The translations under genes were made by a program, and so were the position numbers. From NCBI RefSeq assembly GCF_041886205.1, contig NZ_CP169029.1: 64,000 nt of DNA; one strand, written 5' to 3'. Each line of letters opens with the position of its first letter. Position 1 is the first letter of the stretch. This document shows positions 1 to 64,000 of this stretch, piece after piece. The DNA comes from Escherichia coli (GTDB lineage: Bacteria > Pseudomonadota > Gammaproteobacteria > Enterobacterales > Enterobacteriaceae). The notes beneath the pieces were generated by a model, which did no database searches, was not told the origin of the DNA, and worked only from the letters and a program-made list of their open reading frames with translations.

Positions 1-3000
1 TGCAGGCCGGGATGTGAGCAGTCAGGGTGCAGGTATCGCAGCGGAAGACAACATCACTGTCCGGGCCGGGCGCGACGTTAATCTGCTGGCGGAAGAGTCC
101 GTGACCGGCAGCAGTTCATACTCGAAAAAGAAAACGGTCATTGATGAAACCGTTCGCCAGCAGGGAACGGAAATCGCCAGCGGTGGTGACACCACCATTA
201 CTGCAGGACGGGATATCACCGCTGTTGCGTCATCCGTTACCGCAACCGGCAATATCAGTGTGAATGCCGGTCGTGATGTCGCCCTGACCACGGCGACAGA
301 AAGTGACTATCACTATCTGGAAACGAAGAAAAAAAGCGGAGGTTTTCTCAGTAAGAAAACCACCCACACCATCAGTGAGAACAGTGCCACCCGTGAAGCA
401 GGCGCCCTGCTGTCGGGGAACCGCGTGACCGTTAACGCCGGTGATAACCTGACAGTACAGGGTTCGGATGTGGTGGCTGACCGGGATGTGTCACTGGCGG
501 CGGGTAACCATGTTGATGTTCTTGCTGCCACCAATACAGATACGTCCTGGCGCTTTAAGGAAACGAAGAAATCCGGTCTGATGGGTACCGGCGGTATTGG
601 TTTCACCATTGGCAGCAGTAAGACAACGCACGACCGCCGCGAGGCCGGGACAACGCAGAGTCAGAGTGCCAGCACCATCGGCTCCACTGCCGGTAATGTC
701 AGTATTACCGCGGGCAAACAGGCTCATATCAGCGGTTCGGATGTGATTGCGAACCGGGATATCCGCATTACCGGTGACAGTGTGGTGGTTGACCCGGGGC
801 ATGACCGTCGTACTGTGGACGAAAAATTTGAGCAGAAGAAAAGCGGGCTGACGGTTGCCCTTTCCGGCACAGTGGGCAGTGCCATCAATAATGCGGTTAC
901 CAGTGCACAGGAGACGAAGGAGAGCAGTGACAGCCGTCTGAAAGCCCTGCAGACCACAAAGACAGCGCTGTCTGGTGTGCAGGCCGGACAGGCTGCGGCA
1001 ATGGCCACCGCAACCGGTGACCCGAATGCGACGGGAGTCAGCCTGTCGCTCACCACCCAGAAATCGAAATCACAACAACATTCTGAAAGTGACACAGTAT
1101 CCGGCAGTACGCTGAATGCCGGGAATAATCTGTCTGTTGTCGCAACCGGCAAAAACAGGGGCGATAACCGCGGAGATATTGTGATTGCAGGAAGCCAGCT
1201 TAAGGCCGGTGGTAACACAAGCCTGGATGCCGCGAATGATATTCTGTTGAGTGGCGCTGCAAATACACAAAAAACAACGGGCAGGAACAGCAGCAGTGGC
1301 GGTGGCGTGGGTGTCAGTATCGGTGCCGGTGGTAACGGTGCCGGTATCAGTGTCTTTGCCAGCGTTAATGCGGCAAAAGGCAGCGAGAAAGGTAACGGTA
1401 CTGAGTGGACTGAAACCACAACAGACAGCGGTAAAACCGTCACCATCAACAGTGGTCGGGATACGGTACTGAACGGTGCTCAGGTCAACGGCAACAGGAT
1501 TATCGCCGATGTGGGCCACGACCTGCTGATAAGCAGCCAGCAGGACACCAGTAAGTACGACAGTAAACAGACCAGCGTGGCTGCCGGCGGCAGTTTTACC
1601 TTTGGCTCCATGACCGGCTCAGGTTACATCGCTGCCTCCCGGGATAAGATGAAGAGCCGCTTTGATTCCGTTGCTGAACAAACCGGAATGTTTGCCGGTG
1701 ACGGCGGCTTCGACATTACAGTGGGCAGACATACCCAACTGGATGGTGCGGTGATTGCCTCCACTGCCACACCGGATAAAAACCACCTGGATACCGGAAC
1801 GCTGGGGTTCAGTGACCTTCACAACGAAGCGGATTATAAAGTCAGTCACAGTGGAATCAGTCTGAGCGGTGGTGGCAGCTTCGGGGATAAATTTCAGGGT
1901 AACATGCCGGGTGGCATGATATCCGCCGGAGGTCACAGCGGACATGCGGAAGGAACGACTCAGGCCGCAGTGGCAGAAGGCACTATCACCATCCGGGACA
2001 GGGACAATCAGAAGCAGAATCTGGCGAACCTGAGCCGTGACCCTGCGCACGCTAATGACAGTATCAGCCCGATATTTGACAAGGAGAAAGAGCAGAGGCG
2101 TCTGCAGACAGTGGGGCTTATCAGTGACATAGGCAGTCAGGTGGCGGATATTGCGCGTACACAGGGAGAACTGAATGCGTTGAAGGCCGCGAAGGAAGCA
2201 ACCGGCGAAACACTTCCTGCTAATGCAACAGAGAAACAACGTCAGGAATATCTTGCGAAACTGCGTGACACGCAGGCTTACAGGAATGAAATGGCGAAGT
2301 ATGGCACTGGTAGTGAAATTCAGCGGGGTATCCAGGTCGCGATGGCAGCGCTTCAGGGCCTGGCGGGCGGCAATATGGCAGGCGCGCTGGCAGGTGCTTC
2401 AGCGCCGGAGCTGGCGAACATCATCGGTCATCACGCGGGTATTGATGACAATACAGCTGCAAAAGCCATTGCCCATGCCATTCTCGGTGGTGTGACAGCA
2501 GCCCTTCAGGGCAACAGTGCGGCAGCAGGCGCAATTGGCGCGGGTACTGGCGAAGTGATCGCGTCAGCCATTGCGAAAAGCCTCTACCCGGACGTAGATC
2601 CGTCGAAACTGACAGAAGAGCAGAAGCAAACTGTAAGCACGCTGGCAACGCTGTCAGCGGGTATGGCCGGCGGTATTGCCAGTGGCGATGTGGCTGGCGC
2701 GGCTGCTGGGGCTGGTGCCGGGAAGAACGTTGTTGAGAATAATTTACTTGGCGGTAGTGAAGATGCTCAGGCTGCGTGGATACGCCAGCATGGTATCGAC
2801 ATGGCGACATGTGCAGAAAACCCTTCCGGTGCCGCCTGCCAGAAAGCAATGAATGAGAGGGATGCTGTAGGGCTGGCTCTGGCAACAGGTACAGTGGCAC
2901 TACTCCCCGGTAGTGCTCAGGCTATGTGGGGACTGGGAGCAAGTGCGAATGCTGGTATCAGTTATCTGGCTGATGGTACTGTAGATCCGGCAAACGCAGC

Positions 3001-3406
3001 CATTGCAGGCTGGGTGAATGTGTTCAGCATGGGTAATGGCCTGGCGGGGACTGTGGGCTGGAATGCGGCAGGTGGTGCGCTGGGTAACTGGATCGACAAC
3101 AAAGATCCTCTGTCTGGTGCAATTTCAAATGGTATCGGTTCTGCTGCCGGGTATGGTATCGGTAAAGGTGTTACTTGGGGGACAGATAAGATTACGAATG
3201 CTGTAGGAAAATGGGTGACAAATGGCTGGGATCCTAAGTACGATCCAACATGGATAAAATATGCTGAAGTAAATCGTAACGATATCATTCGAGAAGGCAT
3301 GAAACCGAGCAATGTTCCTGGAACTGCTGGAGATATTGGCGGTTCTATAGGATCTGAGCTAGGTGGAAAAGTAACAGATAAAGTATCTGAGGAACTCAAG
3401 AAATGA
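1..3406 (+). CDS. cdiA: CdiA contact-dependent inhibition exoprotein, C-terminal part (5' partial, gene continues upstream of window)
   Basis: Frame open from window start; repeated AGRD/AGND hemagglutinin-type repeats; pretoxin region; VENN motif encoded at 2732-2743 followed by a ~220-aa glycine-rich C-terminal domain ending in a K-rich tail. Confidence 0.85.
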
Positions 3407-3660
3407 AATATTCTTCTCGAGTGGTAATAGGTAAGTTTATTATATGCAGTTCAATTCTCTTATTGTGTTTTATTGGCATGATCTTAGCGGCCATAATAAC
3501 TAAACTAACGTTTGTAGCGTTAGCATGGTTTCAAAGCGGGATTTTTGAAGTTTTGTGGAGCGATATTGTTTATGCTGCTCAGTTGGGTGGTCTGGGGGGG
3601 GGCATATTAGGTTTTTGTTGGGTTTTGTTATATCTTTTTAGGGCAAAGGGCTTTAGTTGA
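3403..3660 (+). CDS. cdiI: Putative CdiI immunity protein (85 aa, predicted membrane protein)
   Basis: Start overlaps cdiA stop (ATGA); small hydrophobic protein immediately after the toxin domain. Confidence 0.65.
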
Positions 3661-4564
3661 GAATAACTACCTCAGCTACGACGAGGCGCATGCTTTTGAC
3701 AGAGAAATGACGGCCTGTCGTAAAGCGGGTGGAGACTGTGGCGATATTCAGAATAAATATGCTGTATTAAGCGCAGAGAACCGACAGAAATTACACATTG
3801 ATGTGGCTGCAGATCCTCTTACGGCTCTGTCCGGGGAAGATAAATGGAATATTGAGGGCGGACTCAGCGCGGCGGGCCGACCTGGCTGGCTGTATGGTTC
3901 ACTGACTAATCAGGAGGTGAAGGATTACGTGACTGAAGGCAACAGCTACGACCTGAACTATCTGAACAGTAATACGTCGAAGGGTGACAGGGCTCTGGCT
4001 TTCTTCGGGGAACCGGAAAATTACTGGGGTACGGTTGCCGGAGCGGGTTCGTTGTTAACGTCATCAGCCACGCTGACTGAAAAATTTGTCAGTGCCGGGC
4101 TGAGCTATGGGGCTAATGGTGCGGTACAAATTGGTACGGGAAATATCGGTGATAAGTTCGATTATCTCAGTTTCATGATGTCAGGCTTGACTGGTGTAGG
4201 TACAGCCGGGAAAGGATATTACGCTAACCAGTTGTTGGGTGCTGGTAGTGCTTACATGAGCAGCCAGATTGAAGGCCAGGACAGTACCGCATCAGTAGTG
4301 GGTAGCATGGCTGGTACAGGCCTAGGATATAACGTTGGTGCTTCAATTACTAATAAGTTAGAAGCTCAATACATCAAAAATCAACTGGGAATGGACGCCA
4401 GTAAATATTCACTGCAATATTCGGAAAAGTCTATCGGATACGGTATGTATCAAGGCGGACAAATGAGTTCTATACCAGGAACATTTGGTGGATTTGTTGG
4501 TTCATTCGTATCAGAAGGTGCAAGCAGCGCAACGCAAAAAGAAGTTGATGGAGACAAAAAATGA
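3656..4564 (+). CDS. Orphan cdiA-CT module 1 (VENN remnant + glycine-rich toxin domain); internal ATG at 3707
   Basis: Frame begins with [11 protein letters not shown] directly after cdiI stop, with no upstream start; Gly-rich domain ending EVDGDKK like the main CT. Confidence 0.65.
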   Translation, partial: VENNYLSYDEAHAFDREMTACRKAGGDCGDIQNKYAVLSAENRQKLHIDVAADPLTALSGEDKWNIEGGLSAAGRPGWLYGSLTNQEVKDYVTEGNSYDLNYLNSNTSKGDRALAFFGEPENYWGTVAGAGSLLTSSATLTEKFVSAGLSYGANGAVQIGTGNIGDKFDYLSFMMSGLTGVGTAGKGYYANQLLGAGSAYMSSQIEGQDSTASVVGSMAGTGLGYNVGASITNKLEAQYIKNQLGMDASKYSLQYSEKSIGYGMYQGGQMSSIPGTFGGFVGSFVSEGASSATQKEVDGDKK

Positions 4565-4779
4565 AAAAATATCTACTACTTCTTATTAAGTTGTTACTTA
4601 TATCTATAGCTACTTGCTCTATTGGAATAGTGGTTAGTATCTGGCTTATAGCTCGGGAACCAATACCTTCTGAGGTGTATGTAAAATACGGAATAATTGG
4701 CGCAGTAGTTGGCTTATGGGGAGGTGCTGGGATTTGGTTACAACTCTATCTACAAATGCGAAGATACTATCGTAAATAG
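4561..4779 (+). CDS. Orphan cdiI 1 (72 aa membrane protein)
   Basis: ATGA overlap with preceding toxin module; strongly hydrophobic. Confidence 0.55.
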   Translation: MKKYLLLLIKLLLISIATCSIGIVVSIWLIAREPIPSEVYVKYGIIGAVVGLWGGAGIWLQLYLQMRRYYRK

Positions 4780-5429
4780 TTGTTGTTGAGAATAACTCAC
4801 TGGCGCATGTACTGGCAGCAGCGGAAGCGAACAAAGCAGGGACTGCAGAGAAATGGCAGGAAGAGCAGCAGGCTGCGATTAGAGAGGCGTGCAGTGGTGG
4901 TACGCCGGTTTCGTGTGAAACAGCAGTCGCAGCGATGGGAAGTGCAATGGTATGGCCGCTATTGCCAGGGGCGGCAGCCACTACAAGTCTGATAGGTGCA
5001 GGAGCGAATGCCGGCATCGGGTTACTGATTAACGGTGAAGTGAATCCAAATGATGTCATTCTTGGTTACTGGACGGGAGTCTTTACAGCAGGAACTAGGC
5101 TGTGGGGGACGATGGGTGTGAATGCGGCCAGCGGAGCCACATCCAGCTATCTAAAAGGTGATGATCCGCTGAAAGGTGGGGCAATGGGGGGAATGTCGTC
5201 AGGATTAGGATATGGTGCTGGCAAAGTTCTTCAGGGGCAACTCGATAAGTTCATTAATCCAAACTGGAAGAATTGGGAGTGGGTTGATGTTGGTATGGGC
5301 ATATCGAAGCCAATGCCATTAGATCCACTGCCTGGGGTTATCGGCAATATGGGAGGTTCTGCGTCTACAGAATACATCAACGATCGAATAGGAAAATCTT
5401 TGAGTGATAAATCAGGAGATAAGAAATGA
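4779..5429 (+). CDS. Orphan cdiA-CT module 2 (VVVENN + glycine-rich toxin domain); first ATG at 4935
   Basis: In-frame VENN codons at 4785-4796 with open frame through 5429; no start codon before 4935. Confidence 0.6.
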   Translation, partial: VVVENNSLAHVLAAAEANKAGTAEKWQEEQQAAIREACSGGTPVSCETAVAAMGSAMVWPLLPGAAATTSLIGAGANAGIGLLINGEVNPNDVILGYWTGVFTAGTRLWGTMGVNAASGATSSYLKGDDPLKGGAMGGMSSGLGYGAGKVLQGQLDKFINPNWKNWEWVDVGMGISKPMPLDPLPGVIGNMGGSASTEYINDRIGKSLSDKSGDKK

Positions 5430-5680
5430 GTTCTTCTGACCGCAAAAAGATCCTGATCCTTTTAATATGCATGGTGACTGGTAGTGCTGTTGGTGTTTTT
5501 ATAACCATACTATCTATGTCTTTATTAATAGATATATATCTATATATCGCAGAAGGTATAAGGTTAGACATGCATACATATAATCTTGAAAAACTTTTTA
5601 AAGTAAGTTCATTCTGTGGTTGTATAGGCGGCGGTGGCTGTTGGTTACTCTATTATCGAAATTATAGAAAAAATAAATAA
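5426..5680 (+). CDS. Orphan cdiI 2 (84 aa membrane protein)
   Basis: Overlapping start; hydrophobic segments. Confidence 0.55.
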   Translation: MSSSDRKKILILLICMVTGSAVGVFITILSMSLLIDIYLYIAEGIRLDMHTYNLEKLFKVSSFCGCIGGGGCWLLYYRNYRKNK

Positions 5681-5682
5681 TA

Positions 5683-5820
5683 GTTGAGAATAACTACCTC
5701 AGCTACGACGAGGCGCATGCTTTTGACAGAGAAATGACGGCCTGTCGTAAAGCGGGTGGAGACTGTGGCGATATTCAGAATAAATATGCTGTATTAAGCG
5801 CAGAGAACCGACAGAAATAG
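5683..5820 (+). pseudogene. Duplicated stub of orphan module 1 (VENN-proximal ~135 bp) ending in TAG
   Basis: 5684-5817 is a near-exact copy of 3658-3791, then TAG at 5818-5820, in the same frame as the following module. Confidence 0.6.
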
Positions 5821-7173
5821 GATATTGCCGGGCTCAGCCGGGACCCGGAAAACGCCAACGGCAGCATTGCACCGATATTTGACAGGGAGAAAGAGCAGAA
5901 GCGTCTTCAGGAAGCGCAGGTTATCAGCCAGATTAGCGGTCAGATGAGTAACATCGTCATGACGTATGGCGAAACTGAAGCGATGAAAGCAGCCAGGAAA
6001 GAGCATCCTGGCATGAGCGATGCACAGTTGCGGGAGACTCCGGAATACAGAGAGGTCATGAAAGGCTACGGTACGGGCAGTACGCCGCAGATGGTGGTAC
6101 AGGCCATCACAGGCGTGCTGGGCGGACTGAATGCAGGGAATCCGGGGCAGGTACTGGCTGGCGGTCTGAATCCGGCAGTGGCACAGCTTATAAAACAGGC
6201 CACCGGCGATAACCGGGAAGCAAACCTGATGGCTCACGCAGTCTGGGGAGCGCTTGCCGCACAACTGGGCGGAAACAATGCGGCTTCCGGTGCTGCAGGG
6301 GCATTCAGCGGTGAACTTGCAGCCCGGTATATCATTGATAACTACTACGGTGGTCGTACCGATAACCTGAGTGAACAGGAACGTCAGCAAATCAGCATGC
6401 TGGCCACCATTGCCTCAGGTATTGCGGGCGGGCTTGTCGGCAACAGTACAAGTGCTGCCGGTACGGGGGCACAGGCAGGCAGGAACTCGGTTGAGAATAA
6501 TGCGCTGAGTCTGGTTGCCAGAGGCTGTGCGGTCGCAGCACCTTGCAGGACTAAAGTTGCAGAGCAGTTGCTGGAAATCGGGGCGAAAGCGGGCATGGCC
6601 GGGCTTGCCGGGGCGGCAGTCAAGGATATGGCCGACAGGATGACCTCCGATGAACTGGAGCATCTGATTACCCTGCAAATGATGGGTAATGATGAGATCA
6701 CTACTAAGTATCTCAGTTCGTTGCATGATAAGTACGGTTCCGGGGCTGCCTCGAATCCGAATATCGGTAAAGATCTGACCGATGCGGAAAAAGTAGAACT
6801 GGGCGGTTCCGGCTCAGGAACCGGTACACCACCACCATCGGAAAATGATCCTAAGCAGCAAAATGAAAAACCTGTAGATAAGCTTAATCAGAAGCAAGAA
6901 AGTGCGATTAAGAAGATCGATAACACTATAAAAAATGCTCTGAAAGATCATGATATTATTGGAACTCTCAAGGATATGGATGGTAAGCCAGTTCCTAAAG
7001 AGAATGGAGGATATTGGGATCATATGCAGGAAATGCAAAATACGCTCAGAGGATTAAGAAATCATGCGGATACGTTGAAAAACGTCAACAATCCTGAAGC
7101 TCAGGCTGCGTATGGCAGAGCAACAGATGCTATTAATAAAATAGAATCAGCCTTGAAAGGATATGGAATATGA
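5821..7173 (+). CDS. Orphan cdiA pretoxin-VENN-CT module 3; toxin domain ends with GYGI
   Basis: ~220 codons homologous to the cdiA pretoxin region ([22 protein letters not shown]...), VENN at 6490-6501, C-terminal tetrapeptide GYGI at 7159-7170; first ATG at 5944. Confidence 0.7.
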
Positions 7174-7556
7174 TTACCTTACGTAAATTGATTGGAAACA
7201 TCAATATGACAAAAGAGCCTGAGCAACAATCACAGCTTGAACTCTGGTTCGAACGTATCATAGATGTGCCTCTTGAAAAGTTAACAGTGGAAGATCTTTG
7301 CCGCGCTATCCGACAAAATTTATGTATTGATCAGTTGATGCCAAGAGTGTTGGAAGTTCTAACTAAAGAGCCGTTAGCGGGTGAATATTACGATGGTGAA
7401 CTAATTGCAGCTTTATCAACGATAAAAGGAGAAGATCTAAAAGATCAGAAAAGTACCTTTACCCAAATAAGGCAACTTATAAACCAGCTAGAACCGTCAG
7501 ATATTAACGATGATTTAAGAAAAGATATATTAAAAATCAATCAGATAATTGTATAA
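7170..7556 (+). CDS. Orphan cdiI 3 (128 aa, soluble-type immunity protein)
   Basis: ATGA overlap with module 3 stop; non-hydrophobic protein. Confidence 0.55.
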
Positions 7557-7597
7557 CTAATCCCGGTCACTGAGCCGAGATCTTCTTTGTGTGCCGG

Positions 7598-9415
7598 GCA
7601 TGTTCAGCAGCTCGGGGGTGAAAGTCCCCTGTCCAGCCTGATGGTGGCGAAGGACTAGCGAAGCGCAAGGGCGTCGTCGTAAGGCGGGGTCTGAAGGAAG
7701 CGTGAAGCAAATCCATGACCTGACGAACAGAAATCCGATACGAGGCCTACCCGGTTGGCGGAGCAAGCAAAGAATTGCGAAGGCCATAACCATCAAGAAC
7801 CGGGGGGTAAATCGGACAGGTGTGTGGTGAAGGCGTCTGAACTTACCCCGGGAGGCCTGTCCGTCGTTCTGTATCTAGAACTTAGCGTACCGTAAGGGGC
7901 GCTGACCGGCGGACAGGAGTCAGCAGAGGGCATAGTAGGGCATGACACCCGAAGGCCCGAACGGTAATGAGTGACGAGTATCAACGGAGGTTCTGAACGG
8001 TCATGCAGCAGAAAACGCATCGCGCCCCTGAGGCCGGAGAACGGGGTGAAGCCCCGAACGCCGCCCTTCCGGGGGCTGAAACCGTGCAGGCACCGACGAA
8101 CAGAGAAAGTCCGTCGTCAACAGTGTGGCTGATGGAAGCCATTTGTGAACCAGTCAATCTCAGGCAAGCCCTGAAAAGAGTTAAAGCCAACAAAGGTGCA
8201 GCGGGAGTCGATGGTATGCGCGTAAGCGAACTGCCGGACTACCTGAGGCACCACTGGCCAGAGCTGAAAGCGCAACTACTGTCTGGCAGATACCGCCCAT
8301 CTCCTGTGAGAAGAGTGTCCATACCGAAGCCCGGCGGCGGCGAACGTCTGCTGGACATCCCGACGGTGGTGGATCGCTTCATCCAGCAGGCGATGATGCA
8401 GGTATTGCAGGGGCACTGTGGGATAGCTCGTTCAGCGATAACAGCTACGGGTTCCGTCCCGGTCGTTCGGCCCACCAGGCAGTGATACAGGCCCGGGAAC
8501 ATATCGGGGCCGGGTATCACTGGGTGGTCGACCTCGATCTGGAGAAGTTCTTCGACCGGGTAAATCACGATGTGCTGATGAGCCGGATAGAGAAACGAGT
8601 ATCGGATAAACGGGTGTTGTCACTTATCCGCAGGTTCATGAATGCAGGGGTGATGGACGCAGGTCTGGTAAGGCCGGTGACAGAAGGAACGCCGCAGGGC
8701 GGCCCACTGTCGCCGCTGCTATCGAACCTGCTGCTTGACGACCTCGACAAGGAACTGGAGAAACGTGGTCTGAAGTTCGTGCGGTACGCAGACGACTGTA
8801 ATGTCTACGTGAAAAGCGAACGGGCAGACAACCGGATCATGGCGGGGTTGACGCACTGGCTGAGCCATAAACTGAAGCTGAAGGTCAACGCGAAGAAGAG
8901 TGCTGTAGCACGCCCTGAAACGCGCAAGTTCCCTGGATACAGCTTCATAAGGGGGCGGAAGGTATGGTGCGTGGTATCGCCGGAGTCGATAAAACGGTTC
9001 AAAATGCGGATAAGAGCACTGACCGGACGCAACACAGGGAGAAGCCTTGAACAGCTAACCCGGTTGCTAAAACGATATCTGACGGGCTGGAAAAGTTACT
9101 ACGGGCTGAACCAGAGGCCATCGCTGATGCGAGAGCTGAACGGATGGATAAGGCGCAGTCGAGGCGTAAGCAAGGACCTTGCGGCGCAAACAGCAGGAAG
9201 CTGCCATAAAGAGTGGCGGATAAGCTGTAGTCCGGCACTGAATATAGCACTCCCCAATAATCTGTTCTCCAGACTGGGCCTGCCAGAAGTATAGGCAGGC
9301 GACGATCAACATAACCGAACCGCCGTATACGGCCCCATACGTACGGTGGTGTGGGAGGAAGCTGATCGTGAGATCAGCTCCTATCCCGATTTAACCGTCA
9401 GTCTCCCCCAAAATG
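7598..9415 (+). mobile_element. Group II intron (boundaries approximate)
   Basis: GUGUG-type 5' start near 7598, structured GC-rich RNA domains, internal RT/maturase ORF, domain V-like hairpin near 9320-9360. Confidence 0.65.
8003..9294 (+). pseudogene. Group II intron reverse transcriptase/maturase, frameshifted near 8420-8430
   Basis: RT motifs (SYGFRPGRSAHQA, YADD) split between ORF 8003-8485 and ORF 8482-9294; the correct frame switches between ...QVLQ and LWDSSFSDNSYGF. Confidence 0.75.
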
Positions 9416-9442
9416 CCCGTCCTGGCGCTTGTACACTGGCAT

Positions 9443-9535
9443 ATTGGCATGATCTTAGCGGCCATCATAGCTAAACTAACGTTTGTAGCGTTAACATGGT
9501 TTCAAAGCGGGATTTTTTAAGTTTTGTGGAATGAT
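9443..9535 (+). pseudogene. Decayed fragment homologous to cdiI (copy of ~3473-3565)
   Basis: About 90 bp at ~93% identity to the internal part of cdiI at 3403-3660, with a stop-creating substitution. Confidence 0.6.
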
Positions 9536-9735
9536 GCGTATTTTCATGAAAGGAGATCACTCAATAACTTCCATCGAGATCGGGTAATAACATTGTAAGC
9601 TTCCGGGGAACTCATATTGACGCGTTTTTCAGGCGCGCGTCATCGGCGGCGCATACGAACGATCGTGGTCTGATAACGGTTGATTTATTTTGTTGCACAG
9701 GGGCGATCGCCAGGCAGGTACCGGAGGCGGGCTCT

Positions 9736-9817
9736 GAAGTACTGAGTAGGGTGATCGCGTCAGGCCGCGAAGTACTGACTCGGGGATTAATGGCAGGTGA
9801 TGATGTACTGACCCGGG
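9736..9817. repeat. Three direct repeats GAWGTACTGA-N3-GGG spaced exactly 33 bp apart
   Basis: Copies begin at 9736, 9769 and 9802. Confidence 0.5.
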
Positions 9818-9956
9818 AATGACTCCGGGCTGATTCAGGTTCTTATTCGCTGTCAGCCCGTGTGGTTGCTGGTCTGGCTCATTTCCTGTCGTCAGGAGTT
9901 CAACTCCCGACTGCAGGTTATGGCCCGGTGCACGAACACCTGACGGCAGGTATCAC

Positions 9957-11444
9957 TCACCCGGAGAAGGTAAATCCCTCAAGAGGCAGCAACTCTGCCA
10001 GTCGCTCCTCCGGCCACTCCGGCAGACGCATCAGGACGTCTGTCAGCCAGGCATGCGGCTCCAGACCGTTGCGTTTCGCGGTTTCCAGCAAGCTCATTAT
10101 TTGCGCGGCGCGTTCTCCTGCCATCTGCGAACCGGCGAACAGCCACGATTTTCTGCCCAGGACCACGTTTTTGATGGCCCGTTCACACACATTATTATCC
10201 AGCGGCACCGCACCATCTTCCAGGAAGCGGCTTAGTTCCACGCGATGAGACAGCGCATAGACAATGGCTTTGTGTAATGCCCTTCCCGGAGAACATTGCG
10301 GTTCCTGCTCTTCAAGCCATGACCACAGATCTTCCAGTATCGGACGGGCATAACGCTGTCGCCACTGGCGGATTTTTTCCACGGGGCGGCTACTGATCTT
10401 CTTCTCAAGACGGTACAACCCCGCGATTTTCTTCACGGCGATGGCAGCCCGTGGATCTTTACTGATTTTATACAGGTCGGCGAAGCCCCTGCGGGCATGG
10501 GACCAGCATCCGGCCAGCGTGATCTCCGGCACTTTGTTTGCCAGAGTCCGGTAAGCTTTATGTCCGTCGACAACCAGCGTCCCGCCCCAGCCCTGAAGCC
10601 AGTTTTCAGGATACTCATGGCTACGTCCGGTCCGGCAGTTGAAGCACACAACTGACGGTCCCGTCCTTTCTCCACTGACGTATGCCCACAGATAACCGGA
10701 GCAGGATTTACCGCCTTTCTTCGTGTTCAGGAGCTTCAGGGTAGTCTCATCTGCATGCACCACCGGACGGTTTATCAACTCGCGATGGAGTAACGCCGCC
10801 AGGGGAGATAATGCGGCACCCGCCGCGCCAACCATGTCAGCCATCGAACTGACGGGAAGCCCGACATCTGAACGGGCAAAGACCTGTTGCTGGCGATACA
10901 GAGGCAGGTGGTCACCGTATTTATTGATGATCACCTGTGCGATGACTGATGGCTCAACGGCACTTTTCGGGAGGATATGTGCCGGCATTTCACCGCTGAA
11001 CACCTTCTGGCAACAGGGACAACTGTATTGCGGACGGACATAACAGTTCACCACGAAGTGAGCGGGAATATACTCCAGCTTTTCACTCACCGCATCACGG
11101 ATATAGTGCAGCGGCTCGTCACATTCAGGGCAATGGTCAGTGTCCGGCTGGATAATTTTTTCCACCCGTGGAAGATGAGCCGGTAAGGATTTGCGTATCG
11201 GGCGTGAACGGGACGCTTTTTCGTCTTCTTCAGGGGATTGCGGGAGCAGTTTATCCAGATGTGCGGTAAGCGCGGCGATATCGACATCAACATCCTCTTC
11301 GAACAGGGAGCGTTGCATACCAGCCAGCGTTTCACATTTTTTACCGAAGCGCTGTTGACGAACCAGTTTCAGCATTTCTTCCAGAAGCTGGATGCGCCGG
11401 CTTTTCTCCAGTAATTCCCGCTCTTTTTCGGCATTCTCCGACAT
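9957..11444 (-). CDS. tnpC: IS66-family transposase TnpC
   Basis: 495 aa; motifs [17 protein letters not shown], zinc-finger cysteines. Confidence 0.85.
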   Translation of the reverse strand: MSENAEKERELLEKSRRIQLLEEMLKLVRQQRFGKKCETLAGMQRSLFEEDVDVDIAALTAHLDKLLPQSPEEDEKASRSRPIRKSLPAHLPRVEKIIQPDTDHCPECDEPLHYIRDAVSEKLEYIPAHFVVNCYVRPQYSCPCCQKVFSGEMPAHILPKSAVEPSVIAQVIINKYGDHLPLYRQQQVFARSDVGLPVSSMADMVGAAGAALSPLAALLHRELINRPVVHADETTLKLLNTKKGGKSCSGYLWAYVSGERTGPSVVCFNCRTGRSHEYPENWLQGWGGTLVVDGHKAYRTLANKVPEITLAGCWSHARRGFADLYKISKDPRAAIAVKKIAGLYRLEKKISSRPVEKIRQWRQRYARPILEDLWSWLEEQEPQCSPGRALHKAIVYALSHRVELSRFLEDGAVPLDNNVCERAIKNVVLGRKSWLFAGSQMAGERAAQIMSLLETAKRNGLEPHAWLTDVLMRLPEWPEERLAELLPLEGFTFSG

Positions 11445-11564
11445 GACTTTTTATACCATGGCAAGTGCCATGGCACGCAGTTTTTCGATGTCATTCGTGG
11501 TGTTGAGAGCGGAGATGTCCATACAGGGGAGCATACCACTCCGGATACGGATATTAATTATTTT

Positions 11565-11957
11565 TCAATTAGTTAGCAGTGTATTTTGCGTGTTTTCAGG
11601 GCGCAGTTCAGGTTCATTCTGCCAGACCCATTTCGTCAGGTCATGTCCCTTAACCTGCTGCCAGTCAACACCGGCAATCAGCCAGTTAAACTCGTCGGGA
11701 GTGAGGTGCCAGGCAGCATCATTTGCACATGGCCAGCGGAAGCTGCCTTTGTGCAGACGGCGGGTACACAACCACACCCCGTGTTTATCCCACCGGAGAA
11801 CTTTGATACGCGAACGGGCTTTGTTAACAAAGACGAAGGCGGCTCCCCCATGCCATATCGACCGGAGTTCATCCTGTATATACTGCGTCAGTGCGTCGAT
11901 GCCCCGGCGCATGTCAACAGGTTTAATTGCGATGAAGACATTATCAGGACTGAGCAT
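11565..11957 (-). CDS. tnpB: IS66-family Orf2 (TnpB)
   Basis: Aligns with TnpB of the second IS66 copy (VLWADSDGLCLF / VLRWDKHGVWLC); start chosen at the internal Met. Confidence 0.75.
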   Translation of the reverse strand: MLSPDNVFIAIKPVDMRRGIDALTQYIQDELRSIWHGGAAFVFVNKARSRIKVLRWDKHGVWLCTRRLHKGSFRWPCANDAAWHLTPDEFNWLIAGVDWQQVKGHDLTKWVWQNEPELRPENTQNTLLTN

Positions 11958-12273
11958 ATTTGAGCGCCCTGAAGACATCGGTAAGTTGTGACGGCTGACA
12001 GCACATCCGTACTCCACCGGGAAGGAGGAGCGTGACTGGCTCATTCGTGACGGGCTGTGGTACATCAGCATGCAGTGGTGGCGCAATATGAACGGGAAGA
12101 ACGGTCGGTTCATTTGCCCGGCGTTCAGCTTTTGCGACATCCTGCGGCCATTCGCGAAGTGATGTGAAGGGAATATCGTTGAGTTCACAGTATTGCTGAC
12201 GTGTAAGACCACTGGCGCGCCAGGCAGCACGTTGCTGCCTTTTCTGTTCAATGGTCCATCGGGGTTTTGACAT
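11944..12273 (-). CDS. tnpA: IS66-family Orf1 (TnpA)
   Basis: 109 aa, immediately upstream of and overlapping tnpB. Confidence 0.7.
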   Translation of the reverse strand: MSKPRWTIEQKRQQRAAWRASGLTRQQYCELNDIPFTSLREWPQDVAKAERRANEPTVLPVHIAPPLHADVPQPVTNEPVTLLLPGGVRMCCQPSQLTDVFRALKYAQS

Positions 12274-12276
12274 TGA

Positions 12277-13413
12277 TTATCTCCGGTAAGTTGGTGAATG
12301 AATGTCGGTAATGCTAACTGACTGAAAATCTCTGTGAAGATGACTTCCCCGTAACGACACCTTCTTTATCGCCTGCCGAATGACGCTGTTCAGCGATTCG
12401 ATGGCATTCGTCGTGTAGATGGCCTTGCGGATATCCGGTGGGTAACCGAAGAAGGTGTTGAGATTTTCCCAGTGTGTGCGCCAGCTCTTGCTGATTTGCG
12501 GGTATTTTTTATCCCAGACGCCTGCAAACTTATCCAACGCCATCAACGCAGCTTCCTCTGTCGGGGCCTGATATACCGCTTTCAGCCCGCTGGTGACGGC
12601 TTTGTAATCCTTCCACGACACGAATTTCAGGCTGTTGCGCACCATATGGATGATGCAGAGCTGAATATGCGTCTGCGGGTATACGCTATTTATCGCTTCC
12701 GGGAAGCCTTTCAGGCCGTCCACGCAGGCAATCAGGATGTCCTGAAGGCCACGATTTTTCAGCTCAGTCAGTACACCCAGCCAGAACTTTGCACCTTCAT
12801 TTTCTGCCAGCCACATACCCAGCAGCTCTTTCTGACCGTCGGTATTGATGCCCAGCGCGAGGAACACCGCTTTGTTAATGACACTCCCGCCGTGACGAAC
12901 CTTAACCACAATACAGTCAAGATAAACAATGGGATACAGTGCATCCAACGGTCGGTTTTGCCATTCAGAGACCTGTTCTTTAACCGCATCGGTCACTTTG
13001 GATATCAGCGTGGGCGAGACATCGGCGTCGTACATTTCTTTGAACGTGGCAACGATTTCCCGCGTAGTCATGCCTTTGGCATACAGGGACAAAATCTGGC
13101 TGTCCATCTGGGTGATGCGTGTCTGATGCTTCTTAATTAGTTGCGGTTCGAAGGTATTTTCACGGTCACGCGGCGTGTTAAGTTCGATCTCGCCATCATC
13201 GCACAATACCGTTTTTGACGAGTAGCCATTACGGGTATTAGAGCCTGATTTAGGAGCATTTTTCTCATGACCGAGATGGTCAGTCAGTTCTGCATTGAGC
13301 GCCGTTTCGACGGTAAGCTTTGTCAACATGCGTGAAAACTGGTTGAGGTCGGCTTCGGTTTTAAGGCCTTTGGCCAGTTCAGCCGCAAGAGCTTTAAGTT
13401 TCTTTTCGTCCAT
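12277..13413 (-). CDS. IS256-family transposase, C-terminus apparently replaced at the junction with IS66 element 1
   Basis: 378 aa with IS256-type transposase features (MULE/DDE region); C-terminal 27 residues look non-native. Confidence 0.65.
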   Translation of the reverse strand: MDEKKLKALAAELAKGLKTEADLNQFSRMLTKLTVETALNAELTDHLGHEKNAPKSGSNTRNGYSSKTVLCDDGEIELNTPRDRENTFEPQLIKKHQTRITQMDSQILSLYAKGMTTREIVATFKEMYDADVSPTLISKVTDAVKEQVSEWQNRPLDALYPIVYLDCIVVKVRHGGSVINKAVFLALGINTDGQKELLGMWLAENEGAKFWLGVLTELKNRGLQDILIACVDGLKGFPEAINSVYPQTHIQLCIIHMVRNSLKFVSWKDYKAVTSGLKAVYQAPTEEAALMALDKFAGVWDKKYPQISKSWRTHWENLNTFFGYPPDIRKAIYTTNAIESLNSVIRQAIKKVSLRGSHLHRDFQSVSITDIHSPTYRR

Positions 13414-13718
13414 CGTTTGCCTGTCTCCGTTGTTGGAGTGAACATATCAAAAACAGGCAATTACACAATTTTAATTACAGTCTCTTCGGTTATTAACGAA
13501 ACTCAACAATAGCGCCTGGTTGTGAAACCAGTTTAACCATTTGAAGCTTAAACTCATTTGAAAATGATCTGCGGGGTTTTGCAGATAATGTTTTCTGTTC
13601 CATAACAGGTGTCCACTAGTTTTGAAGGTGGGCACCTACGTTACCAATACTGGCTTAATGTGTATTAGCTCAGACCTGATCTGACAGTTACCGGTTATTT
13701 ATACAGGTATCTGTCAGA

Positions 13719-14804
13719 TTACATCTGGCTTAAATTTTTCTCGACCCAGATGCGTTTTCCATCAAGTAACGTTTCCATTGGCGTCCGCCCATTGCACATT
13801 TTTCCCTGATGGGTTCGCTCATTATTATAGTGAGCCAGCCATTCATCAAGATCCGACTGTAATGTATCAAGATCGCCGTACAGTTTTTTACGGAACGTTA
13901 CCTGATAAAATTCGTTCAGGATTGTTTTATGGAACCGCTCGCAGATGCCGTTGGTCTGCGGGGACATCGCCTTTGTTTTCGTGTGTTCTATATCGTTTAT
14001 TGCCAGATAAAGCTGATAATCATGCTGCTCTACTTTGCCACAGTACTCCGTGCCTCTGTCGGTCAGTATTCTCAGCATCGGCAGGCCCTGAGACGCATAA
14101 AACGGCAGTACACGATCATTCAGTAAGTCAGCTGCGGTAATCGGTGTTTTGGTGACGTAAAGCTTACAGTGAGCCACTTTCGAGTACGTATCAACGAACG
14201 TCTGCTGATAAATACGCCCGACACCTTTCAGGTTGCCTACATAGAACGTGTCCTGCGAACCCAGATATCCAGGATGAGCCGTTTCGATTTCGCCACAGGC
14301 CTCGTCATCACTGGCTTTACGCTCCAGTGCTGCGATCTGGCTGTCAGTTAGCTCAATGCCATCACGGGCTACTTTTTCTTCCAGTGCTTTCAGACGTTTT
14401 TTGAAATTCTCAAGGTTATGGCGTAACAAGACAGAACGGACACCACTGCCGGAGATAAAAACGCCCTGTTTACGCAGCTCGTTGCTGGTCCGGTGCTGAC
14501 CGTGTGCCGGGAAAGCGACGGCGTAATCAACAACAGCCTGTTCAGTTGCCTCATCGGTACGGTTCTTAAGGTTAGGAGCGCGGCGACTACGATTAATCAG
14601 CGCATCCACACCGCCTTCATCGACCAGTTCGCGGTAACGATAAAACGTATCACGCGAAACGCCCATGATTTTACAGACTTTTGATTCGTTGCTGAGTTCT
14701 TCCGCCAGATTGAGCAAACCGGCTTTGTGTTTGATAACGGGATTGGTAGTATGAAGCATGAGAGTTACCTCGTGTTTTGTATAAGGATTCGACACCCATA
14801 TCAA
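13719..14804 (-). CDS. Transposase, HTH + DDE (rve) integrase core, IS481-family-like
   Basis: 361-aa single ORF with N-terminal HTH and integrase-core motifs. Confidence 0.7.
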   Translation of the reverse strand: MIWVSNPYTKHEVTLMLHTTNPVIKHKAGLLNLAEELSNESKVCKIMGVSRDTFYRYRELVDEGGVDALINRSRRAPNLKNRTDEATEQAVVDYAVAFPAHGQHRTSNELRKQGVFISGSGVRSVLLRHNLENFKKRLKALEEKVARDGIELTDSQIAALERKASDDEACGEIETAHPGYLGSQDTFYVGNLKGVGRIYQQTFVDTYSKVAHCKLYVTKTPITAADLLNDRVLPFYASQGLPMLRILTDRGTEYCGKVEQHDYQLYLAINDIEHTKTKAMSPQTNGICERFHKTILNEFYQVTFRKKLYGDLDTLQSDLDEWLAHYNNERTHQGKMCNGRTPMETLLDGKRIWVEKNLSQM

Positions 14805-14936
14805 AACCGGTAACTCTCAACCTTTCAAGGCTCAGTGTTAGCGCCAATGATATAAGACAGTAATTCACCATTTGAATTGTCCGCTCCACCCAACATGTTG
14901 TTTCCTTGAGGTTCTCACACCAGAAAGGACATCAAC

Positions 14937-16906
<1,970 letters not shown>

Positions 16907-17142
16907 TCAAACAGCGGACATTAAAAATGGCGAAACGGTCATAAATCCTGGCGTTGACATCAGTGTCAGATCAAGTCGCGACTAATACACTTAATGGCTA
17001 CATACGGCGGTCAGTTTACGCTTACGAAAGGACGAACTTTTCTAAGGGCTTTTTTCCTTAAGTGGGGCTTGGATATTCGGAGTGGATTGTATTTAAAACG
17101 AATATCCAAGCAATCAAACTCTAGTCTACAAAACACATAAAT

Positions 17143-17226
17143 TCATGCACGTATCCATCCATGCTGTAGATAATCAGCTGTGATAATAGCAGCCGCTACT
17201 GAAGCAATTGAATGGAAAGCGTCGTC
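17143..17226 (-). pseudogene. Displaced 3' end (last 27 codons + stop) of the PNP-domain gene, separated from the gene body by IS66 element 2
   Basis: Joining minus-strand 19941 to 17226 across the TSD restores an in-frame ending ...STKDDAFHSIASVAAAIITADYLQHGWIRA*. Confidence 0.6.
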
Positions 17227-17287
17227 TTTTGTGCGTAACCGGCTCATTTAAACCGTCTGGTCTGTTTCCTCCGGCTCTACAAAAATA

Positions 17288-17965
17288 ATGTCCATCATTT
17301 TTAATGGACACTATCGTATGAAACACCGGACCTGGATCACTGAAGCTTTACGTCTTCACTTTGAAGAACATTTACCCCGGGTTGTGGCCGGGCGTCGCCT
17401 GGGTGTACCAAAATCAACAGTTTGTAGTATGTTCGTGCGCTTTCGGAGAGCTGGCCTTTCGTGGCCTTTGCCCGCAGGCATGTCGGAGCAGGAACTTGAT
17501 GCCTGCCTTTACGGACAATTTTCCACGGTACCAGTCGTACGTCCTGAAAGCACCGTTATATCCGAAGCCCCCGTGGTAAAAAAACGTCCCCGGCGGCCCA
17601 ACTTCCCTTATGAGTTTAAAATCGCCTTAGTGGAGCAGTCACTGCAGCCCGGAGCCTGTGTGGCGCAGATCGCCCGGGAAAACGGAATCAACGATAACCT
17701 GCTCTTCAACTGGCGCCATCAATACCGGAAAGGTGGCCTGCTGCCTTCCGGAAAAAATATGCCGGCACTGCTTCCCGTGACGTTAACGCCGGAGCCGGAT
17801 AATAAAATCCCGGCCCCCGCACAGGAACCAGAGCAGATAAATACACCGTCCGACAGTCTGTGTTGTGAGCTGGTTCTGCCGGCCGGAACTCTCAGGCTTA
17901 AAGGTAAACTGACGCCGGCGTTATTACAGACACTTATCCGCGAAATAAAAGGGAGCAGCCACTGA
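17288..17965 (+). CDS. tnpA: IS66-family Orf1 (TnpA-like); start uncertain
   Basis: HTH region; first gene after the left inverted repeat. Confidence 0.6.
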   Translation: MSIIFNGHYRMKHRTWITEALRLHFEEHLPRVVAGRRLGVPKSTVCSMFVRFRRAGLSWPLPAGMSEQELDACLYGQFSTVPVVRPESTVISEAPVVKKRPRRPNFPYEFKIALVEQSLQPGACVAQIARENGINDNLLFNWRHQYRKGGLLPSGKNMPALLPVTLTPEPDNKIPAPAQEPEQINTPSDSLCCELVLPAGTLRLKGKLTPALLQTLIREIKGSSH

Positions 17966-18312
17966 TGATATCTCTCCCTGCAGGTTCGCGTATCTGGCTG
18001 GTTGCAGGTATCACCGATATGCGAAATGGCTTTAACGGCCTGGCATCAAAAGTTCAGAACGTCCTGAAGGATGACCCGTTCTCCGGACACCTGTTCATCT
18101 TCCGCGGACGCCGGGGTGACCAGATAAAAGTGTTGTGGGCTGACAGTGACGGACTGTGCCTCTTCACCAAACGCCTGGAGCGGGGCCGCTTCGTCTGGCC
18201 AGTCACCCGTGACGGCAAGGTGCACCTTACTCCGGCTCAGTTATCCATGCTTCTTGAAGGTATCAACTGGAAGCACCCGAAACGAACGGAACGCGCTGGA
18301 ATCCGCATATAA
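17965..18312 (+). CDS. tnpB: IS66-family Orf2 (TnpB)
   Basis: 115 aa, typical TnpB sequence. Confidence 0.85.
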   Translation: MISLPAGSRIWLVAGITDMRNGFNGLASKVQNVLKDDPFSGHLFIFRGRRGDQIKVLWADSDGLCLFTKRLERGRFVWPVTRDGKVHLTPAQLSMLLEGINWKHPKRTERAGIRI

Positions 18313-18331
18313 CCCGTTGTAAAGTGAGGAT

Positions 18332-19903
18332 ATGGACACCTCACTTGCTCATGAGAACGCCCGCCTGCGGGCACTGTTGCAGACGCAACAGGACACCATC
18401 CGCCAGATGGCTGAATACAACCGCCTGCTCTCACAGCGGGTGGCGGCTTATGCTTCCGAAATCAACCGGCTGAAGGCGCTGGTTGCGAAACTGCAACGTA
18501 TGCAGTTCGGTAAAAGCTCAGAAAAACTTCGTGCAAAAACCGAACGGCAGATACAGGAAGCACAGGAGCGAATCAGCGCACTTCAGGAAGAAATGGCGGA
18601 AACGCTGGGTGAGCAATATGACCCGGTACTGCCATCCGCCCTGCGCCAGTCTTCAGCCCGTAAACCGTTACCGGCCTCACTTCCCCGTGAAACCCGGGTT
18701 ATCCGGCCGGAAGAGGAATGCTGTCCTGCCTGTGGTGGTGAACTCAGTTCTCTGGGATGTGATGTGTCAGAGCAACTGGAGCTTATCAGCAGCGCCTTTA
18801 AGGTTATCGAAACACAACGTCCGAAACAGGCCTGTTGCCGGTGCGACCATATCGTGCAGGCACCAGTACCTTCAAAACCCATTGCACGCAGTTATGCCGG
18901 AGCGGGGCTTCTGGCCCATGTTGTCACCGGGAAATATGCAGACCATCTGCCGTTATACCGCCAGTCAGAAATATACCGTCGTCAGGGAGTGGAGCTGAGC
19001 CGTGCCACACTGGGGCGCTGGACAGGTGCTGTTGCTGAACTGCTGGAGCCGCTGTATGACGTCCTGCGCCAGTATGTGCTGATGCCCGGTAAAGTCCATG
19101 CTGATGATATCCCCGTCCCGGTCCAGGAGCCGGGCAGCGGTAAAACCCGGACAGCCCGGCTGTGGGTCTACGTCCGTGATGACCGTAACGCCGGTTCACA
19201 GATGCCCCCGGCGGTCTGGTTCGCGTACAGTCCGGACCGGAAAGGTATCCATCCACAAAATCACCTGGCCGGTTACAGCGGTGTGCTTCAGGCCGATGCT
19301 TACGGTGGTTACCGGGCGTTATACGAATCCGGCAGAATAACGGAAGCCGCGTGTATGGCTCATGCCCGGAGAAAAATCCACGATGTGCATGCAAGAGCGT
19401 CCACCTACATCACCACGGAAGCCCTGCAGCGTATCGGTGAACTGTATGCCATCGAGGCAGAGGTCCGGGGCTGTTCAGCAGAACAGCGTCTGGCGGCAAG
19501 AAAAGCCAGAGCCGCGCCACTGATGCAGTCACTGTATGACTGGATACAGCAACAGATGAAAACACTGTCGCGTCACTCAGATACGGCAAAAGCGTTCGCA
19601 TACCTGCTGAAACAGTGGGATGCACTGAACGTGTACTGCAGTAATGGCTGGGTGGAAATCGACAACAACATCGCAGAGAACGCCTTACGGGGAGTGGCCG
19701 TAGGCCGGAAAAACTGGATGTTCGCGGGTTCCGACAGCGGTGGTGAACATGCGGCGGTGTTGTACTCGCTGATCGGCACATGCCGTCTGAACAATGTGGA
19801 GCCAGAAAAGTGGCTGCGTTACGTCATTGAACATATCCAGGACTGGCCGGCAAACCGGGTACGCGATCTGTTGCCCTGGAAAGTTGATCTGAGCTCTCAG
19901 TAA
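18332..19903 (+). CDS. tnpC: IS66-family transposase TnpC
   Basis: 523 aa; leucine-zipper N-terminus, zinc-finger cysteines, [20 protein letters not shown]. Confidence 0.9.
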
Positions 19904-19906
19904 ATA

Positions 19907-21382
19907 TCAATACGGTTCTGACGAGTCGCTTACTTTTGTGCTGTCGCCAAAATCACTAATCCCTCTCACAATAAGCGCTGGAACTCCCTGCTTTTCGCAG
20001 GCATCAAATACCCCATAGGCTTCCATTTCGGCAACACAGGCTTTGTCATGAAGCGACCTGAAACGTTCTAGTAAAGCAGGATCGCGGATAAGAAGCTCTC
20101 CTGATGCGATAGTGGCTGAAGAAACAATTATCCCAGCAGCTACGTCTCCAGCCTGCGAATTTTCAGGCATTTCGAGTCCTATAGCCTGTGCCCGTTCGCC
20201 AAGACGTGCGGATAGTGACGTTGTTGCAAGGTAAGTATTGAGGTTTTGTTTAGTTGGCATATGGAGACATAATATTTCAGGTCGAGGAGCAAACTTCCCA
20301 CCTTCTAATGCGGCTGCACTTTCATAATAAATGACACGCTCAGAAATAATGACTTCACCTAGCACCATTTTTTCTCTCAACCCCGCCGCAATCCCCATCA
20401 TCAAGACTTTTTGGGGTTTGAATTCCGACAACAACATGGTAGTAATAGCTGAAGCATTCACATTTCCAGCACTAGCGAAAGACGCCACTATGCCAGTTAC
20501 TGGGCCATCTGAGCGTTGTATGGATGTGGACCAGAAATGTATTCCATTTGATGTGAGCCGCGGAGATTCATCATCAGCTATGCCAAATACTTTCTTGGCT
20601 GCAGCAAGTTCAACTGGTAGAGCTGTCAAAATCAACACATTTGGAGTATGCAGCAACTGTTGTGCAGCCCATTCAGCTTTAAGCAATTCAACTGCGATTT
20701 CTGAAAGTCGTTCCAGTCCATAGTAAGGTTCCTGTAACGATAAAGTGTCGAGCTGATTTTTTACGGCTTCACCGGTGCAAGGGAACATAGACAGCGGCTC
20801 TGCATAAAAACGTGCATGTAGGCCTAAAGCACCTTTTCCGTCATCGCAAATTCCCCCAAGCTCCAAGTCAAACGGTAATATGGGGTGGTTGGCTTTACGC
20901 ATTTTACTCGCACGATCGGAAACGCCTTTTCCTCCACCTAATGCAATCATGGCTGTGGCAGCATCAACCTGCTCGCTTCCAATATTTCCTCCAGTAATGA
21001 GATCATCATCTAGATAGCTGACATCAGCAAATCTAGCTGCCTGAAGTTTACGAATAAGCATCCGATTCTCTTCAGACATTTTCTCCCGCATTGCAGAACG
21101 CGACGTGACGATCTTGAGTTGGTGGGCTGGCGTATAATTCTCCATTAAATCTACAGCTTCTTTTACTATCGTCCAGTCGAAGGTCAGGAGATCCCCATTT
21201 TCATTAACAGGTTCTCCTGCCAAATAGACAACTAGTCCCACATTTGCATCAAGGATGCTCTTCGTCAATGCTCGAACGAAACTATGTGCTCGATCAATAT
21301 AAAGTTTTTCTGTATTTTTGGATATACTTCCAGCGATCAGAACATACTCATTATTAGTATTTGTCATCACAATTCTTCCCAA
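19907..21382 (-). CDS. Two-domain protein: N-terminal Rossmann-like domain with GGGKG motif (possible ligand sensor) + C-terminal PNP/MTA-nucleosidase-family domain; 3' end interrupted by IS66 element 2
   Basis: C-terminal half has nucleosidase-like motifs (VAEMEAYGV, RGISDFGD); last 8 codons and stop are IS-encoded (VSDSSEPY*). Confidence 0.6.
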   Translation of the reverse strand: MGRIVMTNTNNEYVLIAGSISKNTEKLYIDRAHSFVRALTKSILDANVGLVVYLAGEPVNENGDLLTFDWTIVKEAVDLMENYTPAHQLKIVTSRSAMREKMSEENRMLIRKLQAARFADVSYLDDDLITGGNIGSEQVDAATAMIALGGGKGVSDRASKMRKANHPILPFDLELGGICDDGKGALGLHARFYAEPLSMFPCTGEAVKNQLDTLSLQEPYYGLERLSEIAVELLKAEWAAQQLLHTPNVLILTALPVELAAAKKVFGIADDESPRLTSNGIHFWSTSIQRSDGPVTGIVASFASAGNVNASAITTMLLSEFKPQKVLMMGIAAGLREKMVLGEVIISERVIYYESAAALEGGKFAPRPEILCLHMPTKQNLNTYLATTSLSARLGERAQAIGLEMPENSQAGDVAAGIIVSSATIASGELLIRDPALLERFRSLHDKACVAEMEAYGVFDACEKQGVPALIVRGISDFGDSTKVSDSSEPY

Positions 21383-21396
21383 AGGAGTATTACTTG

Positions 21397-22296
21397 TTAC
21401 TGTTTAAGTAAGGCATAGATTTCATCCTTGTTTTTTAATGCTAACTGTAATGCTTCCGGCGCCTGATGTGACTGAGTCTCTGTAAGATTTAACTGGAAAA
21501 GAAGGTAGTGCAGCAAAGCTTGTCGGCATTCCAGATGGATTTCTCCGTCGATCATTGCATAATCTCTCTCAATAAGGTTTCGTTGAGCAAGGCATAGTCC
21601 AGGATGCGCTATAAGAATAATTTTGATGAATGTATTCCACGCTAAATCACCATTAGCCCTCTCTTCATCGGGTCCGGCGTTTTGTGCCTGCACTATTCGC
21701 GACAATAAAAAGTCCCTATATTCACCACGTTTATGACACCATGCTCTTGTGTGCCAGCGATAACCATCATGGACTAATGAATGAGGAGTCAAGGTTCGTT
21801 TACTGCCTTGAGGGTCACTCATGGATTGATAAATAACATGAACAGCCTCATTTTCACGTATAGCTCGTAATATTTGACTTACGACATCAGTGTCCAGTCT
21901 ACGTAACAGTCGTGGAACCGCTGCAACGGGTGAGCGCCAGCCCAGAAAGCTTCCAAAATGAATTTCAGGTTGTATTGCCACTCGCAGCAAATCATTCAGA
22001 TAACATTCCAGAGAGCTGGTCATATAAACTGGCTGAAACAATTTCGTTGAACGGTAAACTCGGGAACTCATATCGTACTCAAGATTATCGGGGGCTAACT
22101 TAGTATATTCACTAAGATCCAGCGAAGCTTGAGGTACTGATATGCCGAAAAAATCAGTGAGGCTGCTACGATTGATTTGCCCATCCCATCGAAGTCGATA
22201 ATCAATAAATTCAAGCCGACGCTCTTGGCCCCATCTCGCACCTTGCCGTCCTTTTTGGCTGTCTTGCTTATCCCCTTCTCTAAAGTTATCTGGCAT
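21397..22296 (-). CDS. WYL-domain transcriptional regulator (CapW/BrxR-like)
   Basis: 299 aa; N-terminal wHTH, central WYL-type motif (HDGYRWHTRAWCHKRGEYRDFLLSRI); divergent from the nucleotidyltransferase operon. Confidence 0.65.
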   Translation of the reverse strand: MPDNFREGDKQDSQKGRQGARWGQERRLEFIDYRLRWDGQINRSSLTDFFGISVPQASLDLSEYTKLAPDNLEYDMSSRVYRSTKLFQPVYMTSSLECYLNDLLRVAIQPEIHFGSFLGWRSPVAAVPRLLRRLDTDVVSQILRAIRENEAVHVIYQSMSDPQGSKRTLTPHSLVHDGYRWHTRAWCHKRGEYRDFLLSRIVQAQNAGPDEERANGDLAWNTFIKIILIAHPGLCLAQRNLIERDYAMIDGEIHLECRQALLHYLLFQLNLTETQSHQAPEALQLALKNKDEIYALLKQ

Positions 22297-22394
22297 CTTA
22301 GTTCCCGGTAGCGTATAAAAAATATCTCAATATAAAAAGTAGACGCAGAATAAAAACTGAACGTATAATAATGCTACGCTATAGGGCGGTAAGG

Positions 22395-22434
22395 TGCAAC
22401 CATCACCTCAGTCACTTCTGAGGTGATGGTTGCA
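22395..22434. promoter_or_regulatory. Perfect 17-bp inverted repeat (TGCAACCATCACCTCAG - 6 bp - CTGAGGTGATGGTTGCA) in the divergent intergenic region; candidate operator or 5'-leader hairpin
   Basis: Lies between a -10-like TATAAT (~22363) and the RBS/start at 22466. Confidence 0.5.
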
Positions 22435-22465
22435 GTTTTCATGAATGATCTTCGGAAGGATGTGA

Positions 22466-23410
22466 ATGCCACTCACTAATACTCAGATCCGATACTACGA
22501 CAGCAATGTACTGCGTTTGCCTAAGGATAAGCGTGAAACCTACAATGCCCAAGTAGATCGGCTTATTACAGCGTTACGTAAAAAACTGAAAGATCAGGAT
22601 AAAATAACAATAAAACGTGTCGTTAAAGCTGGTTCGTTTGCTAAACACACTATTCTACGCAAAACCTCAGACAGTCAGGTCGATGTGGATGTTGTGTTTT
22701 ACGTTAGTGGAGAGAAAGTTGCTGAGGAAACCTTCGCAAGCCTGAGCGAAAAAATTTACGAAGCCTTACTTAAAATGTATCCCAACAAAGCTGTAGAAGA
22801 TTTCGAGATTCAACGTAAGGCTGCTACTGTTTCTTTTGTCGGGACTGGATTAGATGTTGATATTGTTCCCGTCATCGAAAATCCGGACAAAGAAGGCTAT
22901 GGATGGCAGTTTGACCGTATCGATGGTTCGAAGACAGAGACTTGTGCTCCTTGCCAGATCAAATTTGTGAAAGATCGCAAAGACCAAGACCCGGACTTTC
23001 GTACTTTAGTACGCTTAGCTAAACGTTGGCGTACCAACATGGAATGCCCACTTAAGTCATTTCATATAGAACTAATCATGGCTCATGTACTAGAAGTCAA
23101 TGGAAAAGATGGTTCGTTGGAGAAGCGATTTCGGGATTTTCTACTGTACATTGCTGAATCAGGATTAAAAGAAGTTATCACCTTCCCTGAAAATAGCACT
23201 ATACCAGCATTTTCCCATCCAGTTGTCATACTGGATCCTGTTTGCGATACGAACAACGTTACCAGCCGTATTACCGAGGATGAGCGAAAAGAGATCGTCC
23301 GGATTGCTGAGGAAAGTTGGGCGACGGCAAATTTTGCGTCGGTAGAAGGAGACTATGATATCTGGAAGGAGCTGTTTGGTCGTTCATTTAAAGTGGAGGA
23401 TACAGCATGA
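22466..23410 (+). CDS. cGAS/DncV-like nucleotidyltransferase (CD-NTase-like)
   Basis: 314 aa; GS-x9-S-x5-DVD nucleotidyltransferase motif, third acidic residue in LDVDIVPV; RBS GGAAGGA upstream. Confidence 0.65.
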   Translation: MPLTNTQIRYYDSNVLRLPKDKRETYNAQVDRLITALRKKLKDQDKITIKRVVKAGSFAKHTILRKTSDSQVDVDVVFYVSGEKVAEETFASLSEKIYEALLKMYPNKAVEDFEIQRKAATVSFVGTGLDVDIVPVIENPDKEGYGWQFDRIDGSKTETCAPCQIKFVKDRKDQDPDFRTLVRLAKRWRTNMECPLKSFHIELIMAHVLEVNGKDGSLEKRFRDFLLYIAESGLKEVITFPENSTIPAFSHPVVILDPVCDTNNVTSRITEDERKEIVRIAEESWATANFASVEGDYDIWKELFGRSFKVEDTA

Positions 23411-23895
23411 GTTACTCCTCAACTGAAACATCGACTTATACCACAACAGACGTTGAAGCAGTCATGCGACGCATCACAGCTGACTTAGTGATGATTGCCG
23501 CCAGTACCGGTGCGATAACTGAATCAAAAGCACGTGAGTATGCTCACGATATAGAACTCTTAGCAAAAAATGGATATCTGGATTACGTCGATGTGACCCT
23601 TATAAGCAATGGCGTTGAACAGAAAGCAACCCGGTTTCATGTGAATGAGTCCGGAGAATTGGCAAATGACAGACCTGGAGACGCTCGTTGGCCGAGAATT
23701 CAGGGGGCTTATCTGCGGATTGTTGTGAACAACCGGAGTACCTACGATCAGGCTGCGAGGCAAAAGCTTTCAGGTAAGATGAAAATATCGTGGTCGCCAT
23801 GTAGTGATGACATCAGTCATTCAGGTTTGACCCAAAGTGGTGGTCGTGAATATTCCAGCAATGGTTATGGTATGCAACGTAAGGATTACAATTAA
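23407..23895 (+). CDS. Small protein (162 aa), possibly HORMA-like (Cap7-type); assignment from position and size only
   Basis: Translationally coupled (ATGA overlap) between the nucleotidyltransferase and the AAA+ ATPase. Confidence 0.35.
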   Translation: MSYSSTETSTYTTTDVEAVMRRITADLVMIAASTGAITESKAREYAHDIELLAKNGYLDYVDVTLISNGVEQKATRFHVNESGELANDRPGDARWPRIQGAYLRIVVNNRSTYDQAARQKLSGKMKISWSPCSDDISHSGLTQSGGREYSSNGYGMQRKDYN

Positions 23896-24791
23896 TGAGC
23901 AAGAGTAGTGTTTTCGACTCAGTGATTGATTTACCGCAGCGCGAACTGACAGAGCGAGAGAACATTTTACTTGGCTTTGAAAGTCGTTATGAGAGTGTCC
24001 ACAACCAACTCAACCTGCTGCTTAACCAAGGGCAACTCCTTGACTGGAGCAAGAAGTACCATAAGAGCGTTTTACCGCTCTGCAAGCTCGTTGCTGAGCA
24101 GTATCCGCTTGTTATTTTTCATGGTGATGTAGGAACAGGTAAAACAGCAACTGCTGAGTGCATCGCGAATCGTCTTGTCCGCGAGTCTCGCACTGAAGAT
24201 TCGGCCCTCTTTAAGCTCAGCAATCGGGTCCGTGGTTCCGGAAAAGTGGGGGAGATGGGGACGCTACTAACTCAGGCATGGGCAGAAGTGTGCGAGGCTG
24301 CGGGTAAAAATCGCAGAGCAATACTGATTATTGATGAAGGGGATTCAATTGCAGCTTCCCGTTCTCAAAACCACAGCCATCATGAAGATAAAGTAGCAGT
24401 AAATACTTTAATTCAAGGAGTGGATGAGCTACGAAAATTTGGCGGCCGGGTTGTGGTAATTTTATGTACTAATAGACTATCCGTCCTTGACCCTGCACTT
24501 CGTAGGCGAGCAGCGATTGTCGAAGAATTTACTCGCCCCGGGCTCACAGAACGAGAATCGCTTTTTCGCATGGATCTTGGAGGGATGGGATTGTCAGATA
24601 GTCAATATCGTCAACTAGCGGTGGCAACTGGTGAGAAAGAAAATCTGCCAGCATGGACATACTCTGATATCCGTACGCGCCTCTATCCCGCAGCAATGTC
24701 AAGAGCGTTTCCTGAACGGGCTTTAAGTTTTAATGATTTGATGGAATTATTGAAAATAATGAGGCCTTCCCCCGTCATGGGAGATATATAA
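23895..24791 (+). CDS. AAA+ ATPase, possibly TRIP13/Pch2-like (Cap6-type)
   Basis: 298 aa; Walker A GDVGTGKTA, Walker B ILIIDEGD; overlapping start with the upstream gene. Confidence 0.5.
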   Translation: MSKSSVFDSVIDLPQRELTERENILLGFESRYESVHNQLNLLLNQGQLLDWSKKYHKSVLPLCKLVAEQYPLVIFHGDVGTGKTATAECIANRLVRESRTEDSALFKLSNRVRGSGKVGEMGTLLTQAWAEVCEAAGKNRRAILIIDEGDSIAASRSQNHSHHEDKVAVNTLIQGVDELRKFGGRVVVILCTNRLSVLDPALRRRAAIVEEFTRPGLTERESLFRMDLGGMGLSDSQYRQLAVATGEKENLPAWTYSDIRTRLYPAAMSRAFPERALSFNDLMELLKIMRPSPVMGDI

Positions 24792-24848
24792 GGCCCCATT
24801 TCTTAATCAACTGATATACTATAAAAATCAACTCCAATTCCGGTACAT

Positions 24849-25451
24849 TTGTTGATTTACGGTGCACTTCTTGCAAGCAGGAACTATATGAGAACTGATA
24901 AAGAAATTTTCGTTTCAGTTGATGTGGAAACATCAGGCCCTATTCCGGGGAAATACAGTATGTTATCGATAGGTGCTTGTGTGGCATTTGAACCATCAAA
25001 GCAATTTTCATGTTACCTTAAACCGATATCTGAAGATTTTATCCCTGCGGCTATGGAAGTGACTGGGTTATCGCTGGAGAAGTTGCACGTCGATGGTTTG
25101 GATCCTGTTGATGCAATGGTTCAATTTAAAGAATGGATTAATTCGGTCGTAAAGGAAGATGAGACTGTAGTTTTTGTTGGTTTCAATGCTTCATTTGACT
25201 GGAGCTTTATTAATTATTATTTCCATGTATATTTAGGTGATAATCCTTTTGGCATCGCAGCACTCGATATAAAATCAATGTATTTTGGCGTTTCTCACGC
25301 CTCATGGAGATTAACACGTTCTAGTGAAATAGCGAAAGTTGTCAAACCTGAGACATATGGTGATCATGATGCATTACATGATGCCCGATATCAGGCTGAA
25401 CTATTCCGGTTGATCGATAAATTGAGCGAGAAGAAAAAATTAGATCGATGA
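24849..25451 (+). CDS. DEDDh-family 3'-5' exonuclease (DnaQ-like fold); likely start at Met 24888
   Basis: Exo [11 protein letters not shown], Exo [11 protein letters not shown], Exo [17 protein letters not shown]. Confidence 0.75.
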
Positions 25452-25538
25452 GTTGCGCAAATAATCATATGGAATTTTCAAAGATTAATTTACTGGAAGT
25501 ACAGTGAATTACCTTATGACAAGAGTTCTGGTGGATAT

Positions 25539-25994
25539 ATGAATGACGAATTTAGCTGTGCAAGTGAGCATATCTGGAAATATTTCGAATTGCATGCACA
25601 ACAAAGAATGACTGTTTTCAATTTTTACATTGCGATAACAGGACTTCTTGCTGCTGGCATTGGGGTTACTCTCCAACAAGGAGGGAAGTATGTATTATTT
25701 ACTTCACTTATGGGGGTGTTTGTAGCATTTATTTCATTTATTTTCTGGAAATTGGATCAGCGAGTGTCGATTTTAATAAAAAATGCTGAAATTGCTCTAC
25801 AAGATCTTGAATGTCAATTTTCCAATGAAAAGCTGAGGATAATCACTAAAGATAATAGCAGTCATTTGCTAAACTTAGGCATTAGTTCTTCTTGGACTTA
25901 TGGAAAATGCTTCCGCATTTCATTTGTTATAGTAGGTCTTACTGGGATATTACTTGCGATTACACCTTTTCTGATGAAAGTCTCGACTTCTTAA
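25539..25994 (+). CDS. Small predicted membrane protein (151 aa), function unknown
   Basis: Two to three hydrophobic helices; last gene before the IS2-like element. Confidence 0.4.
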   Translation: MNDEFSCASEHIWKYFELHAQQRMTVFNFYIAITGLLAAGIGVTLQQGGKYVLFTSLMGVFVAFISFIFWKLDQRVSILIKNAEIALQDLECQFSNEKLRIITKDNSSHLLNLGISSSWTYGKCFRISFVIVGLTGILLAITPFLMKVSTS

Positions 25995-26067
25995 TACATT
26001 TGAGCCGGCCCCTTGAAACGCCAGACAGTGGATGTATCTTAAAATAAGAGATAGGCTTGGATATATG

Positions 26068-26424
26068 TCTAACACTAGTTCTAATTTTGAGATGACAGGA
26101 ACTTTGCTGGGGCAGGGGCTTCGTAAACGTAAAACTCCTCAGGAAAAAATTGACATTATTCAGCAGACAATGGAGCCTGGCATGACGGTGTCCCATGTGG
26201 CGCGTTTGCACAGTATTCAGCCCGGCCTGTTATTTAAGTGGAAAAAACAATATCTGGAAGGAAGTCTCACTGCTGTTGCTGCCGGAGAGGATGTTGTTCC
26301 TGCCTCAGAACTGGCTGCCGCTATAAAACAAATAAAAGAGTTACAGCGCTTTCTGGGTAAAAAACCATGGAAGTTGAGATCCTCAAAGAAGCAGTGGAGT
26401 ATGGTCAGTCGTAAAAATGGATAG
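26068..26424 (+). CDS. IS3-family OrfA (IS2 InsC-like)
   Basis: Motifs [24 protein letters not shown] and [33 protein letters not shown]. Confidence 0.7.
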
Positions 26425-26459
26425 CGCATGCGCCCTTGTTGCCAACGGACAAGGAATAA

Positions 26460-27225
26460 CCATGGTAATCCGTATTCTGGACGTGTCGCGTGCGTAACTG
26501 GCACAACGGATGAAAATATCTGGTAATAAGCCGGATAAACGTCGTCGCAGATGTGATGAGGCTGCGGATGCGGAAGTGTTAGCACGCATCCTTGATATCA
26601 TCAGCGATATGCCGACATATGGCTATCGTCGTGTCCGGGCTATTCTCAGACGGCAGTCTTAACGAAGGACTGCAGTTCGTGAATGCAAATCGCGTTTATC
26701 GAATAATGAGCGAGAATAACCTGTTGTTATTACATGACAAACCTTCACGACCGCAGAGGGAACATAAAGGCCCGAATATCGGTGAAGGAAAGCGACCCGC
26801 GCTGGTGTGCCGATGGCTTTGAGTTCGGTTGTGATGATGACGAAAAACTGCGTGTCACGTTCGCACTGGACTGTTGCGATCTTGAATCCATAGACTGGGC
26901 CGCAAGCACGGGAGGTTATGGCAAAGCAACGGTGCAGGATGTCATGTCAGGAGCGATAGAAAAACGCTTTGGCGATAGACCGGGATGGCCCATCCAGTGG
27001 CTGACCGATAACGGTTCAGCTTATACAACTCATGAAACACGGCAGTTCGCCAGAGAGTTGAATCTGGAGCTCTGCACGACGGCAGTCAGTAGCCCTCAGA
27101 GTAATGGAATGAGAGAACGGTTCGTGAAAACGATGAAGAGCGATTACATCAGTATCATACCTAAACCGGACGTGTTAACGGCAGTAAAAAACCTTGCGGA
27201 GGCGTTCGAACACTATAACGAATAG
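26460..27225 (+). pseudogene. IS3-family OrfB (DDE transposase) with frameshifts and stops
   Basis: Integrase-core homology spread over two or more frames. Confidence 0.7.
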
Positions 27226-27330
27226 CATCCTCATGGTGCCTTGGTTATCTCTCACCGAGGGAATATCAACGTCACTCGGTAACGTTAACTTAAGCTCAAC
27301 GGCTGTCTGGATATAGTGGTTCAAGGGCAC

Positions 27331-27487
27331 CTAAGGGCCTTATTTACGGTGTTTTCGCTGATTGGTTTACGCGGGTCATGTGCTCCCGTAAAGACCAGAC
27401 CATTTTCAACTGCCCATGTCTGAAGTTTTATCAGTATGGCTACAGCCTGTTTGCTGAGTGGCACAAGATGTGGTGTTCGCATCTTAT
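27331..27487 (-). pseudogene. Internal fragment of a P4-type integrase gene
   Basis: ~155 bp at ~93% identity to 43341-43497 within the intact integrase, same orientation. Confidence 0.7.
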
Positions 27488-27692
27488 GGATTCACCATTA
27501 TAGTGACATGTTCAAGATGATGATATATCTTTGAAAAGTGTTCTCTTTGCGAACGGTATAGAATTTCTAGCGTTACTTTTCATAATTACACTTTTTAGGG
27601 TTAGGCAGGCACAATCTATGCGCTGTCTTAGATAACTACATCCATTTTTACTGGACTACCACCAACAAAAATTTAGTGGTGCAGGAGAAAAC

Positions 27693-30600
27693 GTGAAGTA
27701 TCAGATAGTAGGTGGTGCTGGCCTGCACCGCAGCGAAACCAAAACAGTTGATATGATGGTTAAGCAGTTACCAGATAGTTGGTTTGGCTATGCTGGCTTA
27801 GTTGTTACTGATAGCCAAGGGTCGATGGAAATCGATATGCTAATTATTACTGCTGACCGTCTGCTATTAGTCGAGCTTAAAGAGTGGAATGGTAACATCA
27901 CATTTGAAGGGGGGAAGTGGCTGCAAAATGGTAAGTCACGAGGCAAAAGTCCCTATCAGATCAAGCGTGAGCATGCACTGCGACTAAAAGATTTGTTGCA
28001 GGAAGAGTTATCTCGTAAGCTGGGTTACTTTTTGCATGTTGAGGCTCATGTAGTGCTGTGTGGCACAGCTGGTCCTGAAAACTTGCCATTAAGTGAGAGG
28101 CGCTATGTTCATACCCGTGATGAATTCTTGACTATAGGTAACCCAAAAAATTACGAAAAGCTGGTGCAACACACTAACTTTTTTCATCTTTTTGAAGGGG
28201 GAAAGCCTCGACCAAATTCTGATGAGGCATTACCTATAATTAAGTCCTTCTTTGAAGGACCAAAAGTCAGGCCTTTGCCACTAAAAGAAAGCGGTTATCT
28301 TGCGAACGATAAGCCATTCTTTAGTCACCCTCACATGGTCTACAACGAATTCAGGGCTACCCACAAAGACAATAGTCAACACAGAGGTCTGCTACGGCAG
28401 TGGAACTTTGATGCCTTGGGTGTAGCAAACGCAATGCAAACATTGTGGGCTGAGATAGCTCTGCGTGAGACTCGAGTCGGTCGCCTAGTTCGTCATGGCA
28501 GCGCAACTATGCAGGATTATATGTTGCGTGCTGTAAGGGAACTATCCGAGGAGGATATAACTGATGATGCCCGTGAGCTGTATGAGTTACGCCGTAGTTT
28601 TAGCCGATTAGATGAGATTCTAGATAGCGAAGCTGACGGATGGAGTAAATCTGAGCGTATTGATCGCGTTCGTGCATTATTAGCTCCATTCTCGGAATTA
28701 CATAGCTTGGGTATCAGTCATTGTGATATTGACCCGCACAATCTATGGTACGCAGGGGATCAGAAGAGCATTGTCGTTACTGGCTTTGGCGCAGCCTCAC
28801 TGGAGGGACATAATAGCCTAGAGTCATTGCGTCCGATATTGCAAAGTGCTCCATATATTTTGCCCGAAGATGCTTTTGAAGAAGCAGTTGAGCCCTATCG
28901 CCTAGATGTATTCATGTTGGCTGTAATTGCTTATCGTATTTGTTTTGCAGGTGAATCATTACTGACTCCTGGACAGATGCCTGAATGGAGAGCTCCATTA
29001 ACTGATCCTTTTAGCGGTATTCTAAATAGCTGGTTTGAGCAAGCTCTTAACCTTGAGCCAAGTAAACGCTTTCCACGTGCGGACATAATGCTCAATGAGT
29101 TTAATGCAGCTACTAAGGAACATAGCCAAGAATTTGATGAAGCTAACCAGATTTATCAAGAATTAAAGCAAAACAAATTCTTTCGCGAAGGGATGAACAG
29201 CGTTGGTGTGTTAATTGAGTTTCCTCCACTTCCTGAACAGTTGTCTATGGTTTACTCTGCTCTTGCTGCTATTGCTACGACTGGCAGCATCAGTTATCAC
29301 TGTGAACAAGGTGGGAAAGCTCTGCAGGTAAAATTGTGGGATGGTGTTATTTTGACCCCTCAACAACCTGGTGTTAACCGCCGTATCCACGCTTTTAAGC
29401 AACGGATCGATAAGCTTACGCATATAAATCTGCCAACTCCTAAGGTGCAGTCCTATGGACTATTAGGACAAGGCGGCTTGTATGTAGTGAGCGAGTATGT
29501 GGATGGCCTACCGTGGTCACAGTTTATTGCTGAGAACGTGTTAGTACAATCCCAACGTTTTACAATTGCGGAAAAGTTGATCAACACCATTCATGCTTTT
29601 CATGAAAAGCAGTTACCTCATGGAGATCTTTGCCCAGAGAAACTGCTGGTACAAGTCGGGGAGCAGACAGTAATTACTCTGATTGGATTGCTTGAATTCA
29701 GTGATGAATTAACTGCAGATAATCGCTACCAGCCAGAGAATCCCGAAAGTACTGATGCTTTTGGGCGAGATTGCTTTGCAGTATATCGTATGGTGGAGGA
29801 GCTATTTAGTGAAGATATGCCAGTACTGGTGCAGGCTGAGCTAGAACGCGCAAAACAAACCGTTGACGGTATACCTATCGCGCTCGATCCTTTGCTGCAG
29901 TCAATTCGAGCACCGGAACAAGCTGAGATTAATCAAGTTGTGGCGTCTGAGTCACAGGATAAGGTAATTCCTGTTTGCTGGGGCACAGATGATTGGCCGC
30001 AAGAAGTGAAGCTTCTAGAACAAAATGATGGGATCTATTATTTTCAATGTAACTGGTCATCGAACCCACGCTTTGCGCATGAATTGCGTTGTTACATCAC
30101 TGGCCTAGGAGAGCGGCTATTGATAGACTTAGATCCTGATAATCGCACTATTAATAGAATAGTGTATGAAAAAGGATTATCGATCGAAGAAAGTATAAAG
30201 GCTGGTAAATATTCCCAGGCTAAAATTAATACTCAACTTTCATTACAACGTGGCTCACTTAATCAGCGTAATACTTTTATTGAACTACTGTTTAACCTCG
30301 AGCCAGTAATTGATGCCATCATTGAGCGAGCTAATCCTAATCAAGAGATGGATGAAGATGACTTCGATAGTAGTGAGTCAAGCCCAATTGAGTTATGGCA
30401 GGCATTATCTGATACAGAAGTAGACCTACGAGATATAGTCAACATCGACTCTACTGACTTTCAGGAATCACCGAGTGGTTGCTTACTCTACCCATATACT
30501 ACGGAATCCGGTGCTGACCTCAGCTTTGAACTTGATGATAAGATCATTGTTTATATTAAAGATAAGCGTGAATCAGTGCAATTAGGGGAATTGCAGCTAA

Positions 30601-32651
30601 GTGAGACTACGCCGAGTCTATTGGCTATTCGCTTTGATTTTGATGCTGCTCGTAAGCGAATTAGTAGCGGCAGCCAGCTACAATTGGAATCGATCCGTGA
30701 CAAATCATCAAGAGAGTTGCGTCAAAGAGCCCTTCAACGGGTAATTGAAAACAAAGCAGAGATCCAGCATCTGCCACAGTATTTTGATTACCACCAGAAA
30801 CCCTGCATGCAGCAAATGCAACCGCGGCCATCCGCGGAGACATTACGCGCACTTTATGATCAGCCTGGACAACGTTTTAATGAACAGCAGCTAATGGCAT
30901 TTCAACAGTTGGTCGAGTTTGGACCAGTTGGAGTTCTGCAGGGACCACCTGGAACAGGTAAAACAACATTTATTTCAAAATTTATTCACTATCTGTATCA
31001 ACATTGCGGTGTGAATAACATTCTTTTGGTCGGGCAATCCCATGCCTCTGTTGATAATGTAGCCATCAAGGCTCGAGAGCTCTGCCATACGAAAGGAATG
31101 GAACTGGATACAGTACGTATTGGTAATGAACTTATGATTGATGAGGGTATGCTAAGTGTTGCAACTAAAGCTCTTCAGCGACAGATTCAGCATAAATTTC
31201 ACCGTGAATATGATCTGCGAGTTAGCTCCCTAGGAAAGCGCCTAGGGATGGCCCCATTATTAGTCCAACAGTTATGTCAGTTACATCGTACGCTGAATCC
31301 CTTGATGGTGACATATGGCCAATATAGCCGTGAGCTGGATAAAGTAGAACAAATAAAGAGTAGTAGTATTAGTCATCAAGAGCGACTGGCTGAATTATTA
31401 GAACAAAGCAATCAGCTTAAACTGCGAACACAAGAAATTATTAACTCAATATTCGATGACAGCTTGCTGAAAACTCTTGTCTATGATGAAACCTTGATAA
31501 GACAGTTGGCTGAGCAAGTTGCCATACAATACAATTATAACAATCCAGAGAACCTTGAACGTTTTATGCAGCTATTGGAAATGAGCCAAGAGTGGATGGA
31601 TGTATTACGCGGCGGCGAGGCTGGATTTGATCGATTTATGTTCAAAAGTAAGCGATTGGTTTGTGGAACTCTTGTTGGTGTTGGGAATCGTCGACTAGAA
31701 CTAGCTGAGTCCAGCTTTGATTGGGTAATAGTTGATGAGGCTGGCCGAGCACAAGCTGCTGAATTGATGGTAGCGCTGCAATCAGGCAAGCGGGTGCTGT
31801 TGGTAGGGGATCATAAACAATTGCCACCATTCTATCATCAACAGCATCTTAAGTTAGCCTCTAAGAAATTAGAACTCGGGAAAGGGATCTTTTATGAGTC
31901 TGATTTTGAACGTGCTTTTAAAGCAACAGGCGGCGTAACACTCGATACTCAATATCGAATGGTAGAACCAATTGGCGAGTTAGTATCGGAGTGCTTTTAC
32001 GCTCAAGATATCGGTAAACTGCATTCATCGAGGAAAGTCTCGCCAGATTGGTATTCCAAGTTACCAATCCCTTGGAACAAAACTGTTACTTGGATCGATA
32101 GTTCGAGCCCTAATGAAGCAGGTGCAGAAGAACATAAGGGTAATGGTCGTTACTATAATCAACGAGAAGTCCGGCTACTGCTAGAGGCTTTGCAGTCATT
32201 GTCGAGTGATGGCTGCATTGCACAGCTTGAGCAAACTATTACCACAGAACAGCCATATCCTATTGGTATAATCACAATGTATCGTCAGCAAAAAGAGGAA
32301 ATTGACAATGCTATCAGTCGGGCTGAATGGGCTGCATCGTTACGTGGTTTGATCAAGATCGATACCGTTGATTCATATCAGGGCCATGAAAACAAGATAA
32401 TTATCCTCAGTCTGGTTCGCGATAATCCCAACAAACTACAAGGTTTCCTGCGCGACGCGCCGCGAATAAACGTTGCTATTTCGCGAGCTCAAGAAAGGTT
32501 ATTGATTCTGGGAGCAAGGCGTATGTGGTCAAAGACCAATAATGATTCAGCACTTGGAAACGTTCATGAATTTATTAGTAAACAGGTTGCAGTAGATGAA
32601 CCCAACTACCAAATCCTGTGTGGTCAAAGTCTGCTTGGAGATAACAACTAA
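27693..32651 (+). CDS. 1652-aa multidomain protein: N-terminal NERD-like domain, two protein-kinase-like domains, C-terminal SF1 (Upf1/DNA2-like) helicase
   Basis: GTG start with AGGAG RBS; NERD-like EIDMLIITADRLLLVELKEW; kinase-like HCDIDPHN...TGFG...DVFMLAVIAY and HGDLCPEKLLV...DAFGRDCFAVY; helicase Walker [10 protein letters not shown], Walker B VIVDEAG, motifs LVGDHKQLPP, DSYQGHE, VAISRAQERLLILG. Confidence 0.8.
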   Translation: MKYQIVGGAGLHRSETKTVDMMVKQLPDSWFGYAGLVVTDSQGSMEIDMLIITADRLLLVELKEWNGNITFEGGKWLQNGKSRGKSPYQIKREHALRLKDLLQEELSRKLGYFLHVEAHVVLCGTAGPENLPLSERRYVHTRDEFLTIGNPKNYEKLVQHTNFFHLFEGGKPRPNSDEALPIIKSFFEGPKVRPLPLKESGYLANDKPFFSHPHMVYNEFRATHKDNSQHRGLLRQWNFDALGVANAMQTLWAEIALRETRVGRLVRHGSATMQDYMLRAVRELSEEDITDDARELYELRRSFSRLDEILDSEADGWSKSERIDRVRALLAPFSELHSLGISHCDIDPHNLWYAGDQKSIVVTGFGAASLEGHNSLESLRPILQSAPYILPEDAFEEAVEPYRLDVFMLAVIAYRICFAGESLLTPGQMPEWRAPLTDPFSGILNSWFEQALNLEPSKRFPRADIMLNEFNAATKEHSQEFDEANQIYQELKQNKFFREGMNSVGVLIEFPPLPEQLSMVYSALAAIATTGSISYHCEQGGKALQVKLWDGVILTPQQPGVNRRIHAFKQRIDKLTHINLPTPKVQSYGLLGQGGLYVVSEYVDGLPWSQFIAENVLVQSQRFTIAEKLINTIHAFHEKQLPHGDLCPEKLLVQVGEQTVITLIGLLEFSDELTADNRYQPENPESTDAFGRDCFAVYRMVEELFSEDMPVLVQAELERAKQTVDGIPIALDPLLQSIRAPEQAEINQVVASESQDKVIPVCWGTDDWPQEVKLLEQNDGIYYFQCNWSSNPRFAHELRCYITGLGERLLIDLDPDNRTINRIVYEKGLSIEESIKAGKYSQAKINTQLSLQRGSLNQRNTFIELLFNLEPVIDAIIERANPNQEMDEDDFDSSESSPIELWQALSDTEVDLRDIVNIDSTDFQESPSGCLLYPYTTESGADLSFELDDKIIVYIKDKRESVQLGELQLSETTPSLLAIRFDFDAARKRISSGSQLQLESIRDKSSRELRQRALQRVIENKAEIQHLPQYFDYHQKPCMQQMQPRPSAETLRALYDQPGQRFNEQQLMAFQQLVEFGPVGVLQGPPGTGKTTFISKFIHYLYQHCGVNNILLVGQSHASVDNVAIKARELCHTKGMELDTVRIGNELMIDEGMLSVATKALQRQIQHKFHREYDLRVSSLGKRLGMAPLLVQQLCQLHRTLNPLMVTYGQYSRELDKVEQIKSSSISHQERLAELLEQSNQLKLRTQEIINSIFDDSLLKTLVYDETLIRQLAEQVAIQYNYNNPENLERFMQLLEMSQEWMDVLRGGEAGFDRFMFKSKRLVCGTLVGVGNRRLELAESSFDWVIVDEAGRAQAAELMVALQSGKRVLLVGDHKQLPPFYHQQHLKLASKKLELGKGIFYESDFERAFKATGGVTLDTQYRMVEPIGELVSECFYAQDIGKLHSSRKVSPDWYSKLPIPWNKTVTWIDSSSPNEAGAEEHKGNGRYYNQREVRLLLEALQSLSSDGCIAQLEQTITTEQPYPIGIITMYRQQKEEIDNAISRAEWAASLRGLIKIDTVDSYQGHENKIIILSLVRDNPNKLQGFLRDAPRINVAISRAQERLLILGARRMWSKTNNDSALGNVHEFISKQVAVDEPNYQILCGQSLLGDNN

Positions 32652-34198
32652 TGTCAGAACCACGTCTGGGTAATCTGATTACCGTTTTACTACCTGCGCG
32701 TAGTTACAAGATCAACTGCGCTTTGACCACTGAAAAACTGATGCCTGGAATTGAACAGTTTGCATGTCGCTTGCTGCTGATTTTTGATCAACTCTATCCC
32801 AGCGAGTTACAGAATTACTTTGGTCTAACTGATCGTGAGCGAGAGGTATTGCTTGATGGGTTGCTGGCTAACAGACTGATCAACATTAATCCTGATGGGC
32901 ATATTGAGGCTAGCTCATTCCTACGTAAGCATGCAGCTAATAATGGTGGGAAGCCAAGTTTAGTTAAATATCAAGAATGTACGGAGGAAGTTGCATTCGA
33001 TCTACTAACTCTTTCGATATGTAAACCGCAACCAAATCGTCGTTTTACTTCTGGACTGCCAGAGCTATTGCCGCGGCATCAGATCGGGGGAGATGCTGCT
33101 GCGGTAACAGAGGCTTTTAGTTCCCAGTTTAGGCACCATCTTTTGCTCAGCCGCAACAGCGAGTATGAGCGTCAACGGACTAAATTATATAAGATAATGG
33201 GCTGTAGTTCGCATGAGATGGTGCAGCTCCCAATAGAGATAGAGGTTAGCTACGGTGTTTCTGCTGGGAGCATTGAGCCGCAGAAATTTACTCGTTCCTA
33301 TGAATATTTAGGTAACACCCGGCTGCCGCTTTCAAACGAGCTGGAAGCTCATATCGCAGATTTTTTGGGAGAACATAAACTAGATGAATTCGGTATCGAC
33401 TGTGAAGATTTCTGTAAACTAGCAAATGATAAAGTGTTGTTACAATTTGCTAATGGTTATAAGTTCAACTATTCCGGCTGGATAGAGGCTCGTGAACAAC
33501 GTAAAACTGGCTACGGTACTTCATTGACTACCGGCATGTTAGGGGCTGTTTATTTGCCGCACAATTCTAAGCTGTTCATTAGTATGTTGCATAATGCATT
33601 ACGTGATTATATAGGTAAAACAGCTCCAAAAGCGCTGTGGTATAGCAGTAAAGTACCACTGTGGGGAGCTAATGGTAGTCAACTTTCGCGTTTTACTCGC
33701 GCTCTAGGCGATATACTTGGCAATTATGCCGATGATAAGATTGCTCGCATTTCGCTTTTACACTCAAGTGCAGATGAAGGTGAAAAACGTCAAGAGCGTA
33801 AGCGGCACTTAGGTCGTTTTCCTACCGGTATTGGCCTTACTTCAGAGGCTAAATTTGATCGTTTGGAGATCCTCTTAATTCCTGATGTGATTGCTTTGGT
33901 GCAATACCACGGTCAACCTAATTCTGATAGTGCATTAACCCTGCCGATTGGTTATATAACTGTTGAGCCAGAGCGTTTAGAATTACTTAAAAAACTAATG
34001 ATTAAGCGAACTGAAGGGGCTGTTGCAACCATTACTTGGTCTGAATCAAAATTTGAAAATTTAGCTTCGCTATTACCTGTTGAGTTTCTGATTAAACTGA
34101 ATAAGAAAAGCGGTGAAGATGTGGATGCTGCAATAAAAAAAATGCAGATCTATAACCGTGCTGAAACCGCACGGGCAATTTTATCGCTACGCAAGTAG
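32651..34198 (+). CDS. 515-aa protein of unknown function, translationally coupled to the upstream gene
   Basis: Start ATG overlaps the upstream TAA (TAATG); no recognisable motifs. Confidence 0.6.
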   Translation: MSEPRLGNLITVLLPARSYKINCALTTEKLMPGIEQFACRLLLIFDQLYPSELQNYFGLTDREREVLLDGLLANRLININPDGHIEASSFLRKHAANNGGKPSLVKYQECTEEVAFDLLTLSICKPQPNRRFTSGLPELLPRHQIGGDAAAVTEAFSSQFRHHLLLSRNSEYERQRTKLYKIMGCSSHEMVQLPIEIEVSYGVSAGSIEPQKFTRSYEYLGNTRLPLSNELEAHIADFLGEHKLDEFGIDCEDFCKLANDKVLLQFANGYKFNYSGWIEAREQRKTGYGTSLTTGMLGAVYLPHNSKLFISMLHNALRDYIGKTAPKALWYSSKVPLWGANGSQLSRFTRALGDILGNYADDKIARISLLHSSADEGEKRQERKRHLGRFPTGIGLTSEAKFDRLEILLIPDVIALVQYHGQPNSDSALTLPIGYITVEPERLELLKKLMIKRTEGAVATITWSESKFENLASLLPVEFLIKLNKKSGEDVDAAIKKMQIYNRAETARAILSLRK

Positions 34199-34412
34199 CA
34201 TTTATATTGCAACGAATAAATTTTTCTAGGTTGCTATGAACTAGCTAAAGGGCAACAAATAGATAAACGGCGTTATTCATGTCAAATGAGATAATGTTAA
34301 ATTGATAGGGATTTATACCCCGCCGGCCATTTTGAATGGTCGGAGTTGTTATAAACGTTAAACCGCCCCGGAAATCCTGGAGACTAAACTCCCTGAGAAA
34401 GAGGTAAACAGG

Positions 34413-34739
34413 ATGACTAAAAATACACGTTTTTCCCCCGAAGTCCGTCAACGGGCAGTTCGTATGGTTCTGGAAAGTCAGGGCGAATATGACTCACAAT
34501 GGACAGCAATTTGTTCTATTGCCCCTAAGATTGGCTGTACACCGGAGACTCTGCACGTCTGGGTACTCCAGCATGAGCAGGATATTGGGGGCGGTGATGG
34601 TGGTTTCACCACCACTGAACGTCAGCGTCTGAAAGAGCTGGAACGTGAAAATCGTGAACTGAGCCGCAGTAACGATATCCTTCGCCAGGCTTCCACTTAT
34701 TTTGCGAAGGCGGAGTTCGACCGCCCCTGGAAAAAATAA
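34413..34739 (+). CDS. IS3-family OrfA (IS629-like)
   Basis: 108 aa; MTKNTRFSPEVRQRAVRMVLESQGEYDSQW. Confidence 0.8.
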   Translation: MTKNTRFSPEVRQRAVRMVLESQGEYDSQWTAICSIAPKIGCTPETLHVWVLQHEQDIGGGDGGFTTTERQRLKELERENRELSRSNDILRQASTYFAKAEFDRPWKK

Positions 34740-35112
34740 TGCCACTGCTGGATAAGTCGCGTGAGCAGTACGGGATCGGACCGGTATGCAGTGAACTGCA
34801 TATTGCCCCGTCAACGTATTACCACTGTCAGCAACAGCGACATCATCCTGATAAACGCAATGCCCGTGCGCAGCGTGATGACTGGCTGAAGAAAAAGATA
34901 CCGTGCGTATACGATGTGCGTAAAGTCTGGCGTCAGTTGTTTCGGGAAGGTATCAGAGTGGCCAGATGCACTGTGGCACGTCTCATGGCGGTTATGGGGC
35001 TTGTCGGTGTTCTCTGGGGTAAAAGGTCCGCACTACCGTCAGCCGGAAAGCCGTTGCCGTAGACGACCGCGTAAACCGCCAGTTCGGGGCAAAGTCGTGG
35101 GTGGCTGATTTT
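34739..35112 (+). pseudogene. IS629-like OrfB, truncated and frameshifted, interrupted at ...ADFTY by a group II intron
   Basis: OrfB N-terminal homology across two frames, ending at the intron 5' end. Confidence 0.7.
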
Positions 35113-35644
35113 ACTTACGGTGTGCCCGGAGTTCAGGGTGAGCACGGATGCTGAAATGAACCATGAGTCTGTCTGGAATATGGAACAGATAACTCATGAC
35201 GAGAAGCCCAACAATCCCACCGGGTGTGACTGTGGTGAACCTGAGCGACTGTGACCTGCGGCATTCCCTAAGGATGATGTAACCCGCTGACAACGGGGAT
35301 TGAGGCGAGATCACTAAGCCGAGATGATCCTCAAGGTTGAGTGCTGAAAGGCTGAAGAACATGAACCCGTTAATCCGCCTCTGTGGGCTGAAAACGTCAC
35401 CACGGCCTACATGATCTGACAGGTCGTGCAGAAGTAACTGTCTGCGACACGTATGCGCGGGTCAGTCAAAGGTGTTCTGACATGTATGCAAAACACCGGG
35501 ACAGCAACGCCTATCACGCTCACGTTGCTGACTTCTGTCAACTTGCGGCAAGCAAGGACAAAGAGTGCGACGGGCAGCCTCCTCAGTATGTATGAGTTCA
35601 GACAGGTGAACTGGGGAAGGTCAGCGACGGATGTTAAGGAGGCA
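35113..35644 (+). mobile_element. Group II intron 5' fragment (no RT ORF; 3' part missing)
   Basis: Begins GTGTGCCCGG like the intron at 7598; structured GC-rich sequence, no long ORF. Confidence 0.55.
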
Positions 35645-35930
35645 GTAAGCGTCAACGGAGCACCGTATTGACGCTTATTTATTGGTGAGAACTACGTTTC
35701 ATGGCAGGAGTTCGTCAACACGGTTGGATAGTAATGCACGGCTCAGTTCGACACCCTGTCGGGCAAAGATTTCACTCTGACGATACAGTGGCAGGTGTTC
35801 GCAGTATTTTCCCGTTAACACGCGGGCAAGTAATCCGGGGCCGCGATACCACGCTCTATCGGGCAGGACGGCGCCAATGATAGCATTTATACAAGCAATT
35901 CTGGGAGCTTATAGATTGTGTGCAAAACTT
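35645..35930 (-). pseudogene. IS66-family tnpC fragment
   Basis: Minus-strand translation gives [35 protein letters not shown], matching the TnpC core. Confidence 0.6.
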
Positions 35931-36221
35931 TTGATAGCAGGAGGTTACAACAGTATTGATGAAAAAGATCATTCAAATCGATTTATATATTTTGTTAATG
36001 TTATCTGTTTTCAATCTAATAACCACGAATATAGCTAATTATAGGATGATTACTAGTTTTGCTACCCTATCAACCAAACGTTCACCGGACATTAGAAAAC
36101 ATGGAAATTTCTTGTTTTTAAATGCTTTTTACACCAATAGAAAAATTTACATTCCAAAATCATTAGTCTTTGCGTAATCAAAAGATGTAATGGTTTTTTT
36201 CCTTACTACTTCTAGATAATC

Positions 36222-36345
36222 CGCCCACTACAGCAACATCAACTTACGCTCATCTAAATGCTCCGCCTTATGGATATAAGCTACCCGCACTGAATTACAT
36301 TCCATGCGGCTCATCAGACGTCCAGTTGCTTTACTGTCTTCAGGG
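36222..36345 (-). pseudogene. 3' remnant of a second P4-type integrase gene
   Basis: Minus-strand translation ...MSRMECNSVRVAYIHKAEHLDERKLMLL* is homologous to the intact integrase C-terminal region; ~70% nucleotide identity. Confidence 0.6.
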
Positions 36346-36584
36346 GGATGCTCTTGTAATCCCAACCTCTCGTGCTTTCTGAGCATAACACATCCATGTT
36401 GCTGCGATTATCTCTTAAACCCGTCCTTACCATTTTTATTGATACGATAAGGAACCTTCATCATACATGATCGATTTTGTCGATCGATTCGATCGAATTT
36501 TCTCTTTTTACCCTGTCTTTTACATGGTTTTAAAATAAGCACCCCATTTATTGTTCGGGGAAAGTGATAGCAGAGGTAACTGAA

Positions 36585-37313
36585 ATGAAAAAGATTATTG
36601 CGGTTTCAGCACTTGCTGTGGCAGGCATGTTTTCAGCCCAGACCCTGGCTGATGAGAGCAAAACAGGCTTTTATATGACCGGTAAGGCGGGAACTTCCGT
36701 TTTATCTCTTTCCAACCAGCGTTTTGTCGAAGGTGAAGGAGAGTGGGCGGACAGATACAAAGGTGACGATGACCATGATACGGTATTCAGTGGCGGTATT
36801 GCGGCCGGTTATGATTTTTATCCGCAGTTCAGTATTCCGGTTCGTACAGAACTGGAGTTTTACGCTCGTGGAAATGCTGACACGAAATATAATCTTTATA
36901 AAGACGACTGGTCGCGTGGTGACCTGAAGAACGAGGTGTCAGTCAACACTCTGATGCTGAATGCGTACTATGACTTCCGGAATGACAGCTCATTCACACC
37001 ATGGGTATCTGCAGGGATTGGCTACGCCAGAATTCACCAGAAAACAACCGGTATCAGTACCTGGGATTACGGGTATGGATACAGTGGTCGTGAATCGTTG
37101 TCACGTTCAGGCTCTGCTGACAACTTCGCATGGAGCCTTGGCGCGGGTGTCCGCTATGACGTCACCCCGGATATCGCTCTGGACCTCAGCTATCGCTATC
37201 TTGATGCGGGTGACAGCAGTGTGAGTTACAAGGGCGAGTGGGGCGATAAATATAAATCAGAGGTTGATGTTAAAAGTCATGACATCCTGCTTGGTGTGAC
37301 TTATAACTTCTGA
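36585..37313 (+). CDS. Outer-membrane beta-barrel protein (signal peptide, C-terminal ...GVTYNF)
   Basis: N-terminal signal peptide MKKIIAVSALAVAGMFSAQTLA; alternating amphipathic strands; terminal aromatic residue. Confidence 0.6.
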   Translation: MKKIIAVSALAVAGMFSAQTLADESKTGFYMTGKAGTSVLSLSNQRFVEGEGEWADRYKGDDDHDTVFSGGIAAGYDFYPQFSIPVRTELEFYARGNADTKYNLYKDDWSRGDLKNEVSVNTLMLNAYYDFRNDSSFTPWVSAGIGYARIHQKTTGISTWDYGYGYSGRESLSRSGSADNFAWSLGAGVRYDVTPDIALDLSYRYLDAGDSSVSYKGEWGDKYKSEVDVKSHDILLGVTYNF

Positions 37314-37488
37314 CGACACTGCTTCTGAATGATAATTGCGCATATTTCTGCAATTAAGATAATTACGTATTTCTGTAATTAAAAAGGAACACCCTGCAGT
37401 AATATTATACTGCAGGGTTGTCTGTTATCTGCTTTACAGGATATTTCTGATTTTTATTATCTTATTCTCTTTATATTAAGATATTTCG

Positions 37489-38988
37489 ATGAGTATCATA
37501 AAACTATTTTTTCCGGACAATACATCCCGAATTTTATTGTTTTTATTCTTTTTTGTTGTTTCTGTCATAACCACAATTGCATGCGGATACACTGAGAAGA
37601 ATACCACCGGGAATGTGTTGCTGCTGTTCTTTCTTCTGCTTCTTGCACACAGAAATACCCTCACATCCATTACAGCGCTGTTATTTCTGTTCTGTTGTGC
37701 ACTGTATGCGCCTGCCGGTATGACGTACGGTAAAATCAACAACAGTTTTATTGTCGCGTTGTTGCAGACCACGGCTGATGAGGCAGCGGAGTTTACCGGG
37801 ATGATTCCTGTTTATCATTTTCTGGTCAGTGCCGCGATTCTGGTATTCATGGTGATTTTCTGGCGAACACACCACCGCGGTCACCGTAACTGGCTGGCAC
37901 TGCTGCTATTCGTATTATGCTCTGTAAACAGCTGGCCGTTGCGGATGGTTAAAGGAACCGTTGTGGGGACAACTGACACATTGCGTGAAATGCAGCGTTA
38001 TAAACAACTGAGTCAGCACGGGGCTGACAGCTGGAAAATCCTGCCGGGTGTACCGTTGTATGACACGATTGTTATTGTTACTGGTGAGAGTGTGCGCAGG
38101 GATTATATGTCGGTATATGGCTATCCCGTGCCAACCACACCGTGGCTGAATACTGCTCCCGGTTTATTTATTGACGGCTATACATCGGCAGCAGCCAGTA
38201 CCGTACCTTCCCTGAGCCGGACACTGATTTATGACTATGAGCAGAACCCTGATTCCGGCAACAACGTGGTGGCGCTGGCAGCAAAATCAGGATACAGCAC
38301 ATGGTGGATATCCAATCAGGGAAAACTGGGAGAGCATGACACACGCATCTCTGTTATTGCTTCTGATGCGGAGCATACCGTTTTCCTCAAGAAAGGCAGC
38401 TTCGCTTCCCGTAAAACGGATGATATGTTGTTGTTACAGGAAACAGAACGTGCGCTGGCGGATACATCCTCTCCGAAGGTGATTTTCCTGCACATGATTG
38501 GCTCTCATCCGAATCCGTGTGACCGACTTAACTCCTGGCCGAATCATTACCTGGAGCAGTATCCCCGAAAGATTGCCTGTTACCTCGCCAGCATCAGTAA
38601 ACTGGATAACTTTCTCGGTCAGCTTGATGGTATCCTTCGCCGGCATTCCCGTCATTTCGCCATGCTTTACTTTTCTGACCATGGACTGTCGGTCAGCGAC
38701 AGCGCTAATCCTGTTCATCATGATGGTCATGTGCAGGGAGGCTACAGCGTTCCCCTGATTATTACCGCCAGTGACATCACGTCTCATCAGTCCGTCAGCA
38801 GAAAAATCAGTGCCCGTCATTTCGCAGGTATTTTTCAGTGGCTGACCGGCATTCGTACTGAAAATATACCGCCATTCAATCCGCTGACAGACGAAGATAA
38901 TGAACCCGTTATGGTTTTTAACGGGGAGAGGAATGTACCGGCAGACAGTCTGAAACCGCAGCCTCTGATTCTTCCGGACAGAAGATAA
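37489..38988 (+). CDS. Phosphoethanolamine-transferase-family (sulfatase superfamily) membrane protein
   Basis: N-terminal TM helices; motif VIVTGESVRRDYMSVYGY...TSAAASTVPSLS typical of EptA/MCR-like enzymes. Confidence 0.65.
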   Translation: MSIIKLFFPDNTSRILLFLFFFVVSVITTIACGYTEKNTTGNVLLLFFLLLLAHRNTLTSITALLFLFCCALYAPAGMTYGKINNSFIVALLQTTADEAAEFTGMIPVYHFLVSAAILVFMVIFWRTHHRGHRNWLALLLFVLCSVNSWPLRMVKGTVVGTTDTLREMQRYKQLSQHGADSWKILPGVPLYDTIVIVTGESVRRDYMSVYGYPVPTTPWLNTAPGLFIDGYTSAAASTVPSLSRTLIYDYEQNPDSGNNVVALAAKSGYSTWWISNQGKLGEHDTRISVIASDAEHTVFLKKGSFASRKTDDMLLLQETERALADTSSPKVIFLHMIGSHPNPCDRLNSWPNHYLEQYPRKIACYLASISKLDNFLGQLDGILRRHSRHFAMLYFSDHGLSVSDSANPVHHDGHVQGGYSVPLIITASDITSHQSVSRKISARHFAGIFQWLTGIRTENIPPFNPLTDEDNEPVMVFNGERNVPADSLKPQPLILPDRR

Positions 38989-39096
38989 TCATGTCGGTAT
39001 GAATGTTATAATTAAGGACCGTGCAATAATAGCCATTCCATTCAGCCATCTTACGCTCGAAAACAATCGATAAGATGGCTACTCACCATTCCTGCT

Positions 39097-42000
39097 CTAA
39101 ACCTGACGCCTCTCAAGACTATTATAAATAGCCTCAATCTCACCCTTCAGGTTATCACCGCAATAAACCATTGAGGTATCGTATCGTTCATATCGCGCTT
39201 CCCGTGTCGCACTAAACCAGTTGAACGATCCCACGCACAGCAAACCATCATCACCAATAACAATTTTGCTATGAACACGGTTTACCAGCTTTGTAGCAAT
39301 ACCCAGCGCATTCAGTTTCTCCAGCGCCGCTTTAAAGTTTTGCTGCTTCTCTTTTCGCTTCTCAAAATCATTATGTTCAGTGTTGTAGCTTCTGTCAGTG
39401 ACTATCGTGACGTTAATTCCACGTGAACACGCCGCAATCATGGAATCAAGAAAACCTGTTTGCTCCAGCCTTTGCCAGGTCAGCCATGGAGAAACTATCG
39501 TGATGTGTTTACTGGTATTTTCAAATGTCTGATTCAGGAAATTATCATGTTGCTCCACACCATGAAGTGTGTAGATTTTGGTCCCGGAGGTTTTTAAATC
39601 CTTACGCTCTTTATAATCAAAAGAGAGCGCATTCTTCTCTGACTCAAAGAGGTATTTTGCCAGTAATCCCCGTGGAGATGAGGCTGGCTGGACCTCAAAC
39701 AGGTCCATATCGCCGAAGACCAGAAAACTGTCCTTCGCACGGGAGACTGCAACATTCAGCATGCTGTTATCGCTATCAATAAACCCGCCGTCTTCATGTT
39801 TTGAATAGACTGGCGAGAATATCACAATCGCTCTTTCCGCTCCCTGAAGAGAGTGCACGGTGCCCACTGTGAGCGACTTTTCATTCGAGCCTGTACTGAT
39901 ACCTTGTTTGCCCAGCGCCTGTTTGATAGTGGATACCTGAGCGCTAAAAGGCGTCACGATACCGACAACTTCATGAAGCGATTTACCGTAATGCGCTTCA
40001 ATATTTTGTTGGTTCTCTGCCAACCAGACCGCTATCGTTTCAGCCTCAAGCAAATTATATCGACTTCCACTACTTGCCAGCTCTCCTTTACCATCAATAT
40101 GGAGATACCCCATTGCGGGCATTAAATTGCTCTCTTCACGCCCTCTTTTAGGCAACAACTTACCGTGATAGCAGAGCGTATTACAGTATCCAATAATATT
40201 GTCGTAGCACCGGCGGTGTTCATATAGGGACATACCACGAGCCAGTTCGGGATCATATTGATAGCGCGAAGCAAACTGCGCTATTTTCATAACGCTGCCA
40301 GATGCGGCACTTTTACCAAGGTCTGCGATTGCCGTATATTTCTCGGTAATCTCTTCTTGCGTACTGCCAGACAGAATTTTTTCCGCCAGCATGTTACCGA
40401 CATCAATCGCAGGAGCAATACTCCATATTGGCGGGAGCTGCTCCGTATCGCCAATCACTAATGCCTTCTTAGCTAATGCAAACGAGGCAGCAGCCACTTC
40501 AGGAAGCACCTGCCCGGCTTCATCGACAATGAGTAAATCGGCAAAATCATACAAATAACTTTTCTCGAATTTACGCTGTCCTTTGTGCTCACTTATCTGC
40601 ATATTGCCGGGCAGCATATAGCATGTCATCACCACACATGGAGTGAGTTTCATTCGACGTTGCCAACGGGCAGTTACCCCTTTAGCGCCTTTTTTCTTCT
40701 TCTCTTCCTGCAGATCATCAATGCTGGCCATATCCATCAGCCAACGACCTTCCCAGTAGTGAGTCGTCAGTAAAAATGCAGGGAAGCGAATCTGCGTATC
40801 AGCCAGTTCATCGGCCTGTGAGAAGCTCAGTTCCTCGTCGCCCTCATACCCTAAATTAAGAGCCAGTCTCTGCCACTCCTGAACCGCCTGCTGTTCTTTA
40901 AGAATGATTTCATGGGCGGAATCAATCTGCTGCCGGTATGTTGTTTGCTCGCGCTCAGCGGAATTGAGCAGCCCATCAATATTACGTTCGATAGTTTCAG
41001 GATCAGACCACTGATTTCCTGCAATCAGCGCACCTAATTTATCTTCGAGAAACAGCTGTATTTGGTACTGTCGCTTACTGCGAACCACCGGGAGCCAGGA
41101 AAATAATGAATAGATCAGTGATTCACCGGCGCGATATTTTTTCCATTCCGTTTTAGCACTTTTCAGTAGAGTGATTTTTTGTTCTTGTCCGGAAAGTAAT
41201 TTATTTAAATTATCGAGATATTGCTCAATGTCGTTAGCAATAAGCTCACGCGCAGCCCGTACCTGGCTTAACGTTTGCCATGTTGCGTTCAGTCTTATCA
41301 GTTGCTCGGATTTTGCTGCCAACTGACCATGCAGGAGTTCAATGACCTTTTCAGGGGATGAACAATCTTTTTCAGGAAAGGCTGCCTTAGCCTTCTCCAG
41401 ATAAAACAGCAGTGCATCCTCTACATACTCTTTTGACTCAACCTGGTTGAAGAAATCTTCAGTTTGATATTTTTTGGCTGCCTCAGCTTTACGAGTGCTT
41501 GAGGGAAAATAAGCGCCGAAGCTTTTCAGCTCAGGTAACCATCGTCCGGCCATTGCACCAGTGCCCTGTGAAAAATCTTTCCCGAACGCTTCGATAATGT
41601 TCGTTACAGCCTGGTTGTTCGTTGAAGTCGCGATAATTACCGGAGGCTCAGATTTTTCGAGAGCCGCTCTGGCCCACTGCGTGGCGATGATAGAAAGCAC
41701 CAGCGTGGTTTTTCCGGTTCCCGGAGGTCCATTAACAGCAAGGATATCGCCATGTCTTGCATCCAGAAAATGGCTTAAGGCATCGCGCTGAGCCTTTGCC
41801 AGCGGAAACTTATCTCCGGAGTGTCCAAGCCTGTCGCTGAATTTTGCGCCTGGGGCCAGCAAAGACTCTGCAGCATGAACCTCTCGCGAGGCGAAGCGAT
41901 TGAAGAGCGGCACAACCTTCTTGCAAACAAGCAGGTGATCATAAAGAGAAAGGATATGGAAACAGGCACCGCCAGATTGCGCCGTTTTAACAATATAACC

Positions 42001-42612
42001 GTGCTCAGCGAGTTCATATTGCTCAGGATTTTTAATCCAGTCGCCGGCAACGTTCTTCAGCAGCCTCTCTGAATCATCCAGATATTGACGCCACTCCTGC
42101 TGCAAGGCTGCATATCGTGCTTCCCGTTCTTCATCCGTTTCGGCAGTCTTATCAATGCCGTCATCAAAGTTGATAGAGAACGAGGTATGGATTGTCTTGT
42201 ATTTGTCATACTGCCCAATCTCACCAATCGAAAATGCTCCTTTTGGCAAAGGTTCAAGCAGGTCTCTGGGAATGGAGGTCGCTGGCGTCGGATATAAAAA
42301 ACCCTCACGGCTTAGCAAGGCTGGCGTCACTATCGGGGTAACAATATCAGGCGCGCCTGCGGAACGGTCCTTACCATGCTGCAGTAACCGGAAATAAACT
42401 TTTGGGCGCAAGATGACATCGACCGTTTCGACATCGTCTTTTTCTCCCTTAAAAAATTTACTGACAATCGCTTCGTCAAGACGTCCCGCCGCTATCCCAT
42501 GCCAGTGAGTGAAATTTTTGGCGTCTTTCCGTTCAAAACTGCCCTTTCCTGACTCAGCATCCGCAAGCGAGTTGCGCCAGTATGAGGTAAACCCTAAAGC
42601 ATTTTCATCCAT
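39097..42612 (-). CDS. SF1 helicase fused to C-terminal PLD-family nuclease domain (Mokosh type II-like)
   Basis: 1171 aa; Walker [10 protein letters not shown], Walker B LIVDEAGQ, helicase motifs; C-terminal HxK-x4-D-x6-GSxN ([20 protein letters not shown]). Confidence 0.7.
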
Positions 42613-42665
42613 TACCAGTCCTGTGACTCAATGAAATCCATTGATTTATCGAATATAAAACCACC

Positions 42666-42689
42666 ATATGGACAACTATTGTCCATATT
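42666..42689. promoter_or_regulatory. Palindrome ATATGGACAA-CTAT-TTGTCCATAT upstream of the helicase-PLD gene
   Basis: 10-bp perfect arms, 4-bp spacer, ~55-75 bp upstream of the start at 42612. Confidence 0.4.
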
Positions 42690-43063
42690 GAAAAAATTGG
42701 ATGCAATGTTTTGTTTATAATTCGATATCAAATGTACTGGTTGTACAAGGTTCAGAACACAAGCACATTCAACAGTACGTCAGGACTATTGATTTCATAA
42801 CAGTGAATACATTTTTTACCGTTTATAATGACTGCCTGTGTTGGACAAGGATACCAGAACAGCCGAAAACACCGGGGGTTATTACCTGCTCTCATGGAAA
42901 CCAGATATTCCTGGTGCTAATCACAGTCATAAATAGCCTGAAGAACATGACGAAGGGACTTTAATGGACGCCGGAGTAACTTGCCAGAACATCAATCTTC
43001 GTCATCATTTACAAAGAAAAATAATCAGTTAAAGCAGTCCGGGCTGATTGCCCGGACTGCTTA

Positions 43064-44326
43064 CTATTTTAATGGATTGTTAATTTTTGCATATTCAAAC
43101 GGACTGATACCCTTCTCCCGGTTCGCATCCAGAAAATCGGCCCACCATTGCAACATCAGTCGCCGTTCTTCCAGATGTTCTGCTTTATGGATATACGCAG
43201 CACGTACACCATTACGCTCCTGATGGCTCATCTGACGTTCCACAGCATCGCGGGACCACAAACCTGATTCAATCAATGCACTGCACGCCATCGCCCGGAA
43301 TCCATGGCCACAGACATCCTGGGTTGTGTCATACCCCATCACCCTCAGGGCTTTATTTACAGTATTTTCACTGATTGGTTTACGCGGGTCATGTGCTCCC
43401 GTAAAGATCAGACCATTTTCACCAGCCCATGTCTGTAGTTCTGCCAGTATGGCTACAGCCTGTTTGCTGAGTGGCACAAGATGTGGTGTTCGCATCTTGG
43501 AGCCCCGGTGTGAGAATTTTACGCCAGGCAGAGGTTCGCGTTCGGCTGGAATAGTCCACATGGCATTGTCAATATCAATTTCAGACCAGCGGGCGTATCT
43601 GAGTTCACTGGAACGAATAAAAACCAGTAAATTCAGCATAACTGCCAGTCGGGTGACAGGCTGGCCTTTATAACCGTCAATACGCGACAGAAGTTCAGGC
43701 AGGCGTGAAAGATCCAGTGCAGGGCGATGCTGGCGTTTTACCGTGGTCAATGCACCAGCCATATCCAGAGCCGGGTTATATCTGATGATGCCAGACTGTA
43801 CGGCATAACGCATTACAGCAGATATTCTTTGCTGCAGACGACTGGCGATTTCATAAATTTGTTTAGCTTCTGCAGCACGAACAGGGATAAGCAGGTCCGG
43901 GGTACTGAGTGTTGTGATATCCCGGTTGCCGATAAAGGGGAAAACGTGTGTCTCGAGGCTTTTGAGTACTTTATCGCTGTGTGATTGTGCCCATTGTTTA
44001 TTACTGGCATGCCAGCGTCGTGCAATATGTTCAAAAGAGAGTTGTAAATCAGGGACTACTTTTTTAGCTCTTTTCAGTTCGCAAGGGTCAATCCCCTCCG
44101 AAATCAGTTTTCGGGCCTCATCCCGTTTTGTACGAGCTTCGGAGAGAGAAACTTCTGGATACACACCAAGTGCCAGAGTCTTCTCCTTACCCAGAATACG
44201 ATAACGGAGACGCCAGTAACGGGAACCATTAGGATGAACCAGTAGGAACATGCCAGCCCCGTCAGTGAGTTTATAAGCCTTGTCAGTGGGCTTTGCAGCC
44301 CGGATTTTTGCGTCAGTCAGTGCCAT
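43064..44326 (-). CDS. int: Tyrosine recombinase, P4-type integrase
   Basis: Starts MALTDAKIRAAKPTDKAYKLTDGAGMFLLV...; C-terminal catalytic region; adjacent to tRNA-Phe 3' end. Confidence 0.9.
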   Translation of the reverse strand: MALTDAKIRAAKPTDKAYKLTDGAGMFLLVHPNGSRYWRLRYRILGKEKTLALGVYPEVSLSEARTKRDEARKLISEGIDPCELKRAKKVVPDLQLSFEHIARRWHASNKQWAQSHSDKVLKSLETHVFPFIGNRDITTLSTPDLLIPVRAAEAKQIYEIASRLQQRISAVMRYAVQSGIIRYNPALDMAGALTTVKRQHRPALDLSRLPELLSRIDGYKGQPVTRLAVMLNLLVFIRSSELRYARWSEIDIDNAMWTIPAEREPLPGVKFSHRGSKMRTPHLVPLSKQAVAILAELQTWAGENGLIFTGAHDPRKPISENTVNKALRVMGYDTTQDVCGHGFRAMACSALIESGLWSRDAVERQMSHQERNGVRAAYIHKAEHLEERRLMLQWWADFLDANREKGISPFEYAKINNPLK

Positions 44327-44493
44327 AGTATAGCCTTCTGAATGCGTTAAAGAGGGTACAAATTCTGTCGAACTGGGGTATGCCCGCAATTATACCCACA
44401 CAATGGGGTTGATGTGGGGGGAATCTGGTTGAGTTCGGTAGAATTGATTTGTAGGTAGAACGCTTAAATTGTGGCGTTCTGAAACGAAAAACG

Positions 44494-44518
44494 GACCTCC
44501 GTGGAGGTCCGTTGATAT
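44494..44518 (-). terminator. Hairpin + T-run immediately downstream of tRNA-Phe
   Basis: GGACCTCC-ACGG-GGAGGTCC stem followed by TTTTT on the minus strand. Confidence 0.55.
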
Positions 44519-44523
44519 GAATT

Positions 44524-44599
44524 TGGTGCCCGGACTCGGAATCGAACCAAGGACACGGGGATTTTCAATCCCCTGCTCTACCGACTGAGCTATCCGGGC
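44524..44599 (-). tRNA. pheV: tRNA-Phe (GAA)
   Basis: 76-nt match to the canonical E. coli tRNA-Phe including CCA end; location next to yqgA and speC. Confidence 0.95.
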
Positions 44600-44704
44600 A
44601 ACGGGGCGCATTAAACCTGATTCGCCTCGTCTCGTCAATCAAATTTCTTCAATTTACTGCAGACTGCACAATCTATCATCACTTTGCCGCTATTGCACGC
44701 ATTG

Positions 44705-45433
44705 TCAGGCAAACCAGGCGGTCCAGGCGGCGGAAATCGGCATTGCCAGAAGGAGTGCTGGAAGCATGTTGACCACCGGGAACATTTTAATGCCACAGAT
44801 GCGTAATCCGGTTGCCAGCAGCAATAAACCGCCTACGGCGCTGAAGTCTGCCATCATCGACGGTGTGGTCAGCGGTAATATCAGCGCGGCAGCCCACGCC
44901 AGCGTTAACTGGATGATCAGTAATGGTATACTAATTACCGACACCGCGATGCCCAACGAGCAGGCGAAGATCATTGCCGTAAAGAAATCAAGAAATGACT
45001 TGGCGATTAAAATACTCGGATCGCCGGTCATCCCTTCGTTCATCGCCCCGAAGATCCCGGTGCCGCTGGCGCAAAACAGGACAATAATCGCGACATAATT
45101 CTGAATAAAAGATTCATGCGCTGGCTTCTTACGTGAGTGACGAAACAGATTTTGTGCTTTGGTGACCGCGGTATTGACGCCTTTTTCCAGCAGACAAAAT
45201 TCGCCGATTAATGCTCCAAGTAAGGTTGCTAAAACCATCGCCGGAAGGTTGGCGCATTTCACCACCAGTAAAATACCAATCCCCAGCGATGCCAGACCAA
45301 AAATTGATGTCATGGAGACGCGGATACGTTCCGGTAAGCGTTGGCTAAGTAGTGCACCGAGCACGCCACCCAGTAATACTGCACTTGCGTTGATAAAAGG
45401 ACCGATGACCACAAAAGTTCCCGTTAGCTGCAT
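44705..45433 (-). CDS. yqgA: Inner-membrane protein YqgA (DUF554)
   Basis: Hydrophobic 242-aa ORF in the conserved position between pheV and speC. Confidence 0.85.
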
Positions 45434-45810
45434 TGTCTGATTTTCTTATTATGACCGTTTGGTGCCGTCGATGGCTTGTTTGTTCGCAAAGTCCTGGCTT
45501 GCACGCTCTGATGAAAGGTGCCATGATTGCGCGAATTTTCTCCTCTCTGTACGGAGTTTGCCCGATGCATGCCACCTCCTTACATTCTCTCGCTTATCGC
45601 CGTTTCGCGCGAAACTCTTCTCTTTTTATGCTACTGCTCATGCGGTGAAGTTAACGCACGCTCACTGCAGGACAACAGTAAAATCAGAGCGTTTCTGCTT
45701 TTACTGATGTCTGGCGGTCGGAGCTGGTGACCAGTTTGACCCATATCTCATGGGGCAGGGTTTTCCACCTTGTCCGGTATTCTTACTTCCCCGAAACGGG
45801 TTTTGCGCTT

Positions 45811-47946
45811 ATGAAATCAATGAATATTGCCGCCAGTAGTGAACTGGTATCCCGACTTTCTTCACATCGCCGCGTGGTGGCGTTGGGAGATACTGATTTT
45901 ACGGACGTCGCGGCAGTCGTCATTACCGCTGCGGATAGTCGCAGTGGCATTCTTACGTTGCTTAAGCGCACCGGTTTTCATCTACCGGTGTTTTTGTATT
46001 CCGAACATGCTGTTGAATTACCTGCGGGCGTTACGGCGGTAATCAATGGCAACGAGCAGCAGTGGCTGGAGCTGGAATCCGCAGCCTGTCAGTATGAAGA
46101 GAATTTACTGCCACCGTTTTATGACACGCTGACGCAGTACGTTGAGATGGGCAACAGCACCTTTGCTTGCCCTGGACATCAACATGGTGCGTTTTTTAAA
46201 AAGCATCCTGCCGGACGCCATTTTTACGATTTCTTTGGTGAGAACGTCTTTCGCGCCGATATGTGTAACGCTGACGTAAAATTGGGCGATCTGCTTATTC
46301 ATGAAGGATCGGCGAAAGATGCGCAGAAATTCGCAGCCAAAGTCTTTCATGCCGATAAAACCTATTTTGTGCTGAACGGCACATCGGCAGCGAATAAAGT
46401 GGTGACGAATGCGCTGTTAACGCGTGGCGATCTGGTGCTCTTCGACCGTAACAACCATAAGTCGAATCATCACGGCGCGCTGATTCAGGCGGGGGCGACG
46501 CCGGTCTATCTGGAAGCTTCACGCAACCCGTTTGGTTTCATTGGCGGTATTGATGCGCACTGTTTTAATGAAGAGTATCTGCGCCAGCAAATTCGCGACG
46601 TTGCGCCAGAAAAAGCTGAGTTGCCGCGCCCGTTTCGCCTGGCGATTATTCAGCTGGGAACCTATGACGGCACTGTCTATAACGCCCGTCAGGTGATCGA
46701 TACCGTTGGGCATCTGTGTGATTACATTCTGTTTGATTCCGCGTGGGTCGGTTATGAACAATTTATCCCGATGATGGCGGATAGCTCGCCGCTGCTGTTA
46801 GAACTTAACGAAAACGATCCGGGGATCTTTGTGACTCAGTCGGTGCACAAACAGCAGGCGGGATTCTCACAGACGTCGCAGATCCATAAAAAAGATAACC
46901 ATATCCGCGGACAGGCGCGTTTTTGCCCGCATAAGCGGTTGAATAACGCCTTTATGCTCCATGCTTCTACCAGCCCTTTCTATCCGCTGTTTGCTGCACT
47001 GGATGTTAACGCTAAAATTCATGAAGGAGAGAGTGGGCGTCGGCTGTGGGCTGAGTGCGTTGAGTTGGGTATTGAGTCGCGCAAGGCTATTCTTGCGCGC
47101 TGTAAGCTGTTCCGCCCGTTTATCCCGCCCGTTGTTGATGGCAAATTGTGGCAGGATTATCCGACATCTGTGTTAGCCAGCGACCGCCGTTTTTTCAGTT
47201 TTGAGCCGGGGGCGAAGTGGCACGGCTTTGAAGGATATGCCGCGGATCAGTATTTTGTTGATCCGTGCAAGCTGTTACTCACTACACCAGGTATCAATGC
47301 CGAAACTGGCGAATATAGCGACTTTGGCGTTCCGGCGACGATTCTGGCGCACTATCTGCGTGAGAACGGCATTGTGCCGGAGAAGTGCGATCTCAACTCC
47401 ATTCTGTTCTTATTAACTCCGGCGGAAAGCCACGAGAAGCTGGCACAACTGGTAGCGATGTTGGCGCAGTTTGAACAGCATATTGAGGATGACTCGCCGC
47501 TGGCTGAGGTGTTGCCGAGCGTTTATAACAAGTATCCGGTGCGCTATCGCGACTACACCCTGCGCCAGTTGTGTCAGGAGATGCACGATCTGTATGTCAG
47601 TTTCGACGTCAAAGACCTACAAAAAGCGATGTTCCGCCAGCAGAGTTTCCCGTCAGTGGTGATGAACCCCCAGGATGCGCATAGCGCTTATATTCGCGGT
47701 GACGTGGAGTTGGTGCGGATTCGTGATGCCGAAGGGCGAATTGCGGCAGAAGGGGCGTTGCCTTATCCACCTGGCGTGCTTTGCGTGGTACCCGGGGAAG
47801 TCTGGGGTGGGGCGGTTCAACGTTATTTCCTTGCACTGGAAGAAGGGGTGAATTTGTTGCCGGGATTTTCGCCGGAGCTGCAAGGTGTTTATAGCGAAAC
47901 CGATGCGGATGGCGTGAAGCGGTTGTACGGTTATGTGTTGAAGTAA
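45811..47946 (+). CDS. speC: Ornithine decarboxylase, constitutive
   Basis: 711 aa from MKSMNIAASS...; PLP-dependent decarboxylase motifs. Confidence 0.95.
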   Translation: MKSMNIAASSELVSRLSSHRRVVALGDTDFTDVAAVVITAADSRSGILTLLKRTGFHLPVFLYSEHAVELPAGVTAVINGNEQQWLELESAACQYEENLLPPFYDTLTQYVEMGNSTFACPGHQHGAFFKKHPAGRHFYDFFGENVFRADMCNADVKLGDLLIHEGSAKDAQKFAAKVFHADKTYFVLNGTSAANKVVTNALLTRGDLVLFDRNNHKSNHHGALIQAGATPVYLEASRNPFGFIGGIDAHCFNEEYLRQQIRDVAPEKAELPRPFRLAIIQLGTYDGTVYNARQVIDTVGHLCDYILFDSAWVGYEQFIPMMADSSPLLLELNENDPGIFVTQSVHKQQAGFSQTSQIHKKDNHIRGQARFCPHKRLNNAFMLHASTSPFYPLFAALDVNAKIHEGESGRRLWAECVELGIESRKAILARCKLFRPFIPPVVDGKLWQDYPTSVLASDRRFFSFEPGAKWHGFEGYAADQYFVDPCKLLLTTPGINAETGEYSDFGVPATILAHYLRENGIVPEKCDLNSILFLLTPAESHEKLAQLVAMLAQFEQHIEDDSPLAEVLPSVYNKYPVRYRDYTLRQLCQEMHDLYVSFDVKDLQKAMFRQQSFPSVVMNPQDAHSAYIRGDVELVRIRDAEGRIAAEGALPYPPGVLCVVPGEVWGGAVQRYFLALEEGVNLLPGFSPELQGVYSETDADGVKRLYGYVLK

Positions 47947-47958
47947 GAATAAAAAAAA

Positions 47959-47985
47959 CGGGTCACCTTCTGGCGACCCGTTTTT
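47959..47985. terminator. Bidirectional rho-independent terminator between speC and nupG
   Basis: A-run, CGGGTCACC-TTCT-GGCGACCCG stem-loop, T-run. Confidence 0.6.
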
Positions 47986-47995
47986 CTTTGCGTAA

Positions 47996-49252
47996 TTAGT
48001 GGCTAACCGTCTGTGTGCCTGTCGGGACACGAACGTGTTTATATTTGAACATCGCCATGAACGCGAAGGCCAGAACCACGGAGTAACCAGCGAAAATCAA
48101 CCATACGGTCTGCCAGTCGGTAATGCCGTTTTGGGTGTACATCTCAACAACTTTACCGCTCACGATGCCGCCGAGGATACAGCCGAAGCCGTTAGTCATC
48201 ATCAGGAACATCCCTTGTGCACTGGCGCGAATTGCCGGGCTAACTTCTTTTTCGACAAACACCGAACCAGAGATGTTGAAGAAGTCGAATGCGCAACCGT
48301 AAACGATCATCGACAGTACCAGCAGTACAGTACCGAACGGAGTCGGGTCGCCGTAAGCAAACAGCGCAAAACGCAGGATCCACGCCACAATACTGATCAT
48401 CATTACGTTCTTAATACCGTAGCGGCTTAAGAAGAACGGGATGGTCAGAATGAACAGGGTTTCAGAGATCTGCGAAATCGACATGATGATTGACGCATGC
48501 TGCACAATAAAGCTGCTGGCAAACATCGGATCTTTGTCGAAGCTGTGCAGGAAGGTATTACCGAACATGTTGGTAATCTGCAGTTCCGCGCCCAGCAGCA
48601 TTGAGAAGATAAAGAAGATTGCCATACGCTTGTTTTTAAACAGCGCGAATGCATCGAGGCCCAGCAGGGTTGTCCAGCTCTGATTCGCTTGCTGTTTAGC
48701 AACCGGAATATGCGGCAGAGTCAGGGTAAACAGAACCAGAATGGCGGAAAGTGCTGCGCCAATATACAGCTGCATGTGGCTTAATTCGAAGCCAGACAGG
48801 CTCACCACCCACATTGCCATGATAAAGCCGATGGTGCCCCAGATACGGATTGGCGGGAAGTCAGTAACGATATCCATCCCGGCATTTTGCAGGCGATAGT
48901 AAGAGATGGTGTTGATTAACCCAAGCGTTGGCATATAAGCAAACGAGTTAATCAATATCACAAGGAACATCGCCTCCGGTGTCGTGACCTGTGCCGCCAT
49001 GAACAGCGTGATAGCGCCAATGGTGTGGCAAATGGCATATACCCATTTCGCACTTAACCATTTGTCGGCCACAATCCCCAGCAGCGCAGGCATAAAGACC
49101 GCTGCGATACCCAGTGAGCTATAAACTGCGCCAATAGAAGCACCGTCAAACTTCAGGGTAACAAACATATAGGAGCCGAGGGTCGTCAGCCAACTTCCCC
49201 ACAGACAGAACTGCAGAAAAGAGAGGATTTTCAGCTGCAGCTTAAGATTCAT
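47996..49252 (-). CDS. nupG: Nucleoside:H+ symporter NupG
   Basis: 418 aa from MNLKLQLKILSFLQF...; 12-TM transporter. Confidence 0.95.
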   Translation of the reverse strand: MNLKLQLKILSFLQFCLWGSWLTTLGSYMFVTLKFDGASIGAVYSSLGIAAVFMPALLGIVADKWLSAKWVYAICHTIGAITLFMAAQVTTPEAMFLVILINSFAYMPTLGLINTISYYRLQNAGMDIVTDFPPIRIWGTIGFIMAMWVVSLSGFELSHMQLYIGAALSAILVLFTLTLPHIPVAKQQANQSWTTLLGLDAFALFKNKRMAIFFIFSMLLGAELQITNMFGNTFLHSFDKDPMFASSFIVQHASIIMSISQISETLFILTIPFFLSRYGIKNVMMISIVAWILRFALFAYGDPTPFGTVLLVLSMIVYGCAFDFFNISGSVFVEKEVSPAIRASAQGMFLMMTNGFGCILGGIVSGKVVEMYTQNGITDWQTVWLIFAGYSVVLAFAFMAMFKYKHVRVPTGTQTVSH

Positions 49253-49453
49253 GTTAATTTCCTCACATCGTGATGCGGATGAGTGTTTGAAAAAGCACAT
49301 TTGACCGTGCGAGATGATGGGATTCTATCAACTTCGCGGACTGGTTTTTTGTTACCTGTGGCAAATAATTGCAAACATTCCCAATTTGCAAAACGAAATT
49401 GTGATGTGGATAACATTTTTGCCCCTGAGCATCGTCAGGGGCGGTTAATGGAA

Positions 49454-50560
<1,107 letters not shown>

Positions 50561-50597
50561 TTATGCAAGTTGCCGGAGGCGTGCTCCGGCACTGTTT

Positions 50598-50876
<279 letters not shown>

Positions 50877-50900
50877 TCATCCTCTTTATCGACTCACGCG

Positions 50901-51953
50901 CTAAACCGGCGCGCCAGTGCGTAACTGCTGTAACAAACGCTCCACGGGAGCCGCCAGGCCAACTGACGGCGGTTGCGCTAAGTTATACCAGAGCGCATTG
51001 CCTTCATCCATGCAGCCGGTGAATGACGACACGGGAAGCCACATAGGCACAATATCTAAGTGGAAATGGCTGAAGGTATGCCGAAACGCGGTCAGTTGCG
51101 TCAGGTTATCGGCAGCAATCTGCCGTTGCGCCAGCCACTGCCGCAAACTTTCTTCGTCGGCAAACTGCGGGAAACAGTATAAACCGCCCCACAATCCGCT
51201 CGGCGGACGCTGCGCCAGCAATACTTCATCTTCGTGCTGTAATAGCAAAAAGTAGCCGGTGCGCTCCGGCAGCGTCTGTTTCGGTTTTTTGCCCGGATAA
51301 AGCGCCCAGCTATTGTTGGCGGCGGCAATACATCCGTTTTGTAGCGGACAGAGCGAACATTTCGGTTTCGAGCGCGTACAAATCATCGCACCCAAATCCA
51401 TCATCGCCTGATTAAACCGTTCCACGCCAACCGCGGGCGTCACCTGCTCGCTCAAACTCCATAATTTATTCTCGACCTCTTTTTTCCCTGGCCAGCCGCT
51501 TACAGCATAGCAGCGCGCCAGCACCCGTTTGACGTTACCGTCGAGAATCGGAAAGTGCTTACCCAGAGAAAGCGAGAGAATCGCGCCTGCGGTGGAACGC
51601 CCGACGCCCGGCAGTGCTGCAACTTCCTCAAAGGTTTCCGGGAATTTACCGCCGTGTAAGGTCGCCACTTGTTGTGCCGCTTTATGCAGATTGCGCGCGC
51701 GGGCGTAATAGCCAAGCCCGGTCCACAAGTGGAGAACTTCGTCGAGCGGCGCATTGGCGAGATCGGTCACCGTCGGGAAGCGCGCCATAAAGCGTTCAAA
51801 ATAGGGGATAACGGTCGCAACCTGAGTTTGTTGCAACATCACTTCTGAGAGCCATACTTTGTAGGGCGTCTTGTCAATTTGCCAGGGCAGAGTTTTTCGC
51901 CCGTATTTATCGTACCAGTCCAGAACCTGGGCTGAAAATTGCGACGCTTGCAT
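50901..51953 (-). CDS. mutY: Adenine DNA glycosylase
   Basis: 350 aa from [20 protein letters not shown]; HhH-GPD and Fe-S cysteines. Confidence 0.95.
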
Positions 51954-52113
51954 GGTCACCGAATTCACTGTTGTTGGGGGCAAGATTGCAGCACAGCGAC
52001 GGCAGGGTGTAAACCGGAACTTTCCGCAGCCACGGCCTTATCATGCTTGCATCCGGCAACTAACTTTGGATAATGCCCGTTTTCAGAACACTTTCACAAG
52101 CGACTAAACCTTT

Positions 52114-52833
52114 ATGAAAAACGACGTCATTTCACCGGAATTTGATGAAAACGGCCGCCCACTGCGCCGTATCCGTAGTTTTGTGCGCCGCCAGGGGCGA
52201 CTGACCAAAGGCCAGGAACATGCGCTGGAAAACTACTGGCCGGTGATGGGCGTTGAGTTCAGCGAAGATATGCTGGATTTCCCCGCGCTTTTTGGCCGTG
52301 AAGCGCCGGTGACGCTTGAGATTGGTTTTGGCATGGGGGCGTCGCTGGTGGCAATGGCTAAAGATCGCCCTGAGCAGGACTTCCTCGGCATTGAAGTGCA
52401 TTCACCGGGCGTTGGTGCGTGCCTGGCTTCTGCGCATGAAGAAGGTTTAAGCAACCTGCGCGTGATGTGTCACGATGCGGTTGAAGTGCTGCATAAAATG
52501 ATTCCTGACAATTCATTGCGCATGGTGCAGCTCTTTTTCCCTGACCCGTGGCACAAAGCGCGCCATAATAAACGCCGTATCGTTCAGGTGCCGTTTGCCG
52601 AACTGGTAAAAAGCAAACTGCAGCTGGGGGGCGTATTCCATATGGCGACCGACTGGGAACCTTATGCGGAACATATGCTTGAAGTGATGTCTTCTATTGA
52701 CGGTTATAAAAACCTGTCAGAGAGCAATGATTACGTACCGCGTCCGGCATCACGTCCGGTGACGAAATTTGAACAACGTGGTCATCGTCTTGGTCACGGA
52801 GTATGGGACTTAATGTTCGAGAGGGTGAAATAA
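52114..52833 (+). CDS. trmB: tRNA (guanine-N7)-methyltransferase
   Basis: 239 aa, conserved TrmB sequence. Confidence 0.95.
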
Positions 52834-53159
52834 TGGCAAAGAACCGTAGCCGTCGTCTGCGTAAAAAAATGCACATCGACGAATTCCAGGAATTAGGATT
52901 TTCGGTGGCATGGCGATTCCCGGAAGGTACATCGGAAGAACAGATTGATAAAACCGTTGATGATTTTATTAACGAGGTTATCGAACCGAACAAACTGGCC
53001 TTTGACGGCAGCGGTTATCTGGCCTGGGAAGGTCTGATCTGCATGCAGGAAATCGGCAAATGCACCGAAGAACATCAGGCGATTGTGCGTAAGTGGCTGG
53101 AAGAGCGCAAACTGGATGAGGTACGCACCAGCGAACTTTTCGACGTTTGGTGGGACTAA
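52833..53159 (+). CDS. yggL: DUF469 protein YggL
   Basis: 108 aa from [12 protein letters not shown]; 1-bp overlap with trmB stop. Confidence 0.9.
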   Translation: MAKNRSRRLRKKMHIDEFQELGFSVAWRFPEGTSEEQIDKTVDDFINEVIEPNKLAFDGSGYLAWEGLICMQEIGKCTEEHQAIVRKWLEERKLDEVRTSELFDVWWD

Positions 53160-53174
53160 GAAAGCATACGGGCG

Positions 53175-53290
53175 ATGACAAATGCAAAACTGCCTGATGC
53201 GCTACGCTTATCAGGCCTGGAAAGATGCACGATCGAGTAGGCGGGATAAGGTGTTTACGCCGCATCCGGCATGGAAAACGCGTACTTTGT
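53175..53290. repeat. REP-like palindromic element(s) between yggL and yggN
   Basis: GCCTGATGCG...CGCATCAGGC and GCCGCATCCGGCA motifs. Confidence 0.55.
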
Positions 53291-53342
53291 TATCAATCTG
53301 GGGCCAGCAAATGCTGGCCTGATTTTTTCTTGAGGGAAGACT

Positions 53343-54062
53343 ATGATGCGCAAAATGCTGCTGGCGGCAGCACTTTCAGTGACGGCAATGACCGCTCACG
53401 CCGACTACCAGTGCAGCGTCACGCCGCGTGACGATGTGATTGTCAGCCCGCAAACCGTGCAGGTGAAGGGCGAAAACGGCAATCTGGTGATCACGCCAGA
53501 CGGCAACGTGATGTATAACGGTAAGCAATATTCCCTGAATGCCGCCCAGCGCGAGCAGGCGAAGGATTATCAGGCTGAACTACGCAGCACGCTGCCGTGG
53601 ATTGATGAAGGCGCGAAAAGCCGCGTCGAGAAAGCCCGTATTGCTCTGGATAAAATTATCGTTCAGGAGATGGGCGAAAGCAGCAAAATGCGCAGCCGTC
53701 TGACCAAACTTGATGCGCAGCTGAAAGAGCAGATGAACCGCATTATTGAAACGCGCAGCGATGGCCTGACGTTTCACTATAAAGCCATTGATCAGGTTCG
53801 CGCCGAAGGCCAGCAATTAGTGAATCAGGCAATGGGTGGAATTTTACAGGACAGCATTAATGAAATGGGCGCGAAAGCGGTGCTGAAAAGCGGCGGTAAC
53901 CCATTACAGAATGTGCTGGGAAGCCTGGGGGGGCTGCAATCCTCAATCCAAACCGAGTGGAAAAAGCAGGAAAAAGATTTCCAGCAGTTTGGCAAAGATG
54001 TTTGTAGCCGCGTTGTGACTCTGGAAGATAGCCGCAAAGCCCTGGTCGGGAATTTAAAATAA
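53343..54062 (+). CDS. yggN: Periplasmic protein YggN (DUF2884)
   Basis: 239 aa with signal peptide. Confidence 0.9.
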   Translation: MMRKMLLAAALSVTAMTAHADYQCSVTPRDDVIVSPQTVQVKGENGNLVITPDGNVMYNGKQYSLNAAQREQAKDYQAELRSTLPWIDEGAKSRVEKARIALDKIIVQEMGESSKMRSRLTKLDAQLKEQMNRIIETRSDGLTFHYKAIDQVRAEGQQLVNQAMGGILQDSINEMGAKAVLKSGGNPLQNVLGSLGGLQSSIQTEWKKQEKDFQQFGKDVCSRVVTLEDSRKALVGNLK

Positions 54063-54237
54063 TCCTCTATTTTAAGACGGCATAATACTTTTTTATGCCG
54101 TTTAATTCTTCGTTTTGTTACCTGCCTCTAACTTTGTAGATCTCCAAAATATATTCATGTTGTAAATTGTTTAACGTCAATTTTCCCATACAAAGCTAAG
54201 GGATAATGCGTAGCGTTCACGTAACTGGAGGAATGAA

Positions 54238-55284
54238 ATGGAGTTTTTCAAAAAGACGGCACTTGCCGCACTGGTTATGGGTTTTAGTGGTGCAGCATTG
54301 GCATTACCCAATATCACCATTTTAGCAACCGGCGGGACCATTGCCGGTGGTGGTGACTCCGCAACCAAATCTAACTACACAGCGGGTAAAGTTGGCGTAG
54401 AAAATCTGGTTAATGCGGTGCCGCAACTGAAGGACATTGCGAACGTTAAAGGCGAGCAGGTAGTGAATATCGGCTCCCAGGACATGAACGATAATGTCTG
54501 GCTGACACTGGCGAAAAAAATTAACACCGACTGCGATAAAACCGACGGCTTCGTCATTACCCACGGTACCGACACGATGGAAGAAACCGCTTACTTCCTC
54601 GACCTGACGGTGAAATGCGACAAACCGGTGGTGATGGTCGGCGCAATGCGCCCGTCCACGTCCATGAGCGCAGACGGTCCATTCAACCTGTATAACGCGG
54701 TAGTGACCGCAGCTGATAAAGCCTCCGCCAACCGTGGCGTGCTGGTGGTGATGAACGACACCGTGCTGGATGGGCGTGACGTCACCAAAACCAACACCAC
54801 CGACGTTGCGACCTTCAAGTCTGTTAACTACGGCCCTCTGGGTTACATTCACAACGGTAAGATTGACTACCAACGTACCCCGGCACGTAAGCACACCAGC
54901 GACACGCCGTTCGATGTCTCTAAGCTGAATGAACTGCCGAAAGTCGGCATTGTTTATAACTACGCTAACGCATCCGATCTTCCGGCTAAAGCCCTGGTAG
55001 ATGCGGGCTATGATGGCATCGTGAGCGCTGGTGTGGGTAACGGCAACCTGTATAAATCCGTGTTTGACACTCTGGCGACCGCCGCGAAAAACGGCACTGC
55101 AGTCGTGCGTTCTTCCCGCGTACCGACGGGCGCTACCACTCAGGATGCCGAAGTGGATGATGCGAAATACGGCTTCGTCGCCTCTGGCACGCTGAACCCG
55201 CAAAAAGCGCGCGTTCTGCTGCAACTGGCTCTGACGCAAACCAAAGATCCGCAGCAGATCCAGCAGATCTTCAATCAGTACTAA
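54238..55284 (+). CDS. ansB: L-asparaginase 2 (periplasmic)
   Basis: 348 aa; signal peptide; motif TGGTIAGG. Confidence 0.95.
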   Translation: MEFFKKTALAALVMGFSGAALALPNITILATGGTIAGGGDSATKSNYTAGKVGVENLVNAVPQLKDIANVKGEQVVNIGSQDMNDNVWLTLAKKINTDCDKTDGFVITHGTDTMEETAYFLDLTVKCDKPVVMVGAMRPSTSMSADGPFNLYNAVVTAADKASANRGVLVVMNDTVLDGRDVTKTNTTDVATFKSVNYGPLGYIHNGKIDYQRTPARKHTSDTPFDVSKLNELPKVGIVYNYANASDLPAKALVDAGYDGIVSAGVGNGNLYKSVFDTLATAAKNGTAVVRSSRVPTGATTQDAEVDDAKYGFVASGTLNPQKARVLLQLALTQTKDPQQIQQIFNQY

Positions 55285-55400
55285 TCACCTCGCCCCGGTA
55301 ACGTGCCGGGGCTTTTTCACTTCAGACTCACGTCCATTGCCAATTTTCATTACCCTAATGATAATCACCGGAATAAATTATTCCGCGTGAGGTTTTTCGG

Positions 55401-56408
55401 GTGAAAAAGCAATGGATTGTTGGCACGGCACTGCTTATGTTGATGACTGGTAATGCCTGGGCAGATGGCGAACCGCCAACTGAAAATATCTTAAAAGATC
55501 AATTCAAAAAGCAGTATCACGGCATTCTCAAGCTTGATGCTATCACCTTAAAAAATCTTGATGCTAAGGGTAATCAGGCCACCTGGTCAGCGGAAGGCGA
55601 TGTCTCTTCCAGTGACGATCTCTATACCTGGGTCGGTCAGTTGGCAGATTACGAACTGCTCGAACAGACCTGGACGAAAGATAAACCGGTAAAATTCTCG
55701 GCGATGTTAACCAGTAAAGGAACGCCCGCGTCTGGCTGGTCGGTGAACTTTTACTCTTTTCAGGCGGCAGCCAGCGATCGTGGGCGGGTGGTCGACGATA
55801 TCAAAACGAATAATAAATATCTGATCGTGAATAGCGAAGATTTCAATTATCGCTTTAGTCAGCTTGAATCTGCGTTGAATACCCAGAAGAACTCGATTCC
55901 TGCGCTGGAAAAGGAAGTGAAAGCGCTTGATAAGCAAATGGTGGCGGCGCAGAAAGCAGCGGATACATATTGGGGAAAAGATGCAAACGGTAAGCAAATG
56001 ACCCGCGAAGAAGCCTTTAAAAAAATTCACCAACAGCGTGATGAGTTTAATAAACAGAACGATAGCGAGGCGTTCGCGGTTAAATATGACAAAGAGGTTT
56101 ATCAACCGGCGATTGCGGCATGTCATAAACAGAGTGAAGAGTGTTATGAAGTGCCGATTCAGCAGAAACGAGATTTCGATATCAACGAACAACGGCGACA
56201 GACTTTTCTGCAATCACAAAAACTTAGCCGTAAATTGCAGGATGACTGGGTAACGCTCGAAAAAGGGCAATATCCCTTAACGATGAAAGTTTCAGAAATA
56301 AACAGTAAAAAAGTCGCGATTTTGATGAAGATTGACGATATCAATAAGACCTGCGATCGCTGGAAAAAAGATACCGAAGCATTACGGCGCAATGGGGTGA
56401 TTAAGTAA
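55401..56408 (+). CDS. yggM: DUF1202 family protein YggM
   Basis: 335 aa with signal peptide; GTG start. Confidence 0.85.
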   Translation: MKKQWIVGTALLMLMTGNAWADGEPPTENILKDQFKKQYHGILKLDAITLKNLDAKGNQATWSAEGDVSSSDDLYTWVGQLADYELLEQTWTKDKPVKFSAMLTSKGTPASGWSVNFYSFQAAASDRGRVVDDIKTNNKYLIVNSEDFNYRFSQLESALNTQKNSIPALEKEVKALDKQMVAAQKAADTYWGKDANGKQMTREEAFKKIHQQRDEFNKQNDSEAFAVKYDKEVYQPAIAACHKQSEECYEVPIQQKRDFDINEQRRQTFLQSQKLSRKLQDDWVTLEKGQYPLTMKVSEINSKKVAILMKIDDINKTCDRWKKDTEALRRNGVIK

Positions 56409-56650
56409 GTTTGATATAGCGCACGATTTGTAGCAGGATGCGGCGTTGACCCCGCATCCGGCAATCAACGTCTGATGCGACGCTTGCGCGTCTTATCAGA
56501 CCTACAACCGCTGCCACATGTCGGCTGAGGCGCTCACGCCGCATCCGACAATCAACGTCTGATGCGATGCTTGCGCGTCTTATCAGACCTACAAACGTTG
56601 CCACATGTAGGCTGGATAAGGCGTTCACGCCGCATCCGGCAATACAAGTT
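56409..56650. repeat. Cluster of REP/BIME elements
   Basis: Repeated GCCGCATCCGGCA, GTCTGATGCGACGCT and CGTCTTATCAGACCTACA units in alternating orientation. Confidence 0.8.
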
Positions 56651-57786
56651 TACTCCGCCAGAAAAAGCTCCAGCAGCGAATTTAAAAACAACTTCCCATG
56701 TTCCGTTATCTGCCAGTAATCCGCACATTCGGTGAGATAACCCTGGGCAATCGCCTCGTCTAACTGTGGGCGAATCACATCTTCGCAAAGCCCGGTATAC
56801 GCAATAAACTCCACGCGCGGCGCGGCCTCCAGCAGACGGAAGCGATTCATAAAGAACTCAAACGGCTTATCTGCGGCTTCGACATCACGCTGGCTTTCCA
56901 GATACCTTCCTTGCATAAAACCACGAGGATGACGCGTTTTAGTGGTACGCAGGATGCGCCCATCCGGGAAGGTGACTTTGCCGTGTGCGCCGCAGCCGAT
57001 GCCGATGTAGTCGCCAAATCGCCAGTAGTTGAGATTGTGCTGGCATTGATAACCTGGTTTGGCGTAAGCGGAAGTTTCATATTGCTGATAACCCGCTGCG
57101 GTTAACAACTGATGCCCCTGTTCGAATATATCCCACAGCGCGTCATCGTCCGGCAGTACAGGAGGGCGCGAGCCAAACAGCGTATTGGGTTCGATGGTCA
57201 GTTGATACCAAGAAAGATGCGGAGGATTCAGTTCAATAGCCTGGCGTAGATCGCCAAGCGCCTCTTCCAGTGATTGATCCGGCAGCCCATGCATCAAATC
57301 AAGGTTAAAGCTACGTAACCCTAAACCGCTCGCCAGCTTTGCCGCTCGTTTCGCTTCTTGCGGGCCATGAATGCGCCCAAGTCGTTTCAGCTTTTCTTCG
57401 CTAAAACTCTGCACACCAATAGAGATGCGGTTCACACCAGCACGCTGATAATCGACAAAGCGATCGGCTTCTACTGTTCCAGGGTTCGCTTCCATAGTAA
57501 TTTCTGCATCCGCTGCCAGCGGCAAACGCGCACGCACGCCGTCCAGCAGCGTTTGCATCGCCGGGCCGGAAAGCAGGCTCGGCGTACCACCGCCAATAAA
57601 GATTGTCTTTACTTCACGGCCCTGAGCGTAAGCCACATCGTTGTCCAGATCGTTAAGCAGATGCTGAACATAATCGTCGTGCGGCACTTCTCCTTTCAAC
57701 GCGTGAGAGTTGAAATCGCAGTACGGGCATTTCTGCACGCACCACGGGATGTGAATGTAGAGACTCAGCGGCGGTAATTTAACCAT
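56650..57786 (-). CDS. hemW: Radical SAM heme chaperone HemW (YggW)
   Basis: 378 aa; CxxxCxxC radical SAM motif ([10 protein letters not shown]). Confidence 0.9.
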
Positions 57787-58372
57787 TACGTAAAGCGTCC
57801 AGCAGCAGTTTCAATGCCTGACCACGGTGGGAAATGGCGCTCTTTTCTTCGCGGGTCAGTTCGGCAGCGGTTTTTCCTTCGGAAGGTACGAAGAAGATTG
57901 GATCATAACCAAAGCCACCAGTGCCCGCCGGTTCGCGAGTAATCACGCCCGGCCAGCTGCCGTGGCACACCAGCGGAGTGGGATCTTCCGCGTGACGCAG
58001 ATATACCAGTACGCAGTGGAAACGCGCCTGACGTTGGTTGTCCGGTACGTCTTTTAGTGTTTCCAGCAGTTTTTGCAGATTCTTTTGATCGGTCGCGTCT
58101 TCACCGGAATAACGCGCGGAGTAAATGCCCGGCGCGCCGCCAAGTACATCTACCGCCAGACCAGAGTCGTCGGCAATTGCCGGTAAACCGGTCACTTTTG
58201 CCGCATGGCGCGCTTTCAGAATCGCGTTTTCGATAAAGGTCAGGCCGGTTTCTTCAGCGGAATCAACGCCGAGGTCTGTTTGGGCCACGATATCAAGACC
58301 GAAGTCGCTAAGCAGCGACGCCAGCTCACGCACTTTACCGGCATTGCCGGTTGCGAGGACAACTTTTTGCAT
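57779..58372 (-). CDS. rdgB: dITP/XTP pyrophosphatase
   Basis: 197 aa; Ham1-family motifs. Confidence 0.95.
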
Positions 58373-58379
58373 AGGATAC

Positions 58380-58670
58380 CTAATTAATTAACGCCGCGAT
58401 TTCTGGCGGGATTTGTTGCGGATTAATGATTTTAATTTGTTTGTGGCGGCCAAGTTCGCCTTTTTCAATCACCACCTGGCTTTTGGCAACCCGGAATTGC
58501 TTACCGAGAAACTTCACCAGATGGCTGTTGGCCTGGCCGTCAACCGGCGGCGCGGTAATGGCGACTTTAACTTCGTCGCCATGTAAACCGACAATAGAAT
58601 CACGGCTGGCTTTCGGCTGAATATAGAGCCGTAAAACCAGACCGTCATCATTAACTGTTACGGCACTCAT
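58380..58670 (-). CDS. yggU: DUF167 protein YggU
   Basis: Conserved small ORF; start chosen at [10 protein letters not shown]. Confidence 0.85.
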
Positions 58671-59233
58671 AACGCCATCCACAGCCCCGGCAACAGCATG
58701 TTTCCGGTTGCCTGTAATACTTCTGCGACACCCATATTGATGACATACAGCAGCAGAACGAGGATCATCGGCGAGAAATCAATCCCACCCATTGCCGGTA
58801 GCAGGCGGCGAATCGGGCGCAACAGCGGATCGGCCAGCTGAATCAGCACGTATTCAATCGGACTACGACCCTGGCTTACCCAGCTCATAATCGCCATCAC
58901 CAGCAGGACCCAGAAAATCAGCAGGCCGATGGTTTTCAGCAGAATCAGTAAACCGGCAATCCAGATGATTGGCAGGAAGGTCACCACTTTAAACAGCACG
59001 ATGGCTTTGATGAAACTGAGAATGTACGCAACCAGCAGCGAGGCGCTATCAATGGGACCCATTGCCGGAATAACGCGGCGCAGTGGCCCGATAATTGGCT
59101 GCGTTACCTTCACTACAAACTGTGAGAAGGGGTTGTAAAAATCACAATGAGCCCACTGCATCCAGATGCGTAATAACAGCACCATGGTATACAGCTCAAT
59201 GACCGTTGAAAGCAGGAAAGTCAACGTATTCAT
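58667..59233 (-). CDS. yggT: YggT-family membrane protein
   Basis: 188-aa hydrophobic protein. Confidence 0.9.
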
Positions 59234-59250
59234 GGCGTTCCTTTAATTCC

Positions 59251-59955
59251 TTATTTTTTAGAGTAATCACGCGCACCAAAAATTGCAGTGCCGATACGAA
59301 CCATCGTGCTACCTGCCGCAATGGCGGCTTCCATATCGTCCGACATTCCCAGAGAGAGCGTGTCGATATGCGGGTAGCGCGTTTTCAGTCCGGCAAATGC
59401 TACAGCCATTTGGCGTGCAACTTCAAACTGCCTTACATATTCTGACTCAGGTGCAGGGATTGCCATCAGCCCGCGCAGACGTAAACGCGGTAGTTCAGCG
59501 ACCGCAGCTGCCAGCTCGTCCAGTTCTGCCAGTTGAATCCCGGACTTACTGTTTTCATCACTAATATTAATTTGAATCAGTACGTTAAGAGGGGGAAGTT
59601 CTGCCGGGCGCTGATCGTTGAGGCGGGTAGCAATGCGCAAACGGTCGATGGTATGACACCAGTCGAAATGCTCTGCCACCAGGCGGCTTTTATTAGACTG
59701 CAACGGGCCAATAAAATGCCATTCTAATCCTGTTACGCCCAGTTCCTGAAAGTGGCGAATTTTATCTACCCCTTCCTGAACGTAGTTTTCACCAAATTGA
59801 CGCTGCCCGGCATCAATGGCTTCTGCGATGGCGCTCGCAGGTTTTGTTTTACTGACTGCAAGCAGCGTAATTTCTTCTGGAGAACGGCCGCAACGCGTTG
59901 CAGCAGCTGAGATTTTGTCCCGGACCTGTGCCAGGTTATGCGCAATATCGTTCAT
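59251..59955 (-). CDS. yggS: PLP homeostasis protein YggS
   Basis: 234 aa; alanine-racemase-fold PLP-binding protein. Confidence 0.95.
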   Translation of the reverse strand: MNDIAHNLAQVRDKISAAATRCGRSPEEITLLAVSKTKPASAIAEAIDAGQRQFGENYVQEGVDKIRHFQELGVTGLEWHFIGPLQSNKSRLVAEHFDWCHTIDRLRIATRLNDQRPAELPPLNVLIQINISDENSKSGIQLAELDELAAAVAELPRLRLRGLMAIPAPESEYVRQFEVARQMAVAFAGLKTRYPHIDTLSLGMSDDMEAAIAAGSTMVRIGTAIFGARDYSKK

Positions 59956-59972
59956 TTTCCGAGGATCTTAGT

Positions 59973-60953
59973 ATGAATATGGAAGAAATTGTGGCCCTTA
60001 GTGTAAAGCATAACGTCTCGGATCTACACCTGTGCAGCGCCTGGCCCGCACGATGGCGCATTCGCGGCAGAATGGAAGCTGCGCCGTTTGATGCGCCGGA
60101 CGTCGAAGAGCTACTGCGGGAGTGGCTGGATGACGATCAGCGGGCAATATTGTTGGAGAATGGTCAGCTGGATTTTGCCGTGTCGCTGGCGGAAAACCAG
60201 CGGTTGCGTGGCAGTGCGTTCGCGCAACGGCAAGGTATTTCTCTGGCATTACGGTTGTTACCTTCGCACTGTCCACAGCTCGAACAGCTTGGTGCGCCAC
60301 CGGTATTGCCGGAATTACTCAAGAGCGAGAATGGCCTGATTCTGGTGACGGGGGCGACGGGGAGTGGCAAATCTACCACGCTGGCGGCGATGGTTGGCTA
60401 TCTTAATCAACATGCCGATGCGCATATTCTGACGCTGGAAGATCCTGTGGAATATCTCTATGCCAGCCAGCGATGTTTGATCCAGCAGCGGGAAATTGGT
60501 TTGCACTGTATGACGTTCGCATCGGGGTTGCGGGCTGCATTGCGGGAAGATCCTGATGTGATTTTGCTCGGAGAGCTACGTGACAGTGAGACAATCCGTC
60601 TGGCGCTGACGGCGGCAGAAACCGGGCATCTGGTGCTGGCAACCTTACATACACGTGGTGCCGCGCAGGCAGTTGAGCGACTGGTGGATTCATTTCCGGC
60701 GCAGGAAAAAGATCCCGTACGTAATCAACTGGCGGGTAGTTTACGGGCAGTGCTGTCACAAAAGCTGGAAGTGGATAAACAGGAAGGACGCGTGGCGCTG
60801 TTTGAATTACTGATTAACACTCCCGCGGTGGGGAATTTGATTCGTGAAGGGAAAACCCACCAGTTACCGCATGTTATTCAAACCGGGCAGCAGGTGGGGA
60901 TGTTAACGTTTCAGCAGAGTTATCAGCAGCGGGTGGGGGAAGGGCGTTTGTGA
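59973..60953 (+). CDS. yggR: PilT-like type IV pilus retraction ATPase homologue YggR
   Basis: 326 aa from MNMEEIVALSVKHNVSDLHL; Walker A GATGSGKST. Confidence 0.9.
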   Translation: MNMEEIVALSVKHNVSDLHLCSAWPARWRIRGRMEAAPFDAPDVEELLREWLDDDQRAILLENGQLDFAVSLAENQRLRGSAFAQRQGISLALRLLPSHCPQLEQLGAPPVLPELLKSENGLILVTGATGSGKSTTLAAMVGYLNQHADAHILTLEDPVEYLYASQRCLIQQREIGLHCMTFASGLRAALREDPDVILLGELRDSETIRLALTAAETGHLVLATLHTRGAAQAVERLVDSFPAQEKDPVRNQLAGSLRAVLSQKLEVDKQEGRVALFELLINTPAVGNLIREGKTHQLPHVIQTGQQVGMLTFQQSYQQRVGEGRL

Positions 60954-60959
60954 CGTTGC

Positions 60960-61110
60960 CATGCCCGATGCGCAAGTTTATAGGGCCTATAAAGGCAATA
61001 AATGTCTGATGCGACGCTAACGCGTCTTATCAGACCTACAGCCGCTGCCAGATGTGTGCTGGATAAGGCGTTCACGCAGCATCCGGCAAAATGGCGGTAA
61101 CGACTATCCA
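60960..61110. repeat. REP elements between yggR and ruvX
   Basis: GTCTGATGCGACGCTAACGCGTCTTATCAGACCTACA and GCATCCGGCA units. Confidence 0.75.
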
Positions 61111-61128
61111 GCAGACTTTTAAATCGCC

Positions 61129-61542
61129 TTAATACCCCTGCTCGAAATAACTTTCGAGAATGATAACCGCAGAGGCAGAGTCAACTTTGCCTTTGTTGAG
61201 CGCCCGATAGCCGCCCTGTTCAAACAGACCGGAACGGGCTTCCACAGTGCTAAGACGCTCGTCATGGAGCTTTACTTCAACACCGAAACGACCATGAATA
61301 CGGTTGGCAAATTTACGCGCTCTGGCGGTTAACGGCTGTTCGGTGCCGTCCATATTCAGCGGCAAACCGACGATGATTTCGTCCGGCTGCCACTCTTTCA
61401 GTAAACGCTCGATGAGGTTCCAGTCCGGCGTACCGTCCTGTGCTTTAATTGCAGGCAAAGGGCGAGCGGTGCCGGTAATGCGTTGGCCGACCGCTACGCC
61501 AATGCTTTTGGTGCCGAAGTCGAAGGCGAGTAAGGTTCCACT
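61129..61542 (-). CDS. ruvX: Holliday-junction-resolvase-like nuclease RuvX (YqgF)
   Basis: 138 aa from [21 protein letters not shown]. Confidence 0.95.
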
Positions 61543-61544
61543 CA

Positions 61545-62105
61545 TCAGGCGTGTCCTGCCACACCAGGCATGGTGAGAATATCCACACCAATCAGTTTTG
61601 CCGCCTCGCGCCAGCGGTCGGCAATCGGCGTTTTGAACAGAATATTCAGATCTGCCGGGGCCGTTAGCCACGCGTTATCGAGAATTTCTTGTTCCAGTTG
61701 ACCTTTCTCCCAGGAGGCATAGCCCAGAGCCACCAATACGTCAGACGGTTGTTTATCGGTGCCGAGCGTTTCCAGCACATCGCGGGAAGTGGTCATCACC
61801 GTGTTGTCTGAAATGCGAATGCTGGAAGCAAAATTGGAGGGCGGAGTATGCAAAATAAACCCGCGATCTTCAGCCAGTGGGCCGCCGAGCATAACCGGTT
61901 TATCCAGACGGATTGATTCATCACGCGGCTCCGGCGTGATCTTCAGCTTTTCCAGAATCCCTTCAATTTTGAGATTTTCCAGCGGCTTGTTGACGATGAT
62001 CCCCATTGCACCATTGGTATTATGTTCGCAAATGTAGACCACGGAACGACGGAAAATCGGATCCTGGAGAGCAGGCATGGCAATAAGAAAGTGATGCTGT
62101 AAATT
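61545..62105 (-). CDS. yqgE: UPF0301 protein YqgE
   Basis: 187 aa from [16 protein letters not shown]. Confidence 0.9.
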
Positions 62106-62216
62106 CATTGTCAGAGGTTCTGTTTCCTGGTTCAAAAAAGCAACAGCGCCCAGTATGCGTGGAAAGAAGGGCGCTGTCACTCAGAGTCTCAACGAGATCC
62201 TTCTCGCTAAGGTGGG

Positions 62217-63167
62217 TTACTGCTGCTGTAAACGTGCTTCGATGGCATCCATTAACATTCCGGTGATCGACACCGGAAACTCTGCTTCAATCTCACGAAT
62301 ACAGGTTGGGCTGGTGACGTTAATTTCAGTCAGACGGTCGCCGATGATATCCAGACCAACAAAAATCAGCCCTTTTTCTTTCAGCGTCGGCCCGACCTGA
62401 CGGGCGATTTTCCAGTCACTTTCCGTCAGCGGACGAGGTTCACCGCGACCACCGGCAGCCAGATTGCCACGGGTTTCGCCCCCCTGCGGAATACGCGCCA
62501 GGCAGTACGGTACCGGCTCGCCATCCACCACCAGCACGCGTTTGTCGCCATCTTTAATGGCTGGCAGGTAATTTTGCGCCATGCAGTAGCGAGTGCCATG
62601 CTCAGTCAGGGTTTCGGCAATCACGCCGAGGTTTGGATCGCCTTCTTTCACGCGGAAAATCGACGCGCCGCCCATACCGTCCAGCGGCTTAAGAATGATG
62701 TCGCTGTGTTTCTCCCAGAACGCTTTTAGCTGCGCTTTATTGCGCGTAACCAGCGTTTCTGGCGTTAAGTCAGAGAACCAGGCGGTAAACAGTTTCTCGT
62801 TACAGTCGCGCAGGCTCTGCGGCTTGTTAACGATCAGCGTCCCTTTCTCTTCGGCACGTTCCAGAATATAGGTCGCGTAGATAAACTCGGTATCAAACGG
62901 CGGGTCTTTACGCATCAGGATCACATCGAGATCGGCCAGCGGCAGATCCTGTTCACCGACGAATGAAAACCACTCTTCGTAGTTCTGCTTCACGTTCAGC
63001 GTGCGGGTATGGGCGCGGGCTTCGCCATTGATCAGATACAGATCGCCCATCTCCATATAGTGAAGTTCGTAACCACGACGCTGTGCTTCCAGCAACATAG
63101 CGAAACTGGAATCTTTCTTGATGTTGATGTTTGCGATGGGGTCCATCACGATGCCGAGCTTGATCAT
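62217..63167 (-). CDS. gshB: Glutathione synthetase
   Basis: 316 aa; ATP-grasp fold. Confidence 0.95.
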   Translation of the reverse strand: MIKLGIVMDPIANINIKKDSSFAMLLEAQRRGYELHYMEMGDLYLINGEARAHTRTLNVKQNYEEWFSFVGEQDLPLADLDVILMRKDPPFDTEFIYATYILERAEEKGTLIVNKPQSLRDCNEKLFTAWFSDLTPETLVTRNKAQLKAFWEKHSDIILKPLDGMGGASIFRVKEGDPNLGVIAETLTEHGTRYCMAQNYLPAIKDGDKRVLVVDGEPVPYCLARIPQGGETRGNLAAGGRGEPRPLTESDWKIARQVGPTLKEKGLIFVGLDIIGDRLTEINVTSPTCIREIEAEFPVSITGMLMDAIEARLQQQ

Positions 63168-63179
63168 TATTCTTCTCCG

Positions 63180-63911
63180 TTAGCCCAAATCGCCAAATCG
63201 TACTTGTAGCGCGGTAATGGCGGTGAGCGCAGTTGTCTCTGTACGCAAAACGCGAGGTCCCAACAGGATATCAGTAAATTGATAGCGGGCAGTCATGGCA
63301 ATTTCATCTGCCGATAAACCGCCTTCCGGGCCAATCAGCAGGCGGACGCGTTCAACCGGTAACGGCAACGTATTGATGCTGTTACTGGCGCGCGGGTGAA
63401 GATTCAGTTTCAGTCCTTCATCCTGCTCTGCACACCAGGCTTCCAGATCCATCGCTGGGCGGATTTCCGGCACCCGGTTACGACCACACTGCTCACAGGC
63501 AGCAATTGCAATCTTCTGCCACTGCTGGAGCTTCTTGTTCAGACGTTCACTATCCAGTTTAACGCCGCAGCGCTCAGAAAAAAGTGGCGTAATGAGGCTT
63601 ACACCGAGTTCGATCGATTTCTGGATCGTAAATTCCATTTTTTCACCACGCGACATCACCTGACCGAGGTGAATATGCAGCGGAGATTCGCGATCGTCGA
63701 TCTTGCCTTCCAGCACCTTCACTTCCACGCTTTTTTTGCTGGCGCTGGTAATTTCGGCGTCAAAGACCTGGTTGCTACCGTCAAACAATTGCAACGCCTG
63801 CCCCGGCCCCATGCGCAGTACGCGCCCGATATGGTTGGCGGCATCTTCGCAAAGCGCGATGTGAGAATGGCTGGTCAGTGGTTCAGGATGATAAATGCGG
63901 GGGATACGCAT
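63180..63911 (-). CDS. rsmE: 16S rRNA (uracil1498-N3)-methyltransferase
   Basis: 243 aa from [10 protein letters not shown]. Confidence 0.95.
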
Positions 63912-64000
63912 AGTTAAAAATCCGCGTCGTCTCCCCACGCGGTTGTACGCGTGGGGTAGGGGTTAACAAAAAGAATCCCGCTAGTGTAGGTTAGCTCTTT

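Follow-up and report, generated by a model that had tools for sequence, protein, structure and literature searches.

The class A group II introns of Escherichia coli and Shigella include E.c.I4 and the near-identical S.f.I1. Proteins of class A, to which E.c.I4 belongs, are without an endonuclease domain (PMC3552965); the full length of E.c.I4 is given as 2271 nt, and its targets are specific positions in the insertion sequences IS629, IS911, ISEc16 and ISEc31 (PMC3522654). Four fragments of this intron have been published, of 1764, 132, 985 and 405 bp (PMC3522654). The fragment of 1764 nt, found in the CP4-6 prophage of K-12 (ykfC/eyeA region), is 99% identical to E.c.I4 and was named E.c.I4-tr1 by Leclercq and Cordaux; it sits at the homing site within IS911 and has lost its 3' part to a later insertion sequence, IS5 (PMC3522654). 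Under the naming rule of the same study, a nucleotide divergence of more than 10% from the reference calls for a separate intron name (PMC3522654).

A full-length copy in strain MLI106K4 (locus L002, positions 4008-6277, 2270 nt) serves here as the reference. It starts with GTGTGCCCGG, splits an IS629 exactly between ...ACTTACG and TCAGCAC..., and is followed by the resumption of the host sequence at TCAGCACATGG. Its D5/D6 region is recognised by Rfam model RF00029 (64.9 bits, at 6191-6277 of that locus), and it encodes a protein of 502 amino acids with RVT_1 and GIIM domains, beginning at intron position 672, in which a domain search detected no endonuclease domain. This copy is 99.7% identical to E.c.I4-tr1 of K-12.

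The scar described here is of the same kind as E.c.I4-tr1, being an intron copy at the homing site with its 3' part gone. It lies in a window of 64,000 nt, the whole stretch of an E. coli contig (NZ_CP169029.1) that was analysed. Unlike E.c.I4-tr1, the intron has an IS629-like rather than an IS911 host, was truncated by an ISEc23-like element rather than by IS5, and retains 525 nt at 90% identity. It is not among the four fragments published in PMC3522654; E. coli scars of this kind are thus on record already, but not this particular fragment. Three layers, an insertion sequence, an intron stub and an IS66-family remnant, are present far beyond what chance would produce, which confirms the three-layer nesting that the initial annotation had proposed from the letters alone. 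We consider it very probable that the region is a non-functional nested scar of mobile elements, formed by four steps in the order given below. Its features are as follows.

Structure of the locus

34359-35119, plus strand: IS629-like (IS3-family) element, 5' part, 761 bp; it forms the outermost layer and provides the intron's 5' exon
34413-34739, plus strand: intact orfA of the insertion sequence, 108 amino acids (ORF list; Pfam HTH_Tnp_1, E = 1e-9)
34694-34810, plus strand: ALIL pseudoknot, stimulator of programmed -1 frameshifting in the IS3 family (Rfam RF01497)
34739-35119, plus strand: orfB remnant, N-terminal third, a pseudogene (three-frame translation and alignment to intact copies)
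35050-35119, plus strand: last ~70 nt of the 5' exon, a diverged tract (alignment of the window with strain 222, locus L009)
35120-35644, plus strand: E.c.I4-like (class A) group II intron, 5' 525 nt, colinear with E.c.I4 positions 1-524
35450-35455, plus strand: candidate EBS1 loop, CGUAUG (a hairpin loop in both consensus folds)
35645-35875, minus strand: ISEc23-like IS66-family remnant, 231 bp (mapped onto the complete ISEc23 at locus L013)
35645-35668, minus strand: terminal inverted repeat of the ISEc23-like element, GTAAGCGTCAACGGAGCACCGTAT (GTAAGCG...; comparison with loci L013 and L007)

The host element retains its left inverted repeat (34361-34383, 23 nt), which has an inverted match at the right end of the complete insertion sequence at locus L010, together with an orfA carrying the helix-turn-helix domain, the ALIL pseudoknot (107.3 bits; gathering score 50) and the N-terminus of orfB through the first motif of the catalytic region, WVADFTY. 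It lacks the remainder of the DDE domain as well as the right inverted repeat, and is consequently a partial element. The left inverted repeat, orfA, the ALIL signal and the N-terminus of orfB, including WVADFTY, are all held in common with IS629 / IS1203 (IS3 group), to which DNA identity is ~89-90% (89.5% for 34361-35119 against the IS629-family copy of MLI106K4), whereas the frameshifts, the deletions and the loss of the 3' half set the window copy apart; it is an insertion sequence related to IS629 / IS1203, yet distinct from them. Its orthologues in strains 222 and SC516 are 99-100% identical to it, up to ~35049.

It had been claimed that the OrfB reading frame stops precisely at ...ADFTY. 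OrfB similarity does end there, after ...WVADFTY and a single G at 35119, but the open frame is already broken further upstream. Compared with IS629, orfB carries a 21-nt deletion, a 1-nt frameshift with a stop at 35060-35062, and a 12-nt deletion; three-frame translation and alignment show that the remnant reads MPLLDK...GVLWGK, then shifts, then continues as KVRTTVSRKAVAVDDRVNRQFGAKSWVADFTY. It is because of these upstream lesions that the frame of ADFTY differs from the frame in which orfB starts, and orfB was thus already a pseudogene.

The intron stub begins with GTGTGCCCGG at 35120, directly after the ADFTY codons; the initial annotation was correct in placing the intron after these codons, but its start at 35113 was 7 nt off. 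Group II introns share the 5' boundary consensus GUGYG, and the window agrees with it, having GUGUG at 35120-35124, preceded by ...ACTTACG. In intact and empty-site copies of the insertion sequence the exon end is followed instead by TCAGCACATGG (TCAGCAC...), such that these copies read ...GATTTTACTTACG and then TCAGCACATGG across the insertion point. The exon/intron junction of the stub is identical to the junction in full-length copies, and its 5' end is the same as that of E.c.I4 (GUGUGCCCGG).

From 35120 to 35644 the stub aligns with E.c.I4-type copies at 89.5-90.5% identity (E = 0), that is, 89.9% to the MLI106K4 reference, 90.3% to the copy at locus L005 and 89.5% to E.c.I4-tr1 of K-12. 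Alignment to known E. coli group II introns thus bears out the proposal that a truncated intron occupies the IS629-like orfB, the stretch being colinear with a full-length intron at ~90%, and its measured length of 525 nt agrees with the ~530 bp first estimated. The nearest relative is a variant found on IncF-type plasmids (locus L003), which is 95.1% identical to the stub and 86-89% identical to E.c.I4, and which has a frameshifted RT gene. A divergence of ~10% would place the stub on the borderline of the published naming rule, and 'E.c.I4-like' seems the safe label.

The window copy ends at intron position 524 and thereby retains 23% of the intron; D5, D6 and the RT/maturase ORF are absent from it, and the ORF list contains no long ORF on either strand between 35120 and 35650. 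It is therefore a fragment of an intron and not an intron, unable to splice or move, and inert. Besides the want of D5/D6 and of a protein gene, it differs from E.c.I4 in its ~10% divergence and in having CGUAUG rather than CGUAAG in the candidate EBS1 loop.

As in E.c.I4, the insertion point lies within an IS3-family orfB after the codons for D-x-T-Y. Three IS629-like copies (loci L002, L005 and L009) carry the intron at this very position, and it occupies the homologous position in the IS911 of K-12 (locus L008), where GTGACCTATA is followed by GTGTGCCCGG, and in another IS3-family element on the plasmid carrying the nearest variant, where TTACGTATA is followed by GTGTGCCCGG. Every one of these insertion points falls just after the codons of a conserved W..D.TY motif. 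Comparison of the IS629 target with known homing sites, which the initial annotation had suggested, yields a match to the E.c.I4 site (PMC3522654); the stub occupies the homing site that has been published for E.c.I4 within transposase genes of the IS3 family.

In E.c.I4 the loop equivalent to 35450-35455 reads CGUAAG, which is fully complementary to CUUACG, the six bases that end the exon, and the window loop, CGUAUG, pairs with the same exon end at five of six positions, with one mismatch. We treat this loop as a candidate EBS1, assigned by inspection. A candidate EBS2/IBS2 pairing, of GAGAUCA (35307-35313) with exon UGAUUUU, was rejected, as the pairing is lost for the exons of IS911 and of the plasmid element and the loop is unstable between folds.

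The stub had also been described as a second member of an intron family represented elsewhere in the window, at ~7590-9390. Both are indeed group II introns, the element at ~7590-9390 having matches to RF02001 and RF01998 and a sub-threshold match to D5/D6, but the kinship does not extend further: there is no nucleotide similarity between that intron and E.c.I4, and its protein is 30% identical to the E.c.I4 protein. The two belong to different group II lineages.

Comparison across strains

The chromosome of strain ZYB39 is all but identical to the window; there, RefSeq labels at the identical locus are confined to 'transposase' and 'IS66 family transposase' pseudogenes and the intron stub is unannotated. 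The junction between intron and IS66-family remnant was found in only five records, those of ZYB39, EcPF14, SCU-101 (two records) and FDAARGOS_1262. Divergence between EcPF14 and the window amounts to ~1.4% and is uniform over the flank, the insertion sequence, the intron stub and the IS66 piece; this uniformity implies that the junction is older than the divergence. Unrelated extra remnants are present in EcPF14 ~18 kb away.

Other strains hold the same insertion sequence in different states. In SC516 the orthologous copy, which likewise follows the AAA-protein and hypothetical genes, is empty, while strain 222 has a full-length E.c.I4 (99.9% identical to that of MLI106K4) at the same site of its orthologous copy. 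Empty, full and truncated states of one insertion site are thereby observed directly. The lost 3' parts of the intron and of the insertion sequence were not found within the window.

Identity between the window and strain 222 changes abruptly, falling from 99.9% to ~90% at a point ~70 nt upstream of the intron. There are 3 differences in the 3691 nt of 31359-35049, against 76 differing positions in the 595 nt of 35050-35644. The tract at 35050-35119, with its 12-nt deletion, shares the intron's ~10% divergence from the 222 and SC516 alleles, and both the diverged exon tract and the deletion occur again in EcPF14, which has the same intron variant. These observations point to ~35050 as a recombination boundary between copies of the insertion sequence, and to a locus history that includes at least one recombination event.

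Such a boundary bears on how the intron arrived, which may have been by retrohoming or by recombination. One reading, to which we give an even chance, is that the intron allele was imported together with ~70 nt of 5' exon by recombination or gene conversion, the donor being another intron-bearing, perhaps already IS66-disrupted, IS629-like copy; or else that the lineage of 222 and SC516 replaced everything to the right of ~35050. This would account for the sharpness of the switch in divergence and for the association, common to the window and EcPF14, of the altered exon tract with this one intron variant, and it is consistent with the intron at the orthologous site of strain 222 being a different allele, 99.9% identical to E.c.I4. 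On the other hand, sliding identity of the SC516 copy to IS629 displays no abrupt change that would give the exchange a direction, and no donor insertion sequence was found that combines the same 12-nt deletion with an intact variant intron. Import would in any case concern only the arrival of the intron and not the identity of the layers. A more general proposal might be built upon it, namely that endonuclease-less class A introns spread among IS3-family copies mainly by homologous recombination that co-converts a short piece of 5' exon, and less by classical retrohoming, and that the ~10%-diverged variant represents a second class A lineage, as yet without a name and differing in its EBS1; we advance this only as a speculation, and a rather doubtful one.

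The IS66-family remnant and the cut through the intron

Intron homology ends at 35644, and the inverted repeat GTAAGCGTCAACGGAGCACCGTAT starts at the very first base beyond it; where E.c.I4 continues past position 524 with TGGCTCCG..., the window continues with GTAAGCGTCAACGGAGCACCGTAT. In strain 222 this 24-mer has its pairing partner at the other end of a 1677-bp element (3501-3524 with 5154-5177 of locus L007). An identical stretch of 45 nt forms the tnpC-proximal end of a complete ISEc23 on a plasmid (locus L013), where the 8-bp target duplication GATTTTAC flanks the element; that ISEc23 struck another composite of an IS3-family element and E.c.I4, 5 nt from the intron.

The remnant itself is made of two pieces of ISEc23. 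Window positions 35645-35728 correspond to ISEc23 positions 1-84 (the inverted repeat and the 3' end of tnpC), and 35713-35875 to positions 918-1081 (internal tnpC); the pieces are joined over an 834-bp deletion, with an overlap of 16 nt at the joint. Identity to ISEc23 (IS66 family) is complete over the first 45 nt and 94-96% over both retained pieces, but complete ISEc23 does not have the 834-bp deletion, which is common to the window, EcPF14 and remnants of the strain 222 type. The internal tnpC piece is recognised by Pfam as DDE_Tnp_IS66 (PF03050, 1.6e-12). On the right, IS66 homology stops at 35875, both in comparison with locus L004 and in a genome-wide search, and tnpA and tnpB are gone, as are the second inverted repeat and the greater part of tnpC.

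An internal IS66 fragment on the opposite strand had been reported at this place; family and strand are as claimed, but the fragment is not wholly internal, as it takes in the terminal inverted repeat. Since the piece includes the end of the element, the junction is an insertion point and not a random breakpoint, and the start of the repeat at the first base after the intron indicates that it was transposition of the IS66-family element that cut the intron.

A reciprocal junction from the other side of the insertion would read ...CGCTTAC AGGAGGCA TGGCTCCGATG, the end of the IS66-family element being followed by the 8-bp duplication AGGAGGCA and by the intron from position 525 onward. None was present in 5426 complete E. 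coli genomes. A match of 61% in CFS3292 is a chance extension, and a match of 100% in the plasmid at locus L013 consists of two separate pieces. Consequently, insertion into a full-length intron is something that we infer from the intact inverted repeat rather than observe, and the distal intron, the distal IS66 element and the 3' half of the insertion sequence would have been lost by later deletion or recombination.

The same negative result, along with the several other deletions in the IS66 element and the surrounding island, is what might be cited in favour of an alternative in which some unrelated deletion cut the intron short, with the IS66 fragment lying beside the breakpoint by coincidence. 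We think this very improbable, given that the base after 35644 is the first base of an IS66-family terminal inverted repeat, and that a random endpoint would fall on that base with a chance of about 1 in the element's length.

Proposed history of the scar

Taking transposition of the IS66-family element as the cause of the truncation, we propose a history in four steps. First, an IS629-like element of the IS3 family would have entered an island associated with tRNA-Phe and begun to decay. Second, its orfB would have acquired an E.c.I4-like class A intron, exactly at the site characteristic of this family after the D-x-T-Y codons. If the intron came by retrohoming, the mechanism may have been reverse splicing directed by EBS/IBS pairing and primed from a replication fork, this being the route expected of E.c.I4-type introns because their proteins, which have reverse transcriptase and maturase domains, have no endonuclease domain. 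Third, an ISEc23-like element of the IS66 family would have transposed into the intron, entering after position 524 and before 525, and so divided the ribozyme. Fourth, deletions or recombination would later have taken away the distal IS66 element, the 3' half of the insertion sequence and the remaining 1746 nt of the intron, with D5, D6 and the protein gene among them. We infer that the IS66 insertion preceded these deletions.

The locus adds one more case to the E.c.I4-type introns residing in IS3-family elements, mostly as inactivated fragments in large mobile islands, and it shows class A introns to be somewhat more varied, with variants at 90-95% identity, than the near-identical trio known in 2013. 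Empty, full and stub states at one orthologous insertion sequence, combined with a sharp boundary, make it a small, clean example of island mosaicism, and putting a name to the unannotated 525-nt stub keeps it from being taken for novel non-coding sequence. What is new is limited to the ~10% diverged allele, the exact insertion junction and the clean recombination boundary; beyond annotation the significance is slight, all of the elements being dead and of known kind.

Structure searches and decay of the stub

At gathering thresholds Rfam reported the ALIL pseudoknot and nothing else in the range 34739-35930. Its intron models gave no match in 34300-36300 at E <= 10, and domains I-IV of full-length E.c.I4 were equally unmatched, the complete intron being found by Rfam at D5/D6 only; the stub has no match because Rfam has no model for D1-D4 of this class. 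The covariance search that the initial annotation had named as a refuting test is for that reason uninformative about the intron. The want of an Rfam intron match and the RefSeq 'transposase' pseudogene label at the edge of the stretch are all that would speak for 35120-35644 being a diverged continuation of the transposase or an unrelated insert, a notion that we dismiss as next to impossible, since no frame carries OrfB (VSTWRGF...) on past ADFTY, intact and empty-site copies continue with TCAGCACATGG, and the stretch runs colinear with the start of an element in which D5/D6 and an RT/maturase gene are present.

Consensus folds of three to four close sequences conserve the hairpins, while long-range pairing is unstable. 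An assignment of the truncation point to a domain boundary was considered and rejected: given 525-nt inputs, RNAalifold joins positions 4-7 to 523-526 in the manner of a complete domain I, but with 693-nt inputs 520-523 are paired with 530-533 instead. An 11-nt tetraloop receptor (zeta motif) formed from UAUGG...CCUAAG (~35176 and ~35268) was likewise discarded, as CCUAAG occurs only in the window copy; the other copies carry CCCGCAGG, a perfect hairpin that is broken in the window. Overall, the window copy breaks 8 consensus-fold pairs and the plasmid copy, whose RT is dead, breaks 3, whereas both copies with an intact protein gene, towards which the consensus is weighted, break none. Read through these predicted folds, the stub appears to be accumulating stem-breaking substitutions, and so to be decaying.

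Mosaic structure of the island

The E. coli strain EcPF14 (record L011, 1100-36600) shares with the window the junction of IS element, intron stub and IS66 end; beyond it, in EcPF14, come IS100, a further IS66 and approximately 35 kb of pathogenicity-island genes, including sfa/foc fimbriae and hlyCABD. Only after this long stretch do the outer-membrane-protein and phosphoethanolamine-transferase genes appear in EcPF14, whereas in the window (35876-36570 compared) they come less than 700 bp after the same junction, and the two sets of copies are only 88% identical. The island is therefore a mosaic. The same EcPF14 island carries a second, separate E.c.I4-like fragment (L011 18248-19562; intron positions 927-1144, 86% identity), which adjoins an inverted IS629 3' fragment and is physically separated from the intron stub considered here.

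On plasmid pCol156-IncF of E. coli S3 (L013 520-600 and 3060-3110), a complete ISEc23 lies in an IS3-family element that holds a full-length E.c.I4; it is inserted 5 nt upstream of this intron, and the target duplication is 8 bp (GATTTTAC). IS3::intron composites have therefore been struck by IS66-type elements more than once. The IS66 end in the window contains an internal 10-bp palindrome (TAAGCGTCAA ... TTGACGCTTA; 35646-35677) that spans the inverted repeat and subterminal sequence, and which is less perfect in the element of strain 222.

Other RNA features

In K-12, the annotated small RNA gene eyeA (b4690) sits within the E.c.I4 remnant (intron positions 390-464; L008 2581-2655), and the homologous stretch is retained in the window stub, at about 35509-35583, with few changes. 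Further features of the window are:

7590-9390: the 'first' group II intron, 5' end GTGTGCCGGG, with RF02001 and RF01998 matches and a sub-threshold RF00029 D5/D6 match
9957-11444 (-): intact IS66 tnpC, shortly downstream of this intron
44524-44599 (-): tRNA-Phe (GAA) gene, approximately 9 kb right of the stub region
56432-56589 (+): two tandem matches to naRNA4 (REP-derived nucleoid-associated RNA), barely over the Rfam gathering score

The 'first' intron and the stub at 35120 belong to different lineages. The ribozyme of the former appears complete, its D5/D6 match lying at 9318-9390 (33.6 bits), and a frameshift splits its RT/maturase gene into ORFs at 8003-8485 and 8482-9294. The position of the tRNA-Phe gene is consistent with a pheV/pheU-associated genomic island.

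Follow-up and report, generated by a model that had tools for sequence, protein, structure and literature searches.

Two adjacent genes in an Escherichia coli genomic island raise the question of what their products do in the cell envelope, whether they act together, and why they are found among anti-phage systems. The window, i.e. the whole stretch of 64,000 nucleotides of E. coli DNA that was analyzed, contains them together with the elements listed in Table 1. A preliminary description of the locus proposed a secreted β-barrel protein and a sulfatase-superfamily, phosphoethanolamine (PEtN)-transferase-like membrane enzyme, carried as island cargo between a helicase-PLD gene and a decayed integrase remnant, and suggested that such a pair could remodel the cell surface and affect, among other traits, polymyxin susceptibility. 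The reading we favor, with a probability of roughly 65%, is that these are independent envelope genes inherited together which, with the integrase, make up the proximal backbone of islands with a P4-type integrase at pheV, pheU and leuX.

Table 1. Features of the island segment in the window (sequence-based assignments).
Feature	Position	Strand	Details
Mokosh type I system	27693..34198	+	MkoA 27693-32651, MkoB 32651-34198; distal to the integrase remnant
P4-type integrase remnant	36159..36329	-	decayed 3′ end; left edge of the conserved block
Predicted Hra-family outer membrane protein (OMP) adhesin gene	36585..37313	+	242 aa
Perfect hairpin	37391..37418	+	11-bp stem, in a 175-bp spacer; consensus scan
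Promoter-like site	37433-37460		after the hairpin; consensus scan
Predicted OpgE-like PEtN-transferase-family gene, intact yjgX type	37489..38988	+	499 aa
Helicase-PLD gene, MkoC of Mokosh type II anti-phage system	39097..42612	-	in the slot between transferase and integrase
P4-type tyrosine integrase, intact	43064..44389	-	Pfam Arm-DNA-bind_3, Phage_int_M, Phage_integrase
tRNA-Phe pheV	44524..44599	-	adjoins yqgA; island attachment site; ARAGORN, Rfam

The position of the pair between the helicase-PLD gene and the integrase remnant was borne out. A tblastn search with the intact integrase as query aligned the remnant to residues 382-438 of 441 at 60% identity (E=5e-16), with an internal stop, and according to PGAP an integrase remnant adjoins the OMP gene also in BN01, SCU-102, ZYB39, CUVET21-424, CUWW11, ESY002 and SC422. 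MkoC was matched over its full length (PADLOC PDLC03924, 1684 bits; Pfam AAA_11, AAA_12 and PLDc_2), and MkoA and MkoB of the type I system scored 1303.6 bits (PDLC03921) and 207 bits (PDLC03923), respectively. The coordinates given for the intact integrase are those of the maximal ORF, and its PGAP homologues are 421 aa long; against the NCBIfam domain model PRK09692 it obtained 249.9 bits (E=3.5e-74), under the 434-bit cutoff. The yqgA-speC-nupG flank is 100% identical to E. coli strains. In the window, no second pheV 3′ direct repeat, which would mark the far island end, was found besides the tRNA copy itself, so that the distal boundary of the island lies beyond the window or has decayed. 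An Rfam scan of positions 36000-39100 gave no matches. Opposite-strand and out-of-frame ORFs within both genes were taken as shadow ORFs, since the HMM matches fall in the two annotated frames and no overlapping gene is annotated by PGAP, which in hundreds of RefSeq genomes labels the pair 'outer membrane protein' and 'phosphoethanolamine transferase'.

The first gene agrees with the secreted β-barrel of the preliminary description. Its ATG start codon has GAGG 8 nt upstream, the N-terminus of the protein (MKKIIAVSALAVAGMFSAQTLA) includes a predicted Sec signal peptide at approximately residues 1-22, the C-terminus reads TYNF with a terminal Phe, and the match to Pfam OMP_b-brl reached 87.8 bits (cutoff 28.7). 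In the AlphaFold2 model (mean pLDDT 88.8) a signal helix at residues 4-21 is followed by eight long strands, which form a predicted barrel whose four long hairpins are exposed, and Foldseek matched this model to the PDB structures of OmpA-TM, NspA, Ail and OmpX. The protein is 82% identical to UTI89 Hek, 67% to the Tia allele in L023, 64% to a cluster named Tia by NCBI (P0030) and 94% to cluster P0001, and many E. coli protein clusters are 55-94% identical to it; Hra family members are ~65-90% identical to one another (PMC5539235). Its relatedness to Tia and Hek, its signal peptide and its eight-stranded barrel with four surface loops are features of this family, and by sequence it is a member of the Hra (Tia/Hek/Hra1/Hes) adhesins and invasins, a known virulence-associated family. 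Heat-resistant hemagglutination, autoaggregation and epithelial adhesion and invasion are phenotypes of its relatives (PMC5539235, PMC2553418). By analogy with Hes, Hra1, Hek, Tia and PagN, the OMP would mediate hemagglutination, autoaggregation, adhesion or invasion, and the neighboring gene would not be needed for it; these relatives are 65-82% identical to the OMP, and the differences are mostly in the exposed loops.

The present allele is a mosaic, with a Tia-like N-terminal part of ~45 aa (signal peptide and first strand) and a Hek-like remainder. The gene is strongly polymorphic, and only 14 of the 1816 matching records reach at least 95% DNA identity. A crude Nei-Gojobori analysis detected no positive selection on the OMP (omega 0.2-0.3, the exposed parts included), and dS between alleles was also very high; the polymorphism reflects old alleles swapped by recombination.

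The second gene was likewise described correctly as encoding a sulfatase-superfamily, PEtN-transferase-like membrane enzyme. The protein matches Pfam Sulfatase (123.5 bits, E=1.4e-35) and, at 22.0 bits, is just under the 22.3-bit cutoff of EptA_B_N. It has five N-terminal hydrophobic segments (residues 15-33, 43-61, 58-76, 106-124 and 136-154), and its AlphaFold2 model (pLDDT 89.6) includes the helices of a five-TM domain and a periplasmic sulfatase-fold domain. The best PDB folds were EcEptC, full-length MCR-1 (9nww) and NmEptA (5fgn), with Foldseek E-values of 1e-20 to 1e-16, and the alignments to the latter two span the full length. The motifs GES (E200), T238, HxxGSH (H335, H340) and SDHG (D397, H398) align with EcEptC and MCR-1, and these six residues are invariant in 51 transferase homologues. 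HMM classification, one of the checks that the preliminary description had proposed, returned OMP_b-brl and Sulfatase for the two proteins and did not place the transferase in a family unrelated to PEtN transfer. With five TM helices and a sulfatase-fold domain that carries a Thr nucleophile and metal ligands, as is typical of PEtN transferases, the protein is predicted to be an inner-membrane, metal-dependent enzyme of this family. If it follows the mechanism of EptA and MCR-1, Thr238 would receive PEtN from phosphatidylethanolamine, forming a covalent intermediate, and the enzyme would then hand it to an acceptor facing the periplasm. A literature search found no experimental work on the yjgX-type transferase clade.

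To which acceptor the placement within the family points can be read from the comparison with the K-12 paralogues, where OpgE scored 234 bits, EptA 45 bits and all paralogues other than OpgE at most 106 bits. The similarity to OpgE extends across the full length, membrane domain included, and in a neighbor-joining tree the transferase is sister to the OpgE clade (bootstrap 100/100) and outside the EptA/EptB clade. Judged by these relationships, it sits in the OpgE branch and does not group with the lipid A enzymes EptA and MCR. OpgE (YbiP) is the PEtN transferase for osmoregulated periplasmic glucans (PMC3818809). As OpgE is the sole close characterized relative, the acceptor would most likely be a periplasmic glucan or another non-lipid A glycan, and the 30% identity between the two proteins does not by itself fix it. 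This identity, the island location, the separate sister clade and the fact that the genome retains its own opgE set the transferase apart from OpgE orthologues; at best, it would act like OpgE.

How the pair is distributed speaks to its role in the island. At coverage of at least 80%, the transferase-adhesin block was found in 1045 of 5426 complete E. coli genomes, including UTI89, and its conserved edges are at ~36194 and ~38989. All 12 loci that were sampled, at pheV, pheU and leuX, kept the order integrase-[slot]-transferase-OMP, as do LAA and SE-PAI, two islands described in the literature; these loci and islands are the basis for the backbone order, and selC is reported in the literature as a further insertion site of this island family. 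The slot between transferase and integrase is empty in BN01, CUVET21-424, ESY002 and SC422; in L023 it is occupied by a TPR gene, in LAA and SE-PAI by sisA/shiA, and here by Mokosh II. Variable cargo is also found on the far side of the integrase remnant, here Mokosh I. The defense cargo of the present locus consists of two Mokosh types and a CBASS. The island context given in the preliminary description therefore stands, but the pair is not variable cargo, being the conserved integrase-proximal part at all three tRNA genes. It is the constant part of an E. coli tRNA-island family around which the cargo varies, a part already known.

Within the block, the hairpin between the two genes may be a weak terminator, as its sequence suggests. 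It was rejected as a conserved element because it is confined to the closest relatives (L002 and L027) and absent from L001, L023 and L026. In a Salmonella island the pair is adjacent and co-directional at 58%/55% identity, which is compatible with some functional link, and the K-12 core pair ompX-opgE hints that adjacency of an OMP and an OpgE-type gene may not be accidental. A possible common origin with ompX-opgE was not adopted, the similarity between the OMP and OmpX being marginal (E=3e-4) and the two pairs differing in orientation.

Several alternatives to independent backbone genes were weighed, two of which concern the transferase. It might act on lipid A or on the LPS core, as EptA, MCR and EptC do, and so change susceptibility to polymyxin or cationic peptides; its fold and catalytic residues are those of MCR-1, EptA and EptC, its best NCBIfam match is a CptA subfamily model, and some database entries call close homologues 'lipid A phosphoethanolamine transferase'. 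That best match, however, amounts to 105 bits where the cutoff is 404, the EptA models gave 38-55 bits (cutoffs 561-660) and the MCR models 16-35 bits (cutoffs ~1075-1250), so that the protein is under every cutoff of the lipid A, MCR, CptA and EptB models by a wide margin. These missed cutoffs, together with the OpgE grouping, argue against the suggested polymyxin link, and we regard a lipid A role as highly improbable. More than a quarter of complete E. coli genomes, UTI89 among them, carry the gene, and a widespread intrinsic polymyxin effect of something so common would probably not have escaped attention. The transferase might instead be a functionless passenger heading for decay. The K-12 pseudogene yjgX, 91% identical to the transferase in amino acids over residues 177-499, is a truncated, frameshifted copy, of which the present gene is by this similarity the intact form; 3054 genomes have some match to the gene, only 1450 have at least 80% of it and ~1600 have fragments only, and several abundant truncated protein clusters exist. 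The present copy, in contrast, is full length, with 100% nucleotide identity to the ZYB39 gene and identity to WP_000022454.1-type genes, has all the invariant catalytic residues, and shows a dN/dS of 0.08-0.17 against intact alleles, indicative of purifying selection, the gene being conserved unlike the polymorphic adhesin gene. A mere passenger is thus very unlikely; the transferase is often decayed, and its benefit may be conditional.

The other alternatives concern the pair. By analogy with PptA acting on pilin and Campylobacter EptC on FlgG, the transferase could decorate the adhesin itself or the surrounding LPS core and thereby modulate adhesion, aggregation or antigenicity. With every sampled E. 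coli Hra allele, whether Tia- or Hek-type, and in the Salmonella island, the two genes are adjacent and point the same way, and ompX-opgE offers a parallel in the core genome. Yet Hes alone confers agglutination, autoaggregation and adherence, the phenotypes of the family, on HB101 (PMC5539235), and either gene is found alone in more distant taxa, the transferase on an IncI-like plasmid and in Enterobacter lignolyticus, the OMP in Providencia and Yersinia; the synteny of distant homologues gave no support for an obligate pair beyond the E. coli and Salmonella islands. No co-evolution of the alleles was seen, their similarities being uncorrelated (transferase 99.6% and OMP 84% in SCU-102, 93.8% for both in BN01), and a recombination break lies between the genes, which are also separated by the hairpin and a separate promoter-like site. 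In GN06758 an IS3 is inserted between them, and in ZYB39 an IS100 interrupts the OMP gene only. Since each gene occurs without the other in distant relatives and the alleles assort independently, nothing ties the two functionally, and we consider such coupling unlikely. Quite unlikely, too, is a broader proposal, in which the transferase is an unrecognized envelope modifier whose PEtN, placed on a glycan of the periplasm or the surface or on the adhesin itself, alters phage adsorption or host recognition, and which is kept as an island anchor by cooperating with the hypervariable Hra adhesin. A further possibility is that the pair is an anti-phage surface-modification module and for this reason resides among defense systems. 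Mokosh II and Mokosh I flank it here, Druantia, type I RM, DptFGH and two unclassified neighbors (a DUF262 protein and a TerB-N/ATPase/DEAD-helicase cluster) elsewhere, and the OMP is very polymorphic, a frequent trait of surface proteins exposed to phages. Against this, the PADLOC scan that strongly matched the neighboring MkoC, MkoA and MkoB gave zero matches for the OMP and the transferase, virulence operons (pap, afa-type fimbriae, subAB, ato/iha) are found equally often beside the pair, and within the island the pair is constant while the defense genes vary, all of which makes this explanation improbable.

Reading the two as independent envelope genes of the island backbone corrects their labels: the barrel protein is a predicted adhesin of the Tia/Hek type, which is used as a virulence marker, and the PEtN transferase is not to be taken for a determinant of polymyxin resistance. 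At the constant end of a very common E. coli island family, whose variable slots hold defense systems or virulence operons, the pair offers a convenient landmark when islands are mined. A bloodstream-infection GWAS flagged the yjgX-type transferase via its linkage to pap. The question that this transferase raises, namely which molecule receives its predicted modification, is modest in scope.

Among characterized enzymes, EptA (PmrC), MCR-1 to MCR-13, EptB and EptC (CptA) share with the transferase the superfamily fold and the catalytic Thr/Glu/Asp-His/His set, but the similarity is limited to the catalytic domain (45-93 bits). OpgE shares the five-TM plus sulfatase-fold architecture, the full-length similarity and the sister clade; it is a core gene, whereas the transferase is island- or plasmid-borne and ~30 residues shorter. 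The OMP, like the members of the Hra family (Hra1/Hek, Hes, Tia, Hra2 and Salmonella PagN), is an eight-stranded barrel of ~25 kDa with a signal peptide, and, like LAA hes and SE-PAI tia, its gene lies next to a 'sulfatase' ORF and a P4-type integrase; the OMP differs from the known members in its mosaic Tia/Hek allele, which diverges chiefly in the exposed hairpins. The transferase is the same gene as K-12 yjgX, which lies in KpLE2, an element at leuX, and as the ORF labeled 'sulfatase' in SE-PAI, in LAA module I and in the leuX, pheV and pheU islands of UPEC. The present locus differs from those islands in its intact transferase, in a slot occupied by Mokosh II instead of shiA/sisA, and in a distal arm with defense systems, where SE-PAI, LAA and the UPEC islands have toxins or fimbriae.

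The yqgA-speC-nupG flank of the window, an E. coli chromosome, is 100% identical to that of sequenced strains, and leftward from pheV the order is intact integrase, helicase-PLD gene, transferase, OMP (the barrel protein) and integrase remnant. The preliminary description had placed a pair of genes at 36585-38988; the ATG of the 242-aa ORF and the stop codon of the 499-aa ORF coincide exactly with its two ends, which confirms the observation. The adhesin/transferase finding is real but ordinary: RefSeq already annotates both genes, and UTI89 and published pathogenicity islands have the same arrangement. The features of the window are listed in the table.

Features of the pheV island and other annotated elements (window positions)
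Feature	Position	Strand	Remarks
CdiA-type filamentous haemagglutinin, C-terminal part	14-3406		VENN pre-toxin domain
Orphan VENN-toxin ORF	5944-7173		
CdiI_3 immunity gene	7170-7556		after the VENN-toxin ORF
Group II intron RNA domains	7673-7841, 7881-7957		Rfam RF02001 and RF01998, respectively
Group II intron reverse transcriptase/maturase	8003-8485, 8482-9294		split in two ORFs
CBASS with HORMA and TRIP13 partners	19907-25451		region including divergent effector and regulator
PN-superfamily/TIR-like effector	19907-21382	-	divergently placed
WYL regulator	21397-22296	-	beside CBASS
CBASS oligonucleotide cyclase	22466-23410		
CBASS HORMA	23407-23895		
CBASS TRIP13	23895-24791		
CBASS exonuclease-type effector	24849-25451		
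Second integrase fragment	27330-27485	-	aa 298-349, 92% identical to intact pheV integrase
MkoA and MkoB, Mokosh type I	27693-34198		1652 aa and 515 aa; PADLOC
IS3-family transposase remnant	34413-35118		between Mokosh I and integrase remnant
ALIL frameshifting pseudoknot of IS3 remnant	34694-34810		Rfam RF01497, 107 bits
IS66 fragment	~35714-35874		
Decayed integrase C-terminal end	36159-36329	-	aa 382-438 of 441, 60% identity, internal stop
OMP ORF	36585-37313	+	242 aa
Transferase ORF	37489-38988	+	499 aa
Helicase-PLD gene = MkoC, Mokosh type II	39097-42612	-	1171 aa; PADLOC 1684 bits, full length
Intact P4-type integrase	43064-44389	-	Arm-DNA-bind_3, Phage_int_M, Phage_integrase domains
tRNA-Phe (pheV)	44524-44599	-	adjoining yqgA
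Two tandem naRNA4 (CssrE) matches	56432-56589		core-genome part; just above Rfam gathering score

The pair had been described as island cargo, a framing that does not hold: it is island backbone. The order tRNA-integrase-[slot]-transferase-OMP was constant in all twelve loci examined, inserted at pheV, pheU or leuX, while the contents around the pair vary. The slot, the segment between integrase and transferase, is occupied by the helicase-PLD gene in the window, SCU-102, UTI89, ZYB39, GN06758, 98889 and CUWW11, by a TPR gene in the E. coli locus with a Tia allele, and is empty in BN01, CUVET21-424, ESY002 and SC422. Distal to the OMP gene, usually past the same integrase remnant, the compared loci carry Druantia, type I RM, Mokosh I, DptFGH, a TerB/ATPase/helicase cluster, DUF262 or virulence operons (pap, afa-type fimbriae). 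By alignment to these loci the conserved block extends from ~36194 to ~38989. Of 5426 complete E. coli genomes, 1045 carry the 2.9-kb block at a coverage of at least 80% (megablast sensitivity); a more sensitive search reported nearly complete OMP genes in 1752 genomes and nearly complete transferase genes in 1450, with transferase fragments only in a further ~1600. The island of ZYB39 (NZ_CP098234.1; locus L027, 27586-30273) is 99.9% identical over the whole 24.7 kb and its transferase 100% identical, but it lies at pheU, not pheV, and its adhesin gene is split by IS100 while the transferase is intact. In three other loci the adhesin gene is preceded by an additional hypothetical ORF of 369 nt (L002, 8273-8641; L026, 7860-8228; L029, 5494-5862), which is absent from the window and BN01.

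Similar arrangements appear in the literature. SE-PAI reads tRNA-integrase-shiA-orf(sulfatase)-tia-subAB2, and its authors proposed the sulfatase ORF and tia as the initial genes (PMC7371111); LAA module I reads pheV-int-sisA-(YhbX fragment)-sulfatase-hes (PMC5539235 supplement). In a survey of insertions at selC, pheU and pheV, every site had a YjgX/YhbX-type transferase (PMC6174562), and 'putative opgE' genes beside integrases and the pap operon were picked up in a GWAS of bloodstream infection (PMC8946752). The island in the window appears to be built of modules accreted in tandem, each with an integrase remnant at its end; the second integrase fragment has the CBASS/IS3 region on one side and Mokosh I on the other. 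In the PADLOC scan no model matches either gene of the pair. One and the same island carries two Mokosh anti-phage systems, type I (MkoA and MkoB) and type II (MkoC), flanking the pair.

[quoted passage not shown] A GAGG ribosome-binding site precedes the start, the N-terminus is a typical signal peptide (MKKIIAVSALAVAGMFSAQTLA), the C-terminal end is ...TYNF, and Pfam OMP_b-brl scores 87.8 bits (cutoff 28.7). The AlphaFold2 model (55-sequence alignment, pLDDT 88.8) has eight long strands, its closest solved folds being the small 8-stranded barrels OmpA-TM, NspA, Ail and OmpX. Sequence and structure prediction together establish a predicted Sec-exported, 8-stranded Hra-family barrel. It is 82% identical to Hek of UPEC UTI89, 64% to the NCBI cluster 'invasion outer membrane protein Tia' and 67% to a Tia allele, and the allele is a mosaic, Tia-like over the signal peptide and first strand (86% identity, vs 36-45% to Hek-type alleles) and Hek-like over the remainder. 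The published relatives Hra1/Hek, Hes, Tia and PagN serve in adhesion, autoaggregation or invasion (PMC5539235, PMC2553418), and HB101 expressing Hes alone showed hemagglutination, autoaggregation, biofilm and adherence (PMC5539235). By analogy with these relatives, the barrel would act on its own as an adhesin or autoaggregation factor.

The other family assignment, a sulfatase-superfamily membrane enzyme resembling phosphoethanolamine (PEtN) transferases, was likewise borne out. The transferase has a Pfam Sulfatase domain (E=1.4e-35), a borderline match to EptA_B_N (22.0 bits, cutoff 22.3) and five N-terminal hydrophobic segments; its AF2 model (pLDDT 89.6) best matches the EcEptC periplasmic domain and full-length MCR-1 and NmEptA. 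The PEtN-transferase motifs are complete, namely GES (E200), the Thr nucleophile T238, HxxGSH (H335, H340) and SDHG (D397, H398), and these residues are invariant among 51 homologues. Sequence and modelling depict a 5-TM enzyme of sulfatase fold, under purifying selection, whose predicted PEtN-transferase active site is intact. As in characterised relatives, it would take PEtN from phosphatidylethanolamine onto Thr238 and then hand it to a periplasm-facing acceptor. The emphasis on polymyxin found no specific support: the transferase is below cutoff in all curated NCBIfam models for MCR and for PEtN transferases acting on lipid A, Kdo or heptose (top match the CptA subfamily, 105 bits vs cutoff 404). 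Among five K-12 paralogues it scores highest with OpgE (234 bits, 30% identity across full length), followed by YhbX (106), EptC (93), EptB (55) and EptA (45), and in a neighbour-joining tree its clade is sister to OpgE (bootstrap 100/100), excluding EptA/B/C and YhbX. OpgE adds PEtN to osmoregulated periplasmic glucans (PMC3818809), and the clade position suggests that the acceptor is more likely a periplasmic glucan, or some other glycan that is not lipid A, than lipid A itself. The K-12 pseudogene yjgX (KpLE2 element, leuX), 91% identical in amino acids over residues 177-499, is a decayed orthologue; because it is a pseudogene, K-12 data on it are uninformative on the polymyxin idea. A 53% identical paralogue (cluster of 1955 sequences) occurs on two plasmid-like E. 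coli contigs in an IncI-like context (Hok/Gef, exclusion protein, DotM_C), with no adjoining barrel protein.

The constant adjacency could mean that OMP and transferase are functionally coupled. The genes adjoin co-directionally with every Hra allele that was sampled in E. coli, and likewise in a Salmonella island whose transferase and OMP are 58% and 55% identical, respectively, to those of the window. However, distant homologues of each occur without the other: the transferase on the IncI-like plasmid and in Enterobacter lignolyticus (39%), the OMP in Providencia at metJ-rpmE and in Yersinia. The 175-bp spacer holds a hairpin and a separate promoter-like site, neither conserved, and some strains have IS elements between both genes or inside the OMP gene only.

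The histories of the two genes are also quite different, and the similarity among alleles of one gene does not follow that among alleles of the other. Typical nucleotide identity across E. coli is 60-90% for the OMP gene (1687 of 1816 records below 90%) and 90-99% for the transferase gene (151 records at 60-80%, 120 places on plasmids). For the same loci dS is 0.13-0.84 and 0.02-0.17, respectively, and dN/dS about 0.2-0.3 and 0.08-0.17. On these figures the OMP polymorphism looks like old alleles swapped by recombination, with a break between the two genes, and not like the outcome of co-evolution with the transferase.

A core-genome parallel to this pairing of a small barrel OMP with an OpgE-like enzyme exists in K-12 (L004, the MG1655 locus, 1451-3598), where ompX, which encodes an 8-stranded barrel, lies directly beside opgE in convergent orientation; the similarity of OmpX to the island OMP is marginal (E=3e-4).

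Follow-up and report, generated by a model that had tools for sequence, protein, structure and literature searches.

The first cargo gene of an Escherichia coli pheV island is assigned to mkoC, a single-gene Mokosh type II system

A stretch of 64,000 nucleotides of E. coli DNA (contig NZ_CP169029.1 of assembly GCF_041886205.1; the window) carries an island at tRNA-Phe (pheV) whose first cargo gene is, very probably, mkoC, which alone makes up a complete Mokosh type II system. The assignment was made from the sequence, and the anti-phage role ascribed to the gene comes from an allele about 97% identical. The finding is already known: naming and validation of the family date from 2022, its tested E. 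coli representative is about 97% identical and defence-annotation tools call mkoC automatically.

Gene identity

The open reading frame at 39097-42612 (minus strand), the sole gene of the system, is intact. It begins with ATG, preceded at 6 nt by an AGGA ribosome-binding site, and encodes a protein of 1171 aa and 131.4 kDa. The DNA is 100% identical to the gene for RefSeq WP_000344107.1 of E. coli ZYB39. RefSeq names this protein only generically, as 'AAA domain-containing protein' or 'DNA helicase', and the present assignment is of use as an annotation.

The PADLOC MkoC profile (PDLC03924) was matched end to end, with residues 1-1169 of the protein aligned to positions 1-1135 of the 1136 in the profile (1684 bits, E = 0). 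A full-length HMM match at E = 0 places the assignment far beyond chance. The initial annotation of this DNA had noted a resemblance to Mokosh type II and had named this search and an alignment with a characterised MkoC as checks; both bear the resemblance out.

Mokosh type II consists of a single gene and was shown to defend as SG150 of E. coli 5-366-08_S1_C1 (Millman et al. 2022, 10.1101/2022.05.11.491447). The verified construct, of 3903 bp, held mkoC only, with about 330 bp of upstream DNA and the native promoter, and Mokosh defence in vivo is lost when either site, ATP-binding or PLD, is mutated (10.1101/2022.05.11.491447). Both the window MkoC and that of SG150 are 1171 aa long, and 390 of the 399 published residues are identical (97.7%), a comparison limited to the part of SG150 that the supplement of 10.1101/2022.05.11.491447 shows. 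The full-length stand-in for SG150 was P0160, a database allele with its first 399 residues equal to those of SG150. Over the full length identity to P0160 was 97.4%, with 30 scattered substitutions, none of them in Walker A, Walker B or the HKD motif. The SG150 and window proteins agree in length, architecture and catalytic motifs and differ by about 30 substitutions, the demonstrated defence being that of the SG150 allele; for WP_000344107.1 defence is a prediction.

The sequence features expected of Mokosh type II were found: the full-length profile match, an intact Upf1-like (COG1112) helicase and a fused C-terminal HKD nuclease, in a single gene. In Mokosh type I a Ser/Thr kinase is carried on the helicase and a nuclease or HTH partner is encoded separately, whereas no kinase match was found in MkoC and its PLD domain is fused. 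Nor does the protein resemble the two-HKD phospholipase D and cardiolipin synthase enzymes, as the pattern H.K....D occurs once in the whole 1171-aa MkoC, in the C-terminal HKD motif, and the N-terminal domain is not PLD-like.

Domain architecture and conservation

Pfam analysis of MkoC gave AAA_11 (272-491 and 679-729), AAA_12 (776-969), PLDc_2 (1028-1138) and PLDc (1110-1133). A Upf1-like SF1B helicase core (aa ~268-985; 39658-41811, minus strand) was delimited from AAA_11 and AAA_12 together with AF2 and Foldseek, and a single-HKD nuclease domain of the PLD family at the C-terminus (aa ~1012-1171; 39100-39579, minus strand) from PLDc_2 and PLDc. The initial annotation had described an SF1 helicase core and a C-terminal HxK-x4-D-x6-GSxN motif in one 1171-aa protein, and re-translation from window coordinates located the motifs, all on the minus strand: Walker A (motif I, GPPGTGKT, aa 295-302) at 41707-41730, Walker B (motif II, DEAG, aa 697-700) at 40513-40524 and the HKD active-site motif (HSKIVIGD...GSFN, aa 1114-1131) at 39220-39273.

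The MkoC family comprises 1129 representative clusters at E <= 1e-30. Across 67 full-length homologues the helicase motifs and the catalytic residues vary little or not at all: the Walker A stretch G295-T303 is invariant or at least 90% conserved, and D697, E698, A699, G700 and Q701 are at least 90% conserved. Among homologues H1114, K1116, D1121, G1128, S1129 and N1131 are likewise invariant or at least 90% conserved. These residues could steer mutagenesis.

An AF2 model of full-length MkoC (pLDDT 93.2, pTM 0.88) was compared with solved structures using Foldseek. The best PDB matches of the helicase were senataxin (8ftm), Upf1 (2xzo/2wjv), IGHMBP2 (4b3g), Aquarius, Sen1, Dna2 and nsp13; on the model, the helicase is Upf1/senataxin-like, of type SF1B. 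A solved Mokosh structure was sought in PDB copies and none was found, the best matches being eukaryotic Upf1-like helicases. Upf1, senataxin/Sen1, IGHMBP2, MOV10L1 and Dna2 share with MkoC a two-RecA fold with RecA1 insertions (Foldseek E 1e-17 to 1e-12, TM on target 0.44-0.57), and Dna2, like MkoC, couples a nuclease to a Upf1-like motor. Identity to the eukaryotic Upf1-like helicases is, however, 12-14%, and MkoC differs from them in its nuclease, of the PLD rather than the PD-(D/E)XK type, in a unique N-terminal domain and in a helical insertion of far greater length.

Between motifs Ia and II, RecA1 is interrupted by a long insertion made up entirely of helices (aa ~394-654; 40651-41433, minus strand). 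In the AF2 model, DSSP placed these helices at 394-411, 420-458, 462-495, 508-530, 538-586 and 597-630, and sequence conservation is low (0.22-0.37) at aa 391-600. By analogy, the insertion appears comparable to the 1B/1C insertions of Upf1. The N-terminal domain (aa 1-262; 41827-42612, minus strand) is specific to the MkoC family, and no Pfam or solved-structure relative of these 262 aa was found; it is a candidate sensor or regulatory domain. Helicase-only relatives, which might or might not be parts of a split system, end at about residue 996; one example (P0036, L004) has an ART-PolyVal gene before it and an ISL3 transposase gene after it.

The best solved-structure matches of the PLD-domain profile were Nuc (1byr, E 1.2e-7), NucT (6ehi) and PLD6/Zucchini (4ggj), each of which has one HxK(x4)D(x6)GSxN motif per chain and the conserved core seen in MkoC. 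These three are stand-alone proteins of about 155-200 aa that build their active site as homodimers, whereas the PLD domain of MkoC is fused to a helicase in a protein reported to be monomeric. The initial annotation had counted the absence of the second half of a functional PLD active site as evidence against its own reading. That half is indeed absent from the polypeptide, but this is normal for the single-HKD branch (Nuc, NucT, Zucchini/PLD6), so the reading stands: the nuclease of MkoC is a single-HKD, Nuc/Zucchini-like half-site.

Genomic setting

The position of mkoC directly inboard of an intact integrase, as first annotated, was confirmed, with 451 bp between the integrase stop and the mkoC start. 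The integrase (43064-44326, minus strand) is a P4-type tyrosine integrase of 420 aa from the RefSeq ATG, and its start codon was verified. It scores 250 bits against NF007246, under the curated cut-off of 434, and RefSeq names its homologue 'tyrosine-type recombinase/integrase'. The integration site of the island is a tRNA-Phe (GAA) gene found by ARAGORN at 44524-44599 (minus strand). The yqgA and speC genes beyond it identify it as pheV: yqgA/speC-like ORFs at 44705-47946 agree with the pheV context of MS7163. No second copy of the tRNA-Phe 3' end was found in the window, so that either the island runs past the left edge or the att site has decayed.

The intergenic region upstream of mkoC (42613-43063, minus strand) probably holds the gene's own promoter. 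It includes a perfect 23-bp palindrome (42666-42688), and a hairpin at 43032-43062 ends the integrase transcript. In MS7163 and CFT073 this intergenic DNA shows 99% conservation; it is the same as that of SG150 to about -230 and then diverges. Downstream the neighbouring gene, for a phosphoethanolamine transferase, is convergent, so mkoC has no operon partner.

Among 5426 complete E. coli genomes mkoC is present in 839 and absent from 85%. In pheV and pheU islands it invariably follows the integrase as the first cargo gene. The GC content of the island is 0.46-0.47, against 0.50-0.53 in the flanking core. A phage-borne mkoC was considered and ruled out, as only fragments were found, on short unannotated 'phage' contigs.

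This setting bears on whether the protein could be a housekeeping or repair SF1 helicase-nuclease, similar to Dna2 or RecD2, that merely looks like Mokosh. The generic RefSeq names and weak matches to RecD, RecD2 and Dna2 would fit such an enzyme. Every NCBIfam match, however, is far under its curated cut-off, and the gene is accessory and lies in an integrase-bounded island of distinct GC content. MkoC finds its best homologues, over its full length, in a defence family rather than among non-defence helicases, and an allele protects against phage (10.1101/2022.05.11.491447). A repair enzyme is effectively refuted by these observations.

The window also contains a Mokosh type I system (27693-34198), 5 kb from mkoC, and a type III CBASS. 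One pheV island stacks Mokosh II, Mokosh I and CBASS. The Mokosh I locus occurs in 69 genomes and mkoC in 839, which indicates that the two are independent. Mokosh type I shares its Upf1-like helicase motifs with MkoC, BLASTP matches being found around Walker A, motif II and RecA2; MkoC also matches the MkoA profiles (129 and 114 bits) in the RecA2 region only (aa 692-994). In contrast to MkoC, Mokosh type I is made of two genes (the kinase-helicase MkoA and MkoB), with N-terminal kinase domains and without the N-terminal domain of MkoC; a common N-terminal domain in MkoC and the co-resident MkoA was ruled out (hhalign probability 0.1%). The window MkoB lacks an HKD motif and any Pfam domain and does not resemble the PLD domain of MkoC. 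The verified SEC470 system is similar in this respect, its MkoB bearing only the annotation 'HTH'. A relationship between the MkoC PLD domain and the window MkoB was likewise ruled out (hhalign probability 0.1%, MkoB having no Pfam domain).

Proposed mechanism

A recent preprint describes the biochemistry of EcMokosh II (EcMkoC), a monomer of 132 kDa in the model and about 138 kDa as measured (2025 preprint, 10.1101/2025.07.10.664194). This fits the 131.4 kDa computed for MkoC, and by mass EcMokosh II may be the SG150 protein. EcMokosh II defends only against the ssDNA phage SECphi17 in a panel of 11 phages; it cleaves only ssDNA substrates, from a panel without RNA, and appears to nick plasmid DNA, the mobility of this substrate being reduced (10.1101/2025.07.10.664194). 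Walker A and Walker B mutations leave its cleavage in vitro unaffected (10.1101/2025.07.10.664194).

From these data and the domain architecture a mechanism can be proposed. MkoC would be expressed from a promoter of its own, as a monomer of 131 kDa, and its Upf1-like SF1B motor would load on single-stranded nucleic acid exposed in infection, with phage ssDNA genomes or replication intermediates as the best-supported substrate. The motor would then translocate with ATP, presumably 5'->3', and the Nuc/Zucchini-like PLD domain would cut the strand via a phosphohistidine intermediate at H1114. As each polypeptide has one HKD half-site, catalysis should need two PLD domains, and these may come together most simply as two MkoC molecules on one substrate. 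Purified EcMkoC is monomeric yet active on ssDNA, which leaves dimerisation a conjecture, and the single-HKD site may work with a partner other than a second PLD domain. Protein with a dead ATPase retains its ssDNA cleavage in vitro, yet in vivo the ATPase mutants no longer defend, a discrepancy in the link between motor and nuclease. Substrate sensing or autoinhibition may fall to the N-terminal domain and the long helical insertion, a role that for the N-terminal domain is conjectural.

The same Mokosh type II protein could have a different physiological target, namely phage RNA or RNA/DNA hybrids, in a Upf1- or piRNA-like surveillance in which transcripts would be unwound by the helicase and cut by the Zucchini-like PLD, with ssDNA cleavage as a side activity. 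The nearest matches of the helicase core are RNA helicases (Upf1, senataxin, IGHMBP2 and Aquarius), and the PLD domain resembles PLD6/Zucchini, an ssRNA nuclease of the piRNA pathway. RNA or RNA/DNA hybrid intermediates were hypothesised as the Mokosh target by Millman et al. (10.1101/2022.05.11.491447), Cury et al. tie Mokosh to MOV10L1 and PLD6 (10.1101/2022.12.12.520048), and the in vitro substrates included no RNA (10.1101/2025.07.10.664194). The sole direct biochemistry, however, is ssDNA cleavage, together with protection against an ssDNA phage (10.1101/2025.07.10.664194). Nuc and NucT are DNA nucleases. Upf1-like SF1B enzymes (Upf1, IGHMBP2, Dna2) act on ssDNA too. On balance an RNA target seems rather unlikely, and ssDNA is the preferred substrate.

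The N-terminal domain and the 260-residue helical insertion might form a switch that keeps the monomeric half-site PLD off until two MkoC molecules meet on phage or plasmid ssDNA. This is a speculative proposal. Were it true, MkoC would be a substrate-assembled nuclease against ssDNA-entering elements generally (microviruses, filamentous phages, conjugative DNA), and its fixed first-cargo position in pheV and pheU islands would also be explained.

That position would be explained as well if the main role of mkoC were not phage defence at all, but exclusion of other ssDNA-entering elements (conjugative plasmids, filamentous phages, competing islands) or maintenance of the island. The invariable place after the integrase and the presence of the gene in 839 of 5426 genomes are in keeping with such a role, as is the in vitro specificity for ssDNA, conjugative DNA entering in single-stranded form. 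So is the narrow spectrum, one ssDNA phage of the 11 in the panel (10.1101/2025.07.10.664194). Plasmid or conjugation data were sought in support, but none were found, and mkoC lies in an island densely stocked with defence systems (CBASS and Mokosh I). A place beside the integrase is typical of island defence cargo. A main role outside phage defence is therefore considered improbable. A general anti-conjugation role is further argued against by the occurrence of homologues on conjugative plasmids: 712 plasmid records have any tblastn match to MkoC, most of these matches being partial, and 516 of the 712 are conjugative.

Identification of the gene

The mkoC gene (39097..42612, minus strand) is an uninterrupted reading frame of 1171 codons with an ATG start and an AGGA ribosome-binding site 6 nt 5' of it. 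The initial annotation had described a helicase fused to a phospholipase D (PLD)-family nuclease, resembling the single-gene anti-phage system Mokosh type II and lying beside an island integrase. All of the features it described (reading frame, helicase core, HKD-type motif and integrase) were located at the coordinates given. A motif scan of MkoC, followed by re-translation from window coordinates, placed the Walker A motif GPPGTGKT at residues 295-302 (nt 41707-41730), the Walker B motif DEAG at residues 697-700 (nt 40513-40524) and a single HKD motif, with exactly the reported pattern HxK-x4-D-x6-GSxN, at residues 1114-1131 (nt 39220-39273), all on the minus strand. The Pfam domains AAA_11, AAA_12, PLDc_2 and PLDc followed in the expected order, and the computed mass was 131.4 kDa.

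The protein matched the PADLOC-DB model for MkoC (Mokosh type II) from end to end (1684 bits, E = 0), residues 1-1169 being aligned with profile positions 1-1135 of 1136. The MkoA, MkoB and DrmC profiles of the same database matched only partially, over the shared helicase or PLD modules, and all NCBIfam matches (IGHMBP2-type helicase, PLuB, ProA, Hhe, RecD/RecD2) were far under their curated cut-offs.

Comparison was made with SG150, the verified type II system from E. coli 5-366-08_S1_C1, a construct of 3903 bp with one gene encoding an MkoC of 1171 aa (Millman et al., who defined Mokosh; 10.1101/2022.05.11.491447, file 11 of the supplement). Over the 399 printed residues 9 differences were found (97.7% identity), and the upstream DNA of the construct could be aligned with the window from about -230 to the ATG. 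Between the window protein and a full-length database allele whose first 399 residues equal those of SG150 (P0160) there are 30 substitutions in 1171 residues (97.4% identity), all outside the Walker A, Walker B and HKD motifs. The full-length profile match and the roughly 97% identity to a verified allele both bear out the type II assignment; alignment with characterised MkoC-type proteins had been proposed as a check in the initial annotation. The gene is 100% identical in DNA to that encoding WP_000344107.1 of E. coli ZYB39, annotated as an 'AAA domain-containing protein', and the exact protein is recorded on 69 contigs. As every sequence-level hallmark of Mokosh type II is present (profile match, Upf1-like helicase with intact motifs, fused HKD nuclease, single gene) and defence has been demonstrated with an allele of about 97% identity, mkoC is, on sequence grounds, a correctly identified example of an already known system. 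The remaining interest lies in the mechanism of Mokosh rather than in this locus.

Protein anatomy and mechanism

Conservation was assessed by aligning 67 full-length homologues that share 29-51% identity with window MkoC. Invariant or nearly invariant were Q275, G295-T303, D697-Q701, R927 and other helicase motifs, H1022, P1042, D1073, H1114, K1116, D1121, G1128, S1129 and N1131 in the PLD domain, and Y11, D18, R116, L119, P121, D136 and Y224 at the N-terminus. AlphaFold2 gave a confident model from this alignment (pLDDT 93.2, pTM 0.88). A Foldseek search of a PDB copy, which contained no Mokosh structure, put the motor among Upf1-like SF1B helicases, with senataxin (8ftm), Upf1 (2xzo/2wjv), IGHMBP2 (4b3g), Aquarius, Sen1, Dna2 and coronavirus nsp13 as relatives. 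The sequence is least conserved in an insertion of about 260 residues (aa 394-654) between motifs Ia and II, which is all-helical in the model.

The best profile matches of the C-terminal domain were Nuc (1byr, E 1.2e-7), NucT and PLD6/Zucchini, single-HKD nucleases in which two chains form one active site. No second HKD motif was found in a scan of all 1171 residues of MkoC. Lack of the second PLD half-site, which the initial annotation had named as grounds for rejecting its reading, is real, but it leaves the Mokosh call standing since a single HKD is the norm for the nuclease branch and the MkoC family.

The published phenotype data concern an allele nearly identical (~97%) to window MkoC. 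A single gene under its native promoter is enough to protect E. coli, and defence requires both an intact ATP-binding site and an intact PLD active site, since mutating either one abolishes it (10.1101/2022.05.11.491447). The purified E. coli type II protein of a 2025 preprint, EcMokosh II, was a monomer of ~132-138 kDa that protected against one of the 11 phages in the panel, the ssDNA phage SECphi17; it cleaved ssDNA substrates only, lowered plasmid mobility in a manner consistent with nicking, and its in vitro cleavage was unaffected by Walker A/B mutations (10.1101/2025.07.10.664194). MkoC might also act against other ssDNA-entering elements, a possible candidate role.

The best model is that MkoC acts as a surveillance helicase-nuclease, in which single-stranded nucleic acid of the phage would be engaged by the SF1B motor and cut by the Nuc-like PLD domain. 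In the cell, ATP hydrolysis would serve to find or process the target rather than the cleavage chemistry. As each chain carries half a PLD site, two PLD domains would have to pair, probably when two MkoC molecules meet on one substrate, although purified EcMokosh II is reported to be a monomer; the N-terminal domain and the helical insertion may regulate this pairing. The main rival reading is that the true target is RNA or R-loops, as proposed by Millman et al. (10.1101/2022.05.11.491447). The resemblance of MkoC to Upf1 and Zucchini suggests the same, and the substrate panel in which only ssDNA was cleaved held no RNA (10.1101/2025.07.10.664194).

Genomic setting and distribution

An intact P4-type integrase gene (43064..44326, minus strand; NF007246, 250 bits, under the curated cut-off of 434 for that model) adjoins mkoC, as had been reported, with 451 bp between its stop and the mkoC start. 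A tRNA-Phe gene (44524..44599) lies upstream on the same strand. The island is flanked by yqgA and speC, and the insertion site is thus pheV. A search of the window for another copy of the 3' end of tRNA-Phe found none, and the island's far end was therefore not located. Between integrase and mkoC, a hairpin followed by T-rich sequence (43032-43062) is a predicted terminator of the integrase transcript. A perfect 23-bp palindrome, ATATGGACAATAGTTGTCCATAT, unique in the window, lies at 42666-42688, about 55 nt upstream of the start codon; MS7163 and CFT073 retain its core TGGACA-N5-TGTCCA, as does the SG150 construct to a lesser degree. The palindrome may serve as an operator or belong to the promoter.

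Downstream, a CptA/EptA-like phosphoethanolamine transferase gene (37489-38988; well under MCR cut-offs) is convergent, leaving mkoC without an operon partner. Beyond it, and like it placed between the island's two Mokosh systems, is a gene encoding an outer-membrane invasin/adhesin of Tia/Hek-like type (36564-37313). Both genes neighbour mkoC in other strains too, and one or other is IS-interrupted in ZYB39 and MS7163.

Of 5426 complete E. coli genomes, 839 carry mkoC at ≥80% coverage; all of these copies are chromosomal, and most show 95-99% identity. In the examples examined, each in a tRNA-Phe island, mkoC comes first after the integrase. The island lies at pheU in ZYB39 and CFT073 and at pheV in the uropathogen MS7163, where the intact gene stands at its head and precedes the pap operon. 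In CFT073 (L003, 7001-8749) an IS3-family element breaks the gene after nt 1749, so that this well-studied uropathogen has a pseudogene only. A housekeeping role in repair is effectively excluded by this accessory distribution and island location.

Beyond E. coli the family comprised 1129 representative clusters (50% identity) at E ≤ 1e-30, with full-length relatives on plasmids of Salmonella (91%), Arsenophonus (57%), and Pseudomonas, Vibrio and Agrobacterium (40-45%); nothing comparable was found in the phage collection. About ten representatives (P0029, P0036, P0038, P0042, P0047 and others), of 970-1030 aa, lack the PLD domain and stop at about query residue 996. In a Logan contig (SRR10769896; L004, 1612-8148) genes for an 899-aa unknown protein and an ART-PolyVal ADP-ribosyltransferase lie upstream of such a helicase-only gene on the same strand, and a 57-aa ORF and an ISL3 transposase follow it; the gene may have been truncated by the IS, or it may represent a variant that uses another effector.

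Other defence systems and mobile elements

A Mokosh type I pair (27693-34198, plus strand) also lies in this island, at a distance of 5 kb from mkoC. It consists of MkoA (27693-32651; 1652 aa with kinase domains and a helicase), which matched PDLC03921 over its full length at 1304 bits, and MkoB (32651-34198; 515 aa; PDLC03923, 207 bits). The window MkoB has neither an HKD motif nor a Pfam domain and does not resemble the PLD domain of MkoC; likewise, MkoB of the verified SEC470 Mokosh I is annotated only as 'HTH'. Only 69 of the 5426 complete E. coli genomes have this type I module. Between an IS3 remnant and mkoA lies a 156-nt integrase fragment (27330-27485), 92% identical to an internal stretch of the intact integrase gene (window positions 43343-43498) and in the same orientation. 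It looks like a remnant of a second Phe-tRNA island integrase, which suggests that two such islands were joined in tandem and that tandem accretion probably gave rise to the present island.

On its left side (1-19903) the island is a mobile-element patchwork. Transposases of IS66 (two copies), IS256, IS481 and IS21 are present there, together with a fragment of a group II intron RT/maturase (8482-9294) and an ORF of 1130 aa (14-3406) with no match in the NCBIfam search. At 19907-25451 is a type III CBASS with cyclase (22466-23410), HORMA (23407-23895), TRIP13 (23895-24791) and DEDDh exonuclease (24849-25451) genes, accompanied by a divergent WYL-domain regulator (21397-22296, minus strand) and a divergent TIR/'PN-superfamily' effector of 491 aa (19907-21382, minus strand).
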